DNA of 63,688 nt, the filler included. It is 5 parts of 5 records of this genome, joined end to end, with 100 filler letters (N's around TTAATTAATTAA, not from the genome) between each part and the next. Parts side by side here need not be neighbours in the genome. Positions count along the whole stretch, not along the records: positions 5,777 to 19,585 come from SRR2962707_2009; 4 more parts are not named here. One strand, given 5' to 3'. The translations under genes and the position numbers were made by a program. Under the pieces are notes generated by a model. The model was not told the origin of the DNA. It worked only from the letters and a program-made list of their open reading frames with translations, and did no database searches. Shown here in pieces: positions 1-63,688 of this stretch. The first letter of the stretch is position 1; each line of letters begins with the position of its first letter.

Positions 1-71
1 GCCATCCATGGCTCCGCACAGTTTTGGAAGAGAACCCCCAAACCCTCCCTCTGAATTTGGAGAATGATGTT

Positions 72-452
72 ATGGCTACAACTGCAGAACCGGTGAACGT
101 GCTGGGTGAGAAGTTGGAAATTTGTGGTACAGATCCGGAAACCGGGTTTTATCGGGATGGGTGTTGCAACACTGGCCCGGATGACCTGGGGGCCCACGTT
201 GTCTGTGCAGTCGTCACAGATGATTTTCTGGAATATTCAAGTGCTCAGGGTAACGATCTGAGTACACCAAGACCTGAATTTGGTTTCCCCGGTTTGAAAG
301 AAGGGGATTCCTGGTGCCTGTGTGCATCCCGCTGGCAGGAGGCGTTTGAGGCCGATAGTGCGCCGCGTGTGAAGTTGCGTGCGACGCATCGTTCAGCGTT
401 GAAGTATTCAAAGCTGGAAGATCTTAAACGTCACTCCGTGGATTTGAGCTGA
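72..452 (+). CDS. DUF2237 family protein
   Basis: Motifs TGFYRDGCC, HVVCA and WCLCASRW typical of DUF2237. ATG at 72 with GGAGA at 59-63 is preferred over the TTG at 24. Confidence 0.85.
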   Translation: MATTAEPVNVLGEKLEICGTDPETGFYRDGCCNTGPDDLGAHVVCAVVTDDFLEYSSAQGNDLSTPRPEFGFPGLKEGDSWCLCASRWQEAFEADSAPRVKLRATHRSALKYSKLEDLKRHSVDLS

Positions 453-456
453 GTGG

Positions 457-2598
457 ATGGCGGATCAAATCGGGCCTGATCTGGCCGGGTGGCAGGAGCT
501 GCAAGCCGGGTTGCGGGTTGCCGGACATCGGCGGTTGGTGGTTCTGGAAGGCGATCGGGCGGCTTCTCTTACGTGGCTGCGTGAACTTCTTCCAGCATTG
601 TCGATAGCGCCCGGCGTCTGGACTGGCCCGGTTGAGGATCAGCCGGAATCCTCGCTGACCTCGATCAAACCGGTCGAGGGACGTCGCTGGCTGGGGCAGG
701 AACTGGCTTGCGTGGTCTGGGATGGCTGGCGGGGGAATCCGCCGGACGGTTTTGCGGCGTTGTCGGGAACCCTCGCGGCCGGTGGTCTGTTTTTCTGGCT
801 GATGCCGAAGCTGGAAAACTGGGACGGTTTCGACGATCCGGATTACCGGCGTACCGGGTTGGACGGAGCCGGTCAGCATTCGTTTGCGGCTCGTCTGGCC
901 GGAGTTGTGGCCGGTAATCCCGATAGTATTCGTATCACCCCGTCTGTTGACCCTCAGCCGCCACTGCCAACGGCTGAACCACCCCGCGATGCCTTCCGGG
1001 TAGGCGCCACCGATGACCAGCGTGCGCTTGTGGAAGAGGTTGTTCGAACGGGGCTGGGGCGGCGTCGGCGACCGCTGGTGGTGACGGCGGACCGGGGGCG
1101 GGGTAAGTCTGCGGCTCTGGGCCTGTCGGCGGTTCGTCTTCTGAATGAAGGGCGGCGGCGCGTGGTTGTGACGGCGCCCGGGCCGGATGCGGTGAAAACA
1201 TTGTTTCACCACGCCCGCCTGGCCAGCGGGCAGGCCTCTGATCCTGACATGGGCACGGGCGATGTTGCGGTGGGCGATCAGGGGCGGCTGGAGTTCTGGC
1301 CCCTGGACCGGCTGCTTGCTGAAAAGCCGGAGGCGGAAGTGATCATGGTGGATGAAGCCGCCGCCGTACCGGCAGACCTGCTCAAGCGGATACTGCTGGG
1401 TTGGCCCAGGGTGATTTACGCTTCCACGGTGCACGGTTATGAAGGTTCCGGTAGAGGCTTTGCCATCCGTTTTCGCTCGGTGCTGGATGCCGAAACGCCT
1501 CACTGGCGCAACACATCGCTTACGGCGCCCATACGATGGTCTGCCTCTGACCCCCTGGAGCCGTTGACGCGTCGGATGTTTTTGCTGGATGCCCCGGCAC
1601 CACCCGTCAGTGATGACGAAGTGAATATCGCCGTTGAACGCTGGAACCCGGGTACCGCAGAAGACAGTGAATTGGAGGAGGCCTTCGGTTTGCTGGTGGA
1701 TGCCCACTACCGAACCTCACCCGGTGACTTGCGCCAGTGGATGGACGATCCGGCCGCGGTGAGTTGGCGCCTGACCCGGGGTGGTGTTCTGGTCGGCGTG
1801 CTATGGGCGACGGTGGAAGGGGGGCTGGACAGCGAGCTTGCAGAGCAGGTCATGTTGGGCAAGCGCCGCTTGCGGGGGCATCTCTTGCCCCAGTCCCTGG
1901 CGACCCACAGTGGATTTGCCGAAGCAGCCTGCCAGAGTCTGTTGCGCATCGTGCGGATTGCCGTGAGTGCCGAGGTTCGCGGTGAGGGGCTGGGGCAGAC
2001 ACTGGTGGCGGCTGCAAATGATTATGCGTGCAAGCAGGGGCTGGACGGTATCGGTACCAGTTTCGGCGGTAACGCCGGGTTGTTGTTGTTCTGGCAGCGG
2101 TGCGGGTTGGAGCCGGTTCGGCTCGGGCTGAAGCGCGAAGCCAGCAGCGGCGAGTATCCCCTGCAGTTGCTTGCCGGGGTGTCTGCGCAAGGTAAGGCGC
2201 TGACAGACCATTTGCGTGGCAGGTTGACGGAGCACTGGCTCACCCTCGTGCCGCGCAACTGGATAGACGCAGAGCCGGAGTTGATTCTGCGGATAACCTG
2301 CGGCCTTCCCGCTGACAGACCGCTCAATGAGGATGATTTCAGGGACCTGCACAGTTTTGCCCATGGCTATCGGGGCTTCGATCTGGCCTTGCCGGTACTG
2401 AGACGGCTGTCATTGCAGGCAGGCGTCGTCAACGGGATGGCCGGCGAACGTTTGCGCTCCCTCTGGGCCAGGGCGGTGCTACAGGGTTGGTCGTGGCCCG
2501 AGTTGCAGGCGAACGGTGAATGCGTGGGCCGGGAGGCAGGCGAAGCGGAATTGCGCTCTCTGGTGGGCGATATTTTGCAGAACCGGCCGGACTTGTGA
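457..2598 (+). CDS. tmcA: tRNA(Met) cytidine acetyltransferase TmcA
   Basis: Helicase-like motifs TADRGRGKS, VDEAA and STVHGYEGSGRGF, AHYRTSPGDL, then a GNAT domain (RIVRIAV...RGEGLG, GTSFG). Confidence 0.93.
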   Translation: MADQIGPDLAGWQELQAGLRVAGHRRLVVLEGDRAASLTWLRELLPALSIAPGVWTGPVEDQPESSLTSIKPVEGRRWLGQELACVVWDGWRGNPPDGFAALSGTLAAGGLFFWLMPKLENWDGFDDPDYRRTGLDGAGQHSFAARLAGVVAGNPDSIRITPSVDPQPPLPTAEPPRDAFRVGATDDQRALVEEVVRTGLGRRRRPLVVTADRGRGKSAALGLSAVRLLNEGRRRVVVTAPGPDAVKTLFHHARLASGQASDPDMGTGDVAVGDQGRLEFWPLDRLLAEKPEAEVIMVDEAAAVPADLLKRILLGWPRVIYASTVHGYEGSGRGFAIRFRSVLDAETPHWRNTSLTAPIRWSASDPLEPLTRRMFLLDAPAPPVSDDEVNIAVERWNPGTAEDSELEEAFGLLVDAHYRTSPGDLRQWMDDPAAVSWRLTRGGVLVGVLWATVEGGLDSELAEQVMLGKRRLRGHLLPQSLATHSGFAEAACQSLLRIVRIAVSAEVRGEGLGQTLVAAANDYACKQGLDGIGTSFGGNAGLLLFWQRCGLEPVRLGLKREASSGEYPLQLLAGVSAQGKALTDHLRGRLTEHWLTLVPRNWIDAEPELILRITCGLPADRPLNEDDFRDLHSFAHGYRGFDLALPVLRRLSLQAGVVNGMAGERLRSLWARAVLQGWSWPELQANGECVGREAGEAELRSLVGDILQNRPDL

Positions 2599-2671
2599 AC
2601 CGCTCGCTTTCATTGCCGCCGACGACTGACCAGAATATCCGCAAAAATAAATCAACAGAGACTGAATCACC

Positions 2672-3367
2672 ATGGCCCAGGGAACCGGCACCATCCTCGT
2701 GAGATTTCTGGCCGTCCTGGTCGCAAGCGCGCTGATGACAGCGTGTGCGACGAGCACAGATCCATCCAACCTTGAGCAGCGCCGTGCGTCGGTGGCGGAT
2801 ACGCCGTTGATGGCGGCGGTCAGCAACGGAAACCTTGAACAAACCAAGTCGCTTGCAGCCTCTGGCATGTCCTTGAACACACTGACCGAGGCCGGCACAC
2901 CGCTCTCGGCGGCGGTCAGGGCGGGCGAGGACCGAATTGTCTGGTTCCTGCTCAGCGAAGGTGCAGCGCCGGACCTGGCCACGGCAAGTGGTGTCACGCC
3001 ACTGATGATCGCCTCAGGGGATGGCCATCGGCGGATCGTGCAACTGTTGTTGTCGGCCGGCGCCAGCGTAAATGCATCGGACGGCGAGGGTACAACGCCG
3101 GTGATCCGCGCCGCCCGTAACGGTCATCTTTCCGTGGTGAAAGTACTGTTGGCCGCCGGGGCGAACGTCAATGTGAATCAGGGTGGCCACTCGCTGCTGA
3201 TGCACATTGTCGAAGGCGGGGATTTACTGACCGCCGAGATGCTGCTGGCGGCGGGTGCAGACGTCAACTATCGCGGTAGCGATGGGCGAACGGCTCTGGA
3301 TCTGGCGCGTGCCAGCAACAACCGGGATATCGAGATGTTGCTGATCCAGGCCGGCGCCGAGCTATGA
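2672..3367 (+). CDS. Ankyrin-repeat lipoprotein
   Basis: Signal peptide with lipobox LMTA-C (Cys25), followed by about five to six ankyrin repeats (TPLMAA, TPLSAA, TPLMIA...LLSAGASVN, LLAAGANVN, LLAAGADVN). Confidence 0.88.
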   Translation: MAQGTGTILVRFLAVLVASALMTACATSTDPSNLEQRRASVADTPLMAAVSNGNLEQTKSLAASGMSLNTLTEAGTPLSAAVRAGEDRIVWFLLSEGAAPDLATASGVTPLMIASGDGHRRIVQLLLSAGASVNASDGEGTTPVIRAARNGHLSVVKVLLAAGANVNVNQGGHSLLMHIVEGGDLLTAEMLLAAGADVNYRGSDGRTALDLARASNNRDIEMLLIQAGAEL

Positions 3368-3385
3368 TGCGGGCTTGCGGCCCGT

Positions 3386-4489
3386 TCAGCTCAGTGCCAT
3401 GGGGTCGTTGCTGTCGTCCAGTTCCGGCTCGAAGTGTTCTTCAACCACTGTGTCGGGCACGTCGCTGACGCTCGGGAATGACCAGGTGGGCTTGTGATCC
3501 TTGTCGATCAGCCTGGCTCTGATACCCTCCCGCAAATCTGGCCGCTGGGTGCAGCGGGCGGCCATGGTGTATTCCATCCGGAAGACGTCCTTCAGTGACA
3601 TTTGCTGTGCCTTCTTTAGCTGGGTCCAGACCAGCCAGGCGGTAACCGGGCAGCCGCCGCGCAGGTTTTTCACACAGCCTTGCCACCAGTCGCTGTCGAT
3701 CTCCGCCGCCAGGAGATTTTCAACAATGGCCGGGAGTTCATCGCCTGCGCTGAGCCTGGCGATGTCCTGCTCATGGCGCGCCAGTTCACTGGCTGGCAGT
3801 GCCCGGTAGTCCGGATGCTCAAGTTGCTTGACGAGCCGGAACAGGCGGTTGTCATCAGCCGCTGATTCACCGGTCCAGCGCTCCTCCTTCAACCGCTCGA
3901 TCAATGATTCCACCTGATCTGGCAGGATGGCCATATCGGCCAGGCCAACCCTCAACGCGTCAGAGACGTTCAGCCGCGCTCCGGTCAGCCCCATGAACAG
4001 ACCGATGCGGCCTGGCAGCCGATTGAGGAACCAGCTTGCACCAACATCGGGAAACAGGCCTATGGTGATCTCGGGCATGGCCAATGTGACATCGGGCGTT
4101 ACCAGGCGGTAGCGGCAGGCGGAGAAAATGCCAAGCCCACCGCCCATCACCACGCCGTGGCCAATGGCGATCACCGGCTTGGGGAAGCAGTGAATGGTAT
4201 AGTCCAGGCGATACTCACTGGCAAAGAACTCGGCCGGTGCGTCCGGATCTTCGTCGCCGGACAGGGCGCCATAAAGTTCGCGGATATTACCGCCCGCGCA
4301 GAACGCACGTTCACCAGCGCCGCGGAAAATAACCAGGCTGATGTGGTCAGCGTCGGCCCACTGATCCAGTACGGCCTGGGTTTCGTGGATCATCGACGCG
4401 GACAGGGCGTTCAGAGTGGCCGGTGAATCCAGGGTGATCAGGCCGATGTTGCCTTCCCTGCACGCGATTTCCTGAACCTGAATGGGCAT
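3386..4489 (-). CDS. Enoyl-CoA hydratase/isomerase family protein, 3-hydroxyisobutyryl-CoA hydrolase-like
   Basis: AFCAGGNI, GVVMGGG, MPEITIGLFPDVG and EGIRARLIDKDHKPTW motifs. Confidence 0.88.
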   Translation of the reverse strand: MPIQVQEIACREGNIGLITLDSPATLNALSASMIHETQAVLDQWADADHISLVIFRGAGERAFCAGGNIRELYGALSGDEDPDAPAEFFASEYRLDYTIHCFPKPVIAIGHGVVMGGGLGIFSACRYRLVTPDVTLAMPEITIGLFPDVGASWFLNRLPGRIGLFMGLTGARLNVSDALRVGLADMAILPDQVESLIERLKEERWTGESAADDNRLFRLVKQLEHPDYRALPASELARHEQDIARLSAGDELPAIVENLLAAEIDSDWWQGCVKNLRGGCPVTAWLVWTQLKKAQQMSLKDVFRMEYTMAARCTQRPDLREGIRARLIDKDHKPTWSFPSVSDVPDTVVEEHFEPELDDSNDPMALS

Positions 4490-4625
4490 GTCGACTTCTC
4501 CGCATCGAATGGGGTGATTATTGATCCATCACATTTGAGCTTTTTTTTTGCTGTGCTATAAGTTCGGTCAGAGTTCGCACCGGCAGGATCCTGTCGGGCT
4601 ATAAAACGATGAGAGGGTAAAACCA

Positions 4626-4964
4626 ATGAGACTGAAATACCACACCCTGGCCGCCGTGTTCGTGTTGGGGGCTGCCGCTCCCGCCGTTACCATCGCCGCT
4701 GGTGATGCTGAGGCCGGTAAAGCCAAGGCCGCCGTGTGCGCAGCCTGCCATGGCAAGAATGGCATCGCGGCCATTCCGGGTTACCCCAACCTGGCAGGAC
4801 AGAACGAACAATACCTCGTGTCTTCGCTCAAGGCGTACAAGAACAAGCAGCGCAACGGTGGCCAGGCCGCCATCATGCAGGGCCAGGCGGCGGGCCTCAG
4901 CGATGAGGACATTGCCAACCTGGCCGCTTATTACGCCAGCCTTCCGGCGGATGGTGGGGAATAA
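4626..4964 (+). CDS. Periplasmic class I monoheme cytochrome c
   Basis: Signal peptide, CAACH heme-binding motif, YPNLAGQ, distal Met (IMQGQ) and [22 protein letters not shown] upstream. Confidence 0.93.
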
Positions 4965-4976
4965 TCCCCATCACCG

Positions 4977-5676
4977 TCAGGACGTGGCAGGCGTTGCTTC
5001 GCTGATAATCCGGTAACTGGGTTCGTAAGCGCCGGAACCGGGTAACTTCATCCGGTCCTGGGCAACGAACTCTTTCAACATCGCTTCCAGGGGTGCCAGT
5101 AGCTCCGGATCGCCGGAAATTTCAAATGGCCCCTTGGCTTGCACGTGGCGTATGCCGCTTTCCTTGACGTTGCCGGCGACGATGCCACTGAACGCCTTGC
5201 GCAGATTCGCGGCAATCAGGTGAACCGGCTGGTCACGGTGTAGCGCCAGCGCCCGCATGCTTTTATGGGTGGGCTCGAACGGCATCTGGAACACCGGGTC
5301 GATCTTCAGCATCCAGTTGAAATAGTAGGCGTCCTGCATGGCCCGGCGGAAGGTTTCCACATCCTTCATGCCCTGTTTCATCGTGCGGGCGACTTTGTCC
5401 GGGTCGTCGATGATGATTTCGTACTTGCTGGCGGCTTCATCGCCCAGCGCGTTGCGAATGAACTGGTCGATCATCTCGAAGTATTCCGCGTTTTCCTGCT
5501 GGCCGGTAAAGACCACCGGGAAGGGCAGGTCGGCGTTGTCCGGGTGGAGCAGGATGCCGAGCAGATAGAGGATTTCCTCTGCGGTACCCACACCACCGGG
5601 GAACACAATCACGCCGTGGCCTGTCCGAACGAAGGCTTCGAGGCGTTTCTCGATATCCGGCATGATCACCAGCTCG
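4977..5676 (-). CDS. ppnN: Nucleotide 5'-monophosphate nucleosidase PpnN/YgdH (LOG family), 5'-truncated at the contig end
   Basis: MPDIEKRLEAFVR, FPGGVGTAEE (LOG-like PGGxGT), NLRKAFSGIVAGNVK and RMKLPG motifs. Confidence 0.88.
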
Positions 5677-5776
5677 NNNNNNNNNNNNNNNNNNNNNNNN
5701 NNNNNNNNNNNNNNNNNNNNTTAATTAATTAANNNNNNNNNNNNNNNNNNNNNNNNNNNNNNNNNNNNNNNNNNNN
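5677..5776. other. Artificial contig spacer (N44-TTAATTAATTAA-N44)
   Basis: N runs around a palindrome with stops in all six frames. Genes on both sides are truncated. Confidence 0.99.
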
Positions 5777-6449
5777 CCGCTACGGCGACAACGACCGGCT
5801 TGCCGCGCGGGTCGCGAGCATGGTCTCAGCCGACTGCCTCGTGCTGCTTTCCGATGTCGACGGACTTTACACCGCGCCGCCGCACCTGCCCGGCGCTGAG
5901 CATCTGGCCGAAGTGACCGAGATCACACCCGAGATCGAGGCGATGGCGGGCGACGCCGCCAGCATCTATTCGCGCGGCGGGATGAAGACGAAAATCGCCG
6001 CCGCCCGCATCGCGACCGAAGGTGGCGCACGCATGGCGATTGCCAATGGCCGCTCGTTGCACCCGTTGAAGGCGATGGAGGACGGCGCGCGCTGCACCTG
6101 GTTTGCGGCGCACACGACACCCGTTGCCTCCCGCAAGCGCTGGATCTCTGGCTCTCTGAAAAGCCTCGGCACCATCACCATCGATGAGGGCGCGGTGAAG
6201 GCGTTGATGGGTGGACGAAGCCTGCTCCCTGCGGGCATCACCGCGATCGACGGCGAGTTCGGGCGAGGCGACGCCGTGACCGTACGTGACGGCGAGGGAC
6301 ACGAGATCGCACGCGGCCTCAGCGCCTATGCGAGCGAGGATGCGCGCGCCATCATGGGCCATTCGAGCCACGAAACAGAAGAATTGCTCGGCTATTCAGG
6401 CCGCGCCGAGATGATCCACCGGGACGATCTGGTGTTGAAAAAGCCGTGA
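5777..6449 (+). CDS. proB: Glutamate 5-kinase, 5'-truncated
   Basis: YGDNDRLAA at the contig start, [19 protein letters not shown] and a C-terminal PUA domain (SLLPAGI...HRDDLVL). Directly upstream of proA. Confidence 0.95.
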
Positions 6450-6481
6450 AAGCCGGACGCACCGGCCCCATATGAGGGCAG

Positions 6482-6509
6482 CCGGACGGCATTGACCGGA
6501 CGGCATTGA
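6482..6509 (+). repeat. Perfect 14-bp tandem duplication CCGGACGGCATTGA x2 between proB and proA
   Basis: Read directly at 6482-6495 and 6496-6509. Confidence 0.9.
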
Positions 6510-6558
6510 AACGGCCACCGCCGCCTGAAATACTGAGGCGGCCTATCGCAAGAGACAG

Positions 6559-7857
6559 GTGACGCAAGTGAGCATCGTGAAACTGAACGCCGAACGGACG
6601 GATGTCGCGGCCTTGATGGCAGGGATCGGCACCAAGGCGCGTGAAGCAGCGACGGCACTGGCGCTCGCCCCGACCAAGCAGAAGGACGCGGCCCTGCTCG
6701 CCGCCGCCATGTGCGTGCGCGCCAACGTCGACGACATCCTGACGGCGAATGCAGAAGATGTGGCGGACGCCCTGAAGAACGGCACCGCCCCGTCCATGAT
6801 CGACCGGCTGACGCTCGACACGAAGCGTGTCGAAGCGATTGCAAGGGCGCTGGAAGAAATCGCGGGCCTCGCCGATCCGGTCGGCTCGAAGATCACCGAA
6901 TGGGACCGCCCCAACGGACTTCACATCGAGCGCGTGCGCGTGCCCCTGGGCGTCATCGGCATCATCTATGAGAGCCGTCCCAATGTGACGGCGGATGCGG
7001 GCGCGCTGTGCCTGAAGGCGGGCAACGCCGCAATCCTGCGCGGCGGCTCGGAAGCCTCGCGCTCCAACAAGGCGATCCATGAGGCGCTTGTCGAAGGCAT
7101 CCTCGCCGCGAACCTGCCCGAAGCCTCGATCCAGCTCGTGCCCACAACGGATCGCGGTGCGGTTGGTGAAATGCTGAAGGGCCTCGGCGGCAATCTCGAC
7201 GTGATCGTGCCGCGCGGCGGCAAGAGTCTTGTCGCGCGCGTGCAGGAAGAGGCGCGCGTGCCCGTCTTCGCGCATCTCGAAGGCGTCTGCCACGTCTATG
7301 TCGACGGCGAAGCCGATCTCGACATGGCGCGCAACATCGTGCTGAACGCGAAGCTCCGACGCACGGGAATTTGCGGCGCGGCGGAAACGCTGCTGATCGA
7401 CGAAGCCTGCGCGGCAACGCATCTGCAGCCTCTCGTCGCGGCGCTGATCGCGGAGGGCTGCGAAGTACGCGGCGACGCGTTCACGCAGAAGACGGACACG
7501 CGCGTGAAGCCTGCTACGGAAGAAGACTGGTACACCGAATATCTCGACGCGATCATTGCGGTGCGCGTCGTGAAAGGCGCCGGCGAGGCGATGGCGCATA
7601 TTGCGAAATACGGCTCGCACCACACCGAATGCATCGTGACCGCGAACCGGAAAACCGCAGATCGCTTCTTCGCCGAAGTGGACAGCGCGATCCTGCTCCA
7701 TAACGCCTCGACGCAATTCGCCGATGGCGGCGAATTCGGCATGGGCGCGGAAATCGGTATTGCCACCGGCAAGTTCCATGCGCGCGGACCGGTCGGCGTC
7801 GAGCAATTGACGGGCTTCAAATATCTGGTGCGCGGCAGCGGTCAGGTCAGACCCTGA
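6559..7857 (+). CDS. proA: Gamma-glutamyl phosphate reductase
   Basis: [24 protein letters not shown], catalytic [37 protein letters not shown]. Confidence 0.97.
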
Positions 7858-7858
7858 C

Positions 7859-8458
7859 ATGCGGCGGGAATTGCTGACGCCGGGACTGAAGGTCGGGCTG
7901 CTTGGCGGCTCCTTCAATCCCGCGCATGACGGCCATCTCCACATCACGAAGATGTGCCTCAAGGCGCTCGGTCTCGACCGCGTGTGGTGGCTCGTTTCGC
8001 CGGGCAATCCGCTGAAGCCGGAAAAAGGCATGGCGCCTTTCGCGGAGCGTTTCGCCTCCGCATGCGCCGTGGCGCGCGATCCGCGCATTACAGTCAGCGA
8101 CATCGAAACACGGCTCGGCACGCGCTATACGGCGGACACGCTCATGGAACTTACCGGACGCTTCCCGGATGTGCGTTTCGTCTGGCTGATGGGCGCAGAC
8201 AACATGCTGCAGTTTCCCAAATGGCGGAACTGGCGGAAAATTGCGGAAACCGTGCCGATTGCCGTTTATCCGCGACCCGGCTACACGCTGAAGGCGCGGC
8301 TTTCCCCGGCGGCGATGTCGTTCGGTGAGGCAACGCTCGACACGAGCGACGCTTCCCTCCTGCCCTATCTCGCACCGCCCGCGCTCGCTTTCCTGACAGG
8401 CCCGGAGAGCAGGCGTTCCGCAACGGAAATCCGGGCGCGCGGGAAACGGCTCGCCTGA
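7859..8458 (+). CDS. nadD: Nicotinate-nucleotide adenylyltransferase
   Basis: GGSFNPAHDGH (HxGH), WLMGADN and SATEIR. Conserved proA-nadD-rsfS-rlmH order. Confidence 0.95.
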   Translation: MRRELLTPGLKVGLLGGSFNPAHDGHLHITKMCLKALGLDRVWWLVSPGNPLKPEKGMAPFAERFASACAVARDPRITVSDIETRLGTRYTADTLMELTGRFPDVRFVWLMGADNMLQFPKWRNWRKIAETVPIAVYPRPGYTLKARLSPAAMSFGEATLDTSDASLLPYLAPPALAFLTGPESRRSATEIRARGKRLA

Positions 8459-8592
8459 CCAAAGCCGTCATCGAAGCGTCGGAATCCGGTCATTGAATTG
8501 AGGCCGCCGCAGTCCTATTCTTTCTGTTGTGGCGGCAATTTTCATATGCCCCACAGGTAGAGGTGCAGTACGCGAAACCAAGGAGTGTGTTC

Positions 8593-9051
8593 CTGAGCAG
8601 ACAATCACAGGACCTCAAGGTCCAGCAACGGCCCGGCAGGGCAAAGCCCGCCAGGGTAAGTGAAAAGGCCACCGCGCAGACGACGGCGCAGAGGGCCGAT
8701 ACCGGCAAGTCTTCCGGGATGCTCGCTCTCGTGCTCGAGAGCCTGGAGGAAGACAAGGCCGAAGAAGTGGTTTCCATCGATCTGACCGGAAAGACACCCA
8801 TCGCCGACCATATGGTGGTCGCGAGCGGGCGGTCGCAGCGCCATGTCGGCGCGGTGGCCGACCATCTCGTGCGCCGCCTGAAGGAGGCCGGGTTCGGCAC
8901 GTCGCAGGTCGAGGGAATGAAACAGGGCGACTGGGTGCTCATCGATGGCGGCGACGTGGTGGTCCACGTGTTCCGCCCCGAAGTGCGCGAGTTCTACAGG
9001 CTGGAGAAGATGTGGTCTGCCGATATACCGGCCGACCAGTTGGCTGTCTGA
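8593..9051 (+). CDS. rsfS: Ribosome silencing factor RsfS (Iojap); start uncertain
   Basis: DKAEEVVSIDL, VASGRSQRHV and WVLIDGGDVVVHVFRPEVREFYRLEKMW. Start placed at the in-frame CTG 7 nt after AGGAG (8581-8585); ATG 8719 is an alternative. Confidence 0.93.
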   Translation: MSRQSQDLKVQQRPGRAKPARVSEKATAQTTAQRADTGKSSGMLALVLESLEEDKAEEVVSIDLTGKTPIADHMVVASGRSQRHVGAVADHLVRRLKEAGFGTSQVEGMKQGDWVLIDGGDVVVHVFRPEVREFYRLEKMWSADIPADQLAV

Positions 9052-9130
9052 GGCTATAGCTCCCTCAGGCGAAGCCCGCGCTTCTCCCCGTCTCCGCTGA
9101 AGGTAGCCGGCCTTGCCGGACGGGGGAATT

Positions 9131-9613
9131 ATGCGCGTTCAGATCTGCGCCGTGGGACGGCTGAAAGCCGGGCCCGAAAAGCTTCTTGTTGGCGAGTACA
9201 TGACGCGCCTCGATGCGGCCGGACGGGCGCTCGGCATTTCCGCGCTGCCTGTCGCCGAAGTCGAGGAAAAGCGGAAGCTCGATGCGCCCGCGCTGATGAT
9301 GCGAGAGGCGGAACTTCTGCTCGGCGCGGCGGCAAAAGGGGCGACAATCGTCGCCCTCGACGAGCGCGGGAAAACCGAAAGCAGCGAAGCCTTCGCCAAA
9401 AGACTGGGGAACTGGCGCGACACCGGCGTTGCCGACATCGCCTTCGTCATCGGCGGCGCGAACGGGCTCGCACCCGAGATACGCGAGAAAGCCGCGCATA
9501 TCATGGCGTTCGGCGCGATGACATGGCCGCATATGCTCGCGCGCGCAATGCTTGCCGAGCAGCTCTATCGTGCCATTACGATACTCTCCGGCCACCCTTA
9601 TCATCGCGCCTGA
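9131..9613 (+). CDS. rlmH: 23S rRNA pseudouridine1915-N3-methyltransferase
   Basis: [16 protein letters not shown] and [33 protein letters not shown] 9131 with GGGGGA RBS. Confidence 0.96.
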
Positions 9614-9729
9614 ACGCAACCCGCCCTACGCAAGTGGACACCTCGTGACGCTTGCACTAGGTTTCGATTTCATGCGCCGAGGGCGCGCCGATTCGAGCCT
9701 CGTTTAGCTCGCGGAACTTCAAGATCATC

Positions 9730-11298
9730 ATGACTGCAATGACCGGCGTTCGACCTCTTGTCCTTGCCTTGCTGGACGGCTGGGGCGCTCGCGGCGAGCG
9801 CGACGGCAATGCGCTCGCGCTGGCGCGGACGCCGATCTACGACCGGCTGGCGGCGACATGGCCGCATACGCAGCTGCAGGCAGCGGGCGAAGCCGTGGGC
9901 CTCGCCTCCGGCAAGCCGGGACATCCACAAGCCGCCTACACAACGCTCGGCGCGGGCCGCGCCGTCGAACCGCCTCTGGCGCGCATCGGCCGCGCCTTTG
10001 CGAGCGAAGGTGCGAACGGCATCGCGGCGCATCCGCTGCTCAAGGAAATCGTCTCGCGCGTGCGCCCGCTCGGCGGCGCGGTCCACCTGATCGGCGCGAT
10101 GACGCCATCGGGCATTGCGGGAAACCAGCATTACATGGCCGTGCTCGCGGCTCTTCTGAGCCATGAGGGCGTGAAAGTCTGGGTCCATGCCGTGATGGAC
10201 GGGCAGGACACCCACCCCCAGAGCGGCATCGACCATCTGAGCGAGTTCCTGGACGATATCGCAGGCGCGGAACATGCGGACCTCGGCAGCGTGCTCGGCC
10301 GCACCTTTGGTTTCGACGACGCTTCCGATCCGGCGGCGACTGCGAGCGCGTGGCGCGCACTCGCCAATGCCGAGGCTCCCATCACCGAATATCCGACCGC
10401 TTATCTGGACGAGTGCTACCGCAAGGGCCTCGCCGACGACCGCGTGCCGCCTGCCCTTGCCTCCTCATTCCGGGGCATCCGGCAGGACGACGCGCTGTTG
10501 CTCGTCAATTTGCAGCCCGACCACGGGCAAAACCTTCTCGCCGCGCTGGCGGACCCGGCAGGCGCCGGGCTGGCCCAGAAATCCCCCGTGCTCTCCGGTG
10601 TCTATTCGCTGGTGAAGCTCGGCACACCGCTCGGAGCGGAGGTCGCGGCGCTTTACGACGCGATGTCCTTCGCGCCGAGCCTTGCCGCCACGCTCGCGGC
10701 CGCCGGGCTGAAGCAGCTGACGCTGACCGAAAGCATCGCGGAAACAAACCTCTCGACCTTCGCGCGCGGCGGCGCGGCATCGTTCTTTGCGGACGAAACC
10801 GTGCTCGTCACCGACACGCCCTCGCCTGCGCAGATCGAGCGGAAACCGGACCTCGCTTCGGCGAGCATCACGAGCGAGCTTCTCGCGGCGCTGAAGAAGG
10901 GCGAGCACGACGTCATCACCGCCGCTTTTGCCAACCCGGCCGTCCTCGGGCGGACCGGCAATTTGAAAGCAACGATTGCAGCCATCGAAGCCGTCGACAA
11001 ATGCCTAGGCAAGATCGCCGCTCAGATCGACAAGCGCGGTGGCACGCTGATCCTGTGCGGCACCTACGGCAAGGCGGAGACGATGCTTGACCCGGAAACG
11101 GGCGGGCCCTGCCGCCGCACCACGGCATCGCCCGTGCCCTTCGTCATGATCGGCGGCCCGAAAGACCTCACGCTCGAACGGGGGACGCTCGCCGATGTCG
11201 CGCCGACGCTTCTCCATCTTTGCGGCGTCGATGCCCCAGCGGCGATGACGGGCAGCTCGCTCATCGCTGCCGAGGCCGCCGACCGGGTCAGTGCGTAG
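9730..11298 (+). CDS. Cofactor-independent phosphoglycerate mutase (GpmI)-like protein, predicted catalytically inactive
   Basis: Colinear with iPGM (LLDGWG, GNALALARTP, GEAVGL, LGAGR, AIEAVDKCLG, GTLADVAPTLL, MTGSSL) and in the usual gpmI position between rlmH and envC. The catalytic motifs are replaced (see findings). Confidence 0.85.
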   Translation: MTAMTGVRPLVLALLDGWGARGERDGNALALARTPIYDRLAATWPHTQLQAAGEAVGLASGKPGHPQAAYTTLGAGRAVEPPLARIGRAFASEGANGIAAHPLLKEIVSRVRPLGGAVHLIGAMTPSGIAGNQHYMAVLAALLSHEGVKVWVHAVMDGQDTHPQSGIDHLSEFLDDIAGAEHADLGSVLGRTFGFDDASDPAATASAWRALANAEAPITEYPTAYLDECYRKGLADDRVPPALASSFRGIRQDDALLLVNLQPDHGQNLLAALADPAGAGLAQKSPVLSGVYSLVKLGTPLGAEVAALYDAMSFAPSLAATLAAAGLKQLTLTESIAETNLSTFARGGAASFFADETVLVTDTPSPAQIERKPDLASASITSELLAALKKGEHDVITAAFANPAVLGRTGNLKATIAAIEAVDKCLGKIAAQIDKRGGTLILCGTYGKAETMLDPETGGPCRRTTASPVPFVMIGGPKDLTLERGTLADVAPTLLHLCGVDAPAAMTGSSLIAAEAADRVSA

Positions 11299-11308
11299 GC
11301 GCGCCCAT

Positions 11309-12646
11309 ATGAGCCTGCGGCCGCTGCCGCTGGCGGCGCTCCTTGCCGCCCTCACAGCGGCGCCTTCCCTCGCGGAAACGGCGGAGCCCGGCGAACTCGA
11401 AACCCTGCAAAAGGAAATCGGCACGACACTTGAGCGCCAGAAGGAACTGCAGGCGCAGGCGGACGCCGCCCGCGAAGAAGCGGGAGAGGTTCGCCGCAAG
11501 CTGATCGGCACGGCGGCGCGGGTCCAGACGCACGAAGCCGACGTTTCGGCTTCCGAGGACAGGCTGCAGGGTCTGAAGGGCGCGGAAGCCGTGCTGACGG
11601 CGCAACTGGAGAAACGCCGGGGCGAGATGGCGGAGCTTCTGGCGGCGCTGACGCGGCTCGACCGGCACCCGCCGCCCGCCCTTGCCGTCCGCCCCGACGA
11701 TGCGCTTTCCTCGATCCGCAGCGCCCTTCTGCTGGGCGCGGTGGTGCCCGAACTTCAGGCGGAAGCGGAGGAACTGCGCGACCGGCTGGAGCAGTTAGCC
11801 GCCCTTCGGCAGGACATTCTGGAGGAGCGCGACACGCTCGAAACGGCCCAGACTTCCCTCGAAGCGGAGCGAGAGGAACTGCAGGCGCTACTCGACCGGA
11901 AGCTGGCGCTCCAGCAGAAATTCGCGAAGGAAGCCGAAAGCGAACAGGCCCGCGCCGAGCGCCTTTCCCGGCAGGCGACGGACCTCTCGGACCTGATCGC
12001 GCGGCTGGAAACAGGCGCCGCCGCCCGGCTGCCCGCCGCCCGGCCCGAATTCTCGCCCGACCCGGAACCCCCGGCCCGGCAGGCCGAACCTGCACCGGAT
12101 CAAGACGTCGAGGAGGCCCCGCAGCGGGAATTCGCCATGCTGCGCCCGCCCGCGACCCCGCCCTCCATGCCTTCCTCGCGGCTTTTCTCGGACGCGAGGG
12201 GCCTGATCCGGCCGCCCGTTGCAGGCGCCGTCATCCGGGATTTCGGCAATCGCGACGCCAGCGGCGCCCGAACGCAGGGAATAACCATTGCCACCCGCAC
12301 CGAAGCACAAATTGTTGCCCCATTTGACGGCAGAATCTCCTATGCGGGGCCGTTCCGGCACTACGGCCAACTCTTGATAATATCTGTCGGAGAGGGCTAC
12401 CATGTGTTGTTGGCGGGCATGAGCAATATCGATTGTGTCGTGGGCCAAAACATCCTTGCCGGCGAGCCGGTCGGCATGATGGGCGCCGCGTCTGCCCGGG
12501 ACGATCTGGCCGTACAAGGAAATTCGGCAAGGCGGGACGGAACCTCGGACTCCGGCCCGGCGCTCTATATCGAGTTCCGCAAGGACGGAGACCCGATCGA
12601 TCCCCGACCCTGGCTGTTGATGAGTGACGAAAAGGCACGTGGTTAA
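11309..12646 (+). CDS. envC: Murein hydrolase activator EnvC family (coiled coil plus degenerate M23/LytM domain)
   Basis: Signal peptide, long coiled coil, and a C-terminal APFDGRISYAGPFRHYGQLLII...LYIEFRKDGDPIDP domain lacking the Zn-ligand His motifs. Confidence 0.88.
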   Translation: MSLRPLPLAALLAALTAAPSLAETAEPGELETLQKEIGTTLERQKELQAQADAAREEAGEVRRKLIGTAARVQTHEADVSASEDRLQGLKGAEAVLTAQLEKRRGEMAELLAALTRLDRHPPPALAVRPDDALSSIRSALLLGAVVPELQAEAEELRDRLEQLAALRQDILEERDTLETAQTSLEAEREELQALLDRKLALQQKFAKEAESEQARAERLSRQATDLSDLIARLETGAAARLPAARPEFSPDPEPPARQAEPAPDQDVEEAPQREFAMLRPPATPPSMPSSRLFSDARGLIRPPVAGAVIRDFGNRDASGARTQGITIATRTEAQIVAPFDGRISYAGPFRHYGQLLIISVGEGYHVLLAGMSNIDCVVGQNILAGEPVGMMGAASARDDLAVQGNSARRDGTSDSGPALYIEFRKDGDPIDPRPWLLMSDEKARG

Positions 12647-13975
12647 ATGAACAAGTCTGTCTTCGCTGGCTTCGCGGTCGGTACCCTCCTCTCCTTCGTC
12701 GCCGTGGCCGGCGTCAAACAGGTCGTTCTCGACACGCCGGCCTACGCGAACGAGGCCAACACTTATCGGCAGCTCAATCTCTTCGGCGACGTTTTCGAGC
12801 GCGTCCGCGCGGACTATGTCGAGCCGACGGATGACGCCAAGCTCGTCGAGAACGCCATCAACGGCATGCTCACCTCGCTCGATCCGCATTCGAGCTACAT
12901 GACGCCGAAGACCTTCCGCGACATGCAGGTGCAGACGCGAGGCGAATTCGGCGGCCTCGGCATCGAAGTCACGATGGAGAACGGTGTCGTCAAGGTCGTG
13001 ACGCCCATCGACGACACGCCCGCGAGCCGCGCAGGCATGCGCCCGAGCGACTACATCACTCATATCGACGGCACGCAGATTCTCGGCCTGACGCTTTCGG
13101 ACGCGGTCGACAAGATGCGCGGGCCGGTCAATACCGACGTCCTGCTGACGGTGGTCCGCAAAGGTGTCGAAGAGCCTTTCGAAGTGAAGCTCACGCGCGA
13201 CATCATCACCATCAAGTCGGTGAAGTTCAATCGCGAGGGCGACATCGGCTATATCCGCGTCACCTCCTTCAATGAACAGACCTCCGACCTGCTGGACGAC
13301 GCCATTACCAGCCTCACCAAGCAGATCGGCGCGTCACGCTTGCGCGGTTTCATCGTCGACCTGCGCAACAATCCGGGCGGCCTGCTCGATCAGGCGATTT
13401 CGGTGAGCGACGAGTTCATGGATGGCGGCGAGATCGTTTCGACGCGCGGCCGCCATCCCGAAGACACGCAGCGTTACAATGCACGCGGCGGCGACGTGAC
13501 GAGCGGCAAGCCGGTCATCGTGCTGTTGAACGGCGGCTCGGCGAGCGCTTCGGAAATCGTCGCGGGCGCGCTGCAGGATCACCGCCGCGCGACCATTCTC
13601 GGCACACGCTCTTTCGGCAAGGGCTCGGTACAGACGATCATCCCACTCGGCTCCGACGGGGCGCTGCGTCTCACGACCGCGCGCTACTACACGCCGTCCG
13701 GCCGCTCGATCCAGGCGAAGGGCATCGACCCCGACATCGTGGTCAACCAGACCCCGCCGGAGGAACGCAAGACTTCGTCCAAGACGGGCGAGTCCGCATT
13801 GCCGGGCCATCTGGCGGCCGAGGAAGGCGACGAGATCGCCGGTTCCGACAGCTTCGTCCCGAAGGACAAGAAAGACGACAAGCAGCTTCTCTATGCGATC
13901 GACCTGCTGAATGGCGCGCGCAAGGATGCGGCTTACCTCGGCGCGGGGCGGACATCGAGCGCAATGGCCAATTGA
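12647..13975 (+). CDS. ctpA: S41 family carboxy-terminal processing protease
   Basis: LDPHS, PDZ GGLGI, DLRNNPGG, SASASE (catalytic Ser), SFGKGSVQ and YYTPSGRSIQ. Confidence 0.95.
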   Translation: MNKSVFAGFAVGTLLSFVAVAGVKQVVLDTPAYANEANTYRQLNLFGDVFERVRADYVEPTDDAKLVENAINGMLTSLDPHSSYMTPKTFRDMQVQTRGEFGGLGIEVTMENGVVKVVTPIDDTPASRAGMRPSDYITHIDGTQILGLTLSDAVDKMRGPVNTDVLLTVVRKGVEEPFEVKLTRDIITIKSVKFNREGDIGYIRVTSFNEQTSDLLDDAITSLTKQIGASRLRGFIVDLRNNPGGLLDQAISVSDEFMDGGEIVSTRGRHPEDTQRYNARGGDVTSGKPVIVLLNGGSASASEIVAGALQDHRRATILGTRSFGKGSVQTIIPLGSDGALRLTTARYYTPSGRSIQAKGIDPDIVVNQTPPEERKTSSKTGESALPGHLAAEEGDEIAGSDSFVPKDKKDDKQLLYAIDLLNGARKDAAYLGAGRTSSAMAN

Positions 13976-14012
13976 GCGCTCCGCAGCGATCCGCCGGAGA
14001 CGATTTGCGAGC

Positions 14013-15281
14013 ATGGTGGCGAAGATAGCGGCGAACGGTTCCGGCCCGGCCCGGAACGGGCACCTGGATGAGGACGGGGGAGGACATGCGGGCCGCATTC
14101 TGGCGGCTGCCGCGCTTCTCGTCGTGCTCGTCTGTGGCGGCACGTTTGCCTGGCTCCTCCTTTCCGATAACAGACTTGCGGGCGAACCCGTGGTCCGCGT
14201 CGCGATTGCACCCGAAGAACCCGAGACGCCCGCGGAGCCGGAGGACGTGGCAAAGGCCGACCCGGAAACGTCACCCGCCGAAACGGCTCTCAACGAACCG
14301 CAAGCCTCCGAAGGCGATGTCGAAGACTTGAGCGCCGACGAGCAGGCGCTGCTCGATGCGGCGCGCAATCTCGACGGCGGCGGAGACAGCGATGTATCGG
14401 GAGAGGTGCGGATCGTCGGCGCGGAAAGCGTGTCCGGCGAAAGCGGAGAGGAAGCGGGCGATGCCGGGGGCACGCCTGTCGTACTTGCCCCTGCGCCCGA
14501 CCCTGCCCTCGTCGAAGAAACCACCGATGGACCGCTGCCGAAGATCGCGCGGGACGGGCGCAAGCCCTGGCAGACCTATGCGCGGCCCGTGCCGCCGGAA
14601 GCACGGATCGATAAGCGCATCGCGCTTGTCGTCAGCGGCATGGGGATCAGCGAAAGCGCGACCGCGCATGCAATCGACGTATTGCCGCCGGAAGTGACGC
14701 TTTCCTTCGCACCTTACGGTTCCGGCCTGCAGGGCTGGATCGCGAAGGCACGGGAGGCGGGTCACGAAGTGCTGCTCGAACTGCCGATGGAGCCTTTCGG
14801 CTATCCGCAGAACGATCCAGGCCCGCACACACTGCTGACGGGCGGCAATGCGGACGAAAATATCTCACGCCTTGAATGGCTGATGAGCCGCTTCACCGGC
14901 TATGCGGGCGTGATGAACTATCAGGGCGCGCGCTTCACGACATCGGCTTCCGCGCTGACGCCGGTCATGTCCGCGCTCGGCGCGCGCGGCCTGCTCTATG
15001 TCGACAATGGCGCCTCGGCCCGGAGCCTCGCGCCGGAAATAGCGAGGAAGGCAGGCATGCCCGCCGTGCAGGCGACGCGCATCGTCGACCCTGTGCAAAA
15101 CCCCGAAGTGATCGCAACCTCGCTCGACACGCTGGAAAAAGTGGCCCGGGAAAAGGGCAGCGCCGTCGGCGTCGCCTCCGGCTTCCCCGTGACGGTCGAT
15201 GCGCTCGTGCAATGGGCGGCGTCGCTGAAGGAAGAGGGCTACGTGCTGGTACCGGTAACGGCGCTGGCCAAAGACAACTGA
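14013..15281 (+). CDS. Divergent polysaccharide deacetylase family protein (YibQ-like), membrane anchored
   Basis: N-terminal TM segment, acidic linker, then VTLSFAPYG, GHEVLLELPMEP, DPGPHTL and GVMNYQG. Usual position after ctpA. Start taken at ATG 14013. Confidence 0.88.
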   Translation: MVAKIAANGSGPARNGHLDEDGGGHAGRILAAAALLVVLVCGGTFAWLLLSDNRLAGEPVVRVAIAPEEPETPAEPEDVAKADPETSPAETALNEPQASEGDVEDLSADEQALLDAARNLDGGGDSDVSGEVRIVGAESVSGESGEEAGDAGGTPVVLAPAPDPALVEETTDGPLPKIARDGRKPWQTYARPVPPEARIDKRIALVVSGMGISESATAHAIDVLPPEVTLSFAPYGSGLQGWIAKAREAGHEVLLELPMEPFGYPQNDPGPHTLLTGGNADENISRLEWLMSRFTGYAGVMNYQGARFTTSASALTPVMSALGARGLLYVDNGASARSLAPEIARKAGMPAVQATRIVDPVQNPEVIATSLDTLEKVAREKGSAVGVASGFPVTVDALVQWAASLKEEGYVLVPVTALAKDN

Positions 15282-15295
15282 CGAAAGCGGAAGAC

Positions 15296-15820
15296 ATGCC
15301 GAGCCACAAGAAAGAGGGAACGCCGGTCGCGCCCGAAACGCTGCCTTACCGGCCATGTGTCGGCATCATGCTGATCAACCGGGATGGCCTCGTCTGGACC
15401 GGCAACCGCATCCAGGAAGTCGATACCGGAAGCCCTCTCAGCTGGCAGATGCCGCAGGGCGGGATCGACGATGGCGAAGAACCGGCGCAGGCCGCCTTCC
15501 GCGAGCTGAAGGAAGAGACGGGCACGGATAAGGCAAGGATCATCGGCGAGACGCAGGACTGGCTCACTTACGAGCTGCCGCCCCATCTCGTCGGGATCGC
15601 CCTGAAAGGGAAGTATCGCGGGCAGAAACAGAAATGGTTCGCCATGCGATTTACCGGGAAAGACGACGACATCGACATCGCCGCGGATGCGCACCAGGAA
15701 TTCAGCGAATGGGCCTGGCTGCCGGTGTCGGAACTCGTCGAACTCATCGTACCGTTCAAGCGCGGTGTCTACGAACAGATCGTTCGCGAACTGGGGCCGC
15801 TTGCGCAGCCGGGTACGTGA
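15296..15820 (+). CDS. rppH: RNA pyrophosphohydrolase
   Basis: LPYRPCVG, Nudix box WQMPQGGIDDGE...AAFRELKEETG, YRGQKQKWF and VPFKRGVY. Confidence 0.95.
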   Translation: MPSHKKEGTPVAPETLPYRPCVGIMLINRDGLVWTGNRIQEVDTGSPLSWQMPQGGIDDGEEPAQAAFRELKEETGTDKARIIGETQDWLTYELPPHLVGIALKGKYRGQKQKWFAMRFTGKDDDIDIAADAHQEFSEWAWLPVSELVELIVPFKRGVYEQIVRELGPLAQPGT

Positions 15821-15830
15821 CCCGGCCGCC

Positions 15831-16913
15831 TCAACCCGCCGCCTTCCACCCGCTGCCGATTGCCTCAAGCTGCTCCGCAAGCGGCATTACGCGCGTCTCG
15901 AACGCATAGCGCGCATAATCCCATCGCTCGCCCGCACGAAGCGCAAAGATGCGTCCGAGCTTTTCTTCCATCACGGCAACGAGCGACATCAGACGATCGA
16001 TGCGCGGCTGCACCTCACCCGGCACCTGTTCGCGCACGGAAAGAAGCGTCTCGCGCATGGCCGAGAAATTATCGGTGCCCGCCGATGCCGGCGGCTCCAT
16101 CCGATCGCTTGCGACAATGTATTTGCCGATATCGTCCTTCAGGCTTTCGAGCTCGCCGCGAAACTGCGCGAAAGGTCCGACAGGCCCGACCTCGTCGGGC
16201 GAGGACACGGCGAGCATGGCGCTCATTGCCTCGCCACAAAGGCTCTGTGCTTCCGCAAGTGCCGGGCGGACATCTTCCGTGTAAAGCTGCAGACCAGGAT
16301 AGCGGTTCAACGTGCCGACGATGGAGGCGACCGCGCGCTCTTCAGCGAGAAGACTGGCGAGAAGCCGCTTGGCCTCCACGAACTCGACAAGCCGCTGGCC
16401 GTCTGTCCAGTCAGCGGAATGCGTTTCAAGAATATCGGCCGCCGATTGAAGGCGCACGGTGGCATCGAGCCATTCCATGCGGAAGCCTTCGCCATCGGTC
16501 AGCAGATAGCCGCGAAGCGCGACGACGCTTGCCTCGCGAGCCGCCAAAAACTCCTGGAGAGCGACGTCGAAATCGGGCACGGCCGTGACCGGCGCGCCGT
16601 CCGCCGTGTCCGCGCGGGCGGAGGTGCTGCCCGCTCCGGACGGCGACGTGCCGCGCTCATCCGGGGAAAAACCAAGGTAACCCGCGCCTCCTGCTGCGAG
16701 CAGCGGGAAGATGAGCCATAGCCGCTTGCGGCGCGGCCGCGCGGAAGGAAATGCATTCTTGATAAGGCGCTTCTTTTTGGCGGAGGACTTTGCCACGGGA
16801 GCGCCGTCCCGGGCGGTCTTGTCTGTAAAGACCTTGTCGTTATCGGCGTCGGGCGGCAATCCGTACCGCGTGCGCCAGTAGTTCTCCGCATCGCGCGTAG
16901 CTGTAAAAGGCAT
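15831..16913 (-). CDS. Hypothetical single-pass membrane protein
   Basis: 360-aa ORF that fills the gap after rppH: basic N-terminus, hydrophobic LWLIFPLLAAGGAGYLGF segment, then a helical-looking domain. No family recognised. Confidence 0.6.
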   Translation of the reverse strand: MPFTATRDAENYWRTRYGLPPDADNDKVFTDKTARDGAPVAKSSAKKKRLIKNAFPSARPRRKRLWLIFPLLAAGGAGYLGFSPDERGTSPSGAGSTSARADTADGAPVTAVPDFDVALQEFLAAREASVVALRGYLLTDGEGFRMEWLDATVRLQSAADILETHSADWTDGQRLVEFVEAKRLLASLLAEERAVASIVGTLNRYPGLQLYTEDVRPALAEAQSLCGEAMSAMLAVSSPDEVGPVGPFAQFRGELESLKDDIGKYIVASDRMEPPASAGTDNFSAMRETLLSVREQVPGEVQPRIDRLMSLVAVMEEKLGRIFALRAGERWDYARYAFETRVMPLAEQLEAIGSGWKAAG

Positions 16914-17143
16914 GACACAACCTGTAATGTGCCGAACCCCGACCAGCGACTACAACGCCATGTTAGCGCCAATGCATGGCGAAATGAAAGAAATGATTCG
17001 TGCTGAAATGTAACAAATGTTAGCGAATGCAAGTTTTTTAGTGACAAGAAGCGCTGAATGAGTTGAATCGGGCTTGCGGGGTACGCTTGGACGGCGATGC
17101 GAGAGTGGCCGGACGAGAAAATCGGTCAGTATCCGGAGGGAAG

Positions 17144-17866
17144 ATGTCCTTCATGGCCCGCGGCTTTATACTTCTTTTCACCGGCGCAGCCGCTCTTGTT
17201 CTGCTGGACAAGGACGCTCGTCTTTTCGCGCACGGCATCGTCACCGATGGTTATGCCTATGTCGCGGGACGCGACGTGCCGGTGCCGCTGGAACGGCCGC
17301 CCATGCTGGCGCTTGCCGATCTCGACGATTGCCTGCGCGGGACGGGCCGCGTCAACGGTGCCGACGCCTATGCGGCGTTCTGCGCCGATCTTGCGAGCTT
17401 CATGCCCGGAGAGCTCACGCCCATCGCGCAAGGCGATACGATGCCGGTTGAACCGCCGGAACGCGAGGTCGCCGATGCACGCGCAACCGGCGACACGCAG
17501 GAGGCCGGCGAACCTTTCTGCACCGCGGACATTCCGGCAATTGTCCATCGCAGCGGCGGCAAGACAAGCGAAGTCGTTGTCGTGCCGCAAGGCTGCAGCG
17601 TGCAGAGCCCCGCCGCCGGAAAAATTCTCTATGCCGGATTCTTCAAGGGTTATCTCGGCGTCATCATTCTGGAAACGCTAAGTGAAACGCGGCTCACCGT
17701 TGCCGGCCTCGGCAATGTCTCGGTGCGGCGCGGCGACGAGTTGTTGGCGGGAAATGAAATCGGCATCAGTTCGGAAACGATTGCGCCGGCACTTGCCGAC
17801 GCGGCGGATGGCGCGGGCGCGGCGCTTCTCGTCGTTGCCGATGCGACGGCGGCGCCGGCGTCCTGA
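17144..17866 (+). CDS. Hypothetical exported/membrane protein with a degenerate M23/LytM-like C-terminal domain
   Basis: N-terminal hydrophobic segment. C-terminal VQSPAAGKILYAGFFKGYLGVIIL...VAGLGNVSVRRGDELLAGNEIG parallels the EnvC M23 domain. GGAGGG RBS; ATG 17153 is an alternative start. Confidence 0.65.
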   Translation: MSFMARGFILLFTGAAALVLLDKDARLFAHGIVTDGYAYVAGRDVPVPLERPPMLALADLDDCLRGTGRVNGADAYAAFCADLASFMPGELTPIAQGDTMPVEPPEREVADARATGDTQEAGEPFCTADIPAIVHRSGGKTSEVVVVPQGCSVQSPAAGKILYAGFFKGYLGVIILETLSETRLTVAGLGNVSVRRGDELLAGNEIGISSETIAPALADAADGAGAALLVVADATAAPAS

Positions 17867-17872
17867 CAGCCC

Positions 17873-18697
17873 TCAGATCGCCGTGCGCGCGAGCTGCCAG
17901 TTGCGGAAGCGCCAGTAGCTCCAGGCAAAAGAGGCCACCGCGCGCATGAGTGCACCGTGGGGCTTCAGCCCCGCCGCCTTGCCGACCATCGACACGAGAC
18001 GGTCGACATGCTGGCGGCGATAAAGGCCAAGGGCGCGCTTCTCATAAGCCTTGGCGAAAAGCTTGCGCTCATATTCAACGCTGCCGTCGCCGGGAGTATT
18101 CGCGGAGTAGTAGGCGCGCGCGAGTTCGTCGTCATCGGCCTCCGATATCCGCTCGATGGCGACGCGCAGGCGCGCCAGAACGGAGGGTGGCTCTTCGCCG
18201 AGATCGTTGAAAAGGTCGTAGAAGAGCTTGTAGTGGCGAAACTCGTCCGCCGCGATGTTGCTCACGATCTGTTTCAGGACGGGCTCGTCGGTCGCATCCT
18301 TGATCGCAGTGTAATAGGACGACGTGCCGCTTTCGACGACACAGCGCGCGATCAGCTCGCCGCCGCGGCTGCCGCGCACGGATTCGATGGCATTTGGATT
18401 GATCGAGTAATCCGCCTGGAAGCGTGCAAACGACGCATCGAAGTCGAACGCCGGATCGGCCAGCGCCGCCCAGCGCGCGAGCGCTTGCCCGTGCTGCACT
18501 TCTTCGCTGCCCCATAGCTGGATCGCCTCTTTCACATCCGGCCTGTCGGCGAAGACGTTGCAGAGATAGGTCACATAATCGGGCGCGTTGAACTCGACCA
18601 TTGCAGCCGCCTTCACGGCGCGCAAAATCTCGGGATCGACCTTGGTGGCGTCGAAATCCTGCCACCTGATATCGTCGAGTGTCCAGTGACGGCTCAT
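17873..18697 (-). CDS. Ferritin-like diiron-carboxylate protein (acyl-ACP desaturase-like)
   Basis: HWTLDDIRW N-terminus and paired ExxH motifs (EEVQH, DEFRH) with upstream Glu ligands (MVEFN, VVESG). Start at ATG 18697. Confidence 0.82.
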   Translation of the reverse strand: MSRHWTLDDIRWQDFDATKVDPEILRAVKAAAMVEFNAPDYVTYLCNVFADRPDVKEAIQLWGSEEVQHGQALARWAALADPAFDFDASFARFQADYSINPNAIESVRGSRGGELIARCVVESGTSSYYTAIKDATDEPVLKQIVSNIAADEFRHYKLFYDLFNDLGEEPPSVLARLRVAIERISEADDDELARAYYSANTPGDGSVEYERKLFAKAYEKRALGLYRRQHVDRLVSMVGKAAGLKPHGALMRAVASFAWSYWRFRNWQLARTAI

Positions 18698-18888
18698 GGC
18701 ATCCAATCCGCTCGTTTTCCCGGGCTGTGTCACAATAACAATATAATCGCGAAACGCGGCGGCTTTAAGGGTGCCGGATTGCCACGGTCCGCTGTTTTTT
18801 GGAAACGCGCGCTGTCTGTTCCGGAAACGAAAGGGCGGCACTCCCGTTCCGGAGGCCGCCCTTTACTAAATCTCTGGCCGGTACGCCG

Positions 18889-19287
18889 TCAGATCGACTG
18901 GCGAAGCTGCTTCAAATGGTCGAGCTTTTCCTGAGCCGCCTGCCGCTTGGCATCTGTCTTGGCGTCCGTCACGTCTTCTTCGGCATTGCCGATTTCACGG
19001 TCGAGCGCCGCCGTATCGAGATCCGCTAGCGGCATCGTGTACTCGGCAAGCACCGTAAGGCCCGCAGGCGTCACTTCCGCGAAACCGCCCCGCACGAAAT
19101 AACGCCGCTGCGGCTGGCCCTGCACATCGACGTCGATAACGCCGGGACGCAGCGTCGACATGACCGGCGCATGACCACCCATGATGCCCATGTCGCCTTC
19201 GACACCGGGCACCACCACCATGTCGACTTCCTCCGACAGGAGGAGCCGCTCGGGCGATACGAGGTCGAAACTCAGCTTCTCGGCCAT
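18889..19287 (-). CDS. atpC: F1F0 ATP synthase epsilon subunit
   Basis: FDLVSPERLL, VPGVEGDMGIMGGHAP, LRPG and VRGGFAEV. Directly downstream of atpD. Confidence 0.96.
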   Translation of the reverse strand: MAEKLSFDLVSPERLLLSEEVDMVVVPGVEGDMGIMGGHAPVMSTLRPGVIDVDVQGQPQRRYFVRGGFAEVTPAGLTVLAEYTMPLADLDTAALDREIGNAEEDVTDAKTDAKRQAAQEKLDHLKQLRQSI

Positions 19288-19299
19288 CTGCCTCTATCC

Positions 19300-19585
<286 letters not shown>

Positions 19586-19685
19586 NNNNNNNNNNNNNNN
19601 NNNNNNNNNNNNNNNNNNNNNNNNNNNNNTTAATTAATTAANNNNNNNNNNNNNNNNNNNNNNNNNNNNNNNNNNNNNNNNNNNN
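19586..19685. other. Artificial contig spacer
   Basis: N44-TTAATTAATTAA-N44. Confidence 0.99.
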
Positions 19686-20658
19686 CGGGTCCAAGAAAGA
19701 GGGCCGCGTGACCTGCGATGCGCTGATGAAGCTCTGCAACCGCGAAGCGGTCGAGATGGTGATCGACGAGGGCGTGACCATGGTGGTGCAGGCGGGACAT
19801 GCGCCGATCATCAATGACGTGACCGAAAAGCTGATGCGGGTGGGCTGCGGGTCTGCAACCATTGGGATGTTTGCAAAACAGTGGCACGGCCACGTGGACG
19901 AGGTGGTCGTGGTCGACGATCACATCACCGGCGTGCTGACCGAACATGAATCCGGCAAGGGGTTGGAAATGGCACCGTCGGGGATCAAGGTCAAAGGGCG
20001 GCGTTCGACCCCGGGACGGTATTTCCAAGTGGCCGATCCGGGCACCGGCTGGGGCGGGACCAACGTACAGGATCCGTTGACGATTCTGAAACCCGCCGAT
20101 CCCAAGGTTGCAAAGTCGGGTCTGCGGCTGTTGATGATTTCGACCACCGGCGAACAATGGGCTTATTATGTGCTGGACGATGATTTGGTCCCGCAACGGG
20201 CCGAGATCACGCCGCCGTTGTTGGCGGTGGCCGAACGCATCGCCGAAAACTGCGAACCTTCGCTCTGTTCCGTGTTGTTCATGGGTGGCGCGGGCGGGTC
20301 CCTACGCGCGGGTGTTACGGAAAACCCTGTGTGCCTGACCCGGTCAGTCAAGGAATCGCTGACCTATGTGTCCTGCGGCGGGGCCGAGGCCTATGTCTGG
20401 CCCGGAGGCGGCATCACCGTCATGGTCGATGTGATGGATATGCCAACCAATTCTTTTGGTTATGTGCCGACGCCGGCACTGGTCGCGCCTATAGAATTCA
20501 CCCTTCGGCGCGAAGATTACAGCGCTTTGGGTGGTCATATGAACCACATCCGGCCGGTTCAGTCAGTTATCCACGCGGACAACCGTCGCGTGCCACACAA
20601 CGCCTCCCAGCCCGATCCGCAGGACAGTCGGAATTATCGCTGGGTCACAGGGTCCTGA
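19686..20658 (+). CDS. 6-hydroxynicotinate reductase-like protein, 5'-truncated
   Basis: MRVGCGSATIGMFA, VVVVDDHITGVL, RRSTPGRYF, GAGGSLRAGV, VWPGGGIT and VPTPALVAPIEFT match the proteobacterial family carrying this annotation. The UPF0280 plus two DUF1185 neighbours fit. Confidence 0.78.
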
Positions 20659-21506
20659 TGCGCCCTGTCGCCGCCCTTCTCTCCGGGGATCGCCTGCACC
20701 TTCAGCATGGGCCGATCGACCTTGTCATCGGGGTGACGGGTGACCGGCAGACGGCATTCGCGGCCGCGCGGGACCGGTTCGAAACGGTGCTGGACGAATT
20801 GGTGGCGGAGCTGGATCTGCTACGGCGACCCGTCAGCGATGCCCCGTTGGGCGCAATCGCAGGGCACATGTTTGATGCCACCTGGCCCCATGCGGATGGC
20901 GTTGTGACCCCGATGGCGGCGGTCGCGGGATCCGTTGCACAAGCGGTCCTGTCGGAGATGGTTGCCGCCACGCCGCTGACCCGCGCCTATGTGAACAACG
21001 GCGGCGACATCGCTTTGCACCTGTCGGGGACCACCACTTATCGCCTGGCGGTGTCGGCGCCGGATGGCACCGGTTTGGGCGTGGTCGAGATTTCGGCCAG
21101 CGATCCAATGCGTGGCATCGCCACCAGTGGGCATGGTGGACGCAGCCTGTCCTTTGGCATTGCGGATGCGGTCACGGTGCTGGCGCGCACAGCGGCGCAG
21201 GCAGATGTGGCGGCGACCCTGATCGCAAACGCGGTTGACGTGCCGGGGCATGCATCGATCCACCGCCAACGTGCCCGCGACGTTCAGCCAGATTCGGACC
21301 TGCGGGACCATATTGTGGTGACACGGGTCGGCCAGTTGACCGCGTCCGAGGTTGACGGGGCTCTCGACCGGGGACAGGCTGTGGCGCAAAAGATGGCCGC
21401 GGCGGGCCTTATCCAAGGTGCGGCGCTGTTTCTGAGGGGGGCGGCACGGGCGACCGGGTCGCCGCGAACACACATTTTACAAGGAAAGACACTGACACAT
21501 GCCTGA
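20658..21506 (+). CDS. UPF0280 / ApbE-like family protein
   Basis: LHLQHGPIDL, TPMAAVAG, VNNGGDIA, ATSGHGGRSLSFGIADAVTV and ADVAATLIAN. ATG overlaps the upstream stop (TGATG). Confidence 0.85.
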   Translation: MRPVAALLSGDRLHLQHGPIDLVIGVTGDRQTAFAAARDRFETVLDELVAELDLLRRPVSDAPLGAIAGHMFDATWPHADGVVTPMAAVAGSVAQAVLSEMVAATPLTRAYVNNGGDIALHLSGTTTYRLAVSAPDGTGLGVVEISASDPMRGIATSGHGGRSLSFGIADAVTVLARTAAQADVAATLIANAVDVPGHASIHRQRARDVQPDSDLRDHIVVTRVGQLTASEVDGALDRGQAVAQKMAAAGLIQGAALFLRGAARATGSPRTHILQGKTLTHA

Positions 21507-22083
21507 TGTCGAAATCCGCAAGATCGTCACCTCAGTTGAGGAAATCTTTCACGAAGGTGGGCCGCGCGCCAATACGCCGCAGAAACGTGGCGCAATCTTT
21601 GCCGTGATCCGGAACCCCTTTGCGGGCCGATATGTCGAGGATATTCAACCCTTCATGGAAGATCTGAGACCGCTTGGCGTCGATCTTGCGCAACGCCTAT
21701 TGGCCGCGCTGGGTGGGGATGCAAAGTTGATCGAGGGTTACGGCAAAGGCGCCATCATCGGCGCCGCCGGAGAGCTGGAGCATGGCGCGCTTTGGCACGC
21801 GCCGGGGGGATATGCCATGCGCGAGGTGCTTGGCGATTCCAAGGCTATCGTACCATCGACCAAAAAGGTCGGCGGCGTGGGCGCGCGCCTGGACGTCCCT
21901 GTGACGCATTTGGATGCGTCCTATGTGCGCAGCCATTTCGACTCCATCGAAGTGGGCTGCAACGATAGCCCGCGCGCGGATGAGCTGCTGTTTGTCCTGG
22001 TGATGACCTCGGGTGCACGGGTGCACAACCGGGCCGGTGGTCTGGCGGCGGCGGACATCAAGGTAGGGGACGGGTTGAAATGA
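21499..22083 (+). CDS. DUF1185 ('amino acid synthesis') family protein, copy 1
   Basis: AVIRNPFAGRY, YGKGAIIGAAGELEHG and YVRSHFD. Confidence 0.85.
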   Translation: MPDVEIRKIVTSVEEIFHEGGPRANTPQKRGAIFAVIRNPFAGRYVEDIQPFMEDLRPLGVDLAQRLLAALGGDAKLIEGYGKGAIIGAAGELEHGALWHAPGGYAMREVLGDSKAIVPSTKKVGGVGARLDVPVTHLDASYVRSHFDSIEVGCNDSPRADELLFVLVMTSGARVHNRAGGLAAADIKVGDGLK

Positions 22084-22664
22084 GCGCGGATATTCGCAAG
22101 ATCGCCGTTTGGGTCGAAGAGACCCATCGCGAAATCGGCCAGACAATCACCCCGCCAACGCGCAAGGCCGTGGCCGTTGCAGTGATCGCCAATCCCTTTG
22201 CCGGGAAATATGTTGATGACCTTAGTGATCTGATGGATATCGGGGCAGAACTGGGTGCGCTGCTGGGCGATAAATGTGTTGCGGCGCTGGGGATCGCGCC
22301 GTCGCAGGCCCAAAGCTATGGTAAGGCCGCCATGGTCGGCGAAAATGGAGAGCTGGAGCATGCCGCTGCCATCCTGCACCCAAAGCTCGGCGCACCTTTG
22401 CGCAAAGCTGTGGAGAAGGGTGCGGCCCTGGTGCCCTCATCCAAAAAGATGGGCGGCCTTGGGCAGGTTCTTGATGTGCCTCTCGGTCACAAGGACGCAG
22501 CTTATGTGCGGTCCCATTTCGACGGGATCGAGGTGCGTCTGAACGATGCCCCGCGCCCAAACGAAATCATGGTTGCCGTGGCTGTCACGGATTCGGGGCG
22601 ACCGCTACCCCGAGTCGGCGGGCTGACACATGAGGATGCTGTGGGCCAAGACGGGTTGCGCTGA
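22080..22664 (+). CDS. DUF1185 family protein, copy 2
   Basis: AVIANPFAGKY, YGKAAMVGENGELEHA, YVRSHFD and GRPLPRVGGL. ATGA overlap with copy 1. Confidence 0.85.
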   Translation: MSADIRKIAVWVEETHREIGQTITPPTRKAVAVAVIANPFAGKYVDDLSDLMDIGAELGALLGDKCVAALGIAPSQAQSYGKAAMVGENGELEHAAAILHPKLGAPLRKAVEKGAALVPSSKKMGGLGQVLDVPLGHKDAAYVRSHFDGIEVRLNDAPRPNEIMVAVAVTDSGRPLPRVGGLTHEDAVGQDGLR

Positions 22665-22796
22665 GCCCGCTCTTACTTGGCCGCGGGGCCTGCGCCTTGA
22701 GGCCACCCATCAGTTTTCTGATTGGAGGGAGCGGCAGGTGTTTTAAGTTTCTTCTCTTTCTAGATACGTAAACGCGACAGTGCAGACAGGGATGTG

Positions 22797-23222
22797 TCAG
22801 AGTTTGTCGAGTAGATCCAGCAAACGCTCTACTTCTCGCGGGGTCAGATTGCCGACCGTTTGGGCAGAAATCTCGCGCGCCGTGGTGACGGCCTCTTGTG
22901 CAAAGACATGCCCCTCTTCGGTCAAGGAGATTTCAAGGCGGCGCATATCTGTTTTGGATGCCGTACTTTGTAGGAATCCTTTCTTACGCAGTCGGTCGAC
23001 CACACCCTTGGTCGTGGCCGCATCCATGCCGACCAGCCGGCCCAGGTGGTTCTGACTGATGGTGCCTTCGTCCTGCAATTTGGCCAATACGGCGAACTGG
23101 GTCGGTGTGACGTCGGGCATGAGGCGGGCAAACACTTCGAGGTGTTTCTGGTTGGCCAGCCGCAGCTTGAAGCCGATCTGTTCATCGAGCCGGTATTCCG
23201 GAGTCGTATTCGGCGTTTTCAC
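22797..23222 (-). CDS. MarR family transcriptional regulator (NicR-like)
   Basis: YRLDEQIGFKLRLANQKH, TPTQFAVL, SQNHLGRLVGMDAATTKGVVDRL and DMRR winged-helix motifs. Start at GTG 23222 is uncertain. Confidence 0.88.
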   Translation of the reverse strand: MKTPNTTPEYRLDEQIGFKLRLANQKHLEVFARLMPDVTPTQFAVLAKLQDEGTISQNHLGRLVGMDAATTKGVVDRLRKKGFLQSTASKTDMRRLEISLTEEGHVFAQEAVTTAREISAQTVGNLTPREVERLLDLLDKL

Positions 23223-23385
23223 GTCTCTAAGCACGGGGAGTGTCCATAAACCTGCGGGTCGGCCCGCGCAGTCCTTGCGGCGGTACCAAACCAGTGATGA
23301 GCGCCCGGCCCTTTGCAAACCGCACGAGAATTGTGCATCATCCTTTCACGAAACGCAGCCGGGGTAAACATGGAGTTCACAGCAA

Positions 23386-23411
23386 AAATTTGTTTGACAG
23401 CTAACAAGTTT
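23386..23411. promoter_or_regulatory. Imperfect palindrome TTGTTTGACAGCTAACAA overlapping a TTGACA hexamer; candidate MarR operator
   Basis: TTGTT...AACAA arms at 23390-23407 in the divergent MarR/Rieske spacer. TTGACA at 23394-23399. Confidence 0.5.
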
Positions 23412-23482
23412 TCGGGGCCACATGGGGCAAGCACCGGTTCCTGTGGAAACGGGTTCGCCAAAGATGCAAAGGAGCGGAATTG

Positions 23483-24550
23483 ATGTCGTTCGTGAAAAAT
23501 GCTTGGTACGTGGCCGGCTGGTCCTCGGACTTTGCAGAGCCGTTGGCATCACTGATGATCCTGTCGCAGCCGCTGGTGATGTTTCGCGCGTCGGACAACA
23601 GCGTGGTCGCTCTTGAAGATCGCTGCCCGCACCGTCAACTGCCGCTCAGCCGAGGTAAGCGGATCGGCGACACGATCCAGTGCGGCTACCATGGGATGAC
23701 ATTTGACGGTGCAGGCAAATGCGTACGTGTCCCCGGTCAGGACAACCTTCCGGCTTCGGCTTATGTGGATGCTTTTCCGGTGCATGAGGCGCACGGGATC
23801 GTCTGGGTCTGGATGGGTGATCCGGCCAAGGCGGATGTATCCAAGATTTTCGATCTGCCGGAAATGGGGCACGCGGATTGGCACCTGCACCATGGCGACA
23901 AGCTGCACATTCAGGCGAACTACCTGAACGTGGCGGAAAATCTTGTTGATCCGGCCCATGTCAGTTTCGTGCATCCGACCACGCTGGGCAATGCGGCGTC
24001 GGAAAACGTCCCCGTGCACGTCAAGACCAGTGGCGAGACGATCGTCGCGTGGCGCTGGATCCGCGATGCCGAACCCATCGGTTTTTTCAAGGCTTTTGGC
24101 GGATTTACCGGGAATGTGGACCGCTGGCATTATTATTACCTTCATCTGCCCTCGACAGCCGTGATCGACTTTGGCAGCGTAGACGCAGACCGCAAGCTGG
24201 ACGAGGAAGATCGCAATCAGGGGGTGCGGATCTTTGCCCTGCATTTTGTCACACCCGTAACCGAGGATTACACCATCGATCATTGGGCGCACCTGCGCAA
24301 CACGGCGCTGGGGGACGAAGCGGCGTCAGAGCAGATGGACAAGATGTTCCGCATCGCCTTTGCCGAGGATAAGGAGATCCTTGAGGCGGTGCATGAGGAG
24401 GAGAAGCGCCCCCACCGGCGCAAGCCAATCCGGATCGCCATCGACAAGGGGCCGAATGTCTATCGCAAACGTATCCGCGACCTTGTCGAATCGGAGGCGA
24501 CAGAGGACCTCGGTGATCCGGTCCGACCGGTATTCGTACAGCACGACTGA
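23483..24550 (+). CDS. Rieske non-heme iron oxygenase alpha subunit (VanA-like)
   Basis: Rieske CPH...CGYH, mononuclear iron motif ENLVDPAHVSFVH and late Asp in EDKEILE. AGGAG RBS at 23470-23474. Confidence 0.92.
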   Translation: MSFVKNAWYVAGWSSDFAEPLASLMILSQPLVMFRASDNSVVALEDRCPHRQLPLSRGKRIGDTIQCGYHGMTFDGAGKCVRVPGQDNLPASAYVDAFPVHEAHGIVWVWMGDPAKADVSKIFDLPEMGHADWHLHHGDKLHIQANYLNVAENLVDPAHVSFVHPTTLGNAASENVPVHVKTSGETIVAWRWIRDAEPIGFFKAFGGFTGNVDRWHYYYLHLPSTAVIDFGSVDADRKLDEEDRNQGVRIFALHFVTPVTEDYTIDHWAHLRNTALGDEAASEQMDKMFRIAFAEDKEILEAVHEEEKRPHRRKPIRIAIDKGPNVYRKRIRDLVESEATEDLGDPVRPVFVQHD

Positions 24551-24617
24551 ACTTAACACTTCCCAAGAAAGCCCCGGCAACCAATAAAAAAGGGGCGTCT
24601 GACAGAGAGGAACTGCA

Positions 24618-25835
24618 ATGCAACGGAAAACTTTTCTCAAGGGTCTAATGGGGGCGGCGCTGCTGGCCAGCGCAGCACCTGTCGCCTTTGCCCAAAGCGG
24701 CGAGCCGATCAAGATCGGCGAGATCAACCACTACAAGCGCATGGCGGCCTTTGCCGAACCCTACAAGAAGGGTATCGAATTGGCGCTGGAAGAAATCAAC
24801 GCTGACGGCGGCGTCATGGACCGCCCGCTAGAGTTCATCTTCCGCGATGATCAGGGCGATCCGGGCGAAGCGATCAAGATCGCCGAGGAGTTGATGACGC
24901 GTGACGGTGCTGTGATGCTGACCGGATCGATTCTGTCGAACGTTGGACTGGCCATCGCCTCTGTCGCGGGTGAAAAGAAGTGGGTTTATCTGGCCGCCGA
25001 ACCGCTGGCGGATGCCGTGACCTGGGGCGCGGGCAACCCTTATACCTTCCGTCTGCGCGCATCGACCTACATGCAGGCGGCGATGCTGGCCGAAGCCGCG
25101 GCCAAAACCGACGCGGTTCGCTATGCCACGATCGCGCCGAACTATGCCTACGGCAAAGACGCGGTGGCGGCGTTCAAGGAGGTTTTGGCCAAGCTCAAGC
25201 CCGACGTCGAATTCGTTGCTGAACAATGGCCGGCGCTGTTCAAGATCGATTCGGGAGCCGAGGTACAGGCGTTGGAGCGCGCGAAACCCGACGCGATCTA
25301 TAACGTGACCTTTGGCACCGACCTCGCCAAGTTCGTACGCGATGGAAACACCCGTGGTCTGTTCGAAGGGCGGACGGTCTACGGCCTGCTGTCGGGCGAA
25401 CCAGAATACCTAGAGCCGCTAGGCGACGAAGCCCCAGAAGGATGGGTCGTGACGGGCTATCCCTGGTACGACTTTGGCGACGATGATGCTGCCAACAAGG
25501 CATTTGTGGACGCTTATCAGGCGCGCTGGAGTGAGACACCCAAGATCGGTTCGCTCGTCGGGTACATGACGGCGGAATCGATCGCGGCCGCCCTGACCAA
25601 GGCCGGATCAACCGAAACCGAAGCGATCCGCGCTGCCTTTGAGGGTCTGTCCCTCGACACGCCGGTGGGCGAAATCACCTATCGCGAGATCGATAATCAG
25701 GCCACCATGGGCGCCTTTGTTGGTACCACGGCACTTGAGGATGGCGCGGGCGTGATGGTCGACTGGACCTATCTGAACGGTGCGGATTACCTGCCGTCCG
25801 ACGAAGAAGTGAAAAAGCTGCGTCCCTCAGAGTGA
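24618..25835 (+). CDS. LIV-type ABC transporter substrate-binding protein
   Basis: Signal peptide, IKIGEIN, EINADGGVMDRPLE, RDDQGDP and IAPNYAYG. Confidence 0.9.
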   Translation: MQRKTFLKGLMGAALLASAAPVAFAQSGEPIKIGEINHYKRMAAFAEPYKKGIELALEEINADGGVMDRPLEFIFRDDQGDPGEAIKIAEELMTRDGAVMLTGSILSNVGLAIASVAGEKKWVYLAAEPLADAVTWGAGNPYTFRLRASTYMQAAMLAEAAAKTDAVRYATIAPNYAYGKDAVAAFKEVLAKLKPDVEFVAEQWPALFKIDSGAEVQALERAKPDAIYNVTFGTDLAKFVRDGNTRGLFEGRTVYGLLSGEPEYLEPLGDEAPEGWVVTGYPWYDFGDDDAANKAFVDAYQARWSETPKIGSLVGYMTAESIAAALTKAGSTETEAIRAAFEGLSLDTPVGEITYREIDNQATMGAFVGTTALEDGAGVMVDWTYLNGADYLPSDEEVKKLRPSE

Positions 25836-25846
25836 GGTGACACACT

Positions 25847-25869
25847 GGCCCGGGGCTATTCCCCGGGCC
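25847..25869 (+). other. GC-rich intra-operon hairpin after the ABC binding-protein gene
   Basis: GGCCCGGGG-CTATT-CCCCGGGCC, a perfect 9-bp stem with no U tract. Confidence 0.7.
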
Positions 25870-25910
25870 GGTCCATCCGAAATTCCCCCAAGACAGACAG
25901 GAGACCTGCA

Positions 25911-27773
25911 ATGGGTCTGTTTCTAGCACAGCTTTTGACCGGGCTGGCCAATGCGGGTGCGTTGTTCATGGTCGCCTCTGGCCTGTCGCTGATCTTTGGC
26001 GTGACGCGGATCGTGAACTTTGCGCACGGCTCCTTTTACATGTTGGGGGCTTATGTCGGCTGGTCGCTGATGCAGGTGCTTCCGGGCATGGTCGGGTTCT
26101 GGGCGGCGATCCTGCTGGCCGGCATCTTAGTCGGATTGATCGGCGTAATCGTCGAAGTCTGTGTTCTGCGCCCGGTCTATTCCGCGCCCGAGCTGTTTCA
26201 GCTTGTGGCGACCTTTGGCGTCATCCTTGTTATTCAGGACCTCACCCTGATGATCTGGGGGGCCGAAGATCTGCTGGGGCCGCGTGCGCCGGGCCTCAGG
26301 GGGATCGTGCGGATCATGGATGAACCCGTGCCGCAATACGACCTTGCCCTGATCGCCATCACGCCGTTCGTCGCCTTTGCCCTGTGGTATCTGATCACCA
26401 AGACCCGCGTTGGCATCCTTGTCCGCGCCGCCACGCAGGACCGTGAAATGGTCGGGGCGCTTGGCGTTAATCAAAGCTGGCTGTTCACCGGCGTCTTCTT
26501 CCTGGGCTGCGCGCTGGCCGGTCTGGGGGGCGCTGTACAGTTGCCCAAGGGCGGCGCAGACCTGTTGATGGATTTTAACATCCTGACCTCTGTCTTTGTG
26601 GTGGTGGTGATTGGTGGCATGGGGTCACTGCCGGGGGCATACCTTGCTGCTGTCATCATCTCGGTCCTGAACGTGTTCGGGGTATCCTATATCCCGCAGT
26701 CAACGCTGGTGCTGATGTTCGTGGTGATGGTTGTCGTACTGATCTTTCGCCCCTTCGGTCTGTTCGGTCGAGAGGAGATCGCGGGCGAGCACGGCCAAGT
26801 AGGGGAACCCGAGCGACCCATAAAACCGGCGGGCCTGCCTATGCGCATGATGGTGGCGGCGGGGTTGGTGTTGCTGGGGTTGATCCCGGTGCTGGGCTCC
26901 AACTTTACCGAAGTACTTGCGACCGACATCCTGATCTTTTGCCTCTTTGCGGCGTCACTGCACTTTATGCTGGGCATGGGCGGGCTGGTCAGTTTTGGCC
27001 ACGCGGCATTCTTTGGCGGCGGGGCCTATGTGGCGGCACTGTTCGTGACGTATGCCAATACGCCGATGGAACTTGCCCTGATCCTGGCGCCGCTTGGTGC
27101 GGGGCTTGCGGCGGTCATTATTGGCTGGGTCTGCCTGCGCAGCACGGGCGTGTACTTTGCCATGCTTACATTGGCCTTTGCCCAGCTGTTGTGGAGCCTC
27201 GTGTTCCAGTGGGGCGACTTTACAGGAGGAGATGACGGGCTGGTCAACATTTGGCCGTCGGCATGGGCCTCGTCCAATACGGTCTTTTTCTACCTCTCTC
27301 TGGTGATCTGTGCGGGTGGCATTTTGCTGTTACGCCATGCGGCACATTCGCCCTTTGGCTATGCCCTGCGGGCCGCGCGTGACAGCGCACGCCAGGCCGA
27401 GGCAATGGGCATCGACACCAAGCGTATCCAATGGGTCGCTTTCGCCTTTGCTGGTGCCATGGCGGGCGTCGCAGGTGGGTTGTTCGTGTTTTCCAAGGGC
27501 AGCGTGTTCCCGAACGAGCTTGAGATCGCCCGGTCCTTTGACGCGCTGATCGTGGTGTTTCTGGGCGGCGTTAAGACACTATCGGGTGGGTGGGTCGGCG
27601 GGGCATCATTTGAGGCGGTCAAGGACTACCTCACCCGGTTCGAATACTGGCGCCTCGCGTTGGGTCTGCTGATCATCGGGGTGGTCATCCTCGCCCCCGA
27701 AGGCATCGTGGGCTCCTTGCGCAGGCTAGGTGAACGCGTCGGGCTGCTCAATGCTGCGGAGGACAAGCGATGA
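25911..27773 (+). CDS. Fused LivH-LivM type ABC permease
   Basis: GLSLIFGVTRIVNFAHG (LivH-like) and GLVSFGHAAFFGGGAY / GVYFAMLTLAFAQ (LivM-like) within one 620-aa ORF. Confidence 0.9.
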   Translation: MGLFLAQLLTGLANAGALFMVASGLSLIFGVTRIVNFAHGSFYMLGAYVGWSLMQVLPGMVGFWAAILLAGILVGLIGVIVEVCVLRPVYSAPELFQLVATFGVILVIQDLTLMIWGAEDLLGPRAPGLRGIVRIMDEPVPQYDLALIAITPFVAFALWYLITKTRVGILVRAATQDREMVGALGVNQSWLFTGVFFLGCALAGLGGAVQLPKGGADLLMDFNILTSVFVVVVIGGMGSLPGAYLAAVIISVLNVFGVSYIPQSTLVLMFVVMVVVLIFRPFGLFGREEIAGEHGQVGEPERPIKPAGLPMRMMVAAGLVLLGLIPVLGSNFTEVLATDILIFCLFAASLHFMLGMGGLVSFGHAAFFGGGAYVAALFVTYANTPMELALILAPLGAGLAAVIIGWVCLRSTGVYFAMLTLAFAQLLWSLVFQWGDFTGGDDGLVNIWPSAWASSNTVFFYLSLVICAGGILLLRHAAHSPFGYALRAARDSARQAEAMGIDTKRIQWVAFAFAGAMAGVAGGLFVFSKGSVFPNELEIARSFDALIVVFLGGVKTLSGGWVGGASFEAVKDYLTRFEYWRLALGLLIIGVVILAPEGIVGSLRRLGERVGLLNAAEDKR

Positions 27774-28561
27774 GCCCGGTTCTTACGGTCGAACATCTGA
27801 GCCGCACCTTTGGGGCGATCAAGGCGGTTGACGACGTGTCCTTTTCGCTTGAGCAAGGCGAATTGCTGGCCTTGATCGGCCCCAATGGCGCGGGTAAAAG
27901 TACCTGCTTCAATATGCTAATGGGACAGTTAAAACCGACCAGTGGTGTGGTGAAACTGAACGGCGAAAAGATCACCGGCCTTGCCCCGCGTCAGATCTGG
28001 CGCAAGGGCGTGGGTCGGACGTTCCAGATCACTGCGACCTACAGTTCGATGACTGTTGTCGAAAACGTGCAGATGGCGCTGATCTCTTACCACCGGCGCA
28101 TCTATTCGATGCTGCCCTACGCCCACAAGATGTACCGCGCCCGCGCACTTGAATTGTTGGACACCGTTGGCATGGTGGATCAGGCGGAACGGCACTGCGC
28201 GGTGCTGGCTTACGGGGATCTTAAGCGGCTCGAACTTGCGGTGGCGCTGGCGCATGATCCAAAACTGCTGCTGATGGACGAACCCACCGCCGGCATGGCC
28301 CCTCGCGAACGCATCGCGCTGATGCAGCTGACAGCGGATATCGTGCGGGATCAGGGGGTCAGCTGCCTGTTCACGGAACACGACATGGACGTGGTCTTTG
28401 CCCATGCGCACCGGATCATGGTTCTGAACCGCGGGCAGTTGATCGCCGGTGGATCGGTCGAAGAGATCCGCAACAATCCGCAGGTCCAAGAGGTTTATCT
28501 GGGCGGCGGGACGCTGTTCAATCCGGCAGACGGTCCGACAGGGGAGAGAGCCGATGCTTGA
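27770..28561 (+). CDS. ABC ATP-binding protein (LivG-like)
   Basis: GPNGAGKST, RTFQ, LAYGDLKRLE, LLMDEP and EHDM. Confidence 0.92.
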   Translation: MSPVLTVEHLSRTFGAIKAVDDVSFSLEQGELLALIGPNGAGKSTCFNMLMGQLKPTSGVVKLNGEKITGLAPRQIWRKGVGRTFQITATYSSMTVVENVQMALISYHRRIYSMLPYAHKMYRARALELLDTVGMVDQAERHCAVLAYGDLKRLELAVALAHDPKLLLMDEPTAGMAPRERIALMQLTADIVRDQGVSCLFTEHDMDVVFAHAHRIMVLNRGQLIAGGSVEEIRNNPQVQEVYLGGGTLFNPADGPTGERADA

Positions 28562-29255
28562 GGTATCAGTCGTCAATGCCTTCTATGGGAAGGCGCATGT
28601 GCTCAATGATCTGAGCCTTGAAGTCGGGCGGGGCAAGGTCGTGGCGCTGCTCGGCCGCAATGGCGCGGGCAAGACCACGACGATGAAGTCAATTATGCAG
28701 ATGGTGCCGCCCCGATCAGGCAAGGTCAGGTATCTGGGTCAGGACATCACGGGGTGGCCGCCGCACCGCGTAGCCAAGGCAGGTCTGGGATACGTCCCCG
28801 AAGAGCGGCGGATCTTTACCCAGCTGACGGTGCTGGAAAACCTCGAAGTTGGCCGCCAGCCCCCGCGCGAAGGCTGCATCACTTGGACAGAGGATATGTT
28901 GTTCGAACTGTTCCCGAACCTTGCCGAACGGCGCGAAAACCGGGGCAAGGCGCTGTCGGGCGGTGAACAGCAGATGCTCACCATAGCGCGCACATTGATG
29001 GGCAATCCAGCACTGGTTCTGCTGGACGAACCAAGCGAAGGTATCGCGCCCGTAATCGTCGAGCAGATGGCAAAGGTGATCCTCCAGCTCAAGAGTGAGG
29101 GACTGACCGTGCTGCTGTCGGAACAGAACCTGCACTTTGCCCAGGCGGTCGCGGATTCCGTGGTGATCATCGAAAGTGGCAGTCAGAAATTTGCTGGCTC
29201 GCTTGCCGAACTGCAGGAAAAGCCGGAAATCCGGGACGCCTATTTGTCAGTCTGA
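28554..29255 (+). CDS. ABC ATP-binding protein (LivF-like)
   Basis: GRNGAGKTT, LSGGEQQML, LLDEPSEG and EQN. ATG 28554 with a purine-rich RBS. Confidence 0.92.
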   Translation: MLEVSVVNAFYGKAHVLNDLSLEVGRGKVVALLGRNGAGKTTTMKSIMQMVPPRSGKVRYLGQDITGWPPHRVAKAGLGYVPEERRIFTQLTVLENLEVGRQPPREGCITWTEDMLFELFPNLAERRENRGKALSGGEQQMLTIARTLMGNPALVLLDEPSEGIAPVIVEQMAKVILQLKSEGLTVLLSEQNLHFAQAVADSVVIIESGSQKFAGSLAELQEKPEIRDAYLSV

Positions 29256-29279
29256 AAATTTTGGACTGATCTCGTCGCG

Positions 29280-29381
29280 GTTGGGGGCTCTGCCCTCAAC
29301 CCGCCTTGCGGCGATCCCCCGGGGTATCCCGGGGATATAACATCGCGCGATCATTCCCTACTTCTTCTATTTTCTAATACA
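29280..29381. repeat. REP-like intergenic hairpin cluster
   Basis: GTTGGGGGCTCTGCCCTCAAC, CGCCTTGCGGCG and ATCCCCCGGGGTATCCCGGGGAT stems in series, then a TCTTCT-N8-ATAC motif. Confidence 0.5.
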
Positions 29382-29544
29382 TCTCAGAAATCGTTGAATC
29401 TGTGGTGCCGTTAGGTTGCCGTTTGCGCATTGGTTTCGCAGATCGCTCATTTTGCGTGCACAGGGTTCTTGATTTTAGCGGTACCTGCCGATATAAATTC
29501 ACATGTCAGAAATAAATTCTGCATAGTGGAAATTGGAGGGCACT

Positions 29545-30591
29545 ATGAAGCGTTTTCTACTTGGCGCAACGGCATCTGCTTTTATCGTGATGACCGGCGC
29601 CGCACAGGCACAATCCTTGTTCGTGGGCGAAGCGGGCCCAAATCGCGGCGCACGCGCCGAGGCACTGCAATGGTTTACCGACAAGGCGGTAGAGCTTTCG
29701 GATGACCAGCTTGAAATGGACATCCAGTGGGGCGGGGCGCTGTTCAAGGCGAATGCCGCGCTGAACGCCATCGCGGACGGCGTCGCCGATATGGGTACGA
29801 TCATTGCGGTCTATTTCCCGCAAGAGATGGTTGCCTATGGTATCGCCGATCTGCCGATCCAGAACCCCGACGCCTGGGTAGGGATGAAGGCAACGGACGA
29901 ATTGATGCGCAACAACGACAGTATCAAGGCGAACCTTGCCGACATGAATCTTGTCTATCTGGGCACGTTTACCACCTCGGCCGTGCACATTGGCTGCAAC
30001 GGTGCCGCGATCCGCACGGTTGAGGATATCAGCGGTCTCAAGGTGCGGGGCGTTGGCGCTTATGGCGACACCTTCAAGGAATTCGGCGCGAACATGGTGC
30101 CGATGTCGATCTATGATGCCTATCAGGGGTTGGATACCGGGCTTATCGACTGTTCGCAGGGCTATTCCTACGCCATGGCCGCGCTCAAGCAGCAGGAAGT
30201 CATCGACAGCTATACGCTGCTGAATTGGGGGCAGGTCGGCGCGCTGGGTGTTTTCATGAATAAGGATTCGTTTGACGGGCTGGACGGCGGGACGCAGGAC
30301 GCGCTGTTGACCGCAGGCGAAGGCATGGCGGACAAGCTGGGCGAGCTGATCACGGCGGACAACGACAAGGCCATCGAAACGATGAAGGCGGCCGGAGTTG
30401 AGATCATCGAACTGCCCGACGAAGAGCGGATGAAATTGGTCGAGACGAGCAAGCAGTTCCTTGATCAGTGGGTCGACCGTACAGGTCAGGCGGGGCTGGA
30501 TGGTGCCGCGCTGCTGCAAGAGTACCGCAGGTTGATCGAAAAGTATCAGACCGTGCGCGACGAGCAAGGTTATCCTTGGGCGCGCGGCTGA
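29545..30591 (+). CDS. TRAP transporter substrate-binding protein (DctP family)
   Basis: Signal peptide, WGGALFK, IADGVADMG, DISGLKVRG and YQGLDTGLIDC. Followed by dctQ-like and dctM-like genes. Confidence 0.9.
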   Translation: MKRFLLGATASAFIVMTGAAQAQSLFVGEAGPNRGARAEALQWFTDKAVELSDDQLEMDIQWGGALFKANAALNAIADGVADMGTIIAVYFPQEMVAYGIADLPIQNPDAWVGMKATDELMRNNDSIKANLADMNLVYLGTFTTSAVHIGCNGAAIRTVEDISGLKVRGVGAYGDTFKEFGANMVPMSIYDAYQGLDTGLIDCSQGYSYAMAALKQQEVIDSYTLLNWGQVGALGVFMNKDSFDGLDGGTQDALLTAGEGMADKLGELITADNDKAIETMKAAGVEIIELPDEERMKLVETSKQFLDQWVDRTGQAGLDGAALLQEYRRLIEKYQTVRDEQGYPWARG

Positions 30592-30612
30592 TCTGAACGT
30601 CTGAACCGAACC

Positions 30613-30634
30613 GGGCCCGCTGTGGGGCGGGCCC
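30613..30634 (+). other. GC-rich intra-operon hairpin after the TRAP binding-protein gene
   Basis: GGGCCCGC-TGTGGG-GCGGGCCC, a perfect 8-bp stem. Confidence 0.7.
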
Positions 30635-30662
30635 ATCCTTTGCTCTTATCGCACTGTCAGAG

Positions 30663-31178
30663 GTGTTCATGTTACGACGCATCGAACGATTATTGCTTGA
30701 TCTTGCCGTGGTGGCGGTGATTGGGCTGTGTCTGCTGATCACGACGACGGTCTTGTTGCGGGTGTTCGCCAATTCAGGGGTGCCGGATGCTATTGTTATG
30801 GTGCGCGAGTTGATGGTCGCCGCGATTGTGCTGCCTTTGGCCGCCACCACGGCGCAGCGGGCGCACATTGCAGTGGAATTCATCGCCTGTCGCCTGCCAG
30901 ACACGGGTCAAAAGGCGCTGGTGGTGCTGGGATCGGTGTTCGGCCTGCTGGCGCTGGCGCCCCTGATCTATGCAGGCTGGCGTGAGGCCATGCATGCGAT
31001 GACCTCTGGCGGGTTCTTCTTTGGTGAACTCATGCTGCCAAAGTGGCCCGGGCGCGTGATCTTTCTGATTGGTATGTCGTTCTGCTGGCTGCGGCTCGCG
31101 TTGATGGTGGCGGCGGATTTGCGCGCGATGCGCCGTGGCATGCCACTGGCCGAAACAGGTTACGGAACAGAGGTTTAA
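30663..31178 (+). CDS. TRAP transporter small permease (DctQ family)
   Basis: Four TM segments and an HIAVEF motif, lying between dctP and dctM. Confidence 0.88.
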   Translation: MFMLRRIERLLLDLAVVAVIGLCLLITTTVLLRVFANSGVPDAIVMVRELMVAAIVLPLAATTAQRAHIAVEFIACRLPDTGQKALVVLGSVFGLLALAPLIYAGWREAMHAMTSGGFFFGELMLPKWPGRVIFLIGMSFCWLRLALMVAADLRAMRRGMPLAETGYGTEV

Positions 31179-31182
31179 CGCC

Positions 31183-32520
31183 ATGGATGGAACACTTGTC
31201 GGGTTGTGCGCCTTTGCCGCCGTGATCCTGTTGCTGGGCCTGCGTGTGCCAATTGCCTTTGCCCTGGCTGGTGTAGCGACGGTCGGCACCTTTGTGATGT
31301 TCGCCTTTCGCACTGGAGTCTTCATGCCAGACCGTGCGATGCGACCGACAACATCGCTGGTGTTTTCAAACTCTTTCGATCTGATCCATTCCTATGATCT
31401 GTCGATGATCCCGCTGTTCGTTGCCCTGGGTCATATCGCCTATCGTGCCGACATCACGACCAAGATCTATCACGCCGCCCGCGTCTGGCTGGCGCGCATT
31501 CCCGGCGGTGTGGCAATTGCCTCGGTCGTGGGCTGTGGCGGGTTTTCGGCGATCACAGGGTCCAGTATTGCCTGTGCATCGACCATGGGGCGGATCTGTT
31601 CGCCGGAAATGCTGCGCATGGGTTATGACAAACGGCTGGCCACGGCGTCGGTTGCGGCGGGGGGCACACTTGGGTCGCTGATCCCGCCATCGGTGCTGTT
31701 TATCATCTACGGGATCTTTACCGAAACCTCGATCTCTTCGCTCTTTCTGGCGGGAATCCTTCCGGGAATCCTGTCGCTACTGGGGTTCATTCTTGTCATC
31801 TACGTCTGGGTCCTGCGCGACCCATCGGCAGCGCCGCGATTCACGGGCATCATCACGACGCGCGAAAAATTCACCGCAGCACTTGAATCATGGCCCGCAG
31901 TTGCCCTGTTCACGATCATCGTGGGCGGCATCTATGGCGGGTTTTTCACCGCGACCGAGGCGGCGGCAATTTGTGTAACAGCCGCTATCGCCATTGGATT
32001 TGCGCAGGGCAAGCTTACAGTCAAAGCACTGATCGAGGCGCTGCGCGAAACCTGCGTTCAGACAACAGCGATATTCCTGATCGCGGCAGGGGCCAAGATT
32101 TTCGTCGCATTCATCGCTCTTACGGGGGTGGCGGGCGACATCGTGCAGGCAGTGACCGATGCGCAGCTGTCGCCGGTGATGCTGCTGACGGCCATTGCGG
32201 TGATCTACCTCTTACTGGGTATGTTTCTTGATCCTATTGGTATTATGGTGCTGACCCTGCCGTTGATGGTTCCGCTGGTGGAAACCTACGGCTTTGACCT
32301 GATCTGGTTCGGAGTGGTTGTGATCAAGCTGCTGGAAATCGGGTTGATCACGCCGCCGGTCGGGCTGAACGTCTTTGTCATTGCTGGGGTCGTGGGTAAG
32401 GACGTTCCAATCGAACAGATATTTGCCGGTATCCTGCGATTCCTGACGGTAGATGTGATCGTGCTGATTCTGATCATGGCATTTCCGATCATTTCCCTTT
32501 TGATCCCCGGATCGATGTAG
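31183..32520 (+). CDS. TRAP transporter large permease (DctM family)
   Basis: IPLFV, GGTLGSLIPPS, FTATEAAA and EIGLITPPVGLNVF. Confidence 0.93.
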   Translation: MDGTLVGLCAFAAVILLLGLRVPIAFALAGVATVGTFVMFAFRTGVFMPDRAMRPTTSLVFSNSFDLIHSYDLSMIPLFVALGHIAYRADITTKIYHAARVWLARIPGGVAIASVVGCGGFSAITGSSIACASTMGRICSPEMLRMGYDKRLATASVAAGGTLGSLIPPSVLFIIYGIFTETSISSLFLAGILPGILSLLGFILVIYVWVLRDPSAAPRFTGIITTREKFTAALESWPAVALFTIIVGGIYGGFFTATEAAAICVTAAIAIGFAQGKLTVKALIEALRETCVQTTAIFLIAAGAKIFVAFIALTGVAGDIVQAVTDAQLSPVMLLTAIAVIYLLLGMFLDPIGIMVLTLPLMVPLVETYGFDLIWFGVVVIKLLEIGLITPPVGLNVFVIAGVVGKDVPIEQIFAGILRFLTVDVIVLILIMAFPIISLLIPGSM

Positions 32521-32553
32521 AGCATGCCCGGAAAGCAAAAACAGGAGTTGCCG

Positions 32554-33360
32554 ATGAGCAAAGTGACAGAAACTGACCGCCGCTTTGCGACTACGCTGGC
32601 CCGGGGGCTGGCCGTTTTGCGCGCCTTTCGCCCGTCGGATGACGGCCTGGGCAATGCCGATATTTCGGAACGTACGGGCCTGCCGAAATCGACGGTGTCG
32701 CGCCTCACCTTCACCTTGCAGTCACTGGGATATCTGAACCACGCGCGCCGTCACGACCGCTATCGTCCGGGGCCGGCATTGCTTGCGCTTGGGAATGTTG
32801 CCGCCTCTTCGATTTCCTTTGTGGATCTGTCGGGTGCAATCATGCAGCGGCTGGCGGATGAAACCGGTACGCTTGCCCTGCTGCTGGTACGGGACCAGAA
32901 CCGGATGCTGATCGTCAAGACCTGGCGCCCGCGCAACGTGTCGTCCCTCTGGCTTGAGGTCGGGCACAGGCTGCCCTTCAATGGCTCATCCTCGGGGCAT
33001 GCATTGCTGTCGGCCCTGTCGGATGAGTTGTACGACAAGACCGTGACAGAGGCCGCTGGCGACCGTGGGTTGACGCCGGAACGGGCGGAGCAGATCCGCC
33101 ACGAAGGATATGCGCAGCTGTTGGTCAACGGGACAGTGATCGCAGATCCGACAGAATATTTTGCCGCCAATATTCACGCGGTCGCCAAGCCATTTCATTC
33201 GCGCGATCTGAGCGAACCCGTCGTCTTTACCTGCGGTGCGACGCCAGACGATCTGAGCCTTGAGCGGTTGCGCACCGAAGTCAGCCCGGCGTTGAACGAT
33301 GCGGTGCGGGAGATTGAGCGGATGATGGGGCAGGGATCGGCCATCACAATGCGTGGATGA
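32554..33360 (+). CDS. IclR family transcriptional regulator
   Basis: TLARGLAVLRAF...ISERTGLPKSTVSRLTFTL HTH and SSSGHALL effector-domain motif. CAGGAG RBS. Confidence 0.92.
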   Translation: MSKVTETDRRFATTLARGLAVLRAFRPSDDGLGNADISERTGLPKSTVSRLTFTLQSLGYLNHARRHDRYRPGPALLALGNVAASSISFVDLSGAIMQRLADETGTLALLLVRDQNRMLIVKTWRPRNVSSLWLEVGHRLPFNGSSSGHALLSALSDELYDKTVTEAAGDRGLTPERAEQIRHEGYAQLLVNGTVIADPTEYFAANIHAVAKPFHSRDLSEPVVFTCGATPDDLSLERLRTEVSPALNDAVREIERMMGQGSAITMRG

Positions 33361-33448
33361 ACGTCAATCTGGCCGCAATGCGGAATGTATAGCGGCATCT
33401 AGGAAAACACAGGTCGGAAATCCGGTCTGAGCTATGAAAAGGGGTCAC

Positions 33449-35536
33449 ATGAGACAACCCGTGACATATGAGCGAGAGGGCCGAATTGGCCTGATCCGTA
33501 TCGAAAATGGCCCTGTGAATGCGCTAGGTCAGGCTGTGCGCGCCGGGCTGGACGCCGCGATTGATGCGTTTGGCCAGGACGACGGGGCCGGGATTGCCAT
33601 GATCTATGGCGCAGGTCGACTGTTCATCGGCGGCGCGGATATTTCCGAATTCGGTAAACCGCCACTGGACCCCTGGTTGCCCGACGTGATCACCCGGATC
33701 GAAGCCTGCCCCAAGCCGATCATCGCCGCGATGCATGGCGCGGCATTGGGCGGCGGGCTGGAGGTTGCGCTGGGATGCCACTATCGACTGGCCATGCCGG
33801 GAACAAAACTGGGGCTGCCCGAGGTCACGCTGGGCATCCTGCCCGGGGCCGGCGGCACCCAGCGCACGCCTCGCCTGACGGGGATGTCAAAAGCAATGGA
33901 AATGGTATCCACAGGCGCGCCGGTCACGCCGGAAATGGCGCTAGACATCGGCCTGATCGACCGTATCGGAACTGGCGAACTGCTGGAAGATGCCAAGGCC
34001 TATGCCTCTGACTTGTTGGCGCTGGGTGCGCCGGTGCGGCCTGTTTCGGCCATGCCGCGCCCCGCAGCGGACGCCACAGCCAGCGCCGCGATCCGTGCGA
34101 CCCTTGCGAAAAAGGGTCGTGGCCTCGTGTCGCCTCTGGCCGCAGTCGAGGCGGTCGAGGCCACCTGCACCATGGACCTGCCCGAAGGGTTAGCGTTCGA
34201 ACGCGCCAAATTCCAAGAGATGATGCAGACGCCGCAACGCGAAGGTTTGATTCACGCCTTTTTCATCGAACGCAAAGTTGCACGCCTGCCCGAGATCGAT
34301 GGCATCGCGCCCAGACCACTGGCACAGATCGGCGTGATCGGGGGCGGTACCATGGGTGCGGGCATCGCCACCGCCGCGCTGTTGCGGGGATTGTCGGTGA
34401 CGTTGATCGAACGCGACGGGGCTGCCGCAGATAAGGCGCGTGTCACCATCACTGGAAACCTTGACGCAGCCATCAAGCGTGGCAAGCTGAGCGAGGCGGA
34501 TCGCGACACTATCTGTGGTCAGGCGCTGGCCACCGCGACGGATTACGGCGCACTGAAAGACGCTGATTTGGTGATCGAAGCCGTGTTCGAAGATATGGCC
34601 GTCAAAAAGGCCGTCTTTGCCGAACTCGACCGCGTCTGCAAACCCGGCGCGATAATGGCTACTAATACTTCGTACCTCGATATCAACGAAATTGCGGTCA
34701 GCATTTCGCGTCCCGCAGATTTCATCGGGCTGCACTTTTTCTCGCCCGCGCATGTGATGAAATTGCTTGAGGTGGTGGTGGCAGACGAAACCGCACCGGA
34801 TGTGACGGCGACCGCTTTTACCCTTGCAAAGAGACTGGGCAAGATCGCCGTGCGCGCGGGGGTCTGCGACGGTTTCATCGGCAACCGCATCCTGTCGCAT
34901 TACCGCGCAGCCGCCGACCGGATGGTGCTGGCCGGTGCCAGCCCGTTTGAGATTGACACAGCGCTGACCGATTTCGGTTTTGCAATGGGGCCTTATGCGG
35001 TTGCAGATCTCGCCGGGCTCAACATTGGTTACATGACCCGCCAGCGCAAGGCGGCGGACCGCGATCCGCAAGAGGTCGTGCCGGTCTGGGCGGACGAACT
35101 GTATCACCTTGGGCGTCTGGGTCAAAAAACCGGGCGCGGCTATTACATCTACGACGGGCGCGCCGGTACACCTGATCCCGAAGTCGCAGAGATCATTGGC
35201 AAGGCGCGGGCTGATGCCAGGATTACTCCGCGCACCTTTACCAAGGACGAGATCGTGCGCCGCTACATGGCCGCGATGGTGAACGAGGCGGCCCGCGTGG
35301 TCCAGGAGGGGATCGCACAACGCCCGCTTGACGTCGATGTGACGCTGCTCTCGGGCTATGGGTTTCCGCGTTATCGCGGCGGGCCGATGAAATGGGCGGA
35401 TATGCAAGGCCTGCAAACGGTGCTGGCCGACATCGAAACATTTGCCCAGGACGATCCTTACTTTTGGCAGGCGGCGCCGCTGCTGAAACGGCTGGTGGCA
35501 GACACCAAGACATTTGACAGCCTGAACGCAGGCTAA
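33449..35536 (+). CDS. Bifunctional enoyl-CoA hydratase / 3-hydroxyacyl-CoA dehydrogenase (PimF/FadB-like)
   Basis: [50 protein letters not shown] and GFIGNR. Confidence 0.93.
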
Positions 35537-35546
35537 GGAGACACCG

Positions 35547-36722
35547 ATGAAAGATCCCGTAATCGTATCCGTCGCACGCACCCCCATCGGCAAGGCAGGT
35601 CGGGGCGCATTCAATATGACCCACGGCGCGGTCATTGCGGGCCACGCAGCGGCGCAGGCGGTGGCGCGCGCAGGCATCGACCCCACCCTGATCGAGGATA
35701 GCATCTGGGGCTGCGGCTATCCGGAATATGTGACCGGCGGCAATATCGCCCGCCAGGCGGTCATTCGCGCGGGCCTGCCAGTGTCAATTGCTGCTACAAC
35801 CGTGAACCGGTTCTGCGCCAGCGGGTTGCAGGCGGTTGCCATGGCGGGCCACATGATCGCCCAAGAAGGCGCCATAGCTGTGCTGGTCGGCGGGGTCGAA
35901 AGTATCTCGATGGTGCAGCCGCCGGTGCGCAATTCGCGCGAGACCTGGATCGAGGTGCACAAGCCCGACCTCTATATGGCGATGATCGACACGGCGGATA
36001 TCGTCGCAGAGCGCTATGGCATTTCGCGCGCCGCGCAGGATGCGCTGAGCCTGCAAAGCCAGCAGCGAACGGCCGCGGCGCAGGATGCCGGGCGTTTCGA
36101 TGCCGAAATCGCTCCGATCACTGTGACCAAGGCGGTCAAGGACAAGATCAGCGGCGAAGTGACCGAGGTTGAGGTGACGCTGGACAAGGATGAATGCAAC
36201 CGCCCGTCCACCACCCTGGAGGGGTTGCAGAAGCTTGAACCGGTCAAGGGGGCGGGCAAGTTCATCACCGCCGGCAATGCGTCGCAGCTATCTGACGGTG
36301 CGGCCGCGCTGATAATGATGGAGGCGGACGAGGCGGCAAAGGCCGGGCTGGAGCCGCTGGGCCGGTTTCGTGGCTTTTCGGTCGCGGGTTGTGAACCCGA
36401 CGAAATGGGGATCGGTCCAGTCTTTGCCATTCCGCGTCTTCTGGAACGTGCCGGCCTAAAGGTGGATGACATCGATCTTTGGGAGCTGAACGAAGCCTTT
36501 GCAAGCCAGGCGCTCTACTGCCGCGACTTCCTTGGCATCGACAACGACAAGTTGAATGTCGACGGCGGCTCGATCTCGGTTGGGCACCCGTTCGGGATGA
36601 CAGGGGCCCGGTTGACCGGGCACCTCCTGATCGAAGGCCAGCGGCGTGGCGCCAAGCTGGGCGTTGTGACCATGTGCATCGGCGGCGGGCAGGGTGCTGC
36701 CGGGCTGTTTGAAATCTTTTAA
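35547..36722 (+). CDS. Acetyl-CoA C-acyltransferase (thiolase, PimB-like)
   Basis: [20 protein letters not shown] and MCIGGGQG. Confidence 0.95.
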
Positions 36723-36734
36723 GGGAGGCCAACC

Positions 36735-37931
36735 GTGGATTTGAATTATACGGACGAGCAGAAGGCCTTTCGCGCCGAGGTGCGGACCTTTCTGGACAGC
36801 AACCTGCCCGAACGTCTGTCCGCCAAGGTGGCGGGCGGCAAACGCCTGACCAAAGTGGATTACGAAGACTGGCACGCCATCCTGAACGCCCGGGGCTGGC
36901 TCGCGGGCAACTGGCCGCAGGAATATGGCGGCACCGGCTGGGATGCTGTGCGTCGGCATATATTCGAAGAGGAAACCACCGCTGCCCACGCCCCCAGGAT
37001 TGTTCCATTTGGCCTCGCCATGCTGGGGCCGGTGCTGCAGAAATTTGGCAATGACGCGCAAAAGGCACATTACCTGCCGCGCATCCTGAACGGTGACGAC
37101 TGGTGGTGTCAGGGCTATTCCGAACCGGGCGCTGGGTCGGATCTGGCAAGCGTCAAAACCTCGGCGGTGCGTGATGGCGACCACTATATCGTCAATGGGC
37201 AAAAGACATGGACCACGCTGGGCCAGTACGCAAACATGATCTTTTGCCTCGTGCGGACGTCGAAAGACGGCAAGCCGCAAGAGGGAATTTCCTTTCTGCT
37301 GATCGACATGGACACGCCGGGGATCGAGGTGCGCCCTATCGTCCTTCTGGACGGCGAACCTGAGGTGAACGAAGTCTTTTTTGACAACGTCAGGGTGCCT
37401 GTCGAAAACCTGGTCGGCGAGGAAAACAAGGGCTGGACCTATGCCAAGTACCTGCTGACCCACGAGCGGACCAACATTGCCGGCGTCGGGTTTGCCCGGG
37501 CGGGTCTGGCCAGCCTCAAACGGATCGCGGGGCTGGAGACGGACGGCGATCGGACCTTGATCCAAAATCCGCTGTTCGCTGCGAAAATTGCCCAGGTCGA
37601 GATTGATTTGATGGCCATGGCGACGACAAACATGCGCATCATAGCGGCTGCGGCGTCCGGTCAGGCACCCGGCGCAGAAAGCTCCATGCTCAAGATCAAG
37701 GGTACGCAGATCCGTCAGGAAATCAACGCGCTGACGCGTCAGGCCGTGGGCCCCTACGCGATGCCTTTTGTGTCCGATGCGCTGGACGAGGGATCGAACG
37801 TCGAACCTGTTGGACCGGCCTATGCGATGCCCGCGACACAGGCCTATTTCAACAATCGAAAGTTGTCGATCTACGGCGGATCCTCAGAGGTTCAGCGCAC
37901 GATCATCAGCAAAGCCATTCTGGAGCTTTGA
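36735..37931 (+). CDS. Acyl-CoA dehydrogenase, large subunit (PimC-like)
   Basis: WCQGYSEPGAGSDLAS, NGQKTWTT, GWTYAKYLLTHER and SIYGGSSEVQR. Confidence 0.92.
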   Translation: MDLNYTDEQKAFRAEVRTFLDSNLPERLSAKVAGGKRLTKVDYEDWHAILNARGWLAGNWPQEYGGTGWDAVRRHIFEEETTAAHAPRIVPFGLAMLGPVLQKFGNDAQKAHYLPRILNGDDWWCQGYSEPGAGSDLASVKTSAVRDGDHYIVNGQKTWTTLGQYANMIFCLVRTSKDGKPQEGISFLLIDMDTPGIEVRPIVLLDGEPEVNEVFFDNVRVPVENLVGEENKGWTYAKYLLTHERTNIAGVGFARAGLASLKRIAGLETDGDRTLIQNPLFAAKIAQVEIDLMAMATTNMRIIAAAASGQAPGAESSMLKIKGTQIRQEINALTRQAVGPYAMPFVSDALDEGSNVEPVGPAYAMPATQAYFNNRKLSIYGGSSEVQRTIISKAILEL

Positions 37932-37934
37932 GCC

Positions 37935-39053
37935 ATGAATTTTGACCTCACAGATGAACGCCAGATGCTTCAGGACGGGTTGCGGCGGTATCTGCGCAAT
38001 ACGGTGACGCCTGGCCTTTTGGCCACTGCGGCGGGATCGGCGACGGGTCAGTCCGACGTGCTTTGGACGGGTATGGTAGAGATGGGCGTTATCGGCGCGC
38101 TGTTTTCCGAGGCTCAGGGCGGCTTTGGCGGCAAAGGCTTTGATCTGGCCCTGGTGTTTGAGGAGATGGGGCGTGCTGGCGTCTTTGAACCACTGCTTGA
38201 AATGGGGATCATTTCGGGCGGTCTGCTGGCGGACTTTGGCGACGAAGGCACTGTCGATGCCATTATCGCAGGCAGCAACCGCGTGGCCTTTGCCCATGCC
38301 GAGCCTGCCGGACGCTATAATCTGAGCCATGTCGCGACGGCGGCCAAACGCACAGCGGATGGCTGGAGCCTGAACGGTCAGAAGAGCGTTGTCGTGGGGT
38401 TGCCGTTTGCAACCCATGTGCTCGTTTCGGCGCGTACGTCGGGCTCAGTGCGCGAAACATCAGGTATTTCGCTGTTCCTGCTGCCGGTCGAAGCTGTCAG
38501 TTTCTGCGACTATCCGCTGAATGGTGGCGGTCGTGCAGCAGAGGTGGCGCTGGCGAACGTCGCGGTGCCCAAAGAGGCGCTCATCGGCTCCGAAGGAGGT
38601 GCGTGGGAGGCTTTGGATCGTGCCCACGCGCGCGCGGTCGCCGCGATCTGTGCAGAGGCGCTGGGTTTGATGGAGAGTATTCGCGCGCTGACAACCGAAT
38701 ACCTTCAAACGCGCAAACAGTTCGGCAAACCCATTGGCAAATTTCAGGCACTCCAACACCGGATGGCTGATGTCCTGATCGAGATCGAGCAGGCGCGGTC
38801 GGCGGTTATCAACCTTGCCGGTCATCTTGAGGCTGATCGCGCGACGCGCGAACGCCATGTCAGCGCCACCAAGAACCTGATCGGGCGGGTCGGGCGCCTG
38901 GTCGTCGAGGAAAGCATACAGATGCATGGCGGCATCGGCATGACCGAGGAATATGCGCTCGCACATCTCGTCAAACGCCTGACGATGGTTGATCACCGAT
39001 TTGGCGATGCCGATTACCATCTGGAACGTTTTATCCGTCTGTCGGCCGCCTGA
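37935..39053 (+). CDS. Acyl-CoA dehydrogenase, small subunit (PimD-like)
   Basis: RKQFGKPIGKFQALQHRMAD, IQMHGGIGMTEE and FGDADYHL. Adjacent to the PimC-like gene, as expected for a heteromeric ACAD. Confidence 0.9.
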   Translation: MNFDLTDERQMLQDGLRRYLRNTVTPGLLATAAGSATGQSDVLWTGMVEMGVIGALFSEAQGGFGGKGFDLALVFEEMGRAGVFEPLLEMGIISGGLLADFGDEGTVDAIIAGSNRVAFAHAEPAGRYNLSHVATAAKRTADGWSLNGQKSVVVGLPFATHVLVSARTSGSVRETSGISLFLLPVEAVSFCDYPLNGGGRAAEVALANVAVPKEALIGSEGGAWEALDRAHARAVAAICAEALGLMESIRALTTEYLQTRKQFGKPIGKFQALQHRMADVLIEIEQARSAVINLAGHLEADRATRERHVSATKNLIGRVGRLVVEESIQMHGGIGMTEEYALAHLVKRLTMVDHRFGDADYHLERFIRLSAA

Positions 39054-39054
39054 G

Positions 39055-39338
39055 ATGGCGCTGATCGGAGCGAAAGCCGACTCTAAGCGGTCGCTGAGTT
39101 ATGTGCCTGAGGTGGGTCATTCGGACGGTCGCGCGCTGTGCTGGCTGGATGCGACCAAAACGCACCTGAAACGCCATCACTTGGCCCATGGCGGTATCCT
39201 GAGCCTGCGGCTGGGCGGCGTAATGGGCGCGACCGGCAGCAGGTCGGTATCGTCGCGCAGTTGGAAGCCAAAGCGGCGCGGGCACTGGCCCAACTGCGCC
39301 CCGCAGCTCAATCCAAATCACAGGGGGTCGCGCGATGA
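39055..39338 (+). pseudogene. Decayed PaaI-family thioesterase remnant
   Basis: Translation ...DGRALCWLDATKTHLKRHHLAHGGILSLRLGGVMGATGS resembles the PaaI N...HGG...D motif with N to K and D to G. Similarity then stops, and the frame runs on to 39384 into the ligase gene. Confidence 0.6.
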
Positions 39339-40870
39339 CATCGATGTCAGCGTTCAATCGTATACATCAACTGCTCGACCGTAATCTGGATCTGCGCGGC
39401 AGTGAACCGGCCGTGATCGACAGCGACGGGCGACAGGTGAATTGGCAGCAATACGCCACAATATCAAAAGACTATGCCGATCTGTTGGCGCAGGGCGGCG
39501 TCCGGCAGGGTGACCGCGTTCTGATCGTTGCCGAAAACTGCCTGTCTGTGGCCGCAGCGATCTTTGCGGCAAGCCGGATCGGCGCATGGGCGGTGCCCGT
39601 GAATGCGCGCATGGCCCAGCAGGAACTGGACCGGATTATTATCCATGCGGATCCGGCGATGGTGCTTTTTACCTCTTATGTCTCGCAAGAGGCATTGGGC
39701 CACGCGGACCGGTGCGGTGCGGCGTCTGTTGCGACCGGCGCGGGCCAAGTGCATATTTTGTGGCGATCCGGGACGAGCAGGGAGGTCATGGAACAGGATC
39801 CCGAGGGCGTTGCAGTGCTGCTTTATACAACCGGTACGACGGGCGACCCAAAGGGCGTGATGCTGAGTCATGGCAATCTGCTTTATGCGGCCAAAGCGTC
39901 TGCCGAACTGCGCGATCTGGGGTCGATGGACCGGGTCTATGGGGCGCTGCCGCTGACCCATGTATTTGGTCTTGCGTCGATGTTGATGGCCTCGGCACAG
40001 GCCGGGGCGACGGTGCAGCTTGCGGCACGGTTCAGCCCGGGCGCGCTATACCGCGCGCTGTTGGATGGGGTGACGGTGCTGCCTGCGGTGCCGCAGATGC
40101 ACGCCCTTTTGATGGCTTATGCGGTTGAAAACGGACATGAAAATATCGGTAACGCGGTGCTGCGGTATGTATCGTCCGGGGCGGCGCCGCTGGACCCCGC
40201 GTGGAAACGCAAGGCCGAAGGGTTCTATGGTATCGCGTTGCAGAACGGCTATGGCATGACCGAAAGCACGGCAGGTGTTTCCGGGACACGCAACCCTAGG
40301 GGACTGGCCGATATCAGCGTTGGTCCGGCGCTGCCGGGGGTCGAGATTGCGCTGGACGAAAGCGTCGGTAGTGAGCCGGGTGTGGGCGAGGTTCTGACGC
40401 GGGGACCGCATGTCATGAAGGGCTATTTCCGCAACCCGTCAGAAACCGCCAAAGCGGTGAGCGCGGAGGGGTGGCTGCGGACCGGGGACCTTGGAAAGAT
40501 TGATGAAAATCAAAGCCTTCACATCGTTGGACGCTGCAAGGAGTTAATCATCCGGGGCGGTTTCAACGTCTATCCGCCCGAAGTCGAGGCCGCGCTGAAC
40601 GACCATCCGGCCGTGGTACAATCCGCCGTGATCGGGCAGTGCGGGGAGGGGGGCAATGAGGATATCCTTGCCTTTGTGCAGATCAGGCAGGCGGATGCGG
40701 TGCAAGCTTCTGAATTAAAAGAATTTGTTGCCGAAAGACTGTCGAATTACAAGCGGCCCACACGGATTTTTCTGGTTACAGGACTGCCGGCATCTGCCAC
40801 GGGCAAGATCCTGAAACACCGGCTGCTGGGCCATTTTGCCGATCTACTGGCCGCCCCGGGAGAGGGCTGA
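39335..40870 (+). CDS. Class I adenylate-forming enzyme / acyl-CoA ligase (PimA-like)
   Basis: YTTGTTGDPKG, NGYGMTE, RTGDLG, GRCKELIIRGGFNVYPPEVE and TGKILK. Confidence 0.93.
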   Translation: MTSMSAFNRIHQLLDRNLDLRGSEPAVIDSDGRQVNWQQYATISKDYADLLAQGGVRQGDRVLIVAENCLSVAAAIFAASRIGAWAVPVNARMAQQELDRIIIHADPAMVLFTSYVSQEALGHADRCGAASVATGAGQVHILWRSGTSREVMEQDPEGVAVLLYTTGTTGDPKGVMLSHGNLLYAAKASAELRDLGSMDRVYGALPLTHVFGLASMLMASAQAGATVQLAARFSPGALYRALLDGVTVLPAVPQMHALLMAYAVENGHENIGNAVLRYVSSGAAPLDPAWKRKAEGFYGIALQNGYGMTESTAGVSGTRNPRGLADISVGPALPGVEIALDESVGSEPGVGEVLTRGPHVMKGYFRNPSETAKAVSAEGWLRTGDLGKIDENQSLHIVGRCKELIIRGGFNVYPPEVEAALNDHPAVVQSAVIGQCGEGGNEDILAFVQIRQADAVQASELKEFVAERLSNYKRPTRIFLVTGLPASATGKILKHRLLGHFADLLAAPGEG

Positions 40871-40887
40871 AACCCGGGGCTGGCTGG

Positions 40888-40927
40888 CGTATGGAACCCG
40901 TATGGAATGCGTATGGCAAACGTATGG
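40888..40927 (+). repeat. CGTATGG heptamer x4 at exact 11-bp period
   Basis: Copies start at 40888, 40899, 40910 and 40921. Confidence 0.9.
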
Positions 40928-40958
40928 CTCTGATGCGAATGATTTGCAATTTGTCGAC

Positions 40959-41010
40959 CGGGCCAGTGTGAACGTGCAGATGTGACCGTGCAGATGTGAC
41001 CGGGGCAGGT
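40959..41010 (+). repeat. 14-bp tandem repeat CGTGCAGATGTGAC x2 with degenerate flanking units
   Basis: Perfect units at 40973-40986 and 40987-41000. Degenerate units at 40959-40972 and from 41001. Confidence 0.85.
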
Positions 41011-41298
41011 CAGTTCGCTGTCTGGCCCCGCGTCATGCATCGTGGAATTGGAACGATCCGGGCGCAGCTGAGTTGGTCCGCCGGAAAGGTGCGCGCGGCG
41101 GGCTGCGCGCTGTGACCGCGTCACGCAACCAAACGAGTGGGCAAATGATGTCCCACATCGCTGTGGTGAAAAAACCGGCGATGTTCAGGTGTTTAAACGA
41201 TCACAAGCCCGGAAAACCGGCAAGCCGCCGCAATGGGGGGATGCAAATCCCCTGCGTACCTGAAATGGTGACGCAAAATGTCAGGGGAAGCCGAAAAA

Positions 41299-44200
41299 AT
41301 GGCCATTTACGCAAGCATACGCCACCTTACGCATTACAAGTATGACCGCAACGTCACGATGGGGCCCCAGATTATCCGCCTGCGTCCCGCACCCTATAGC
41401 CGGACACGGGTGATTTCCCATTCTCTCAAGGTGTCGCCGCAGCCGCATTTCGTTAACCACCAGCAGGACCCCTATGGCAACTGGTTGGCGCGCTATGTGT
41501 TTCCCGAACCCGTGCGCGAGTTCAAGATTGAGGTGGACGTTGTGGCCGATATGTCGGTCTACAATCCGTTTGATTTCTTTGTTGAGGAATCTGCCGAGTT
41601 CTATCCGTTTGAGTATCCGGCCGAGCTGGTGGATGATCTGTCGATCTATCGCCGGGCAGAGCCTGCGACGCCGATGCTGGCCGAGTTCATCAAACAGATC
41701 CCGACGGACAAGACCCGGATTGTTGACTGGCTGGTGATGCTGAACGCCAAGGTGGCAAACGACATCGAATATACCATCCGCATGGAAGCGGGGGTGCAGA
41801 CGCCGGAAGATACATTGCAAAAGGCGCTGGGATCGTGCCGGGATTCAAGCTGGCTGCTGGTCAATGTGCTGCGGCATCTTGGCCTCGCGGCACGGTTCGT
41901 GTCGGGATATCTGATCCAGCTGAAGCCGGATCTTCAGGCGTTGGATGGCCCGTCGGGAACAGAACAGGATTTCACCGACCTGCACGCCTGGGTCGAGGTG
42001 TATTTGCCTGGTGCGGGTTGGATCGGGCTTGACCCGACAAGCGGTCTGTTTGCGGGGGAATCGCATATCCCGCTGGCCGCGACGCCGCATTACCAGAATG
42101 CAGCACCCATTTCCGGTGGCTATCAGGCACAGGGCACGCCCGAGGTCGAATTTGAATTCGACATGACGGTGACCCGGGTTGCCGAACATCCCCGCATCAC
42201 CAAGCCGTTTTCCGAGGAAAGCTGGCAGCGGCTGAACAGCTTGGGCAAGCAGATCGATACCGAGCTTGAGACCGGCGATGTGCGTCTGACCATGGGTGGC
42301 GAGCCGACGTTCGTGTCGATCGACGATTATGAAGCGGCTGAGTGGAACACCGCCGCCGTGGGGCCGACCAAACGTGGCCTTGCCGATCAGTTGATCCGCC
42401 GGTTGCGTGACAAATTCGCGCCGGGTGGGTTCCTGCATTATGGGCAGGGCAAATGGTATCCGGGCGAGACCCTGCCGCGCTGGACCTTTTCGCTGTACTG
42501 GCGCAAGGACGAAAAGCCGATCTGGGCCGATGCGGACCTTGTCGCGCTCGAGAATGCCGAAACCGGGGCCGATGCACAAAAGGCGGGTGAGTTTATTGCC
42601 CAATTTGCACAGGAGCTGGGGATCGAGCCGGATATGGCCGTGCCTGCCTATGAGGACCCCGCCGAGTGGATCATAAAGGAAGGCAACCTGCCCGAGAATG
42701 TGACCCCCGAGAATTCCAAGCTGAAGGACCCCGAGGAACGCCACCGCATCGCGCGGGTGTTCGGGCGCGGGTTGACCGAGCCGTCGGGCTTTGTGCTGCC
42801 GATCCAGCGCTGGCAATCAAAGGCATCGGGTCGCCAGTGGCGGTCTGAGAAGTGGAAGCTGCGGCGCGGGCATGTGTACCTCGTGCCCGGGGATTCGCCT
42901 GTCGGGTATCGTATCCCGCTGGGTGCGCTGCCCCATGTGCCGCCTGCGGCCTACCCGTACACTTATGTCACCGATCCCAGCGTGAACCGCGATCCGCTGC
43001 CTGAATACGATCAAGGCATCACGACGCCCGAGGTGACGGCGCAGCACAGCCAGCCGGTGTCGGCACCCGCAGCGCAGAAGGCCGTGCAGGATGTGATCGA
43101 GCAGGAGCTGGGCGGCGTTGGCGGGGCCGTGCGCACCGCGATGACGGTCGAGCCGCGCGATGGCAAACTGTGCATCTTTATGCCCCCGGTCGAGGATATG
43201 GAAGATTACCTTGACCTGATCGCCGCAGCAGAACGCACCGCCAAAAAGATGGGTCTGCCGATCCATATCGAAGGCTATGCGCCGCCCCACGATCCGCGCA
43301 TCAACGTGATCCGCGTAGCACCCGACCCCGGTGTGATCGAGGTGAACATTCACCCCGCCGACAATTGGGACGACTGCGTGGCCACGACCGAGGCGATCTA
43401 TGAAGAGGCGCGCCAGTGCCGTCTGGGGGCTGACAAGTTCATGATCGACGGGCGCCACACCGGAACCGGCGGCGGCAACCACGTTGTTGTCGGCGGGGCC
43501 ACGCCCAATGACAGCCCGTTCCTGCGCCGTCCCGATCTGCTGAAATCGCTGATCCTGACCTGGCAGCGGCATCCGTCGCTGTCCTATCTGTTTGCCGGGT
43601 TGTTCATCGGGCCGACATCGCAGGCCCCCCGGATCGACGAGGCGCGGCACGATACGCTATATGAGCTGGAAATCGCGCTGAGCCAGATTCCGGACCCGAA
43701 AAACGCGCCGCCACCACCGCCCTGGTTGGTGGATCGTCTGCTGCGCAACATGATGACGGATGTGACCGGTAACACCCACCGGGCCGAAATCTGCATCGAC
43801 AAACTGTTTTCGCCCGATGGCCCGACGGGGCGGCTGGGTCTGGTCGAATTTCGCGGGTTCGAGATGCCGCCGGACCCCAAGATGAGCCTTGCCCAGCAGG
43901 TGCTGATCCGGGCGATAATTGCGCGGTGCTGGAATGATCCGATCAGCGGCACCCCGGTTCGTTGGGGTACAGAGCTGCACGACCGTTACATGCTGCCCCA
44001 TTACCTGTGGCAGGATTTCATGGATCTGCTGCGCGATCTGGATCAGCACGGCTTCAAGCTCGACCCCGAATGGTTCGTGGCGCAGGAAGAGTTCCGTTTC
44101 CCGTTCTGCGGGCAGGTGGAATATGAAGGCACCAATCTGGAGATCCGTCAGGCGCTGGAGCCTTGGCACGTGCTGGGCGAAACCGGCGCAATTGGCGGCA

Positions 44201-44646
44201 CCGTGCGCTATACCGACAGTTCGGTGGAACGGTTGCAGGTCAAACTGACCACGTCGAACCCGGAACGGTATGGCGTGACCTGTAATGGCCGCACCGTGCC
44301 GTTGCGCAAGACCGACACCAGCGGCGTGTCTGTCGCGGGCGTACGGTTCAAGGCGTGGCAACCGGCCGAGGCGCTGCACCCGACGCTGCCAGTTGATGCG
44401 CCGCTGACGTTTGATATCTTTGACAAATGGTCGGGTCGGGCGCTGGGCGGTTGTGTCTATCACGTGGCGCATCCGGGTGGACGGAACTATGAGACCTTCC
44501 CGGTCAATGGTAACGAGGCCGAGGCACGCCGTCTGGCGCGGTTCGAGGCATTGGGCCACAATCCCGGTGCCTATTGGCCGCCGCAGGACCAGACCCACCC
44601 CGAGTTTCCGATGACGCTTGACCTGCGTCGGGCGCCCGGGATCTGA
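41299..44646 (+). CDS. Transglutaminase-like protein fused to DUF2126 (putative COOH-NH2 ligase)
   Basis: HLTHYKYD...IRLRP N-domain and GSCRDSS / HAW / LDPT triad, then LTMGGEPTFVS, APDPGVIEVN, TGGGNH, GNTHRAEICIDKL and VEFRGFEMPP. Confidence 0.9.
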   Translation: MAIYASIRHLTHYKYDRNVTMGPQIIRLRPAPYSRTRVISHSLKVSPQPHFVNHQQDPYGNWLARYVFPEPVREFKIEVDVVADMSVYNPFDFFVEESAEFYPFEYPAELVDDLSIYRRAEPATPMLAEFIKQIPTDKTRIVDWLVMLNAKVANDIEYTIRMEAGVQTPEDTLQKALGSCRDSSWLLVNVLRHLGLAARFVSGYLIQLKPDLQALDGPSGTEQDFTDLHAWVEVYLPGAGWIGLDPTSGLFAGESHIPLAATPHYQNAAPISGGYQAQGTPEVEFEFDMTVTRVAEHPRITKPFSEESWQRLNSLGKQIDTELETGDVRLTMGGEPTFVSIDDYEAAEWNTAAVGPTKRGLADQLIRRLRDKFAPGGFLHYGQGKWYPGETLPRWTFSLYWRKDEKPIWADADLVALENAETGADAQKAGEFIAQFAQELGIEPDMAVPAYEDPAEWIIKEGNLPENVTPENSKLKDPEERHRIARVFGRGLTEPSGFVLPIQRWQSKASGRQWRSEKWKLRRGHVYLVPGDSPVGYRIPLGALPHVPPAAYPYTYVTDPSVNRDPLPEYDQGITTPEVTAQHSQPVSAPAAQKAVQDVIEQELGGVGGAVRTAMTVEPRDGKLCIFMPPVEDMEDYLDLIAAAERTAKKMGLPIHIEGYAPPHDPRINVIRVAPDPGVIEVNIHPADNWDDCVATTEAIYEEARQCRLGADKFMIDGRHTGTGGGNHVVVGGATPNDSPFLRRPDLLKSLILTWQRHPSLSYLFAGLFIGPTSQAPRIDEARHDTLYELEIALSQIPDPKNAPPPPPWLVDRLLRNMMTDVTGNTHRAEICIDKLFSPDGPTGRLGLVEFRGFEMPPDPKMSLAQQVLIRAIIARCWNDPISGTPVRWGTELHDRYMLPHYLWQDFMDLLRDLDQHGFKLDPEWFVAQEEFRFPFCGQVEYEGTNLEIRQALEPWHVLGETGAIGGTVRYTDSSVERLQVKLTTSNPERYGVTCNGRTVPLRKTDTSGVSVAGVRFKAWQPAEALHPTLPVDAPLTFDIFDKWSGRALGGCVYHVAHPGGRNYETFPVNGNEAEARRLARFEALGHNPGAYWPPQDQTHPEFPMTLDLRRAPGI

Positions 44647-44650
44647 ACTG

Positions 44651-47047
44651 GTGGATGCTGCCAGTACAAACGATAATGATGCCATAGCCGCGCTGGTCCG
44701 CGGCTATGGCATTCCTGCGGGCGTGTCGGACGAGATGATCGGCGCGGACGGGCAGGTGCGTCCGGTCTGGCGGCCCTTTCTGCAACGTTTTGCCCGTCTC
44801 AGTGTCGAGGAAATCGCGCGTCGCTTTGACCGGGGTGACAGGTATCTGCGCGATGCCGGGGTGTTCTATCGCCAGTTTCGCGAGGCGGATTCGACCGAAC
44901 GCGACTGGCCGCTGAGCCATGTCCCGGTCCTGGTGGACGAAACCGAATGGACGCAGATCACCGCCGGGCTGCGCCAGCGGGCAGATCTGCTCGAATTGGT
45001 TGCGCGGGATCTCTATGGCCCCGGCAATCTGGTGCGCAAAGGGATGCTGCCGACCGAACTGGTGGCGGGCAACCCGGCATGGCTGCGCCCGATGGTGGGC
45101 ATTGAACCCAAGTCGGGGCATTTCCTGAATTTTGTGGCCTTTGAACTGGGGCGCAATCCGGATGGGTCGTGGTTTGTGCTGGGGGACCGGACCGAGGCCC
45201 CTTCGGGGGCGGGGTTTGCGCTCGAAAACCGGGTTGCGACCATGCGAACCTTTTCCGACCCCTTTCCGCATGGCACGATCCACCGGCTGGCGGATTTCTT
45301 TCGCGATTTCCGCAATTCGATGCAGGGCGTCGACCCGAGCCCGGAAACCCGCGCGGCGATCCTGACCGCCGGTATCGGGACAGAGACCTATTTCGAACAT
45401 GCCTATATCGCGCGCTACCTTGGGCTTATGCTGCTTGAGGGTGAGGATCTGGTGGTCGAACAGGGCCGCACGATGGTGCGCACCGTGGCTGGCAACAAAC
45501 CGGTTTCGGTGCTGTGGCGGCGCATGGATGCGGCCTTTGCCGATCCGCTGGAACTGAATGACAAGAGCCAGATCGGCACGCCGGGTTTGGTGAATTCGAT
45601 CCGGTCCGGGCATCTGTCGATGTTCAACGCGCTGGGGACCGGGGTTTTGCAGACGCGGGCGTTTCTGGCGTTTCTGCCGCGCATCGCGCGTGAATTGCAG
45701 GGCCAGCCACTGTTGATTCCGAATATTGCGACATGGTGGTGCGGTGGTGCGACCCAGCGCGCCTATGTGCAGGCGCATTCGGACCGCATGACCATCGGTG
45801 ACGCGCTGGCGCAGGATTTGCCGTTCGAGGTGGAGGACAGCACGGTGGTCGCGGGGCGGTTTCCCGATGGCCGCGTCGCGGATGTTGCCGGGTTACTGGC
45901 CGCGCAGGGCCCCGCGCTGGTTGGCCAGGAGGCGGTGAGCCTGTCCACAACACCCGTTTACGAGGACGGTCGGCTGGTGCCGCGCCCGGTCATGTTGCGG
46001 GTGTTCGCGGCGCGTACGGCGCAGGGCTGGTCGATCATGCCGGGGGGATATGCGCGCATTGGCCCAAGTGGCGATGCCACGGCGCTGTCGCTGCGCAGCG
46101 GCGGGTCGGTGGCCGATGTCTGGATCGTGTCAGACCGCAACGTGCCGACCGACCGGTTTGCCACCGTCGAACGCCCGTTCCAGCGCGCCACGCCCAGCAT
46201 GCTGCCGTCGCGGGCGGCGGACAACCTGTACTGGATGGGGCGCTATGTCGAACGGGCCGAGGGTCTGATCCGGCTGGCGCGATCCTATCACATCCGTCTG
46301 GCCGAGGCCGGCGTTTCGGACGATCTGCGGGTCGCCCGGATCGCAAAATATCTAGGCCGGACCGGGGTCAAGCTGGACACGCCGGTGCCACCGGACATTC
46401 TGGGCCATATTCAGCATGCGATCTATTGCGCGGCCAAGGTGCGGGACCGTTTTTCCATCGACGGCTGGATCGCGCTGCGATCGCTCGAAGAGGAAATCGT
46501 CGATGCCCGCGCGCCCCTGCCGGGGGATGAGGCGGCGCGGGCGCTTGGCCTGATGTTGCGCGGCACGGCGGCCTTTGGCGGTTTGGTGCATGACAACATG
46601 TATCGTTTTGTCGGTTGGCGGTTTCTGAGCCTGGGTCGGGCGTTGGAGCGCGCGCAGGTGATGACCCGCCTGCTGGCCGATTTCGCCGCACCCACCGCCC
46701 CCGAGGGCAGTTTCGACATCGCAATCGAGGTGGGGGATTCGGTGATCACCCATCGCCGCCGTTATCTGATCCAGACAAACCGCAGCACGGTCATCGATCT
46801 GCTGGCGCTGGATCCCCGCAACCCGCGGTCGGTGCGGTATCAGGTAAGTGCGATCCGCCGCCTGATTGCAGAACTGCCTGGCGCTGAGGTAAATGGAGAG
46901 CTGTCAGAACTGGCGCGCGCCATTCTACGGGTTGAAACCAGCCTGTCCGTGGCCGATCCGGCGCGGTTGGATACCGATCAGCTGACCTCGATGTCCCGCG
47001 CGCTGGGGCGGGTTTCGGATCTGCTGACCCAGAGTTATCTGACGTAG
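44651..47047 (+). CDS. Circularly permuted ATP-grasp type 2 protein fused to an alpha-E domain
   Basis: DRTEAPSGAGFALENR, TYFEHAYIARYLG, DPLEL, MPGGYAR and ADVWI, then alpha-E ER motifs GRYVERAE and GRALERA and NPRS. Start at GTG 44651 is uncertain. Confidence 0.9.
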   Translation: MDAASTNDNDAIAALVRGYGIPAGVSDEMIGADGQVRPVWRPFLQRFARLSVEEIARRFDRGDRYLRDAGVFYRQFREADSTERDWPLSHVPVLVDETEWTQITAGLRQRADLLELVARDLYGPGNLVRKGMLPTELVAGNPAWLRPMVGIEPKSGHFLNFVAFELGRNPDGSWFVLGDRTEAPSGAGFALENRVATMRTFSDPFPHGTIHRLADFFRDFRNSMQGVDPSPETRAAILTAGIGTETYFEHAYIARYLGLMLLEGEDLVVEQGRTMVRTVAGNKPVSVLWRRMDAAFADPLELNDKSQIGTPGLVNSIRSGHLSMFNALGTGVLQTRAFLAFLPRIARELQGQPLLIPNIATWWCGGATQRAYVQAHSDRMTIGDALAQDLPFEVEDSTVVAGRFPDGRVADVAGLLAAQGPALVGQEAVSLSTTPVYEDGRLVPRPVMLRVFAARTAQGWSIMPGGYARIGPSGDATALSLRSGGSVADVWIVSDRNVPTDRFATVERPFQRATPSMLPSRAADNLYWMGRYVERAEGLIRLARSYHIRLAEAGVSDDLRVARIAKYLGRTGVKLDTPVPPDILGHIQHAIYCAAKVRDRFSIDGWIALRSLEEEIVDARAPLPGDEAARALGLMLRGTAAFGGLVHDNMYRFVGWRFLSLGRALERAQVMTRLLADFAAPTAPEGSFDIAIEVGDSVITHRRRYLIQTNRSTVIDLLALDPRNPRSVRYQVSAIRRLIAELPGAEVNGELSELARAILRVETSLSVADPARLDTDQLTSMSRALGRVSDLLTQSYLT

Positions 47048-47051
47048 CGCC

Positions 47052-47933
47052 ATGCTGTATGACATCAAACTGATCATATCCTACAACTATCGCGCGCCGT
47101 CGATGCAGGCGCGCAATGTGCTGCGGGTGCTACCGTTGAACATCGATGGTGTGCAGCGGCGCATCACCGGCGAGGTGAGCTTTGATCCGCGCCCGCAGGA
47201 ACGGGTCGACTGGATCGACTTTTTCGGCAACGCGATGACCGAGATCGCCTTTGAACAGCCGCTGACCAAGCTTCGGGTCGAACTGCGGTCGCGGGTTGAG
47301 CGGATCGCGCAGGCACCGCAGCTGGATCTGTCGCCGACACGGCCACGTCTGACCCAGGAACTGGCGGATTTGACCGACATCGGCGCCAACAGCCCGCACC
47401 ATTATCTGACACCATCGCCGCGTGTTCCGTTTGACGGTGCCATCACGCAGTTCGTCGGCGACCTGCTATTGCAGGGCGGTACGGTGCTGGCGGCGGTGCG
47501 CGATGTGGGCCGTGCGTTGCACCGTGAAATGCGGTTCGATTCCAAGGCGACGGATGTGAACACCCGGCCTGCCGAATCCTTTCGCAAGCGGCACGGCGTC
47601 TGTCAGGACTTTAGCCATGTGATGATCGCGGGGCTGCGCGCCAATGGCATCCCGGCGGGATATGTCAGTGGCTTTCTGCGTACCGAACCGCCCGCAGGCA
47701 AGCCGCGCCTTGAGGGGGCGGATGCGATGCACGCCTGGGTGCGGGTCTGGTGCGGGGCCGAGGTAGGCTGGATCGAATATGACCCGACGAACGATGTCAT
47801 GGTCAGCGCCGACCATGTGGTGGTGGCGATCGGGCGCGACTATTCCGACGTGGCCCCGGTCAAGGGCGCGGTTAGATCGTCGGGCGGGCATAAAAGCCGC
47901 CACACCGTCGATATGGTGCCGCTGCCGGAATAG
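47052..47933 (+). CDS. Transglutaminase family protein
   Basis: DFFGN, GVCQDF, YVSG, HAW, YDPTN and GRDYSDVAP. Confidence 0.92.
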   Translation: MLYDIKLIISYNYRAPSMQARNVLRVLPLNIDGVQRRITGEVSFDPRPQERVDWIDFFGNAMTEIAFEQPLTKLRVELRSRVERIAQAPQLDLSPTRPRLTQELADLTDIGANSPHHYLTPSPRVPFDGAITQFVGDLLLQGGTVLAAVRDVGRALHREMRFDSKATDVNTRPAESFRKRHGVCQDFSHVMIAGLRANGIPAGYVSGFLRTEPPAGKPRLEGADAMHAWVRVWCGAEVGWIEYDPTNDVMVSADHVVVAIGRDYSDVAPVKGAVRSSGGHKSRHTVDMVPLPE

Positions 47934-48000
47934 GGGCCACCAAGCGGAAAGGTGAAAATCGCCACGCCATTAAACGGGTTGCGACAAATTTTATTCCTCT

Positions 48001-48069
48001 TGCGGGCGTATTTTCGCACAGAAGAAGACGGGACAGATCCCCCGTGCCTTTCTTGGCCAGATACGCGCA
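48001..48069. repeat. Imperfect inverted pair of REP-like TCTTCT-N8-ATACG elements
   Basis: Minus-strand copy CGTAT-N8-AGAAGA at 48007-48025 and a degenerate plus-strand copy CTTTCT-N7-ATACG at 48048-48065, between convergent genes. Confidence 0.5.
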
Positions 48070-48089
48070 TTTGTGGCGGCGCGGTTGGA

Positions 48090-48576
48090 TCAGCGCAGCC
48101 GCGCGCCGGAACCGTCGTCGAAGAACAACACATGTTCGGGCGCGATGCTGACACTGAGCCTGTCGCCGGGCCGTGAACGGGTCTGGCCGCGTTCTTCGAC
48201 GACCAGCTTTTCGCCTGTCGGGGTCACGAGGTGGGCATAGGACACGCCACCAAGGCTTTCCATTAGATCAACTGTCAACGGGCCGCCCTGTTTGGCGGTC
48301 AGATGTTCCGGGCGCAGGCCGACATTTAGCGCCTGTCCGGTCTGTGCTGAAGCAGGGGCCGGTACGGTCATGTCCAGCCCCGCGACGGCGACGCCTGCGG
48401 GGGTGACCGTGCCCGGAAGAAAGTTCATGGCGGGCGAACCGATGAAGCCCGCAACAAATCGGTTGTCTGGATCGCGGTAAAGATCCATCGGCGCGCCGAC
48501 CTGTTCGATATGTCCCGCGCGTAGCACGACGATCTTGTCGGCCAGTGTCATCGCCTCGACCTGATCATGGGTGACA
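48090..48576 (-). CDS. MalK/UgpC-type sugar ABC ATP-binding protein, C-terminal fragment
   Basis: [29 protein letters not shown] and GLRPEH (TOBE region). Confidence 0.92.
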
Positions 48577-48676
48577 NNNNNNNNNNNNNNNNNNNNNNNN
48601 NNNNNNNNNNNNNNNNNNNNTTAATTAATTAANNNNNNNNNNNNNNNNNNNNNNNNNNNNNNNNNNNNNNNNNNNN
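48577..48676. other. Artificial contig spacer
   Basis: N44-TTAATTAATTAA-N44. Confidence 0.99.
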
Positions 48677-48685
48677 TGCCGGTGA

Positions 48686-48808
48686 TCAGGGGCTGATAAG
48701 AAGGAGAAGCAGCGCAGGGAGCAGCAGCAGGCCGGCGGCCAGCAGCAAACGGGCCTGTAGGGCCTGGGTTTGTGCGATGGCGATGGCTTTGGCGCGGCGG
48801 CGCTGCAT
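48686..48808 (-). CDS. Candidate 40-aa small membrane protein (not in the ORF track)
   Basis: ATG 48808 to TGA 48686 gives MQRRRAKAIAIAQTQALQARLLLAAGLLLLPALLLLLISP: basic N-terminus plus a 20-residue hydrophobic C-terminus. RBS is weak. Confidence 0.4.
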   Translation of the reverse strand: MQRRRAKAIAIAQTQALQARLLLAAGLLLLPALLLLLISP

Positions 48809-48905
48809 GAGTACGCTCTGGTACGGCTATCAATTGCCAATGACAATGCGCCAAGCCGCCCCTCCGTGCAAGGGTAGAACGCTGAATTATGTTACTTTTT
48901 TATCG

Positions 48906-49334
48906 TCACCCGAATGCGAACACCGCCGAAAGCAGCACGCCGAGAAACGCCGTGCCAGTGATCTTGTGCGCCGTGCCGGCCAATTTTGCCGCCTGCGCAT
49001 CGCCCCCCTGCGACTTCTTGAACTGAATGCCGCCATAGATAATCGCCGCTAGCATCACGGCCACCAGAACCATTTTGACCCAGAACCAGACCGAAGCGCC
49101 GCCCAGCCCGCCATACTTCATGAACATGATCAGCGGCCCGGTGATAAGCAGGGCGGCCATGGCCACTTTGCCCACCTGCGAGAGCGTATTCATCACACCA
49201 AAATAGCCAACGCGCTGTTCCGGCGTGGCTGCGGCCATACGAGCGCCAATAACCGGCCCGACCACAGAATTCGAGCCACCGACAACAAAGCCGATCACGT
49301 GCACCCAAATAAGAAGATTGATGACGACGTCCAT
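48906..49334 (-). CDS. Four-TM membrane protein (DUF2269/CopD-like)
   Basis: LIWVHVIG, LLITGP and WFWVKMVLV pattern. Strong AGGAGG RBS. Confidence 0.7.
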   Translation of the reverse strand: MDVVINLLIWVHVIGFVVGGSNSVVGPVIGARMAAATPEQRVGYFGVMNTLSQVGKVAMAALLITGPLIMFMKYGGLGGASVWFWVKMVLVAVMLAAIIYGGIQFKKSQGGDAQAAKLAGTAHKITGTAFLGVLLSAVFAFG

Positions 49335-49403
49335 CGTCCTGCCCTCCTGCTGCTCAGTCCCCGGTCAGGAGAATAGCACACCGGAGGTCGGACGGAACGG
49401 CTC

Positions 49404-50285
49404 TCAATCCAGATCCAGGACGCCTTCGCCGACCACCACCGCCTCGCCGCCAATGGCGCCATACACCAATACGTCATTGTCCTTGCGCAATTGCAGGGTG
49501 ATGCGGCAGGGCCGCCCCATTTCGTAGCCTTGGCGCAGGACATAGTCGGTCTGGCCGGTCCCCACAGCCTGTTCGGCCAACAGGCCGATCAGCGCCGCAG
49601 CCGCCGAACCGGTACCGGGATCCTCCCCGATATCCATGCCGAACATGCGCGCGGCAATATCGTTCTCGCGCTCTTCCGGGGTGAGGGTGAATACATAGGC
49701 GGAATGATGTTCCTGGTCGAACACCTGGTCCCAGGCCGTCTTGTTGACCCGCACCCGCTTGAGCACCGATGCATCGCGAACCGGCACGAGGTGGAAGGTC
49801 ACCCCGGCTGAAAACACCGCCGGCTTATAGACATCGCAGCCAATCTCCTCGACTTCGATACCCAGTGCCTGCGCAATCCCCAGCCGGTCAGGCAATTCTG
49901 CAATGCGCGCCGGCAGCCGTGGTAAGGTAAACCGCGCCTCCCCGCTCCGCCGGTCCAGCCGCTCGAACAGCGCGGTGACGAGACCCACTTTTTCTTCCAT
50001 CCGGATAGCCGAGGCCCGGCTGTTCAGCCCAAGCGACACAGCCGCGCCTACTGTCGGATGACCGGCAAAGGGCAGTTCCTGATAGGGCGTGAAGATACGC
50101 AGGGCCGCGCTGTTGCGCTCATTCTGCGGCTTGCAGATGAACACGGTCTCGCTGAGATTGAATTCGCGGGCGATCGCCTGCATCTCATTGTCCATCAACC
50201 CGTCGGCTTTTGGCACTACGGCCAGCGCATTGCCCTTAAGCGGAGAACGCGTGAAGACGTCAAGGATCAGGTAAGGCAGTTTCAA
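49404..50285 (-). CDS. PhzF family (diaminopimelate epimerase-like) protein
   Basis: DVFT...GN, EFNLSETVF, RIFTPYQELPFAGHPTVG, EDPGTGSA and QGYEMGRP. Confidence 0.92.
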   Translation of the reverse strand: MKLPYLILDVFTRSPLKGNALAVVPKADGLMDNEMQAIAREFNLSETVFICKPQNERNSAALRIFTPYQELPFAGHPTVGAAVSLGLNSRASAIRMEEKVGLVTALFERLDRRSGEARFTLPRLPARIAELPDRLGIAQALGIEVEEIGCDVYKPAVFSAGVTFHLVPVRDASVLKRVRVNKTAWDQVFDQEHHSAYVFTLTPEERENDIAARMFGMDIGEDPGTGSAAAALIGLLAEQAVGTGQTDYVLRQGYEMGRPCRITLQLRKDNDVLVYGAIGGEAVVVGEGVLDLD

Positions 50286-50779
50286 CGTGCAACCTCCGGC
50301 AGCGCATAGTCCGACCGGGCTTTGCCCAGATGGTCACACAATGCGTCGACAACCACACCATGATCGCTGCGACCGGGCAGACCCGAAACGGTCAACGTGC
50401 CGATGATCCCGGCGCCCGGCACCCGGATGGGAAAGCCGCCGCCCGCGATGACAAAGTCTGCCGGGTCGGCGCCGAACACCTCGGGAAACACCCCTTCTCC
50501 GCGTTCCAGCACCAGCCGGTAGGTGGCGCGCTGGAAGCGGCGCACCGTATTGATTTTGCGGCGCACCCACTCGGCATTATCGGCGGTAGTGCCCGGGGTG
50601 GCTGCAAAGAACAATTGCCGGTCCCAATTCCGCAGATCCACGATCAGCGACAATCCCTCTGCCACAGACCGATTTCGAATGGCCGAGCCGATCTCGAAAG
50701 CCACGGCTTCGTCGAACGCGGGCAGAACCAGCTCCGTCTCCTGGCGTTGAACCAGCGCGATCTCGTCTTTGGTGTCCAT
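50282..50779 (-). CDS. UPF0303 / heme-degrading (GlcG/HbpS-like) domain protein
   Basis: GTTADNAEWVRRKINTV, GGGFPIRV and TVSGLP..SDH. Confidence 0.88.
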   Translation of the reverse strand: MDTKDEIALVQRQETELVLPAFDEAVAFEIGSAIRNRSVAEGLSLIVDLRNWDRQLFFAATPGTTADNAEWVRRKINTVRRFQRATYRLVLERGEGVFPEVFGADPADFVIAGGGFPIRVPGAGIIGTLTVSGLPGRSDHGVVVDALCDHLGKARSDYALPEVAR

Positions 50780-50782
50780 GTT

Positions 50783-51247
50783 TTAGCCCTGATGTGTCCG
50801 GGTCCAGGCGTCGAACAACGGTGTCCGATCCGTGGCCCCCTTAGGAAAGTTGACATGCGTTGGGTCGAGCTGAACCCACGCAGCCTTGCTGTCAGTCCAG
50901 ATATTGCCGACCGGTGCCGCCCAATCGAGATCGTCGAGCGAGCCGGCACGCACCACCTTGATGCCCCCAGCCGGCGGCACATTCCAAAGCCAGTTATGGC
51001 ATTTGGCACAGAAATGCATGGCAATGACATTGCCGCTATCGGCAGTTCGATCATAGCGTTCGGTCTCGCCCGCCAGCACGTGAAAATCCTGGTCCTTGAC
51101 GATCATCGACATCGACCAGGCCGCGCCCGAATAGCGCTGGCAATCCTTGCAATGGCAATTATAGACCGAGAGTGGCGAGGCCTTGAGCCGGTAGCGCACC
51201 GCACCACACGAACACCCACCTTCGACCGGAAATTCTGGCAACGCCAT
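50783..51247 (-). CDS. GFA (glutathione-dependent formaldehyde-activating / CENP-V) family Zn protein
   Basis: GGCSCGAVRY, CHCKDCQR and FCAKC. ATG 51247 with GGAGA RBS. Confidence 0.92.
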   Translation of the reverse strand: MALPEFPVEGGCSCGAVRYRLKASPLSVYNCHCKDCQRYSGAAWSMSMIVKDQDFHVLAGETERYDRTADSGNVIAMHFCAKCHNWLWNVPPAGGIKVVRAGSLDDLDWAAPVGNIWTDSKAAWVQLDPTHVNFPKGATDRTPLFDAWTRTHQG

Positions 51248-51276
51248 CTTCGTCTCTCCAATATGGTGAGACGGTT

Positions 51277-51335
51277 CTAGAGCGTTCTCTGCAAAACTGG
51301 CAACGGCTTTGCGGCTTGGGAACGCGACAAACAAT
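51277..51335. repeat. Degenerate Rhizobiales-type palindromic interspersed repeat (Bru-RS/RPE-like)
   Basis: CTAGAGCGTTCTCTGCAAAACTGG...TTTGCGGCTTGGGAACGCGACAAACAAT with nested arms GCGTTC/GAACGC and GCAAA/TTTGC. Confidence 0.55.
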
Positions 51336-51362
51336 AGCCGTTTCCCGTCAAAATGAAGCCGC

Positions 51363-53132
51363 CTACTCTGCTGCTGGCGCCTTGATGCCGTGCTGAGCGT
51401 CATTGATCCGCTTCTGCTGATCGAGCCAGGCCACCGCATCGCTGGTCTTGAACAGTTCCAGGTCTTCCGCGTCAGTCTCGGAAACCGGCGCCATGGACAA
51501 GTCCGCATAAGCCTTGCGATTGGGGTCGCGCTCGACCTTCAATTGCCTGAGGCCAAAACGGAAGTAGAGCCATGCCCATCGCGCCAGTTTCCAGCCCAGC
51601 TCCGCATAATATTTCGGATAGAACAGTACGGCTGGCTCTATCGGCATTCCCGAGCGCCGGTTGAGCCGCGACTTCTTACGGATCCAGCCAACCTCCAGCG
51701 GATGCACCCCCTCGATCTTGAGGGCGCCCATGAACCAGGTACACAGCAGCAGCACCTGTGCAGTGGAAACTCCTGAGGCCGCGGCCCGCCGCATGATCGT
51801 TTCGACATGGTCAAGCGAGTAATAGCGGCTCCAGGCGTCTGCATAGACCTGCTCGAACTGCGCCTTGGTCATGTTTGGATGCGCGGTGGTCGCGTGATTG
51901 AGATCGTATTTGTTGAGATCGGGGTCCATCGCTACCCCGGCCCGATGCAGCTTCTGATGGTCCTCCGAACCCGGCAGCGGCGTGAGGAAGAAGAACTCGA
52001 GGATATCGACCGGCAACTCCCGCTTGACCACGTCGATATCGTGCATGATCCGCTCGGGCGTGTCGGTGGGAAAGCCCAGAATATAGCCGGCATAAGTGAT
52101 GACATGCCACTTCTTCCAGGCCTGCAGCATGACCCGATATTCGGTGATCTTGTTCTGCCGCTTTTTGGCATCCTTGAGATTGGCGGGATTGACGTTCTCC
52201 AGCCCGATGAACACCCGCGTGACCCCTGCGCGGGAACACTTCTCGATGAACTTGGGAATCCGGTGGCACAGCGTGTCGACCTGGATGATGAAGTTGAAAT
52301 TCAGCCCCTCGACCTCACGCATGTGAATCAGACGATCCAGGATCGCTTCCCAGTCCTTGTTGCGCGCGAAATTGTCGTCTGTGATGAAATAGCGATGCAC
52401 GCCCTGGCTCATATTGAGCCGGATGATCTTCTCTATGTCGTCCGGTGAGCGTCGGCGTGATTTGCGCCCCTGTACATTGATGATAGTGCAGAACGAGCAC
52501 TGATAGGGGCACCCCCTGCCCGCATCGAAGCTGGTGAGGTTGTAGGCGGTGCGCGACACATGTTCGGCGGGCATGAAGGGCACCGGCGTATCCTCGATCC
52601 CCGGCAGATCGTGCATGAAATTGTAGAGCGGCTGCAGCGTCCCGGCGATAGCATCGGCCAACACTGCATCCGTCCGGCCCTCCATTTCCCCGGCAAACAG
52701 GGAAATGCCCATCGCCTGCGCGGTTTTGAAATCGGCGTCTTCGCCATTGAGCATCGAGATGACGCCCGAGACATGAAACCCGCCGATCGCCACCTGCACC
52801 CCGGCGTCTCTGAGCGGCCGGGCGATATCGAGCGCCCTCGGGAACTGGTTGGACTGCACGCCGATCAGCATCACCAGCGCCACGTCTGCGCCCTTGCAGT
52901 CGGCGATCACCCCCTTGATGTCGATTTCGGTATTGGTCTCGTCGATGGTCTCGACATCAACCTGCCATTCGCCACCCAGCGCCTTGCGGTCGATCGCGTC
53001 CCGCACCAGCCCATGCACCGAGGCGAGCGAATTGGACGGTATTGGGGAAAGTTTCCATTGGATGACATAGCCGTCATCGTCATAGTGAGACGGCTTGATC
53101 AGGTAGAGCGCGAACCGCTTGGTCAAAGTCAC
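51363..53132 (-). CDS. B12-binding domain radical SAM protein
   Basis: CxxxCxxC motif (RGCPYQCSFC), FITDDNF and FIGLE, TPLPGS, and an N-terminal cobalamin-binding-like region (VAIGGFHVS, FAGEME). GTG start with GGGAGA RBS. Confidence 0.88.
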   Translation of the reverse strand: MTLTKRFALYLIKPSHYDDDGYVIQWKLSPIPSNSLASVHGLVRDAIDRKALGGEWQVDVETIDETNTEIDIKGVIADCKGADVALVMLIGVQSNQFPRALDIARPLRDAGVQVAIGGFHVSGVISMLNGEDADFKTAQAMGISLFAGEMEGRTDAVLADAIAGTLQPLYNFMHDLPGIEDTPVPFMPAEHVSRTAYNLTSFDAGRGCPYQCSFCTIINVQGRKSRRRSPDDIEKIIRLNMSQGVHRYFITDDNFARNKDWEAILDRLIHMREVEGLNFNFIIQVDTLCHRIPKFIEKCSRAGVTRVFIGLENVNPANLKDAKKRQNKITEYRVMLQAWKKWHVITYAGYILGFPTDTPERIMHDIDVVKRELPVDILEFFFLTPLPGSEDHQKLHRAGVAMDPDLNKYDLNHATTAHPNMTKAQFEQVYADAWSRYYSLDHVETIMRRAAASGVSTAQVLLLCTWFMGALKIEGVHPLEVGWIRKKSRLNRRSGMPIEPAVLFYPKYYAELGWKLARWAWLYFRFGLRQLKVERDPNRKAYADLSMAPVSETDAEDLELFKTSDAVAWLDQQKRINDAQHGIKAPAAE

Positions 53133-53226
53133 GATAGTCTCCCTGTTGGGAAGCCCGAAGACTGACGACGCTGATCAATAGCCTAACAGAATGAAATCGA
53201 GACGAAAGACCCCTTATCTGGTGCGC

Positions 53227-54075
53227 CTAGCCTACCCGTCGCGCCAGCTCGGACACCCAGGCGGCCGCTTCATGTCCATGCACGCTCGCCGAGCGCACCA
53301 GATCGTCGAAATGCCGGGCCATCAGGCGGATATAGGTGGGCGCCGTGAAGGCCAGGTAGCGTTGCCCCAGATAGATGGCCACACGCTGCTGGCCATAGAC
53401 TGAAAACGGCACCGAATAGAGCTCGCGGGCATCGAAGGCATAGAGCCGGGCTGACGGGTAGAACTCCTCAAGCGAAGCGGCCATGGCCTCCAATTGCCGT
53501 TTGCGGATCTCCGCCGGCAGACCGCGCCATTGCCATTCGCCCGCAGCAAAGCTCTCCAATGTCTGGACGGGAACAGCAATCTCCATATCCGTCTCCAGCC
53601 GCCGCAGCAGCGCAATTTGCGCCGCCGAATCGCTGATCGCCTGCTGAGGCGTACGGCGCACCGCCGTCTCATATTCAAAGACATGAACTTCGTCGGTCTT
53701 GAAAATGTCGGGCAGCCCCGCCGGGACATGCCGGATTTTCGCGCCCAGCACCTCGGCATTCCACTTCAGGACCTGCTCATCCACCGGGTGGCGCGCCGCC
53801 TCGGTCATCTGCACGGCCTGGTCGAGGATTTCGCTGGCCGCACCGCGATGATTGGACAGGCCCAGCAACCAGTCGGACGATACCTGCAGGGCCGCCGCAA
53901 TTTCCGCCAGAGCCTGGCCGCTCGGCAAGCGCGGCTCATCTGCAAGCAGCAATTGCGACACTGTCGACCGGTCAAGCCCGGCCGATTGCGCCAGCCGCGT
54001 TTGCGACCACCCGGCCCGGCCGACGGCATCGGTCAGTCTCTGCTTGAAGATTTCGGCCCGTTCGCGCTTGTCCAT
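53227..54075 (-). CDS. XRE-family HTH regulator with an uncharacterised C-terminal domain
   Basis: SQTRLAQSAGLDRSTVSQLL...LQVSSDWLLGL cro/C1 HTH. Start at ATG 54075. Confidence 0.85.
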   Translation of the reverse strand: MDKRERAEIFKQRLTDAVGRAGWSQTRLAQSAGLDRSTVSQLLLADEPRLPSGQALAEIAAALQVSSDWLLGLSNHRGAASEILDQAVQMTEAARHPVDEQVLKWNAEVLGAKIRHVPAGLPDIFKTDEVHVFEYETAVRRTPQQAISDSAAQIALLRRLETDMEIAVPVQTLESFAAGEWQWRGLPAEIRKRQLEAMAASLEEFYPSARLYAFDARELYSVPFSVYGQQRVAIYLGQRYLAFTAPTYIRLMARHFDDLVRSASVHGHEAAAWVSELARRVG

Positions 54076-54234
54076 ATGCGGGCTTTTGCCACGCATGGTG
54101 ATAAAAAACAACAATAGTCGCAAAACACACCGAATTGTCGCAGAGCGTCACCAATCCCTCCTTGTTGTCAGGCGTCTGGACTGACATCAGCGCTGCAACA
54201 GCAGTGTAGCACCCCCATCTCACAGGAGGATAAA

Positions 54235-54441
54235 TTGGAAAGTTCGGCCCGCTCCATCGTCAAGGCGGTCACGTGGCAGGCCATTGGCCTGGTCACCATG
54301 ACGCTGATGGGCTGGTTGGCCACCGGGAGCCTGGTGGCCGCCGGAGGGCTCGCCCTCTCGGGAGCGCTTTCCGGCTTCGTCTGCTTCATCCTCCACGAGC
54401 GCCTCTGGGCGCGAATCCGGTGGGGCCGCACCGAACAATGA
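54235..54441 (+). CDS. DUF2061 family small membrane protein
   Basis: RSIVKAVTWQ...HERLWARIRWG signature. TTG start with AGGAGG at 54224-54229. Confidence 0.85.
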   Translation: MESSARSIVKAVTWQAIGLVTMTLMGWLATGSLVAAGGLALSGALSGFVCFILHERLWARIRWGRTEQ

Positions 54442-54467
54442 AAAAGGCGGGCCCGCAGACCCGCCTT
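54441..54467 (-). terminator. Intrinsic terminator for ilvC, possibly bidirectional
   Basis: AAGGCGGG-N8-CCCGCCTT stem. The A-run at 54441-54445 gives a U tail on the minus strand. Confidence 0.7.
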
Positions 54468-54493
54468 CCATTATTTCATCGCAGACGCGAGGA

Positions 54494-54658
54494 TCAGTTC
54501 TTGGCCTTGTCGACCAGGGCGCCAGCCTTGATCCACGGCATCATGTCGCGCAGCTTGGTGCCGACTTCCTCGATCGGATGCTCGTCGGCCAGGCGACGGG
54601 TCGCCTTGAAGCGGGCGCCGCCGCCCGACTTGATTTCCTGCATCCACTCGGAGGTGAA
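54494..54658 (-). CDS. ilvC: Ketol-acid reductoisomerase, C-terminal fragment
   Basis: Manual translation [54 protein letters not shown] matches the alphaproteobacterial IlvC C-terminus. Confidence 0.9.
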
Positions 54659-54758
54659 NNNNNNNNNNNNNNNNNNNNNNNNNNNNNNNNNNNNNNNNNN
54701 NNTTAATTAATTAANNNNNNNNNNNNNNNNNNNNNNNNNNNNNNNNNNNNNNNNNNNN
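54659..54758. other. Artificial contig spacer
   Basis: N44-TTAATTAATTAA-N44. Confidence 0.99.
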
Positions 54759-54788
54759 GTCGTCGTCGTCGTTGTCGTTGTTGTTGTT
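54759..54788 (+). repeat. (GTC)n/(GTT)n microsatellite
   Basis: GTCGTCGTCGTCGTTGTCGTTGTTGTTGTT at the contig edge. Confidence 0.85.
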
Positions 54789-54913
54789 CCTCAAGTCGGG
54801 TTTGGTGCTCGTGTGGGCGCGGCAGTTACACTAAGGAAATCTTTGTGCAGGCACTGTGCTTGCCCTGATTGATTGATTCACAGAGTGGCAGCTGACCCAG
54901 TGGTTGGAGCTCA

Positions 54914-55060
54914 GTGTGTGCGTGTGTGTGTGCGCGCGTGCGCGTGAGAGTCGAAAGAAGCGAAGGTTGCTGCTGGTCGACGAACACCTATGGACTGATT
55001 GTTGAACTCTTTTGAGTTGCCAGGGCTGTGACGGGCAGACAGGCAGACAGGCAGACAGGC
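54914..55060 (+). repeat. Simple repeats upstream of the eukaryotic gene: (GT)n/(GC)n and GGCAGACA x3
   Basis: GTGTGTGCGTGTGTGTGTGCGCGCGTGCGCG at about 54914-54944. GGCAGACA tandem at about 55034-55057. Confidence 0.8.
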
Positions 55061-55070
55061 GGGCGGGGGC

Positions 55071-58000
55071 ATGGCGGACGCAGCAGCGGGCAAGCGCAGC
55101 GGCGGAGGCACTGCCTCTGACCCGGACATACTTGCCCACAGCAACTTGAGGCAGACAGGGCGGCGCCTGTCTGTGTCGCTGGATGGCTCAGGCCAGCAGG
55201 TGGAAGTTGACACGGGTGAGCTGAATGCGGTTGCCAAGCTCCTCAGCACAGATCGAATTGTGGAGCAGAAGGCCAGAGCCGTGCGACGACGGGCCGATGA
55301 GCGCCGGCGGCGTCGCAAGGGCATGGACAAGGTTGCAAAGCGCAATGATAAGATTCAGGAACTGTTCCAGACGTTCGACATTGACGGCGACGGCACGATT
55401 GATGAAATTGAGTTCGGCGAAGTCATTCGTTTTTTGCGCATCCCCATTCCACCAGAAAACATCACTCGCACGTTCATGACGATTGATACTGATGGCACGG
55501 GTAGCATTTCGCTGCGGGAGTTTCAGACTTGGTACAACGGCGACGGGAAAACCCTGATCAAACAAAACGGCCTGGAGAGGTTTCGCATGAACCTCCGAGA
55601 CTTGTCGGAGCCCGCGCGCAAAGCGCGTGACATGACCGTCGCGAAATACGAAATCCTGCGCGAGAATTTCCGGCGGCAGCGTCAGGTTCTGAAAGATCAG
55701 GAACGGGCCAAGCGCGAGCTAGAAGAGGCAAAACGCCTTGCAGAGGAAGCAGAGGCAGAGGCAAAGCGGATGGAAGAGTTAGAAGATTTGGCGCTTGAAG
55801 CAGACGCCGCCTTACTTGACGAAGATGATCACCTTGAAGGGCACCTTGATGATCTCGACAGCGACGATGACGGCGAAAGTGGAAGCCACGGCAGCGGCGT
55901 TGAAAACTCCGCCTCGACCCCACACGAGGCGAAGAATCCCTCACAGCCCGAGTGGCGGCAGCGCCGACACAATTACCTCATGGGACCTGATGTTCGGCAT
56001 ATCTTGACAAGAGTCAACTCTGTTCCTTACTCAGGGTTAGTGCTGCAGGTTTCTGGGCGGCAACAACGCAGTCGGGACAAAGATGAGTCGGACCATGAAA
56101 CCGAGCTAGAAGCCGAAGATGACGATAATGACGACCGCGAGGACGAAAGTAAACAGGAGAGCGACTTCCCTTTTCGACTTCGCATCCTTCTTAAGACAAC
56201 GCACCCAAGCGAGGCGGCGACCTTGGCAGCAGTGGCGGAATATTGCGACGCCGCGAGCAAAGGCGATGAGCCACCAAAGCCATTGATCGTGTTGCTCAAA
56301 ACGTCAGCTACGTTCTTCCACCCGGCTGCGGTTCTTGGCTTAGCAGCAGGCGGCGGCGGTGGTGTGTCAACCGTAGCATCAGGGGCAACCGAGGTTGCTG
56401 CATCGAGTGCTGCTCCTGGTATTGGAGCGGGATTCACGGGAGATTTTGTCAGCTGGCGTGCTGTATGCCACGTGCCAGCTGCTCTATTGCACCACGAGCT
56501 TGCCGTCTTCTTGCGCGCTTACCGGTACCTCGTGAGCGACCCAGAGTTGCGAAATTTCGTTGCAGGGACAACTGCCTTCGGTATGAGTGGTGTACCGTAT
56601 ATGCGTGACTTTGGTGCACTAGCAGGAACGGGGAGTTTTACTGGACTGCGGGGGGAGCCACATGCCGGTGGCGACGGTGGCCAAGCACTTCGAGAGATTC
56701 GCTTAGGGCTAGCGCTTCGCTCCTCCGAAATTGCCGAGCCTTTGACGCACGATGACGCGGTCGATGCTAGTGGGGCCAATCATACCCAGGTTAAGTCCGT
56801 TAGTGGTGGCAACAGCACCGTGTTTGCGCGGGAAGCGGACCTGCTGCAGCTTCACGAGCTGCTTGTCAGTGGCGACGGGCCTCGCTCGGATGGGCGTGGT
56901 GTGGTGGTTATTGCTGGATCAAGTGGCGTCGGAAAAGCTGCAGTTGTGTCCGCATATGCCCGCGTTGCATCGTTTAGGTTCCCGTTGGGCGTTTATACAA
57001 TCCGCCTCGACAATCCCTTTGAGCGCGAGGCGAGTGTTCGCGACACCGTGGTCAAGTTGGAAACTCTTTTTCCAGGTGCGTTTGGCTCACGTGTGGAAGT
57101 CGGCACAGCGGACAGCGACAAAATTGCAAGTGTCTCTGAAAGCCAAGCGCCGGCGGTGCGTTCCCACGGCGCCGCTGTCGACGATCTTACACCAGCAGAA
57201 AGGACACTTCTGCATCACCTGCACACCACTGCCGGGTGGTTGTTGGTGCTGCCAAACATTCAATCGTCGGCCCAGTTGCAGGAATTTTTGGGACGTTGGG
57301 ACCTGATCGATCGCTGCCGCGCCGGGTGCGGCAGCGTCGTGGCCACAACAGCCCTCGCCCCGGCTGATTTTGGCGAATACACTAGTGCAGCCGGCGATGA
57401 GTCAGACTACAAGCCTGCGATGTTTAGAATCCAGCGGTTGTCGAGTTTCTCGCGCCAAGAAGGCTCTGCGTTTTTGTTGGGTTGCGTCTACAGTTTTTTT
57501 CCTTCGATGTCTCCGCAGCCATCGACGAATTCAGACACTGATGGTGCTGATGCGGCCGAAGCAGCCGCAGTTCACTCTGCCAACATGGTCGGCGCTGCGT
57601 GCAAGAGGATCGTGAAGCTGGCTCGAAATAGCCCTTGCGCGCTGAAAGTATGCGTTGACGGAATTGCACAGGTGCTCCGACGGCAGCAGCAGGAGCGAGT
57701 TCCTGAAGTTAAACTTGTTGGCAGCGATAGTGATGACGAGGAGAACGAGGGAAATGATGAAGTGGAGCAGAACACGAGCCGTCACCTGCTGGCGTGCAGT
57801 GAGGCGGACGTGGCAGCAGCGCTGGAAGAGTATGCCGATCATCTTGATGGAGCGGCGGCGGGCTTGTCCAGCCCAAGAACTGGCTCTTTGGTGGCTGTGG
57901 AAGTTGCTGCAGCACTTGCTGCCAACACCGCGATTCTCAAAGCTGGTTTTCCGAAGCAGTGGAAGCAAGCGTCGTTAGTTCTCCAGCTTTGTGCAGCTGT

Positions 58001-61000
58001 CCGAAACCGTCGGGTGCCACTCAGCCTGGCCGCCCAGTTTTTAGCTGGAGCTGCGGAGGTCTTGTCGGGCAAGGCTCCGTCTGCACGAGGAACGGCAAAA
58101 GCTGAAATACAAGCGTTGCGCGTTGTGGGGCTGCTTGAAGCAAGCGGGTTGCTGGTCACGCGGTGCCATTTTGGCGCACCAGAGCCTCAGGGTGACCATC
58201 CAAACGCCCCAGGATCTGCCGGCACGGCCTTGCGGCTTGACTCTACAGTTCTTTTTTTCAATCATGCCATCCACGAAGCACTTGGGCATCTTATTGAGAC
58301 AAAAGTAAAGCTTCTACCAGTGATAGCTGGACTTTTTCACGACACGTACCGCGGTGCCGTAGCCGCCGCCCTTGGCAGCAGCTCAGGTGTGCCTCCCCGT
58401 GACACTGGCGAAGGTGATGTTTCACTGAGGTCAGGCAACCGTCTCGTTACGCCCGAGGGTTGCCTGTCGGCACTGCATACGCCTTTCAGCGCACCGCAGG
58501 CGACGTCTCGACAGAAGAGGAATCGCGGGAAGAGCAGCAACAATGGGCAGCGCGAAAAAAGTGCCCCTGTAGTTGGGGGGGAAGTTGCCTCCCTTGCGGT
58601 CGCGGAGAGCATAGCGCATCTTCACGCGCTGCTTTCGAAACATCGCGTGTCAAAAATTCAAATCAAGCGGTCATTGGATGATTTTCTTCACTACTTTCTG
58701 GATTTGGGGTTGTTTGCAACGGAACTTCATGCAGCAGAACTTGCCCAAGAATACTTTGGTTTGTACTACAGATAGTTTGGATTGCTTGCAGGGTTTTGCG
58801 TTGCGGTCTTGGCTTCATGTGGTTGTGTGGTCGTGTCTCCTTCAGTCACGCTTGCTTTCTCCGACGCTGGTTGAACAATATGTGCGTGGCTATTTTCTGT
58901 GTGCAGACCAGGTGTGCCACTGGGTGGGTTATGCCCCAGACAAGCCATCCAAGAAAGAAGCGGCGACCGGAATGATCCCACGCGCTGCGGCGCTGCATCG
59001 GCACATGGCCTTTGTCGCACACAGGCAGCGCATTTCATTGCTTGCTGCAGATCGTAATTTTGACGCTGCTTTGGGCCAGTGTCGTGAACTTCATCAACTT
59101 CTCCGGCTCGGTGCGCAAGGTGCAGCAGCTATGCGGAAGCATGGGAACCTTTCTGAAGACGGAGGAGGCGGCGAACCCAAATTCTTCACCCACGATCCAG
59201 AGCTGGGTGCGCTGTTGCTGGCGGCAAGCTTGCTGGAGGCGGACTTGCGCTGGCGAATGCACAGCTGGGAGCCTTGCTATGCTGCCTATGACAAGGTCAT
59301 GGCAACTCCAGCAAAAGCAGGAAAGACTGTGAAGCCAGGTATTTTTGGCAAATCAAATTGCAATGGTGGCTGTTGCGAGCGCGAGGCAAGGCTCACTGAA
59401 ACGTTTTGCGTGCCCTGTCGACGTCGTTGTGCTGCTAGGGCTCACGTCTTATCCACCGGATTCCGTGGCGGCTCGCGTGACGTACCGCATGGGCTTCATC
59501 CGGCTGCACCGAGTATTTCGCCGCTCTGCTTCTGTGTCAGCGCGGCAGCAAACGCTTAAGCGGGGTGGCCCCGATGACGCCAAGATCCATGAGGTGGAAG
59601 CAGCGGCAGAACTTGTTCAGCGGTCCCTTGCACTGCAGCAAGCGGTCTATGGCGGCGCCGTGGCGAGATTTGAAACCGGCCTTGCGCTTCATGCGCTCGG
59701 CAATGCACTGACTTTGCTCCTTCCATCGCCGGTGAAAGCGCTTGGAATTATTGAACAGGCGCTGGCGATGTTTCAACGATTGCTGGCACAATTGGGAAGC
59801 AAGCCGTCAATTGTCTTGAATGCTGGTGCACACAAGCAAGAACAAACGGCAAATCAAGCAGCGTCAGCTGTGGCAATGTTGGCGCCCGAAACTGCCTTTT
59901 CCGAAGCCAATCTGGCAAGGGGGGCAGAGTTGCAGCGTTTGGGAATCGACTGGACCCTCGCCGACCTCGTCGTTGCCATCGGCCATGTATATTACGACCT
60001 GGGCGTGCATTTTTTGGGGGGTGCCCCTCTTCCAAAACTACAGACAGTGAAGGAAATTACAGAAGAGTCCGAGGAGACAAAGGAGCAAGCCCTTTCGAAT
60101 GAGTTGTCTCGGCGAGAGCAGGCCGCAGCTGCCGTTGTATCAGCAGGCGCGGCCGCCCTTCCATATTTCCGTTCGTGTTTGGAACATTTATTGCTTGTGA
60201 AAAACGATCCATCCGTTGCGTCGTTCTGCTCCAGAGGTGTTCAGCGTGCTCATGAGCGGATTAAACAGTGCTACGTGGCGTTTTTTGAGAATCCTGTGCC
60301 TACAAGGGTACAGGATGCCGCTTCTTCCTTGGAGAAGGTCAGTGCTCTTCTTGGACAGAGAGAAAGCCGGCGTCTGCTCAAAAGAACACGTTCTGACAAT
60401 TTCGTTTGTGTGTATGCGCTCATTTGCATTAATCGGGTGCTTTTGTGTCACAAACTGCTCCGAACGTGTGCCTGTTTGAAGGAGGGGTCTTCCGCACGTT
60501 CAGGTCGGTTGACCGGACGAGCACTACTCCGCGAAATCATTCGGTTGCATCCGGTAGTTCACTCGCCGCAGGGAAAAGTGCGCGCGTTGGCAGTGAGGAC
60601 AGCTCGCCGCAACAGCAAGTCATTAGCTGGCCCAGGCCAAACCACGTCCGCGTTTTCTCCAACCACTGGCGATGCACAATTGATTGTTTGCGAAGTGGAT
60701 GACCTGCGGCTTCAATGGATTCGGCGGCACTTGAAACAGGCAGCGTACGTTTGACTTGTGGCACTTTTCGGATGGCAGGCGCAGAACAGATTGTGCTTTG
60801 TGTGCACACCTGCATGTCAGAACTTTGTTGTTCAACGTGTTGATTCTTTGTGATTCGGCAGTTACCTTCGTTTTACGGATTTATCATCGCTGATTAAAAA
60901 ATGCCGCGCGATCCATCGCAAGGAGCAACGTGATCGCGAGGAATCAGGCACGTCCCCAACTGCGACAAAGTCTGGTTTGGTGATTCCAAGACGCAACTTC

Positions 61001-62607
61001 AATGGCATAACTTTGCCGGAGCTGCAAAGAGTTGTGCGCGTTGAGCTGGACGTGCCAGCACGTATGGTCACCGACGATGAAATTGCAAACATCTTTCACT
61101 ACGTCTCTCAGGTGCGATGTCTCTCGCAACTTTTTTCTGTCACACGCGGCTGAAACACTGCTCCATCTTACACGGGTGTGCACGGGTGTGCTGGAGAGTG
61201 GTGACTTGTTGCCCCGACATGTGAGCGATGTGTGGAACTGATTTCTTGCTCGTTGATTTCAGGGTGGGGAAGGCATCGAATACGGCGAGCTGCTGCGTTT
61301 CTTGGTTGACGAAGAGCTGCTGAAAAAGATCCATTTCAAGCTCCAGGCAGCAACGTACAAGTTTGGTGGTCGGGACTTGGAAAACGAAGTATTTCGAAGG
61401 CAGGATGGGGATGGGAGCGGCCAGCTTGACTTCCCGGAGTTTGTGTCGCTGTTCCGAAAGGTTTTGCGGCTCACTCCGCAAGAATGTTCCGACATTGACA
61501 TTCGAACGGTGTTCGAGTACATGGGGGGGAGCTATCTTGCTGGAGTGCAGCAAGAGAGGTTCAAAGAGTTTCTGGACGAGGACTTCGAGCTGGACTTCAT
61601 TTCCAGACGTCTCAAGGTACGTGTTGGCGCGCATATTCAGTTTCGCACCGGGGTACAGGTGTCGAGGTTGTGTGAACTGGCAGAGTTTGCTTGTACATTA
61701 GCATTGTCTCTTTCATTAAATCCGTTTCGGTTGCATGTTTGGCGCCTAGGCTCGAAAGTGGCACATTCCATCAGCAGACGAGCTACTGGGGTCTGGACTG
61801 CAGGAGTGCATGAAACTCAATCGTAGCATTGTGAAGTTGCGGCCGTCGAATGGGCCGGGTTCGAATAGTTCCGGTAGAAGCAAAAGTGCGAAGGTGAAAA
61901 GGAAGAAGAGCAACAAGAGCGGCAGCAGTAGTAGCAGCAACAGTAACACACCTCACCGCCGCCATTCGAATTCCAAATCAGACTCGGTTGGTAGCTCGCG
62001 TCATCGTCGCACGCGTTCCGGTTCAGCTCGAGGCAGCGACACTCGTGGCGTTGCGGCTCGGCGGCGCTCATCTGGCGGGAAGCTGGCATCTACGAGAACT
62101 CCAACACGCTCTCGCGACAGTTCGCGAGGCCCGCCGGCGAGCAACACGAAGGCGAAGGGCAACGGAAGTTCGAAGCCACCACGGTCACGATCACGCTCAG
62201 CATCCGAACCTAGCGGGGCTGCAACCAGCAGTAAGGGGGACAGCAAGCACAAAGTTCGGCGAAGTAGTGGATCTGGTGCAAGTAGCCGAGGTAGCAACAG
62301 CAGTCGAAGCAGCAGCAAGCTGAGCGACGAAACTCTGGAGCAGGGTTCTGGAGGCACACCGTCCACGTCCGAACGTCCACAGGCATTGCCTGCGACTTCC
62401 TCCAAGCTGACGGCCAGCCAGTGTGTGCTTGAGTTTTTTGAGGCACACCACCCCAAAAAGTTGCACGAGGTTCCTGCGGTGCTCTCCAAGTTCCGCGGTA
62501 AGGAACGTAAGTTGCTGCGCACGATCGTCAAGCTCTACGGTGACACGGCCAAAGAGTTTTTCGAAGCAAATGGTTTCAAGGTCAAGATGAAGGACTCTGG
62601 CAAGTGA
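55071..62607 (+). CDS. Spliced eukaryotic gene: EF-hand / coiled coil / degenerate NB-ARC-like NTPase / TPR-like / EF-hand / Ser-rich protein, about 2,295 aa
   Basis: Exons 55071-58758, 58907-59338, 59439-60744, 60862-61111, 61263-61616 and 61750-62607 join in frame through GT-AG introns (6,888 nt including the stop). EF loops are DIDGDGTIDEIE, DTDGTGSISLRE and DGDGSGQLDFPE. Confidence 0.75.
58759..58906 (+). other. Spliceosomal intron (phase 1)
   Basis: GTTTGT...TGTGCAG. Removal joins F-D-Q-V in frame. Confidence 0.75.
59339..59438 (+). other. Spliceosomal intron (phase 1)
   Basis: GTATTT...GCTAG. Removal joins P-G-L-T in frame. Confidence 0.65.
60745..60861 (+). other. Spliceosomal intron (phase 2)
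   Basis: GTACGT...GGCAG. Opens an 83-codon exon missing from the ORF track. Confidence 0.75.
61112..61262 (+). other. Spliceosomal intron (phase 0)
   Basis: CAG|GTGCGA...TTTCAG. In frame with the 61302 ORF. Confidence 0.8.
61617..61749 (+). other. Spliceosomal intron (phase 0)
   Basis: AAG|GTACGT...CCTAG. In frame with the 61810 ORF. Confidence 0.75.
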
Positions 62608-62818
62608 AGTGCCGCAAATGCCAGCAAGGCACTGTGATGAGTCGATCGATAGTGCACTTTTATTTGAGAATAATACATTGTCGACGTTCGTAGATGAGTG
62701 TTTTACCAAAAAGGAAGCAGAAAGACAGACGCCGTTGAAGTTGTTTCGTCAAGAGTCACGCAGGAAATTTAATATTCGAGTTTGTTGCCTTCAGTTGGCA
62801 GCTTGCTCGCACAGGCTA

Positions 62819-63688
62819 CTATGGATGCCCAAACGTCGGATGGTGCGCTGCTTTGCATTCCGGCAATCGGGAGCTGTTGGCGATCGCGCTGCACATGGTC
62901 GAAGTGTTCGCACATGACGGCGGGGTGACGTTGCGCTCCTCACCGAGGGCCATGCAAATGGCACCGAGCACTTCTAGCGGCGTTGGTCCGCACACGAGGG
63001 GAACCGCCTGCGTGGTCGTGACACGGTGAGCCCCGACCGTCACCACAGGTAGCCCACGAGTGCCATAAGTCGCATTGTCTTGGACGCATTGTCGCGCGGA
63101 CGCACTTTGCAAGCTTTGTCCAAGCGCGGAGCTGGGGTCTGCACACGCCTGCAGCGTCGCCCAGTCAATTCCACCCGCGTACGCGCAGTTGCGCATGATG
63201 TCGTTGCCACTCGGATCGGTGAAGTTGTTGTAGGTCGCGCACGGCTGCAAGCACGCAAGTTCAGTGAACACGTCGCACAGCATGCACTGCCCGTACGAGC
63301 AGGACTGGAAGTCGAGCCACACATGCGATGTTCGATACGTAGGTGGCGAGTCCGGTGCCCCCGCTGCAGCTGCAGCGACGGCGAGATGCTGCGCACACAG
63401 GAAGTATCGATGGCCGAGGCATTCCTCCGGTCCGTGAATGCACTTGAACAGCTGCGAGTCATTGAATGGCTTCGGGCAATGGCTGACTGCGTCGTTGCAG
63501 GCCGGCTCAAAGAACTGCCGGAAATCCAGCAGCTCTTGAAAGTCGGGATGGTCCAGAATATGCTTCATGTCAGCCACAAACTGCGCGCTGCACGGACACT
63601 GAGCGTCCGAGTACATCGTCGCCATCAACAGTGCTGAGCCAGCAGAGGCAGAGACAGAGGCAGAGGCAGCAGCAGCAGCAGCAGCAGC
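62819..63688 (-). CDS. GILT (gamma-interferon-inducible lysosomal thiol reductase) family protein, 5'-truncated
   Basis: YSDAQCPCSAQFV active-site region and FKCIHGPEECLG signature (CxHGxxEC). The frame stays open to the window end through a poly-Ala/Ser stretch. Confidence 0.75.
   Translation of the reverse strand, partial: AAAAAAAASASVSASAGSALLMATMYSDAQCPCSAQFVADMKHILDHPDFQELLDFRQFFEPACNDAVSHCPKPFNDSQLFKCIHGPEECLGHRYFLCAQHLAVAAAAAGAPDSPPTYRTSHVWLDFQSCSYGQCMLCDVFTELACLQPCATYNNFTDPSGNDIMRNCAYAGGIDWATLQACADPSSALGQSLQSASARQCVQDNATYGTRGLPVVTVGAHRVTTTQAVPLVCGPTPLEVLGAICMALGEERNVTPPSCANTSTMCSAIANSSRLPECKAAHHPTFGHP
63666..63688 (+). repeat. (GCA)n microsatellite, encoding poly-Ala on the minus strand
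   Basis: GCAGCAGCA... running to the window end. Confidence 0.85.

Follow-up and report, generated by a model that had tools for sequence, protein, structure and literature searches.

An iPGM homologue without a catalytic site upstream of envC is kept under purifying selection in the Parvibaculaceae and is probably a pseudoenzyme

Why should a full-length homologue of phosphoglycerate mutase be kept directly upstream of an envC-like gene when nearly all of its active-site motifs have been replaced? A preliminary description of this locus proposed a retained pseudoenzyme rather than a gene in decay. We studied the locus in the window, the whole stretch of 63,688 nucleotides (filler included) that was analysed, and in related genomes. 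The gene and its neighbours are as follows.

8527..9051, + strand: rsfS, a conserved upstream neighbour (profile match and related loci)
9113..9613, + strand: rlmH, a conserved upstream neighbour (profile match and related loci), with a gap of 116 nt to the pseudo-iPGM start
9730..11298, + strand: the pseudo-iPGM open reading frame (P0001), 522 amino acids, with the two-domain iPGM fold and no catalytic site (reading frame, profile, structure and selection evidence)
11309..12646, + strand: EnvC-like protein with signal peptide, coiled coil and degenerate LytM/M23 domain (ATG at 11309, alternative GTG at 11291)
12647..13975, + strand: CtpA-type S41 C-terminal processing protease with a PDZ domain (profile match)
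13911..15281, + strand: YibQ/SddA-like divergent polysaccharide deacetylase of the Atu2773 type, membrane-anchored, with the metal-ligand positions replaced

The P0001 reading frame is open from end to end as first described, beginning with ATG and ending with TAG at 11296-11298, and its GC3 of 0.81 is in line with coding sequence in the window. The protein is colinear with the solved iPGMs (1EJJ, 2IFY) over its full length, with an E value of 1e-70. Pfam matches to Metalloenzyme (E 3.5e-36) and iPGM_N (E 1.5e-25) correspond to the architecture of the family, a phosphatase domain with an inserted iPGM_N domain over about 510 amino acids. The equivalog profile TIGR01307 matched P0001 end to end at 307.2 bits, below its cut-off of 330.65, and NF003897 gave 255.4 bits against a cut-off of 862. 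The canonical relative P0084 scored 660.4 bits on TIGR01307, and members of the P0001 clade scored 307, 300 and 334 bits, so that the clade straddles the cut-off.

For the residue assignments we take the catalytic roles of Ser62, Asp403, His407, Asp444, His445 and His462 to be those of the Bacillus stearothermophilus enzyme, whose Mn ligands are presumably D12, D403, H407, D444, H445 and H462. The invariance of the same six catalytic residues in canonical sequences supports these roles only indirectly. The PDB entry 1O99 is titled as an S62A mutant. The positions that proved most informative are listed here with their counts among the Parvibaculaceae genomes.

9775..9777, + strand: codon of D16 (equivalent to D12, a former Mn ligand), retained in 58 of the 58 genomes with the column
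9925..9927, + strand: codon of P66 at the phospho-acceptor Ser62 position, where Ser occurs in 0 of 59 genomes and A, V, P, M, L, G, I or Q is found instead
10939..10953, + strand: A404 to R408 (equivalent to D403 to H407 of NPDMVGH), with Asp403 in 0 of 59 genomes and His407 changed to Arg in 52 of 59
11062..11067, + strand: T445-Y446 (equivalent to D444-H445), with Asp444 in 0 of 58 genomes
11119..11121, + strand: T464 (equivalent to H462), with His in 0 of 58 genomes

Alignment to the solved iPGMs showed that 15 of 18 catalytic, metal or substrate positions are altered in P0001. The motif replacements initially reported were found where they had been placed: GNSEVGH reads GHPQAAY at residue 64 (P66 lying at nt 9925), DGRD reads DGQD (as MDGQD at residue 156), NFRPDR reads NLQPDH at residue 260, ETEK reads ESIA at residue 334, NPDMVGH reads NPAVLGR at residue 402 (nt 10933), and ADHGN reads GTYGK at residue 444 (nt 11059). 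The CRRT that had been set against TAHT is likewise present at residue 461 (nt 11110), but both HMMER and MAFFT pair His462 with T464 and not with R463; whichever pairing is taken, the CRRT stretch has no histidine. It had also been stated that the N-terminal Asp alone survives. That residue is kept (D16, for D12 in Bacillus numbering), but so are D160 (for D154) and R191 (for R185), and these three are the only survivors among the 18 positions.

The phospho-acceptor serine is Pro66. All of the Mn ligands except the D12 equivalent are gone, their positions being occupied by A404, R408, T445, Y446 and T464. Of the basic substrate residues R153, R185, R191, R261, R264, K336 and H123, only R185 is kept, the others having become Q159 (R153), D197 (R191), Q262 (R261), H265 (R264), A337 (K336) and A130 (H123). 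Counted over the nine tabulated non-metal positions (N61, H66, H123, H125, R153, R191, R261, R264 and K336), eight are changed in P0001.

Conservation of the same substitutions in orthologues had been proposed as a test, and 58 other genomes share the losses, none with a stop codon. Ser62, Asp403, Asp444, His462, Lys336 and Arg264 were absent from 83 of 83 clade protein clusters, which range from 42 to 100% identity; H125, which is not constant in canonical sequences, did not serve as a diagnostic site. Of 37 canonical relatives, 36 had the canonical residue at each of the 18 positions, the 37th being truncated at its N-terminus. Because the diagnostic columns are invariant in these relatives and changed in every clade cluster, the pattern of loss is not a matter of chance. 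Ser62, Asp403, Asp444 and His462 are lost from every Parvibaculaceae genome that has the column (59, 59, 58 and 58 genomes respectively), and the equivalents of D12 (58 of 58), D154 (59 of 59) and R185 (59 of 59) are kept throughout. The columns of R264, K336, S62 and R153 now vary freely inside the clade, and Arg408 and Tyr/Phe446 are well conserved there. In the phylogenetic tree the clade was monophyletic (54 of 54 tips, support 1.0) on a stem of length 0.44. A scan of 1.84 billion representatives returned eight clade representatives at 545 to 317 bits, with everything else at or below 299 bits.

The reading frame is uninterrupted from end to end in all 59 copies, with divergence down to 42% identity. 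Over 17 disjoint genome pairs with dS between 0.07 and 0.72, drawn from pairs with dS below 0.75, NG86 dN/dS was 0.06 to 0.17 with a median of 0.12, below the value of 1 that had been set as a test. The medians of the neighbours were 0.12 for the envC-like gene, 0.10 for rlmH and 0.06 for ctpA. When all 934 pairs with dS of 1.5 or less were included, the median was 0.31, a figure that was dropped as a summary because synonymous sites saturate. Among the 54 clade members in an alignment of 100 sequences, 114 positions are at least 90% conserved. P0001 thus combines clear homology to an enzyme family and the loss of residues essential for catalysis with purifying selection in many lineages, and the proposal of a retained pseudoenzyme is borne out by the clade-wide losses, the absence of stop codons and the low dN/dS.

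The AlphaFold model of P0001 had a pLDDT of 94.2 and a pTM of 0.92, a confidence that partly reflects the canonical homologues in the input alignment. Foldseek matched it to the closed iPGM structures 1O98, 1EJJ and 5VPU with TM scores of 0.90-0.93. The modelled protein adopts a closed, substrate-bound-like conformation, a pose that may be inherited from the canonical sequences in the alignment. Since strand 1 of the model begins at residue 10, the protein is predicted to have no signal peptide. Positions conserved specifically in the clade gather in one region in particular.

10138..10269, + strand: residues 137-180 (helices 133-145 and 166-177), with clade-specific conserved positions

These positions are A137, A141, L143, S144, H145, E172, D176, G179 and A180. 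We take the region as a pointer to a possible new interaction surface, and the clade-specific helix faces 137-145, 172-180 and 424-435 as candidate contact surfaces. Sites of apparently gained constraint may simply reflect shallower divergence, as one family is being compared with many phyla.

The gene order rsfS-rlmH-[pseudo-iPGM]-envC-ctpA-yibQ is kept in all loci long enough to show it. Where related loci reach far enough, an envC-like gene lies downstream in 57 of 57, rlmH upstream in 57 of 57 and ctpA follows in 54 of 54. An iPGM homologue directly upstream of an EnvC-like LytM gene on the same strand, followed by a YibQ-like gene, identifies the locus as a gpmI-envC-(ctpA)-yibQ cluster, and it mirrors the order gpmM-envC-yibQ of E. 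coli. The YibQ-like protein shows little conservation in its N-terminal part, tblastn matches in distant loci spanning the C-terminal domain only. The 10 nt described between the stop codon and envC apply to the ATG at 11309; the upstream GTG at 11291 would produce an overlap instead. Terminator-like sites between the cluster genes did not exceed chance, with 5 found against 9.6 expected. Gene order by itself does not show a functional link between the pseudo-iPGM and EnvC. The EnvC-like protein and CtpA carry predicted N-terminal export signals and the pseudo-iPGM has none, so that a scaffold in direct contact with either of them, as the preliminary description had suggested, is topologically awkward.

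The preliminary description also supposed that a different mutase serves glycolysis, for which the support comes from literature on a relative. Neither gpmA nor another gpmI turned up when the window and 60 related loci (1.05 Mb, covering the operon neighbourhood only) were searched by tblastn with the E. coli proteins GpmA and GpmM, and Pfam found no histidine-phosphatase domain in 54 further window ORFs. By analogy with the relative Parvibaculum lavamentivorans, the mutase step may be performed by a short monomeric dPGM of the kind reported there. In the accessible part of Foster et al. (2010) that species is scored as having both dPGM and iPGM. Counting the Parvibaculaceae iPGM as an active mutase is probably wrong; if it is inactive, the "both forms" score as it appears there would really represent dPGM only.

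We think it likely that P0001 is a pseudoenzyme derived from an ancestral gpmI, whose catalytic site was lost in the Parvibaculaceae ancestor and whose product was kept by purifying selection as a folded cytoplasmic protein. The source would be the gpmI that precedes envC in Proteobacteria. The losses in the family's common ancestor would have comprised the Ser nucleophile, all but one of the six Mn ligands and most residues that bind phosphoglycerate, and the protein would afterwards have been retained in folded form. To judge from the residues present, catalytic function is presumably lost and interconversion of 3PG and 2PG should be impossible. The old metal pocket is perhaps filled structurally, and the Asp12 equivalent that has been kept may be paired with the Arg found in place of His407. 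Selection would then preserve a role independent of catalysis, most likely the binding of a partner. In GpmI this role probably existed already alongside catalysis, and it may be the reason for the linkage of gpmI to envC, ctpA and yibQ. Because the D12, D154 and R185 equivalents are still invariant, there is room for a remodelled small-ligand site, which we consider possible.

The active-site losses, the free variation of the former substrate-binding columns (R264, K336, S62 and R153) and the NCBIfam score under the cut-off could all be expected of a dying gpmI that has as yet acquired no stop codon or frameshift. Neutral decay is extremely improbable, as it would not leave 59 of 59 copies open at divergence down to 42% identity, dN/dS of 0.06-0.17 in 17 independent pairs, equal to that of functional neighbours, 114 strongly conserved positions and a confidently predicted fold. 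Constraint acting on the operon, in which translation of the ORF or signals within it are needed for expression of envC, ctpA and yibQ and the protein itself is idle, would account for the close spacing or overlap with envC, the lack of terminator-like sites above chance and the invariant gene order. We consider this quite unlikely, because purifying selection acts on the amino acids over the whole length (omega about 0.12, as strong as in the EnvC-like gene), clade-specific conserved residues lie on helix faces, and coupling needs no folded protein of 522 residues.

The remaining alternatives leave the protein a chemical role. The alkaline-phosphatase superfamily is catalytically versatile, and a mutase, another phosphotransferase or a hydrolase with a rebuilt site would fit the invariant D12, D154 and R185 equivalents and the conservation of Arg408 and Tyr/Phe446; the iPGM homologue P0206 has changed its substrate residues yet keeps its metal ligands. 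Such a neofunctionalised enzyme is unlikely, given that the nucleophile is missing and its position unconserved, that most ligands of both metal sites are gone from every clade member, and that the substitutes Ala, Gly, Thr, Tyr and Arg are not alternative metal ligands. A metabolite sensor, also raised in the preliminary description, which would have kept the ability to bind 3PG or 2PG but not to turn them over, could draw on the closed conformation of the model and on the retained R185 and D154 equivalents. For phosphoglycerate we find this very unlikely: H123, R153, R191, R261, R264 and K336 are all replaced among the eight changed non-metal positions, the R264, K336 and R153 columns vary across the clade, there is no site for the Mn ions that hold the phosphate, and the closed pose may merely come from the canonical sequences aligned.

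The pseudoenzyme reading admits a more specific version, which we hold to be doubtful though less so than the alternatives above. GpmI might long have had a second, non-catalytic function linked to the EnvC/CtpA/YibQ septal peptidoglycan-hydrolysis module, such as a cytoplasmic input into that system or its expression, and the Parvibaculaceae would have kept that function alone after dPGM took over catalysis. If true, this would explain why gpmI stands ahead of envC in bacteria that range from E. coli to the Alphaproteobacteria, and the pseudo-iPGM would be a natural separation-of-function allele. The linkage gpmM-envC-yibQ is widely conserved and so far has no explanation; the 2025 SddA preprint (10.1101/2025.02.18.638797), in the part accessible to us, does no more than mention that it might connect peptidoglycan hydrolysis with energy metabolism. 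An E. coli interactome paper, again in its accessible part, gives GpmA-GpmI and GpmI-NagB contacts from high-throughput screens, which we treat as a lead and not as evidence. In the literature, judged mostly at the level of abstracts, we found no description of a dead iPGM or of a functional link between gpmI and envC. That catalysis has been discarded and the protein kept in the same slot, under selection as strong as that on EnvC, speaks for selection on something besides mutase activity, and the Parvibaculaceae clade is a clean system for finding it.

The pseudo-iPGM resembles the active GpmI/GpmM enzymes (B. stearothermophilus 1EJJ/1O98 and E. coli gpmM) in length, two-domain structure, end-to-end alignment and TM score (0.90-0.93), and it occupies the same genomic slot directly upstream of envC. 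Unlike them, it has no Ser nucleophile, has lost five of six Mn ligands and eight of nine other tabulated active-site positions, falls under the NCBIfam equivalog cut-off and forms its own long-stemmed clade. An iPGM homologue from Candidatus Woesearchaeota (P0263/P0267) is similarly full length with many functional positions changed (13 of 18), and shares the replacement of DH by TY (GTYGN). Unlike the pseudo-iPGM clade, it comes from an unrelated lineage, is 28% identical to P0001 and was found in only two clusters, the next relatives being canonical at 43-44% identity; it scores 487 bits on TIGR01307, versus 307.2 for P0001.

Closer to hand are EnvC, with its degenerate LytM domain, and YibQ/SddA proteins of the Atu2773 type, which belong to the envC cluster and are known or proposed to be catalytically inactive. 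Like the pseudo-iPGM, they are folds of enzyme origin whose metal ligands are gone and which are kept in the cluster. The YibQ-like protein of the window matches Atu2773 (2QV5) with an E value of 1.6e-62 and has SG, E and Y in place of the DD, H and H of E. coli YibQ; Atu2773 is without the Zn ligands and may still have a regulatory function, according to the accessible part of the SddA preprint (10.1101/2025.02.18.638797). EnvC and YibQ/SddA are exported proteins that work on peptidoglycan or close to it, unlike the pseudo-iPGM, which is cytoplasmic and of glycolytic-enzyme origin. The pseudo-iPGM would add a protein derived from a glycolytic enzyme to the bacterial pseudoenzymes, and in its operon the EnvC-like and YibQ-like proteins are degenerate enzyme folds as well.

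An uninterrupted open reading frame (ORF) of 522 aa occupies 9730..11298 (+), beginning with ATG and ending in a TAG stop codon (11296-11298). Its GC3, 0.81, is a typical value for genes of the window (60.6% G+C). Pfam identified a Metalloenzyme domain (E 3.5e-36) and an inserted iPGM_N domain (E 1.5e-25), and phmmer against PDB sequences found residues 8-513 to be colinear with Bacillus iPGMs (2IFY, E 2.9e-70; 1EJJ, E 9.2e-70). Against the NCBIfam iPGM equivalog TIGR01307, the protein gives a full-length alignment at 307.2 bits, under the model's cut-off of 330.65; the canonical relative P0084 reaches 660.4 bits. Because the clade described below straddles this cut-off (307, 300 and 334 bits), the inconsistent public names of its relatives ("iPGM", "phosphoglyceromutase", "hypothetical protein") are to be expected.

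Residues of the Bacillus enzyme were mapped onto the window protein through the phmmer alignment to PDB iPGMs. We take the roles of these positions as nucleophile, Mn ligands and substrate binders from structural work on Bacillus stearothermophilus iPGM; independent support comes from the canonical, active-site-intact sequences, in which the mapped functional columns are invariant.

Functional residues of Bacillus iPGM and their equivalents in the window protein
D12: D16, kept
N61: H65, changed
S62: P66, changed
H66: Y70, changed
H123: A130, changed
H125: N132, changed
R153: Q159, changed
D154: D160, kept
R185: R191, kept
R191: D197, changed
R261: Q262, changed
R264: H265, changed
K336: A337, changed
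D403: A404, changed
H407: R408, changed
D444: T445, changed
H445: Y446, changed
H462: T464, changed

The motif substitutions and nucleotide positions of the preliminary description were all confirmed in the ORF sequence and alignments. Its loss of His 462 stands, but the site aligns with T464 and not with R463, and its statement that only the N-terminal Asp survives does not hold, as D16, D160 and R191 are all kept.

A search of 5.8 billion proteins listed 120 relatives, as clusters P0001-P0120. Among these matches, P0001-P0083 have 42-100% identity to the window protein and are labelled, where named, Parvibaculum, Parvibaculaceae, Tepidicaulis, Rhizobiales or Alphaproteobacteria; Ser 62, Asp 403, Asp 444, His 462, Lys 336 and Arg 264 are missing in all 83. 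The other matches listed, P0084-P0120, have at most 41% identity, and 36 of the 37 are canonical at all 18 functional positions, the exception (P0096) being N-terminally truncated and different at H125. This position is not diagnostic, since 44 of 151 sequences tabulated from an exhaustive phmmer scan of 1.84 billion 50%-identity representatives differ there alone (86 have the canonical residue at every one of the 18 sites). That scan gave 7702 matches at E <=0.001, with the degenerate clade as eight representatives (545-317 bits, two of them fragments) and all others at 299 bits or less. A FastTree phylogeny (LG+gamma) of 100 sequences placed the 54 degenerate ones in a single clade with support of 1.0, a stem of 0.44 substitutions per site and no canonical member inside. 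The simplest reading of this tree is that active-site loss happened once. Erosion is graded within the clade: the branches of Tepidicaulis and strain Mf 1.05b.01 retain some of H66, H123, R191, R261, H407 and H445, all of which are gone from the Parvibaculum crown.

Outside the window, an unrelated full-length iPGM homologue from Candidatus Woesearchaeota archaeon (P0263 and P0267, the only two clusters found) has 13 of the 18 functional positions changed and shares the DH to TY replacement (GTYGN) with the window protein. It scores 487 bits on TIGR01307 despite its degeneracy, and its next relatives (43-44% identity) are canonical. Three other homologues have partly changed sites. P0206 keeps all metal ligands with changed substrate-binding residues and may use a different substrate, P0252 has Cys in place of Ser 62, and the C-terminal differences of P0255 may be an alignment artefact.

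A scan of genome contigs, for which VLAA[LM]LSHE was chosen as the most conserved peptide, identified 60 loci, including those of P. sedimenti, P. indicum, T. marinus and strain Mf 1.05b.01. One of these (L060), a 217-nt contig labelled Oceanobacillus with 54% identity to residues 94-162, offers too little sequence for classification, and no count includes it. Labels of the remaining loci are Parvibaculum, Parvibaculaceae, Tepidicaulis or "Rhodobiaceae" or, at higher rank only, Alphaproteobacteria, Hyphomicrobiales or Pseudomonadota. In tblastn searches with the window neighbours, the order rsfS-rlmH-[iPGM-like]-envC-like-ctpA-yibQ-like held wherever the contig extends, with rlmH upstream and envC-like downstream in 57/57 loci each and ctpA present in 54/54 loci reaching that far. 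A single MAG contained two distinct operon copies (contigs JAUSMV010000032 and JAUSMV010000008; 52% and 50% identity to the window protein), more likely because of a mixed bin of two species than of a duplication.

Fifty-nine full or near-full copies were compared, comprising 58 loci and the window (L059 and L060 were too short). Ser 62, Asp 403, Lys 336 and Arg 264 occur in 0/59 and Asp 444 and His 462 in 0/58, so that the core losses are conserved in every genome with the column as well as in the 83 protein clusters. Retained residues are D12 (58/58), D154 (59/59) and R185 (59/59). The His 407 position is Arg in 52/59 genomes, which, with the invariant Asp 12 equivalent, suggests that a salt bridge could take the place of the metal.

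None of the 59 copies has a stop codon inside the ORF. Amino-acid identity to the window ranges across loci from 42 to 92% for the iPGM-like protein, 46 to 84% for EnvC-like, 51 to 88% for RlmH and 69 to 95% for CtpA; the iPGM-like gene therefore changes at about the rate of its EnvC-like neighbor and not at that of a pseudogene. Nei-Gojobori dN/dS was 0.06-0.21 (median 0.14) over 45 pairs with dS of 0.05-0.75 and 0.06-0.17 (median 0.12) over 17 disjoint pairs, for which the neighbors' medians were 0.12 (EnvC-like), 0.10 (RlmH), 0.06 (CtpA) and 0.13 (YibQ-like). The window and locus L002 gave 0.047/0.68 = 0.07. When all 934 pairs with dS values as high as 1.5 are taken, the median is 0.31, which we attribute to saturation of synonymous sites. 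The pseudo-iPGM has thus been kept open, in place and under purifying selection as strong as that on its neighbors. Neutral decay of gpmI is less likely given the open frames, the rate of evolution and these dN/dS values, and the proposal of a retained pseudoenzyme is supported by them and by the kept gene order.

An AlphaFold2 model of the window protein, built from an alignment of 100 rows (54 degenerate and 46 canonical sequences), had a mean pLDDT of 94.2 and a pTM of 0.92, with values below 50 only at residues 1-4 and 518-522. Its top Foldseek matches in the PDB are closed, substrate-bound iPGMs (1O98 and 1EJJ, TM 0.90; 5VPU, TM 0.93); the canonical rows may contribute to both the confidence and the closed pose. 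Strand 1 of the model starts at residue 10, so that the protein lacks a signal peptide and is expected to be cytoplasmic. In the 100-sequence alignment, 114 positions are at least 90% conserved in the clade and 133 in the canonical set, with the same residue in both at 52. In the clade, constraint is gone at the position of the former nucleophile and at positions for substrate and metal, among them S66, H130, R159, R197, R262, R265, K337, D445, H446 and H464. Positions conserved in the clade and variable in canonical sequences (A137, A141, L143, S144, H145; E172, D176, G179, A180; R251; K424, A431, K435) have a spacing that matches single faces of predicted helices 133-145, 166-177 and 412-436. 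These faces are a candidate interaction surface, a lead rather than a result, as the clade and the canonical set span different taxonomic depths.

Judged by sequence, this is a full-length, monophyletic, family-wide iPGM homologue without the nucleophile, the metal sites or most substrate binders. It would have no mutase activity, and a rebuilt, still catalytic enzyme is less likely. A phosphoglycerate sensor is also less likely, since several former site positions are now highly variable (position 265 is H, G, L, D, I, S, T or A), which argues against retained phosphoglycerate binding. Constraint could act at the operon level only, which we consider less likely than selection preserving a non-catalytic role of the pseudo-iPGM itself.

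Upstream of the pseudo-iPGM gene are proB (a partial call), proA, nadD, rsfS and rlmH, and downstream are EnvC-like, CtpA-type and YibQ-like genes. The CtpA-type product is an S41 protease with a PDZ domain; the other two are as follows.

11291-12646 (+), EnvC-like protein with signal peptide, coiled coil and M23/LytM domain
13911-15281 (+), YibQ/SddA-like protein of the Atu2773 type (PDB 2QV5 match, E 1.6e-62)

The M23/LytM domain aligns with E. coli EnvC (E 5e-16), and neither HxxxD nor HxH was seen in it. We take these to be the usual LytM Zn-ligand motifs, which presumably E. coli EnvC likewise lacks, and the domain looks like a degenerate, activator type. Two features of the YibQ-like protein are absent from E. 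coli YibQ, a membrane anchor at the N-terminus and a long acidic linker. SG, E, Y and S..F replace DD, H, H and H..H of E. coli YibQ, so the YibQ-like protein is probably without a metal site. With these losses, three of the four proteins of the Parvibaculum cluster resemble enzyme folds that lack an active site.

Other features were observed elsewhere in the window, in which no tRNA genes were found.

17063-17866 (+), a second, weaker M23/LytM ORF (E 9.5e-07), 2 kb downstream of the cluster; the ORFs between have no Pfam matches
21499-22664 (+), a tandem pair of "AA_synth" (PF06684) paralogues adjoining genes for a MarR regulator and an oxygenase of the Rieske/VanA type; next come branched-chain amino-acid ABC and TRAP transporters and a set of beta-oxidation genes
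41278-47933 (+), three genes for a transglutaminase-DUF2126 protein (1122 aa), a circularly permuted ATP-grasp with an Alpha-E domain (809 aa) and a transglutaminase-like protein (293 aa)
54000-63688, a region with G+C of 0.53-0.56 (0.59-0.67 in the rest of the window), an HTH_3 regulator and radical-SAM gene at its boundary and ten called ORFs without Pfam matches, which may be a foreign island

In their TBLASTN survey of 702 genomes, Foster et al. 2010 (PMC2964296) listed P. lavamentivorans among the genomes with both dPGM and iPGM, a combination found in only 3/89 alphaproteobacterial genomes. They assign its dPGM to a short and probably monomeric type resembling that of S. pombe, which by their account is common in Rhizobiales; iPGM active-site residues are not examined in the parts of the survey consulted. 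The P. lavamentivorans "iPGM" is P0009, a degenerate sequence with 73% identity to the window protein, which fits with a dPGM carrying the flux. No dPGM was found in the window or in 1.05 Mb of related loci, which cover the operon region only.

The most economical story is that GpmI already had a second role, which may explain why it has been linked to envC since ancient times, and that only this role stayed under selection once dPGM supplied catalysis. Direct contact with EnvC or CtpA is unlikely, because these are periplasmic and the pseudo-iPGM should be cytoplasmic. High-throughput E. coli screens reported GpmI-GpmA and GpmI-NagB contacts (PMC8167557), which suggests candidate partners.

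Pseudoenzymes are already a known kind, and literature searches, mostly at the abstract level, turned up neither a catalytically dead iPGM nor any account of the Parvibaculaceae clade. The novelty appears to lie in the derivation from iPGM and the conservation across a bacterial family. The order gpmM-envC-yibQ of E. coli K-12 is the same as that of the window cluster. In that operon, YibQ (SddA) is described as a deacetylase of denuded glycan strands balanced against EnvC, and gpmM, the third gene, as an unexplained link to energy metabolism; Atu2773 has no Zn ligands and is still in an envC operon (10.1101/2025.02.18.638797).

Follow-up and report, generated by a model that had tools for sequence, protein, structure and literature searches.

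A spliced eukaryotic gene predicted to join Ca2+-binding EF-hands to an NLR-type NTPase without catalytic residues

Does the DNA between positions 55,071 and 62,607 encode a single giant protein in which EF-hands are joined to an NLR-type NTPase, and would such a protein be an immune receptor or a scaffold? The window analyzed here is a stretch of 63,688 nucleotides made of five parts of five records of one genome joined end to end, and a preliminary description of it, made from the sequence alone, had merged the ORFs of this locus across five introns into a protein of about 2,295 aa. A spliced contig of 7,998 letters from a public run (X1) aligned to positions 55071–63600 with 0 mismatches and left out six GT..AG stretches (Table 1), five of which are exactly the frame-consistent junctions proposed to join the ORFs. 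The five introns were therefore borne out but the protein size was not: the protein has 2,247 aa because a sixth, in-frame intron (60338–60481) is also spliced out, a stretch that had been taken as coding because it is in frame and contains no stop. The ATG at 55071 as start agrees with the N termini of the orthologs P0007 and P0008. The X1 transcript contig extends past the gene over a neighboring convergent gene.

The giant protein could in principle be an artefact of contig misassembly or of wrongly merging separate adjacent genes, since the window was put together from contigs of an assembly that is mostly bacterial and the X1 contig, by covering the convergent neighbor as well, indicates that contigs can merge transcripts. 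However, the seven exons lie in frame on one contig with canonical GT..AG borders, the coding sequence of 6,744 nt gives 2,247 codons without an internal stop, and an independent metagenome contig (L001) repeats this domain set and order, with common intron positions, so that we regard an artefact as very improbable. The claim that these exons form one gene and one mRNA holds, as the single X1 contig joins all seven, and the locus is one real spliced seven-exon gene.

Table 1. Exons, introns, domains, and motifs of the locus, in window positions
Feature	Position	Strand	Residues	Basis and remarks
Exon 1	55071–58758	+	1–1229 and base 1 of codon 1230	Open frame, colinear with X1 contig
Intron 1	58759–58906	+		148 nt, GT..AG, phase 1; absent from X1 contig; L001 intron at same position, same phase
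Exon 2	58907–59338	+		Open frame and X1 contig
Intron 2	59339–59438	+		100 nt, GT..AG, phase 1; absent from X1 contig; no intron in L001, frame continuous
Exon 3	59439–60337	+		Open frame and X1 contig
Intron 3	60338–60481	+		144 nt, GT..AG, phase 0, in frame, stop-free; absent from X1 contig; L001 intron at matching place
Exon 4	60482–60744	+		Open frame and X1 contig
Intron 4	60745–60861	+		117 nt, GT..AG, phase 2; absent from X1 contig; none in L001
Exon 5	60862–61111	+		X1 contig; unlisted exon of the preliminary description
Intron 5	61112–61262	+		151 nt, GT..AG, phase 0; absent from X1 contig; L001 position identical
Exon 6	61263–61616	+		X1 contig
Intron 6	61617–61749	+		133 nt, GT..AG, phase 0; absent from X1 contig; L001 position identical
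Exon 7, coding part	61750–62607	+		X1 contig; TGA stop 62605–62607
N-terminal EF-hand pair	55347–55535	+	93–155	Canonical Ca2+ loops at 55377 and 55485
Charged helical stretch, coiled-coil-like	55623–55820	+	~185–250	Read from sequence
Conserved middle domain with acidic insertion	55971–56750	+	~301–560	49% identical to L001
NB-ARC-like nucleotide-binding domain	56820–57470	+	~584–800	hhalign to bacterial NB-ARC sets
Walker A, GSSGVGKA	56916–56939	+		Confirmed at this position
Walker B place, WLLVLPNI	57237–57260	+		Confirmed at this position
Sensor-1 place, VVATTA	57336–57353	+		Confirmed; first read as VVATT
Possible helical lid, GxP-like LARNSPCAL (57618–57644)	57471–57710	+		Aligned with GNP of AAA_16 STAND templates in 229-column alignment
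Possible winged-helix region, MHD-like AIHEAL near 58272	57891–58370	+	~941–1100	Pattern by eye
Long helical TPR-like arm	58596–60337	+	~1176–1673	Broken by introns 1 and 2; 54% identical to L001
C-terminal EF-hand-like domain	60992–61616	+	~1805–1962	Split by intron 5; one canonical loop, 61404–61442
Ser/Arg/Lys-rich low-complexity tail	61846–62418	+	~1995–2185	Composition; poorly conserved, shorter in L001
Small C-terminal domain	62419–62604	+	~2186–2247	Conserved in L001

EF-hands had been placed near both ends of the protein, and the three loops proposed are all present and canonical, two of them N-terminal and one C-terminal. The N-terminal loops, DIDGDGTIDEIEF (55377) and DTDGTGSISLREF (55485), which belong to paired helix-loop-helix units and have the 12-residue DxDxDG-type form with a final Glu, are PS00018-like and invariant in three orthologs, and the pair matches Pfam EF-hand_7 with an E value of 3.4e-11 and 43.8 bits, above the cutoff of 30. 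The pair and its L001 counterpart agree at 58 of 70 residues, and no other part of the protein is conserved as well; calmodulin was matched at E 1e-10 via the N-terminal EF pair of P0008. The C-terminal loop, DGDGSGQLDFPEF (61404), scores 24.7 bits with Pfam EF-hand_1 (E 1.4e-5), under the cutoff of 25.4, and the family profile of the C-terminal domain found radial spoke protein 7 (E 3.2e-7) and calmodulins (~1e-5) among PDB sequences. Ca2+ ligands occur in only one of the helix-loop-helix units of this domain, and two of four family members, the window protein and P0019, have a canonical loop, whereas that of P0020 is weakened and L001 has lost it. The N-terminal pair thus resembles the lobes of calmodulin, and the C-terminal domain profile resembles calmodulin and the flagellar radial spoke protein RSP7, but unlike in those proteins the EF-hands here are domains inside a protein of 2,247 aa.

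The class of the P-loop region was assessed by hhalign comparison of a shallow family alignment (A3; Neff 1.65) with template sets. NB-ARC templates were matched with a probability of 95.1% (E 3e-8) over 114 columns, and a set of 14 NB-ARC templates with 95.9% (E 5.6e-9) over 147 columns, as far as the sensor-1 position; AAA_16 STAND templates gave 72.9% (E 3.1e-5) over 229 columns in which the Walker A, Walker B, sensor-1, and GxP positions all line up. ArsA, other AAA, and NACHT sets aligned at the P-loop only, over 29–47 columns. As null controls, the reversed A3 gave E 0.63 and the best of 20 column-shuffled alignments E 0.33; as a yardstick, a comparison of NB-ARC with NACHT yields E 2e-9 over 172 columns. 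The likeness to NB-ARC beyond the P-loop is significant by hhalign, but removal of Walker A leaves only E 0.03–0.05 for NB-ARC and 0.065 for AAA_16, the signal residing mostly in the pre-P-loop helix and Walker A. That helix, FxRExxLL, is of the AAA_16/STAND type, and an ESM feature search with residues 500–1111 of P0007 returned NB-ARC, nSTAND, and TPR_12 clusters at a cosine of 0.96–0.98. Pfam AAA_16 stayed under its cutoff of 32.6 for the window protein (18.6 bits, E 0.0028) and for P0007 (27.1 bits), and the Pfam NB-ARC, NACHT, and nSTAND models, like the STAND models of NCBIfam and PADLOC, did not match the window protein or its orthologs. In these profile comparisons the P-loop module is nearer the NB-ARC nucleotide-binding domain than any of the five other P-loop template sets that gave results.

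Plain searches discriminate less well: the matches of a plain profile among PDB sequences were limited to ArsA and a designed P-loop protein (E 0.01–0.13), and in the reverse direction 401 bacterial genomes yielded four weak P-loop-only matches, two to STAND proteins and two to ArsA. ArsA was thus picked as often as STAND in plain HMM searches, hhalign gave appreciable probabilities to ArsA (81.2%) and to other AAA (81.0%), the curated STAND models are without a match, and the STAND subdomains expected downstream were not detected. All of this would fit a non-STAND region, whether the relic of a different P-loop class (SIMIBI/ArsA-like or AAA+) or no more than a P-loop-like strand-loop-helix, in a large scaffold of EF-hands and helical repeats. 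However, the ArsA and AAA alignments span 32–47 columns around Walker A, whereas those to NB-ARC and AAA_16 span 114–229 columns and continue through Walker B, sensor-1 and GxP following in the order expected. Such P-loop cross-matches are to be expected, since even the bacterial NB-ARC set matches ArsA (E 7.8e-7, 29 columns), and both the STAND-type helix ahead of the P-loop and the ESM features point away from a non-STAND origin, which we consider unlikely. The STAND module of the preliminary description therefore stands as regards the NB-ARC likeness of its nucleotide-binding domain, but not as regards curated Pfam models, the lid, whose alignment is of low significance, or the winged helix and TPRs, which were not detected.

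Within the NB-ARC-like module, the motifs GSSGVGKA (56916), WLLVLPNI (57237), VVATT (57336), and LARNSPCAL (57618) all lie where they had first been read, and the reported lack of the Walker A Ser/Thr and the Walker B Asp extends to all three orthologs that cover the region. Of the Walker A pattern GxxxxGK[ST], GxxGxGK and the Lys are kept, and the Ser/Thr position is occupied by Ala in the window protein and by Lys in P0007 and P0008 (GSSGVGKA, GMSGVGKK, GPNGVGKK). The sequences that hhalign placed opposite the LLV(L)D motif of NB-ARC templates, LLVLPN, ALLVHG, and LLILIG, depart from the Walker B pattern hhhhD(D/E), and no acidic residue was found within 8 residues of this position in any of the three orthologs. 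The sensor-1 Arg of the TTR or RNBS-B position is likewise absent: ATTA, AVSD, and ATCA stand there instead, placed with low confidence opposite the (T)TR motif in the NB-ARC and AAA_16 templates. Because the motifs are missing in all three orthologs, their loss is ancestral to this small family. In NLRP3, changes of the Walker B Asp, sensor-1 Arg, and sensor-2 His reduce ATP turnover to 0.10–0.19 of wild type, according to the relevant part of PMC9633759. The module keeps the Walker A lysine but lacks the Walker A Ser/Thr that coordinates Mg2+, as well as the Walker B Asp and sensor-1 Arg, and has most likely lost ATP hydrolysis.

Regions past Walker B gave less than 1% probability when tested alone. 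At the position of the GxP motif, which STAND NTPases carry in a helical third domain (HETHS/ARC1), NSPCAL, CNPCAL, and GNVCAL lie opposite GNP(l), and this region by itself reaches E 0.056 at best; the winged-helix region gave no profile signal, and its IHE/VHK/IHL, which resembles the MHD motif with the sensor-2 His, was recognized by eye only. STAND NTPases carry a repeat sensor domain (TPR, WD40, or LRR) at the C terminus. The helical segments described as TPR-like are present, but no significant likeness to TPRs was obtained, with E 0.11 for Pfam TPR_12 and E 0.05–0.09 when hhalign compared them with the TPR portions of STAND templates, and the arm matched no PDB sequence. The proposal that EF-hands replace the effector domain is partly right, as the conserved domain of ~260 aa between the EF-hands and the NTPase could equally be an effector; this middle domain had no Pfam, PDB sequence, or Atlas match and no TIR_2 likeness. 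The Ser/Arg-rich tail, also rich in Lys, and the small terminal domain were both recovered, the latter with no match in Pfam, PDB, or longer proteins.

The L001 ortholog is colinear over residues 27–2240 and shares four of six intron positions, and identity by domain ranges from 40% in the nucleotide-binding domain to 83% in the N-terminal EF pair. Only four true related clusters were detected among 1.84 billion representatives, and only three other relative clusters with an exon-6 query (61263–61616); such low numbers indicate that the family is small rather than expanded.

This bears on whether the protein could be a true NLR-type immune or cell-death receptor, in which the arm would sense a ligand, the NB-ARC-like module would oligomerize, and the EF-hands or the middle domain would execute the response. 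The order of N-terminal domain, NB-ARC-like domain, and helical repeat-like arm fits such a receptor, and a degenerate P-loop might be tolerated as in some sensor NLRs; some plant NLRs function without an intact P-loop. A role in pathogen reception has been proposed for the NB-ARC-TPR proteins of Ectocarpus (24 loci), and Acanthamoeba is mentioned as having one such protein, in the pertinent passages of PMC3341825 and PMC4053784; EF-hands (EF_hand_5) are among the integrated domains of NLRs in three plant species, as listed in a section of PMC4759884. However, the family described here is ortholog-like, colinear, and of few clusters, whereas that of Ectocarpus, as portrayed in those passages of PMC3341825, is clustered, with fast birth and death and diversifying TPR exons of one TPR each. 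The Pfam search found no LRRs, repetitive TPR exons are absent, and no death or effector domain of known type was found in the Pfam, TIR_2, and PDB comparisons. A nucleotide-driven switch is unlikely, since every ortholog has lost all three of the catalytic or sensing positions. NLRs in the strict sense combine a NOD with LRRs in a multi-copy diversifying family; here there is no LRR and there are only four relative clusters. Plant NLRs with integrated domains are NB-ARC-LRR immune receptors with a recognizable NB-ARC and an added decoy-like domain, unlike the window protein, whose EF pair is its most conserved part and whose NTPase is degenerate. An immune-receptor function thus seems doubtful, and the narrow, ortholog-like conservation does not look like that of an expanding immune-receptor family.

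To judge from its sequence, the protein represents a known protein class in unusual form, with Ca2+-binding EF-hands joined to a putative NLR-type NTPase that lacks catalytic residues. We give about an even chance to its being a conserved, lineage-restricted, hydrolysis-dead, STAND-derived scaffold with Ca2+ input, not a diversifying immune receptor. It would be a cytosolic multidomain protein comprising a calmodulin-like EF pair, a charged helical stretch, a conserved middle domain, the NTPase module, a helical arm, an EF-like domain, a disordered Ser/Arg/Lys tail, and a small terminal domain. The nucleotide-binding module, presumably derived from the NB-ARC/AP-ATPase branch of the STAND NTPases, probably serves as a fixed structural or oligomerization core, regulation would enter through the binding of Ca2+ by the N-terminal EF pair, the best-conserved part, and the whole protein may act as a Ca2+-responsive scaffold or signaling hub. 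The earlier label, a Ca2+-gated NLR-like scaffold, is likewise an inference.

Like bacterial and protist NB-ARC-TPR STAND proteins, the window protein has an N-terminal region, an NB-ARC-like P-loop domain closest to bacterial NB-ARC by profile-profile comparison, and a long helical arm, with NB-ARC/TPR_12 clusters as its ESM neighbors; unlike them, it does not reach the Pfam NB-ARC and TPR thresholds, lacks the Walker A Ser/Thr, Walker B Asp, and sensor-1 Arg, and has EF-hands at both ends. NPHP3 is a non-immune STAND scaffold, and Pfam NPHP3_N and TPR_NPHP3 found no match in the window protein. A likeness in layout is offered by TANC1 and TANC2, P-loop NTPases with HETHS, ankyrin, TPR, coiled coil, and disordered ends in the relevant part of PMC5533708: these too are very large conserved proteins with a STAND-type NTPase amid helical repeats, a coiled coil, and disordered tails, which are read as scaffolds and not as receptors. 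In contrast, the TANC catalytic motifs, which that text describes as conserved, are lost in the window protein, which also has no ankyrin repeats, and TANC has no EF-hands.

The host of the gene is plausibly a marine microbial eukaryote, for which the label protist is likewise plausible. The remaining contigs of the window are bacterial, and the contig of the EF-hand gene sits among them.

The giant gene is interrupted by six introns. A manual reading of the junctions found a frame-consistent GT..AG intron wherever one was required to connect the ORFs from which the preliminary description had assembled a protein of about 2,295 aa, five in all, and a candidate sixth, 144 nt long, in frame and stop-free, within the third ORF. 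A single public run, X1, whose RNA label is a guess, was the source of matching words and contains 0.89 of those sampled from the stretch. Contigs from this run were placed on 54760-63600, leaving out 54910-55070 as repetitive, and one of 7,998 letters matches 55071-63600 with 0 other letters, skipping exactly six GT..AG stretches. Because this contig is a spliced copy, whatever the label of the run, a processed transcript is directly evidenced. The five introns proposed earlier are all borne out, one more (intron 3 in the feature table) had been overlooked, and the protein is corrected to 2,247 aa, encoded by a CDS of 6,744 nt with one stop, which is terminal. If retained, intron 3 adds 48 residues and keeps the frame. 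All exons are joined in a single X1 contig, as proposed for one merged gene and not as separate transcripts would appear.

Coordinates of features in the window. ORFs on the + strand are stop-to-stop and were used in the preliminary description; all introns are GT..AG and are skipped by the X1 contig.
Feature	Position	Strand	Remarks
Giant gene	55071-62607	+	seven exons
ORF	55032-58775	+
ORF	58615-59559	+
ORF (third)	59333-60754	+
ORF	60854-61153	+
ORF	61257-61826	+
ORF	61750-62607	+
Intron 1	58759-58906	+	148 nt
Intron 2	59339-59438	+	100 nt
Intron 3	60338-60481	+	144 nt, in frame, stop-free
Intron 4	60745-60861	+	117 nt
Intron 5	61112-61262	+	151 nt
Intron 6	61617-61749	+	133 nt
Exon 6	61263-61616	+
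Middle domain	55971-56750	+	residues ~301-560
Terminal domain	62419-62604	+	~60 aa
Tandem repeat	55030-55060		8 nt, GACAGGCA x 3.9
GILT ORF	62819-63688	-	convergent
DUF2126 and ATP-grasp genes	41272-47047		bacterial contig
Spacers	5677-5776, 19586-19685, 48577-48676, 54659-54758		44 N, TTAATTAATTAA, 44 N

The X1 contig carries 173 additional letters ahead of 55071, and the transcript ends are left undefined by it because it extends across a neighbouring convergent gene. The ORF concerned matches GILT, a lysosomal thiol reductase domain, at E 8.8e-6 and is crossed by the contig to at least 63600, through either overlapping 3' ends or the merging of two transcripts by the assembler. The tandem repeat lies immediately upstream of the start codon of the giant gene. 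Rfam gave no match on the contig of the giant gene, and a sigma-70 scan upstream of it found nothing.

Relatives of the window protein, the spliced product of this gene, are few. When 1.84 billion cluster representatives were searched in full by HMMER with residues ~548-1229, six matched at E <= 0.001, and four of these are true relatives: P0007 (1,111 aa, 42% identity), P0008 (1,020 aa, 37% identity), and two fragments, P0010 and P0012; each of the four is a metagenome protein with no name or annotated as hypothetical. The other two, P0009 and P0011, were rejected, their matches being repeat-driven. P0007 and P0008 are exon-1 products ending at the first intron, and P0007 is encoded on L001, a 13.2-kb seawater-metagenome contig on which tblastn with the spliced window protein matched residues 27-2240 with their order kept. 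Four of the six intron positions (1, 3, 5, and 6) are common to L001 and the window gene; introns 2 and 4 are missing from L001, where two others occur, at 8870-8935 and 9170-9260, the first of which has no GT donor in frame and would fit a GC-AG intron. A metagenome scan returned 18 loci, with L001 as the one true orthologous locus and the other 17 matching by EF-hand only, and a search with exon 6 added only three more relatives, P0019 to P0021. No relative was found in a scan of viral contigs, and a homologous-protein search with the family alignment (A3) gave the window's own protein alone among 8,000 candidates. By these comparisons, the family is real, conserved over its full length, and very narrowly distributed among what is sequenced.

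Identity between the window protein and L001 is greatest in an N-terminal EF-hand pair (83%), followed by the N-terminus (72%) and the charged helix (63%), and falls to 29-34% in the linkers. The pair (residues 93-155), which the preliminary description also reported, is canonical: Pfam EF-hand_7 matches above its cut-off (E 3.4e-11), and each loop conforms to the PROSITE-like pattern and does not vary among the three orthologues. The NCBIfam models XopAW and deiodinase_rel scored far below their cut-offs on the pair. The further EF-hands placed near the C-terminus hold up in part. For an EF-hand-like domain at residues ~1805-1962, the family profile finds radial spoke protein 7 (E 3.2e-7) and calmodulins (~1e-5) in the PDB, but Pfam EF-hand_1 falls just under its cut-off and only one loop has Ca2+ ligands; this loop is canonical in both the window protein and P0019 but weakened in P0020, and in L001 it is lost, with a deletion.

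Curated models told little about the P-loop module, the nucleotide-binding domain (NBD), and plain profile searches on it were ambiguous. AAA_16 matched below its cut-off (E 0.0028 for the window protein, 6.7e-6 for P0007), NB-ARC, NACHT, and nSTAND models gave no match, and there was no STAND match in NCBIfam or PADLOC. Against PDB sequences, phmmer with the NTPase region found nothing relevant and the profile found only a designed P-loop protein and ArsA (E 0.01-0.13). Against 401 Pseudomonadota genomes the profile gave four weak matches, to the P-loop only, which by Pfam are two STAND proteins (BTAD-AAA_16/NACHT-TPR and AAA_16/nSTAND5-TPR_12) and two ArsA proteins. A3 was then compared by hhalign with template alignments made from bacterial genomes and picked by Pfam family: NB-ARC (12, later 14 sequences), AAA_16 (11), NACHT (20), FtsH-type AAA (5), other AAA (7), and ArsA (3 half-proteins from 2 loci; none was found in the 5 genomes scanned for templates). 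The DnaA control was one sequence.

Comparisons by hhalign. E-values are those of single comparisons, and the Neff of A3 is 1.65; the last four rows compare templates with each other, for scale.
Comparison	Probability	E	Columns	Extent
A3 vs NB-ARC (12)	95.1%	3e-8	114	helix ahead of P-loop to Walker B
A3 vs NB-ARC (14)	95.9%	5.6e-9	147	reaches sensor-1 place
A3 vs AAA_16	72.9%	3.1e-5	229	extends past Walker B
A3 vs ArsA	81.2%	1.2e-5	32	P-loop only
A3 vs AAA, other	81.0%	1.2e-5	47	P-loop only
A3 vs NACHT	25.5%	7.5e-4	29	P-loop only
A3 vs AAA, FtsH-type	25.1%	7.7e-4	28	P-loop only
NB-ARC vs AAA_16		3e-15	302
NB-ARC vs NACHT		2e-9	172
NB-ARC vs ArsA		7.8e-7	29
NB-ARC vs AAA, other		3.3e-5	40

The alignment with AAA_16 is in register at the GRE.EL helix, Walker A, Walker B, sensor-1, 'LS..E', and GxP. 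As null tests, A3 was reversed, which gave E 0.63, and shuffled by column 20 times, with E 0.33 as the best result. Counting against an NB-ARC assignment, removal of Walker A left NB-ARC (E 0.03-0.05) and AAA_16 (E 0.065) as the top two in the right order but not significant, and the segments after Walker B alone had a probability below 1%. With residues 500-1111 of P0007 as the query, an ESM feature search reached clusters of NB-ARC/nSTAND3/nSTAND1 and TPR_12 (cosine 0.96-0.98, a measure uncalibrated for protein parts). Taken together, these alignments make it probable that the NBD is NB-ARC-like, and a lid with a GxP-like motif is plausible. Of the degenerate STAND module proposed earlier, the NB-ARC-like NBD is probably borne out, but no curated STAND model matches and the parts after Walker B are not recovered on their own; a winged helix and an MHD-like 'IHE' were recognized by eye only.

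Motifs of the NBD and the possible lid in three orthologues.
Place	Window	P0007	P0008
Walker A	GSSGVGKA	GMSGVGKK	GPNGVGKK
Walker B	LLVLPN	ALLVHG	LLILIG
Sensor-1	ATTA	AVSD	ATCA
GxP-like	NSPCAL	CNPCAL	GNVCAL

The Walker A lysine is retained, whereas none of the three orthologues has the Mg2+-holding Walker A Ser/Thr, the Walker B Asp, or the sensor-1 Arg; in the hhalign register, the P/H/I residues fall on the template Asp. The substitutions of Walker A T/S by A and Walker B D by P, noted earlier for the window protein, are thus present, and, judged from the orthologues, loss of the catalytic residues is ancestral. In NLRP3, one change at the equivalent Asp, the sensor-1 Arg, the sensor-2 His, or the P-motif Pro is enough to bring ATP turnover down to 0.10-0.20 of the wild-type level (PMC9633759). 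Because equivalent changes cut turnover in NLRP3, it is reasonable to infer that the module in the window family would be hydrolysis-dead. The NBD (40% identity to L001) is the least conserved folded part, compared with 48% for both the lid and the winged-helix-like region, which would fit relaxed constraint after catalysis was lost.

Beyond the EF-hand pair come a charged stretch of helix and acidic linkers. The middle domain, ~260 aa between the EF-hands and the NTPase, is 49% identical to L001 and had no match in Pfam or Atlas; its profile reached E 0.96 or worse against the PDB and 0.083 with TIR_2 templates, and an alignment with the whole of P0008 matched the PDB on EF-hands only and so says nothing on this domain. 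The protein's true effector may be this domain. The helical arm (residues ~1176-1673, 54% identity to L001) is helical, as described, but no search identifies it significantly as TPR (E 0.11 with Pfam TPR_12; E 0.05-0.09 by hhalign against the TPR parts of STAND templates; no PDB match). The proposed Ser/Arg-rich tail, which is Ser/Arg/Lys-rich and poorly conserved, follows the C-terminal EF-hand-like domain, and the small terminal domain is also present and is conserved in L001; the C-terminal 72 aa have no relatives among longer proteins and no PDB match.

Current understanding of STAND/NLR-type proteins is that nucleotides drive them as switches. The window family, conserved across several organisms, has lost all three residues required for Mg-ATP chemistry and strongly conserved a Ca2+-binding pair, and would therefore be a natural test case for a NOD core without an ATPase cycle and for a possible takeover by another signal, Ca2+. 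One gene, its domain order, canonical N-terminal Ca2+ loops, the likeness of the NBD to NB-ARC, an ancestral loss of the catalytic residues, and a narrow orthologue-like family are established by the data. From these, the NOD core would be a static scaffold or assembly element, the regulated input would be Ca2+ at the N-terminal EF-hand pair, and partners would be bound by the helical arm and the middle and terminal domains. We consider it quite unlikely that the STAND/NOD nucleotide switch was abandoned for a Ca2+ switch, such that Ca2+ at this pair, not ADP/ATP exchange, releases the hydrolysis-dead NB-ARC-like core to assemble; if true, this would be an undescribed way to regulate a NOD-type signalling platform, in a lineage-restricted marine protist family. 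The window family is a well-defined candidate, as far as its sequences go, rather than a demonstrated mechanism.

An immune receptor is the other reading to be weighed. In plant NLRs, EF-hands are known fused to NB-ARC as integrated domains (PMC4759884), and NB-ARC-TPR proteins are known in protists, among them the Ectocarpus family, which PMC3341825 describes as clustered, with fast turnover and under diversifying selection. The window family, by contrast, is neither expanded nor variable in available data, is without LRRs and repetitive TPR exons, and has a nucleotide cycle that could not run, and because of this the immune-receptor reading is the weaker. The window family is nearer in kind to TANC, a non-immune STAND scaffold (PMC5533708). 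In the literature searched, no protein with an EF-hand pair, an NB-ARC-like module, and a helical arm was found described outside plant NLR-IDs, a point on which supplementary architecture tables may bear, nor was one with the triple motif loss; the main text of PMC9815663, which surveys the effector domains of fungal NLRs, has no mention of EF-hands. The window protein adds an architecture of marine protists, which are poorly sampled, to the NB-ARC-like proteins beyond plants and animals.

The five contigs of the window, joined by spacers, differ in content. Contigs 1-4 carry long bacterial-type genes without introns, encoding TmcA-like, iPGM, branched-chain amino-acid permease, FadB-like, DUF2126/transglutaminase, circularly permuted ATP-grasp, radical SAM, and HTH_3 proteins, and the DUF2126 protein is 77-79% identical to its counterparts in Pseudooceanicola and other Rhodobacteraceae. 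G+C is lower (52-57%) in the last contig (54759-63688), which carries the intron-bearing giant gene and the convergent GILT-family ORF; the giant gene is therefore eukaryotic DNA within a mainly bacterial assembly. With four Rhodobacteraceae-like contigs and a eukaryotic fifth, the assembly is mixed or the bin is contaminated with protist DNA. On one of the bacterial contigs, the DUF2126/transglutaminase-like protein (Pfam 1336 bits) adjoins the circularly permuted ATP-grasp protein with an Alpha-E domain, and the two are a conserved bacterial gene pair.
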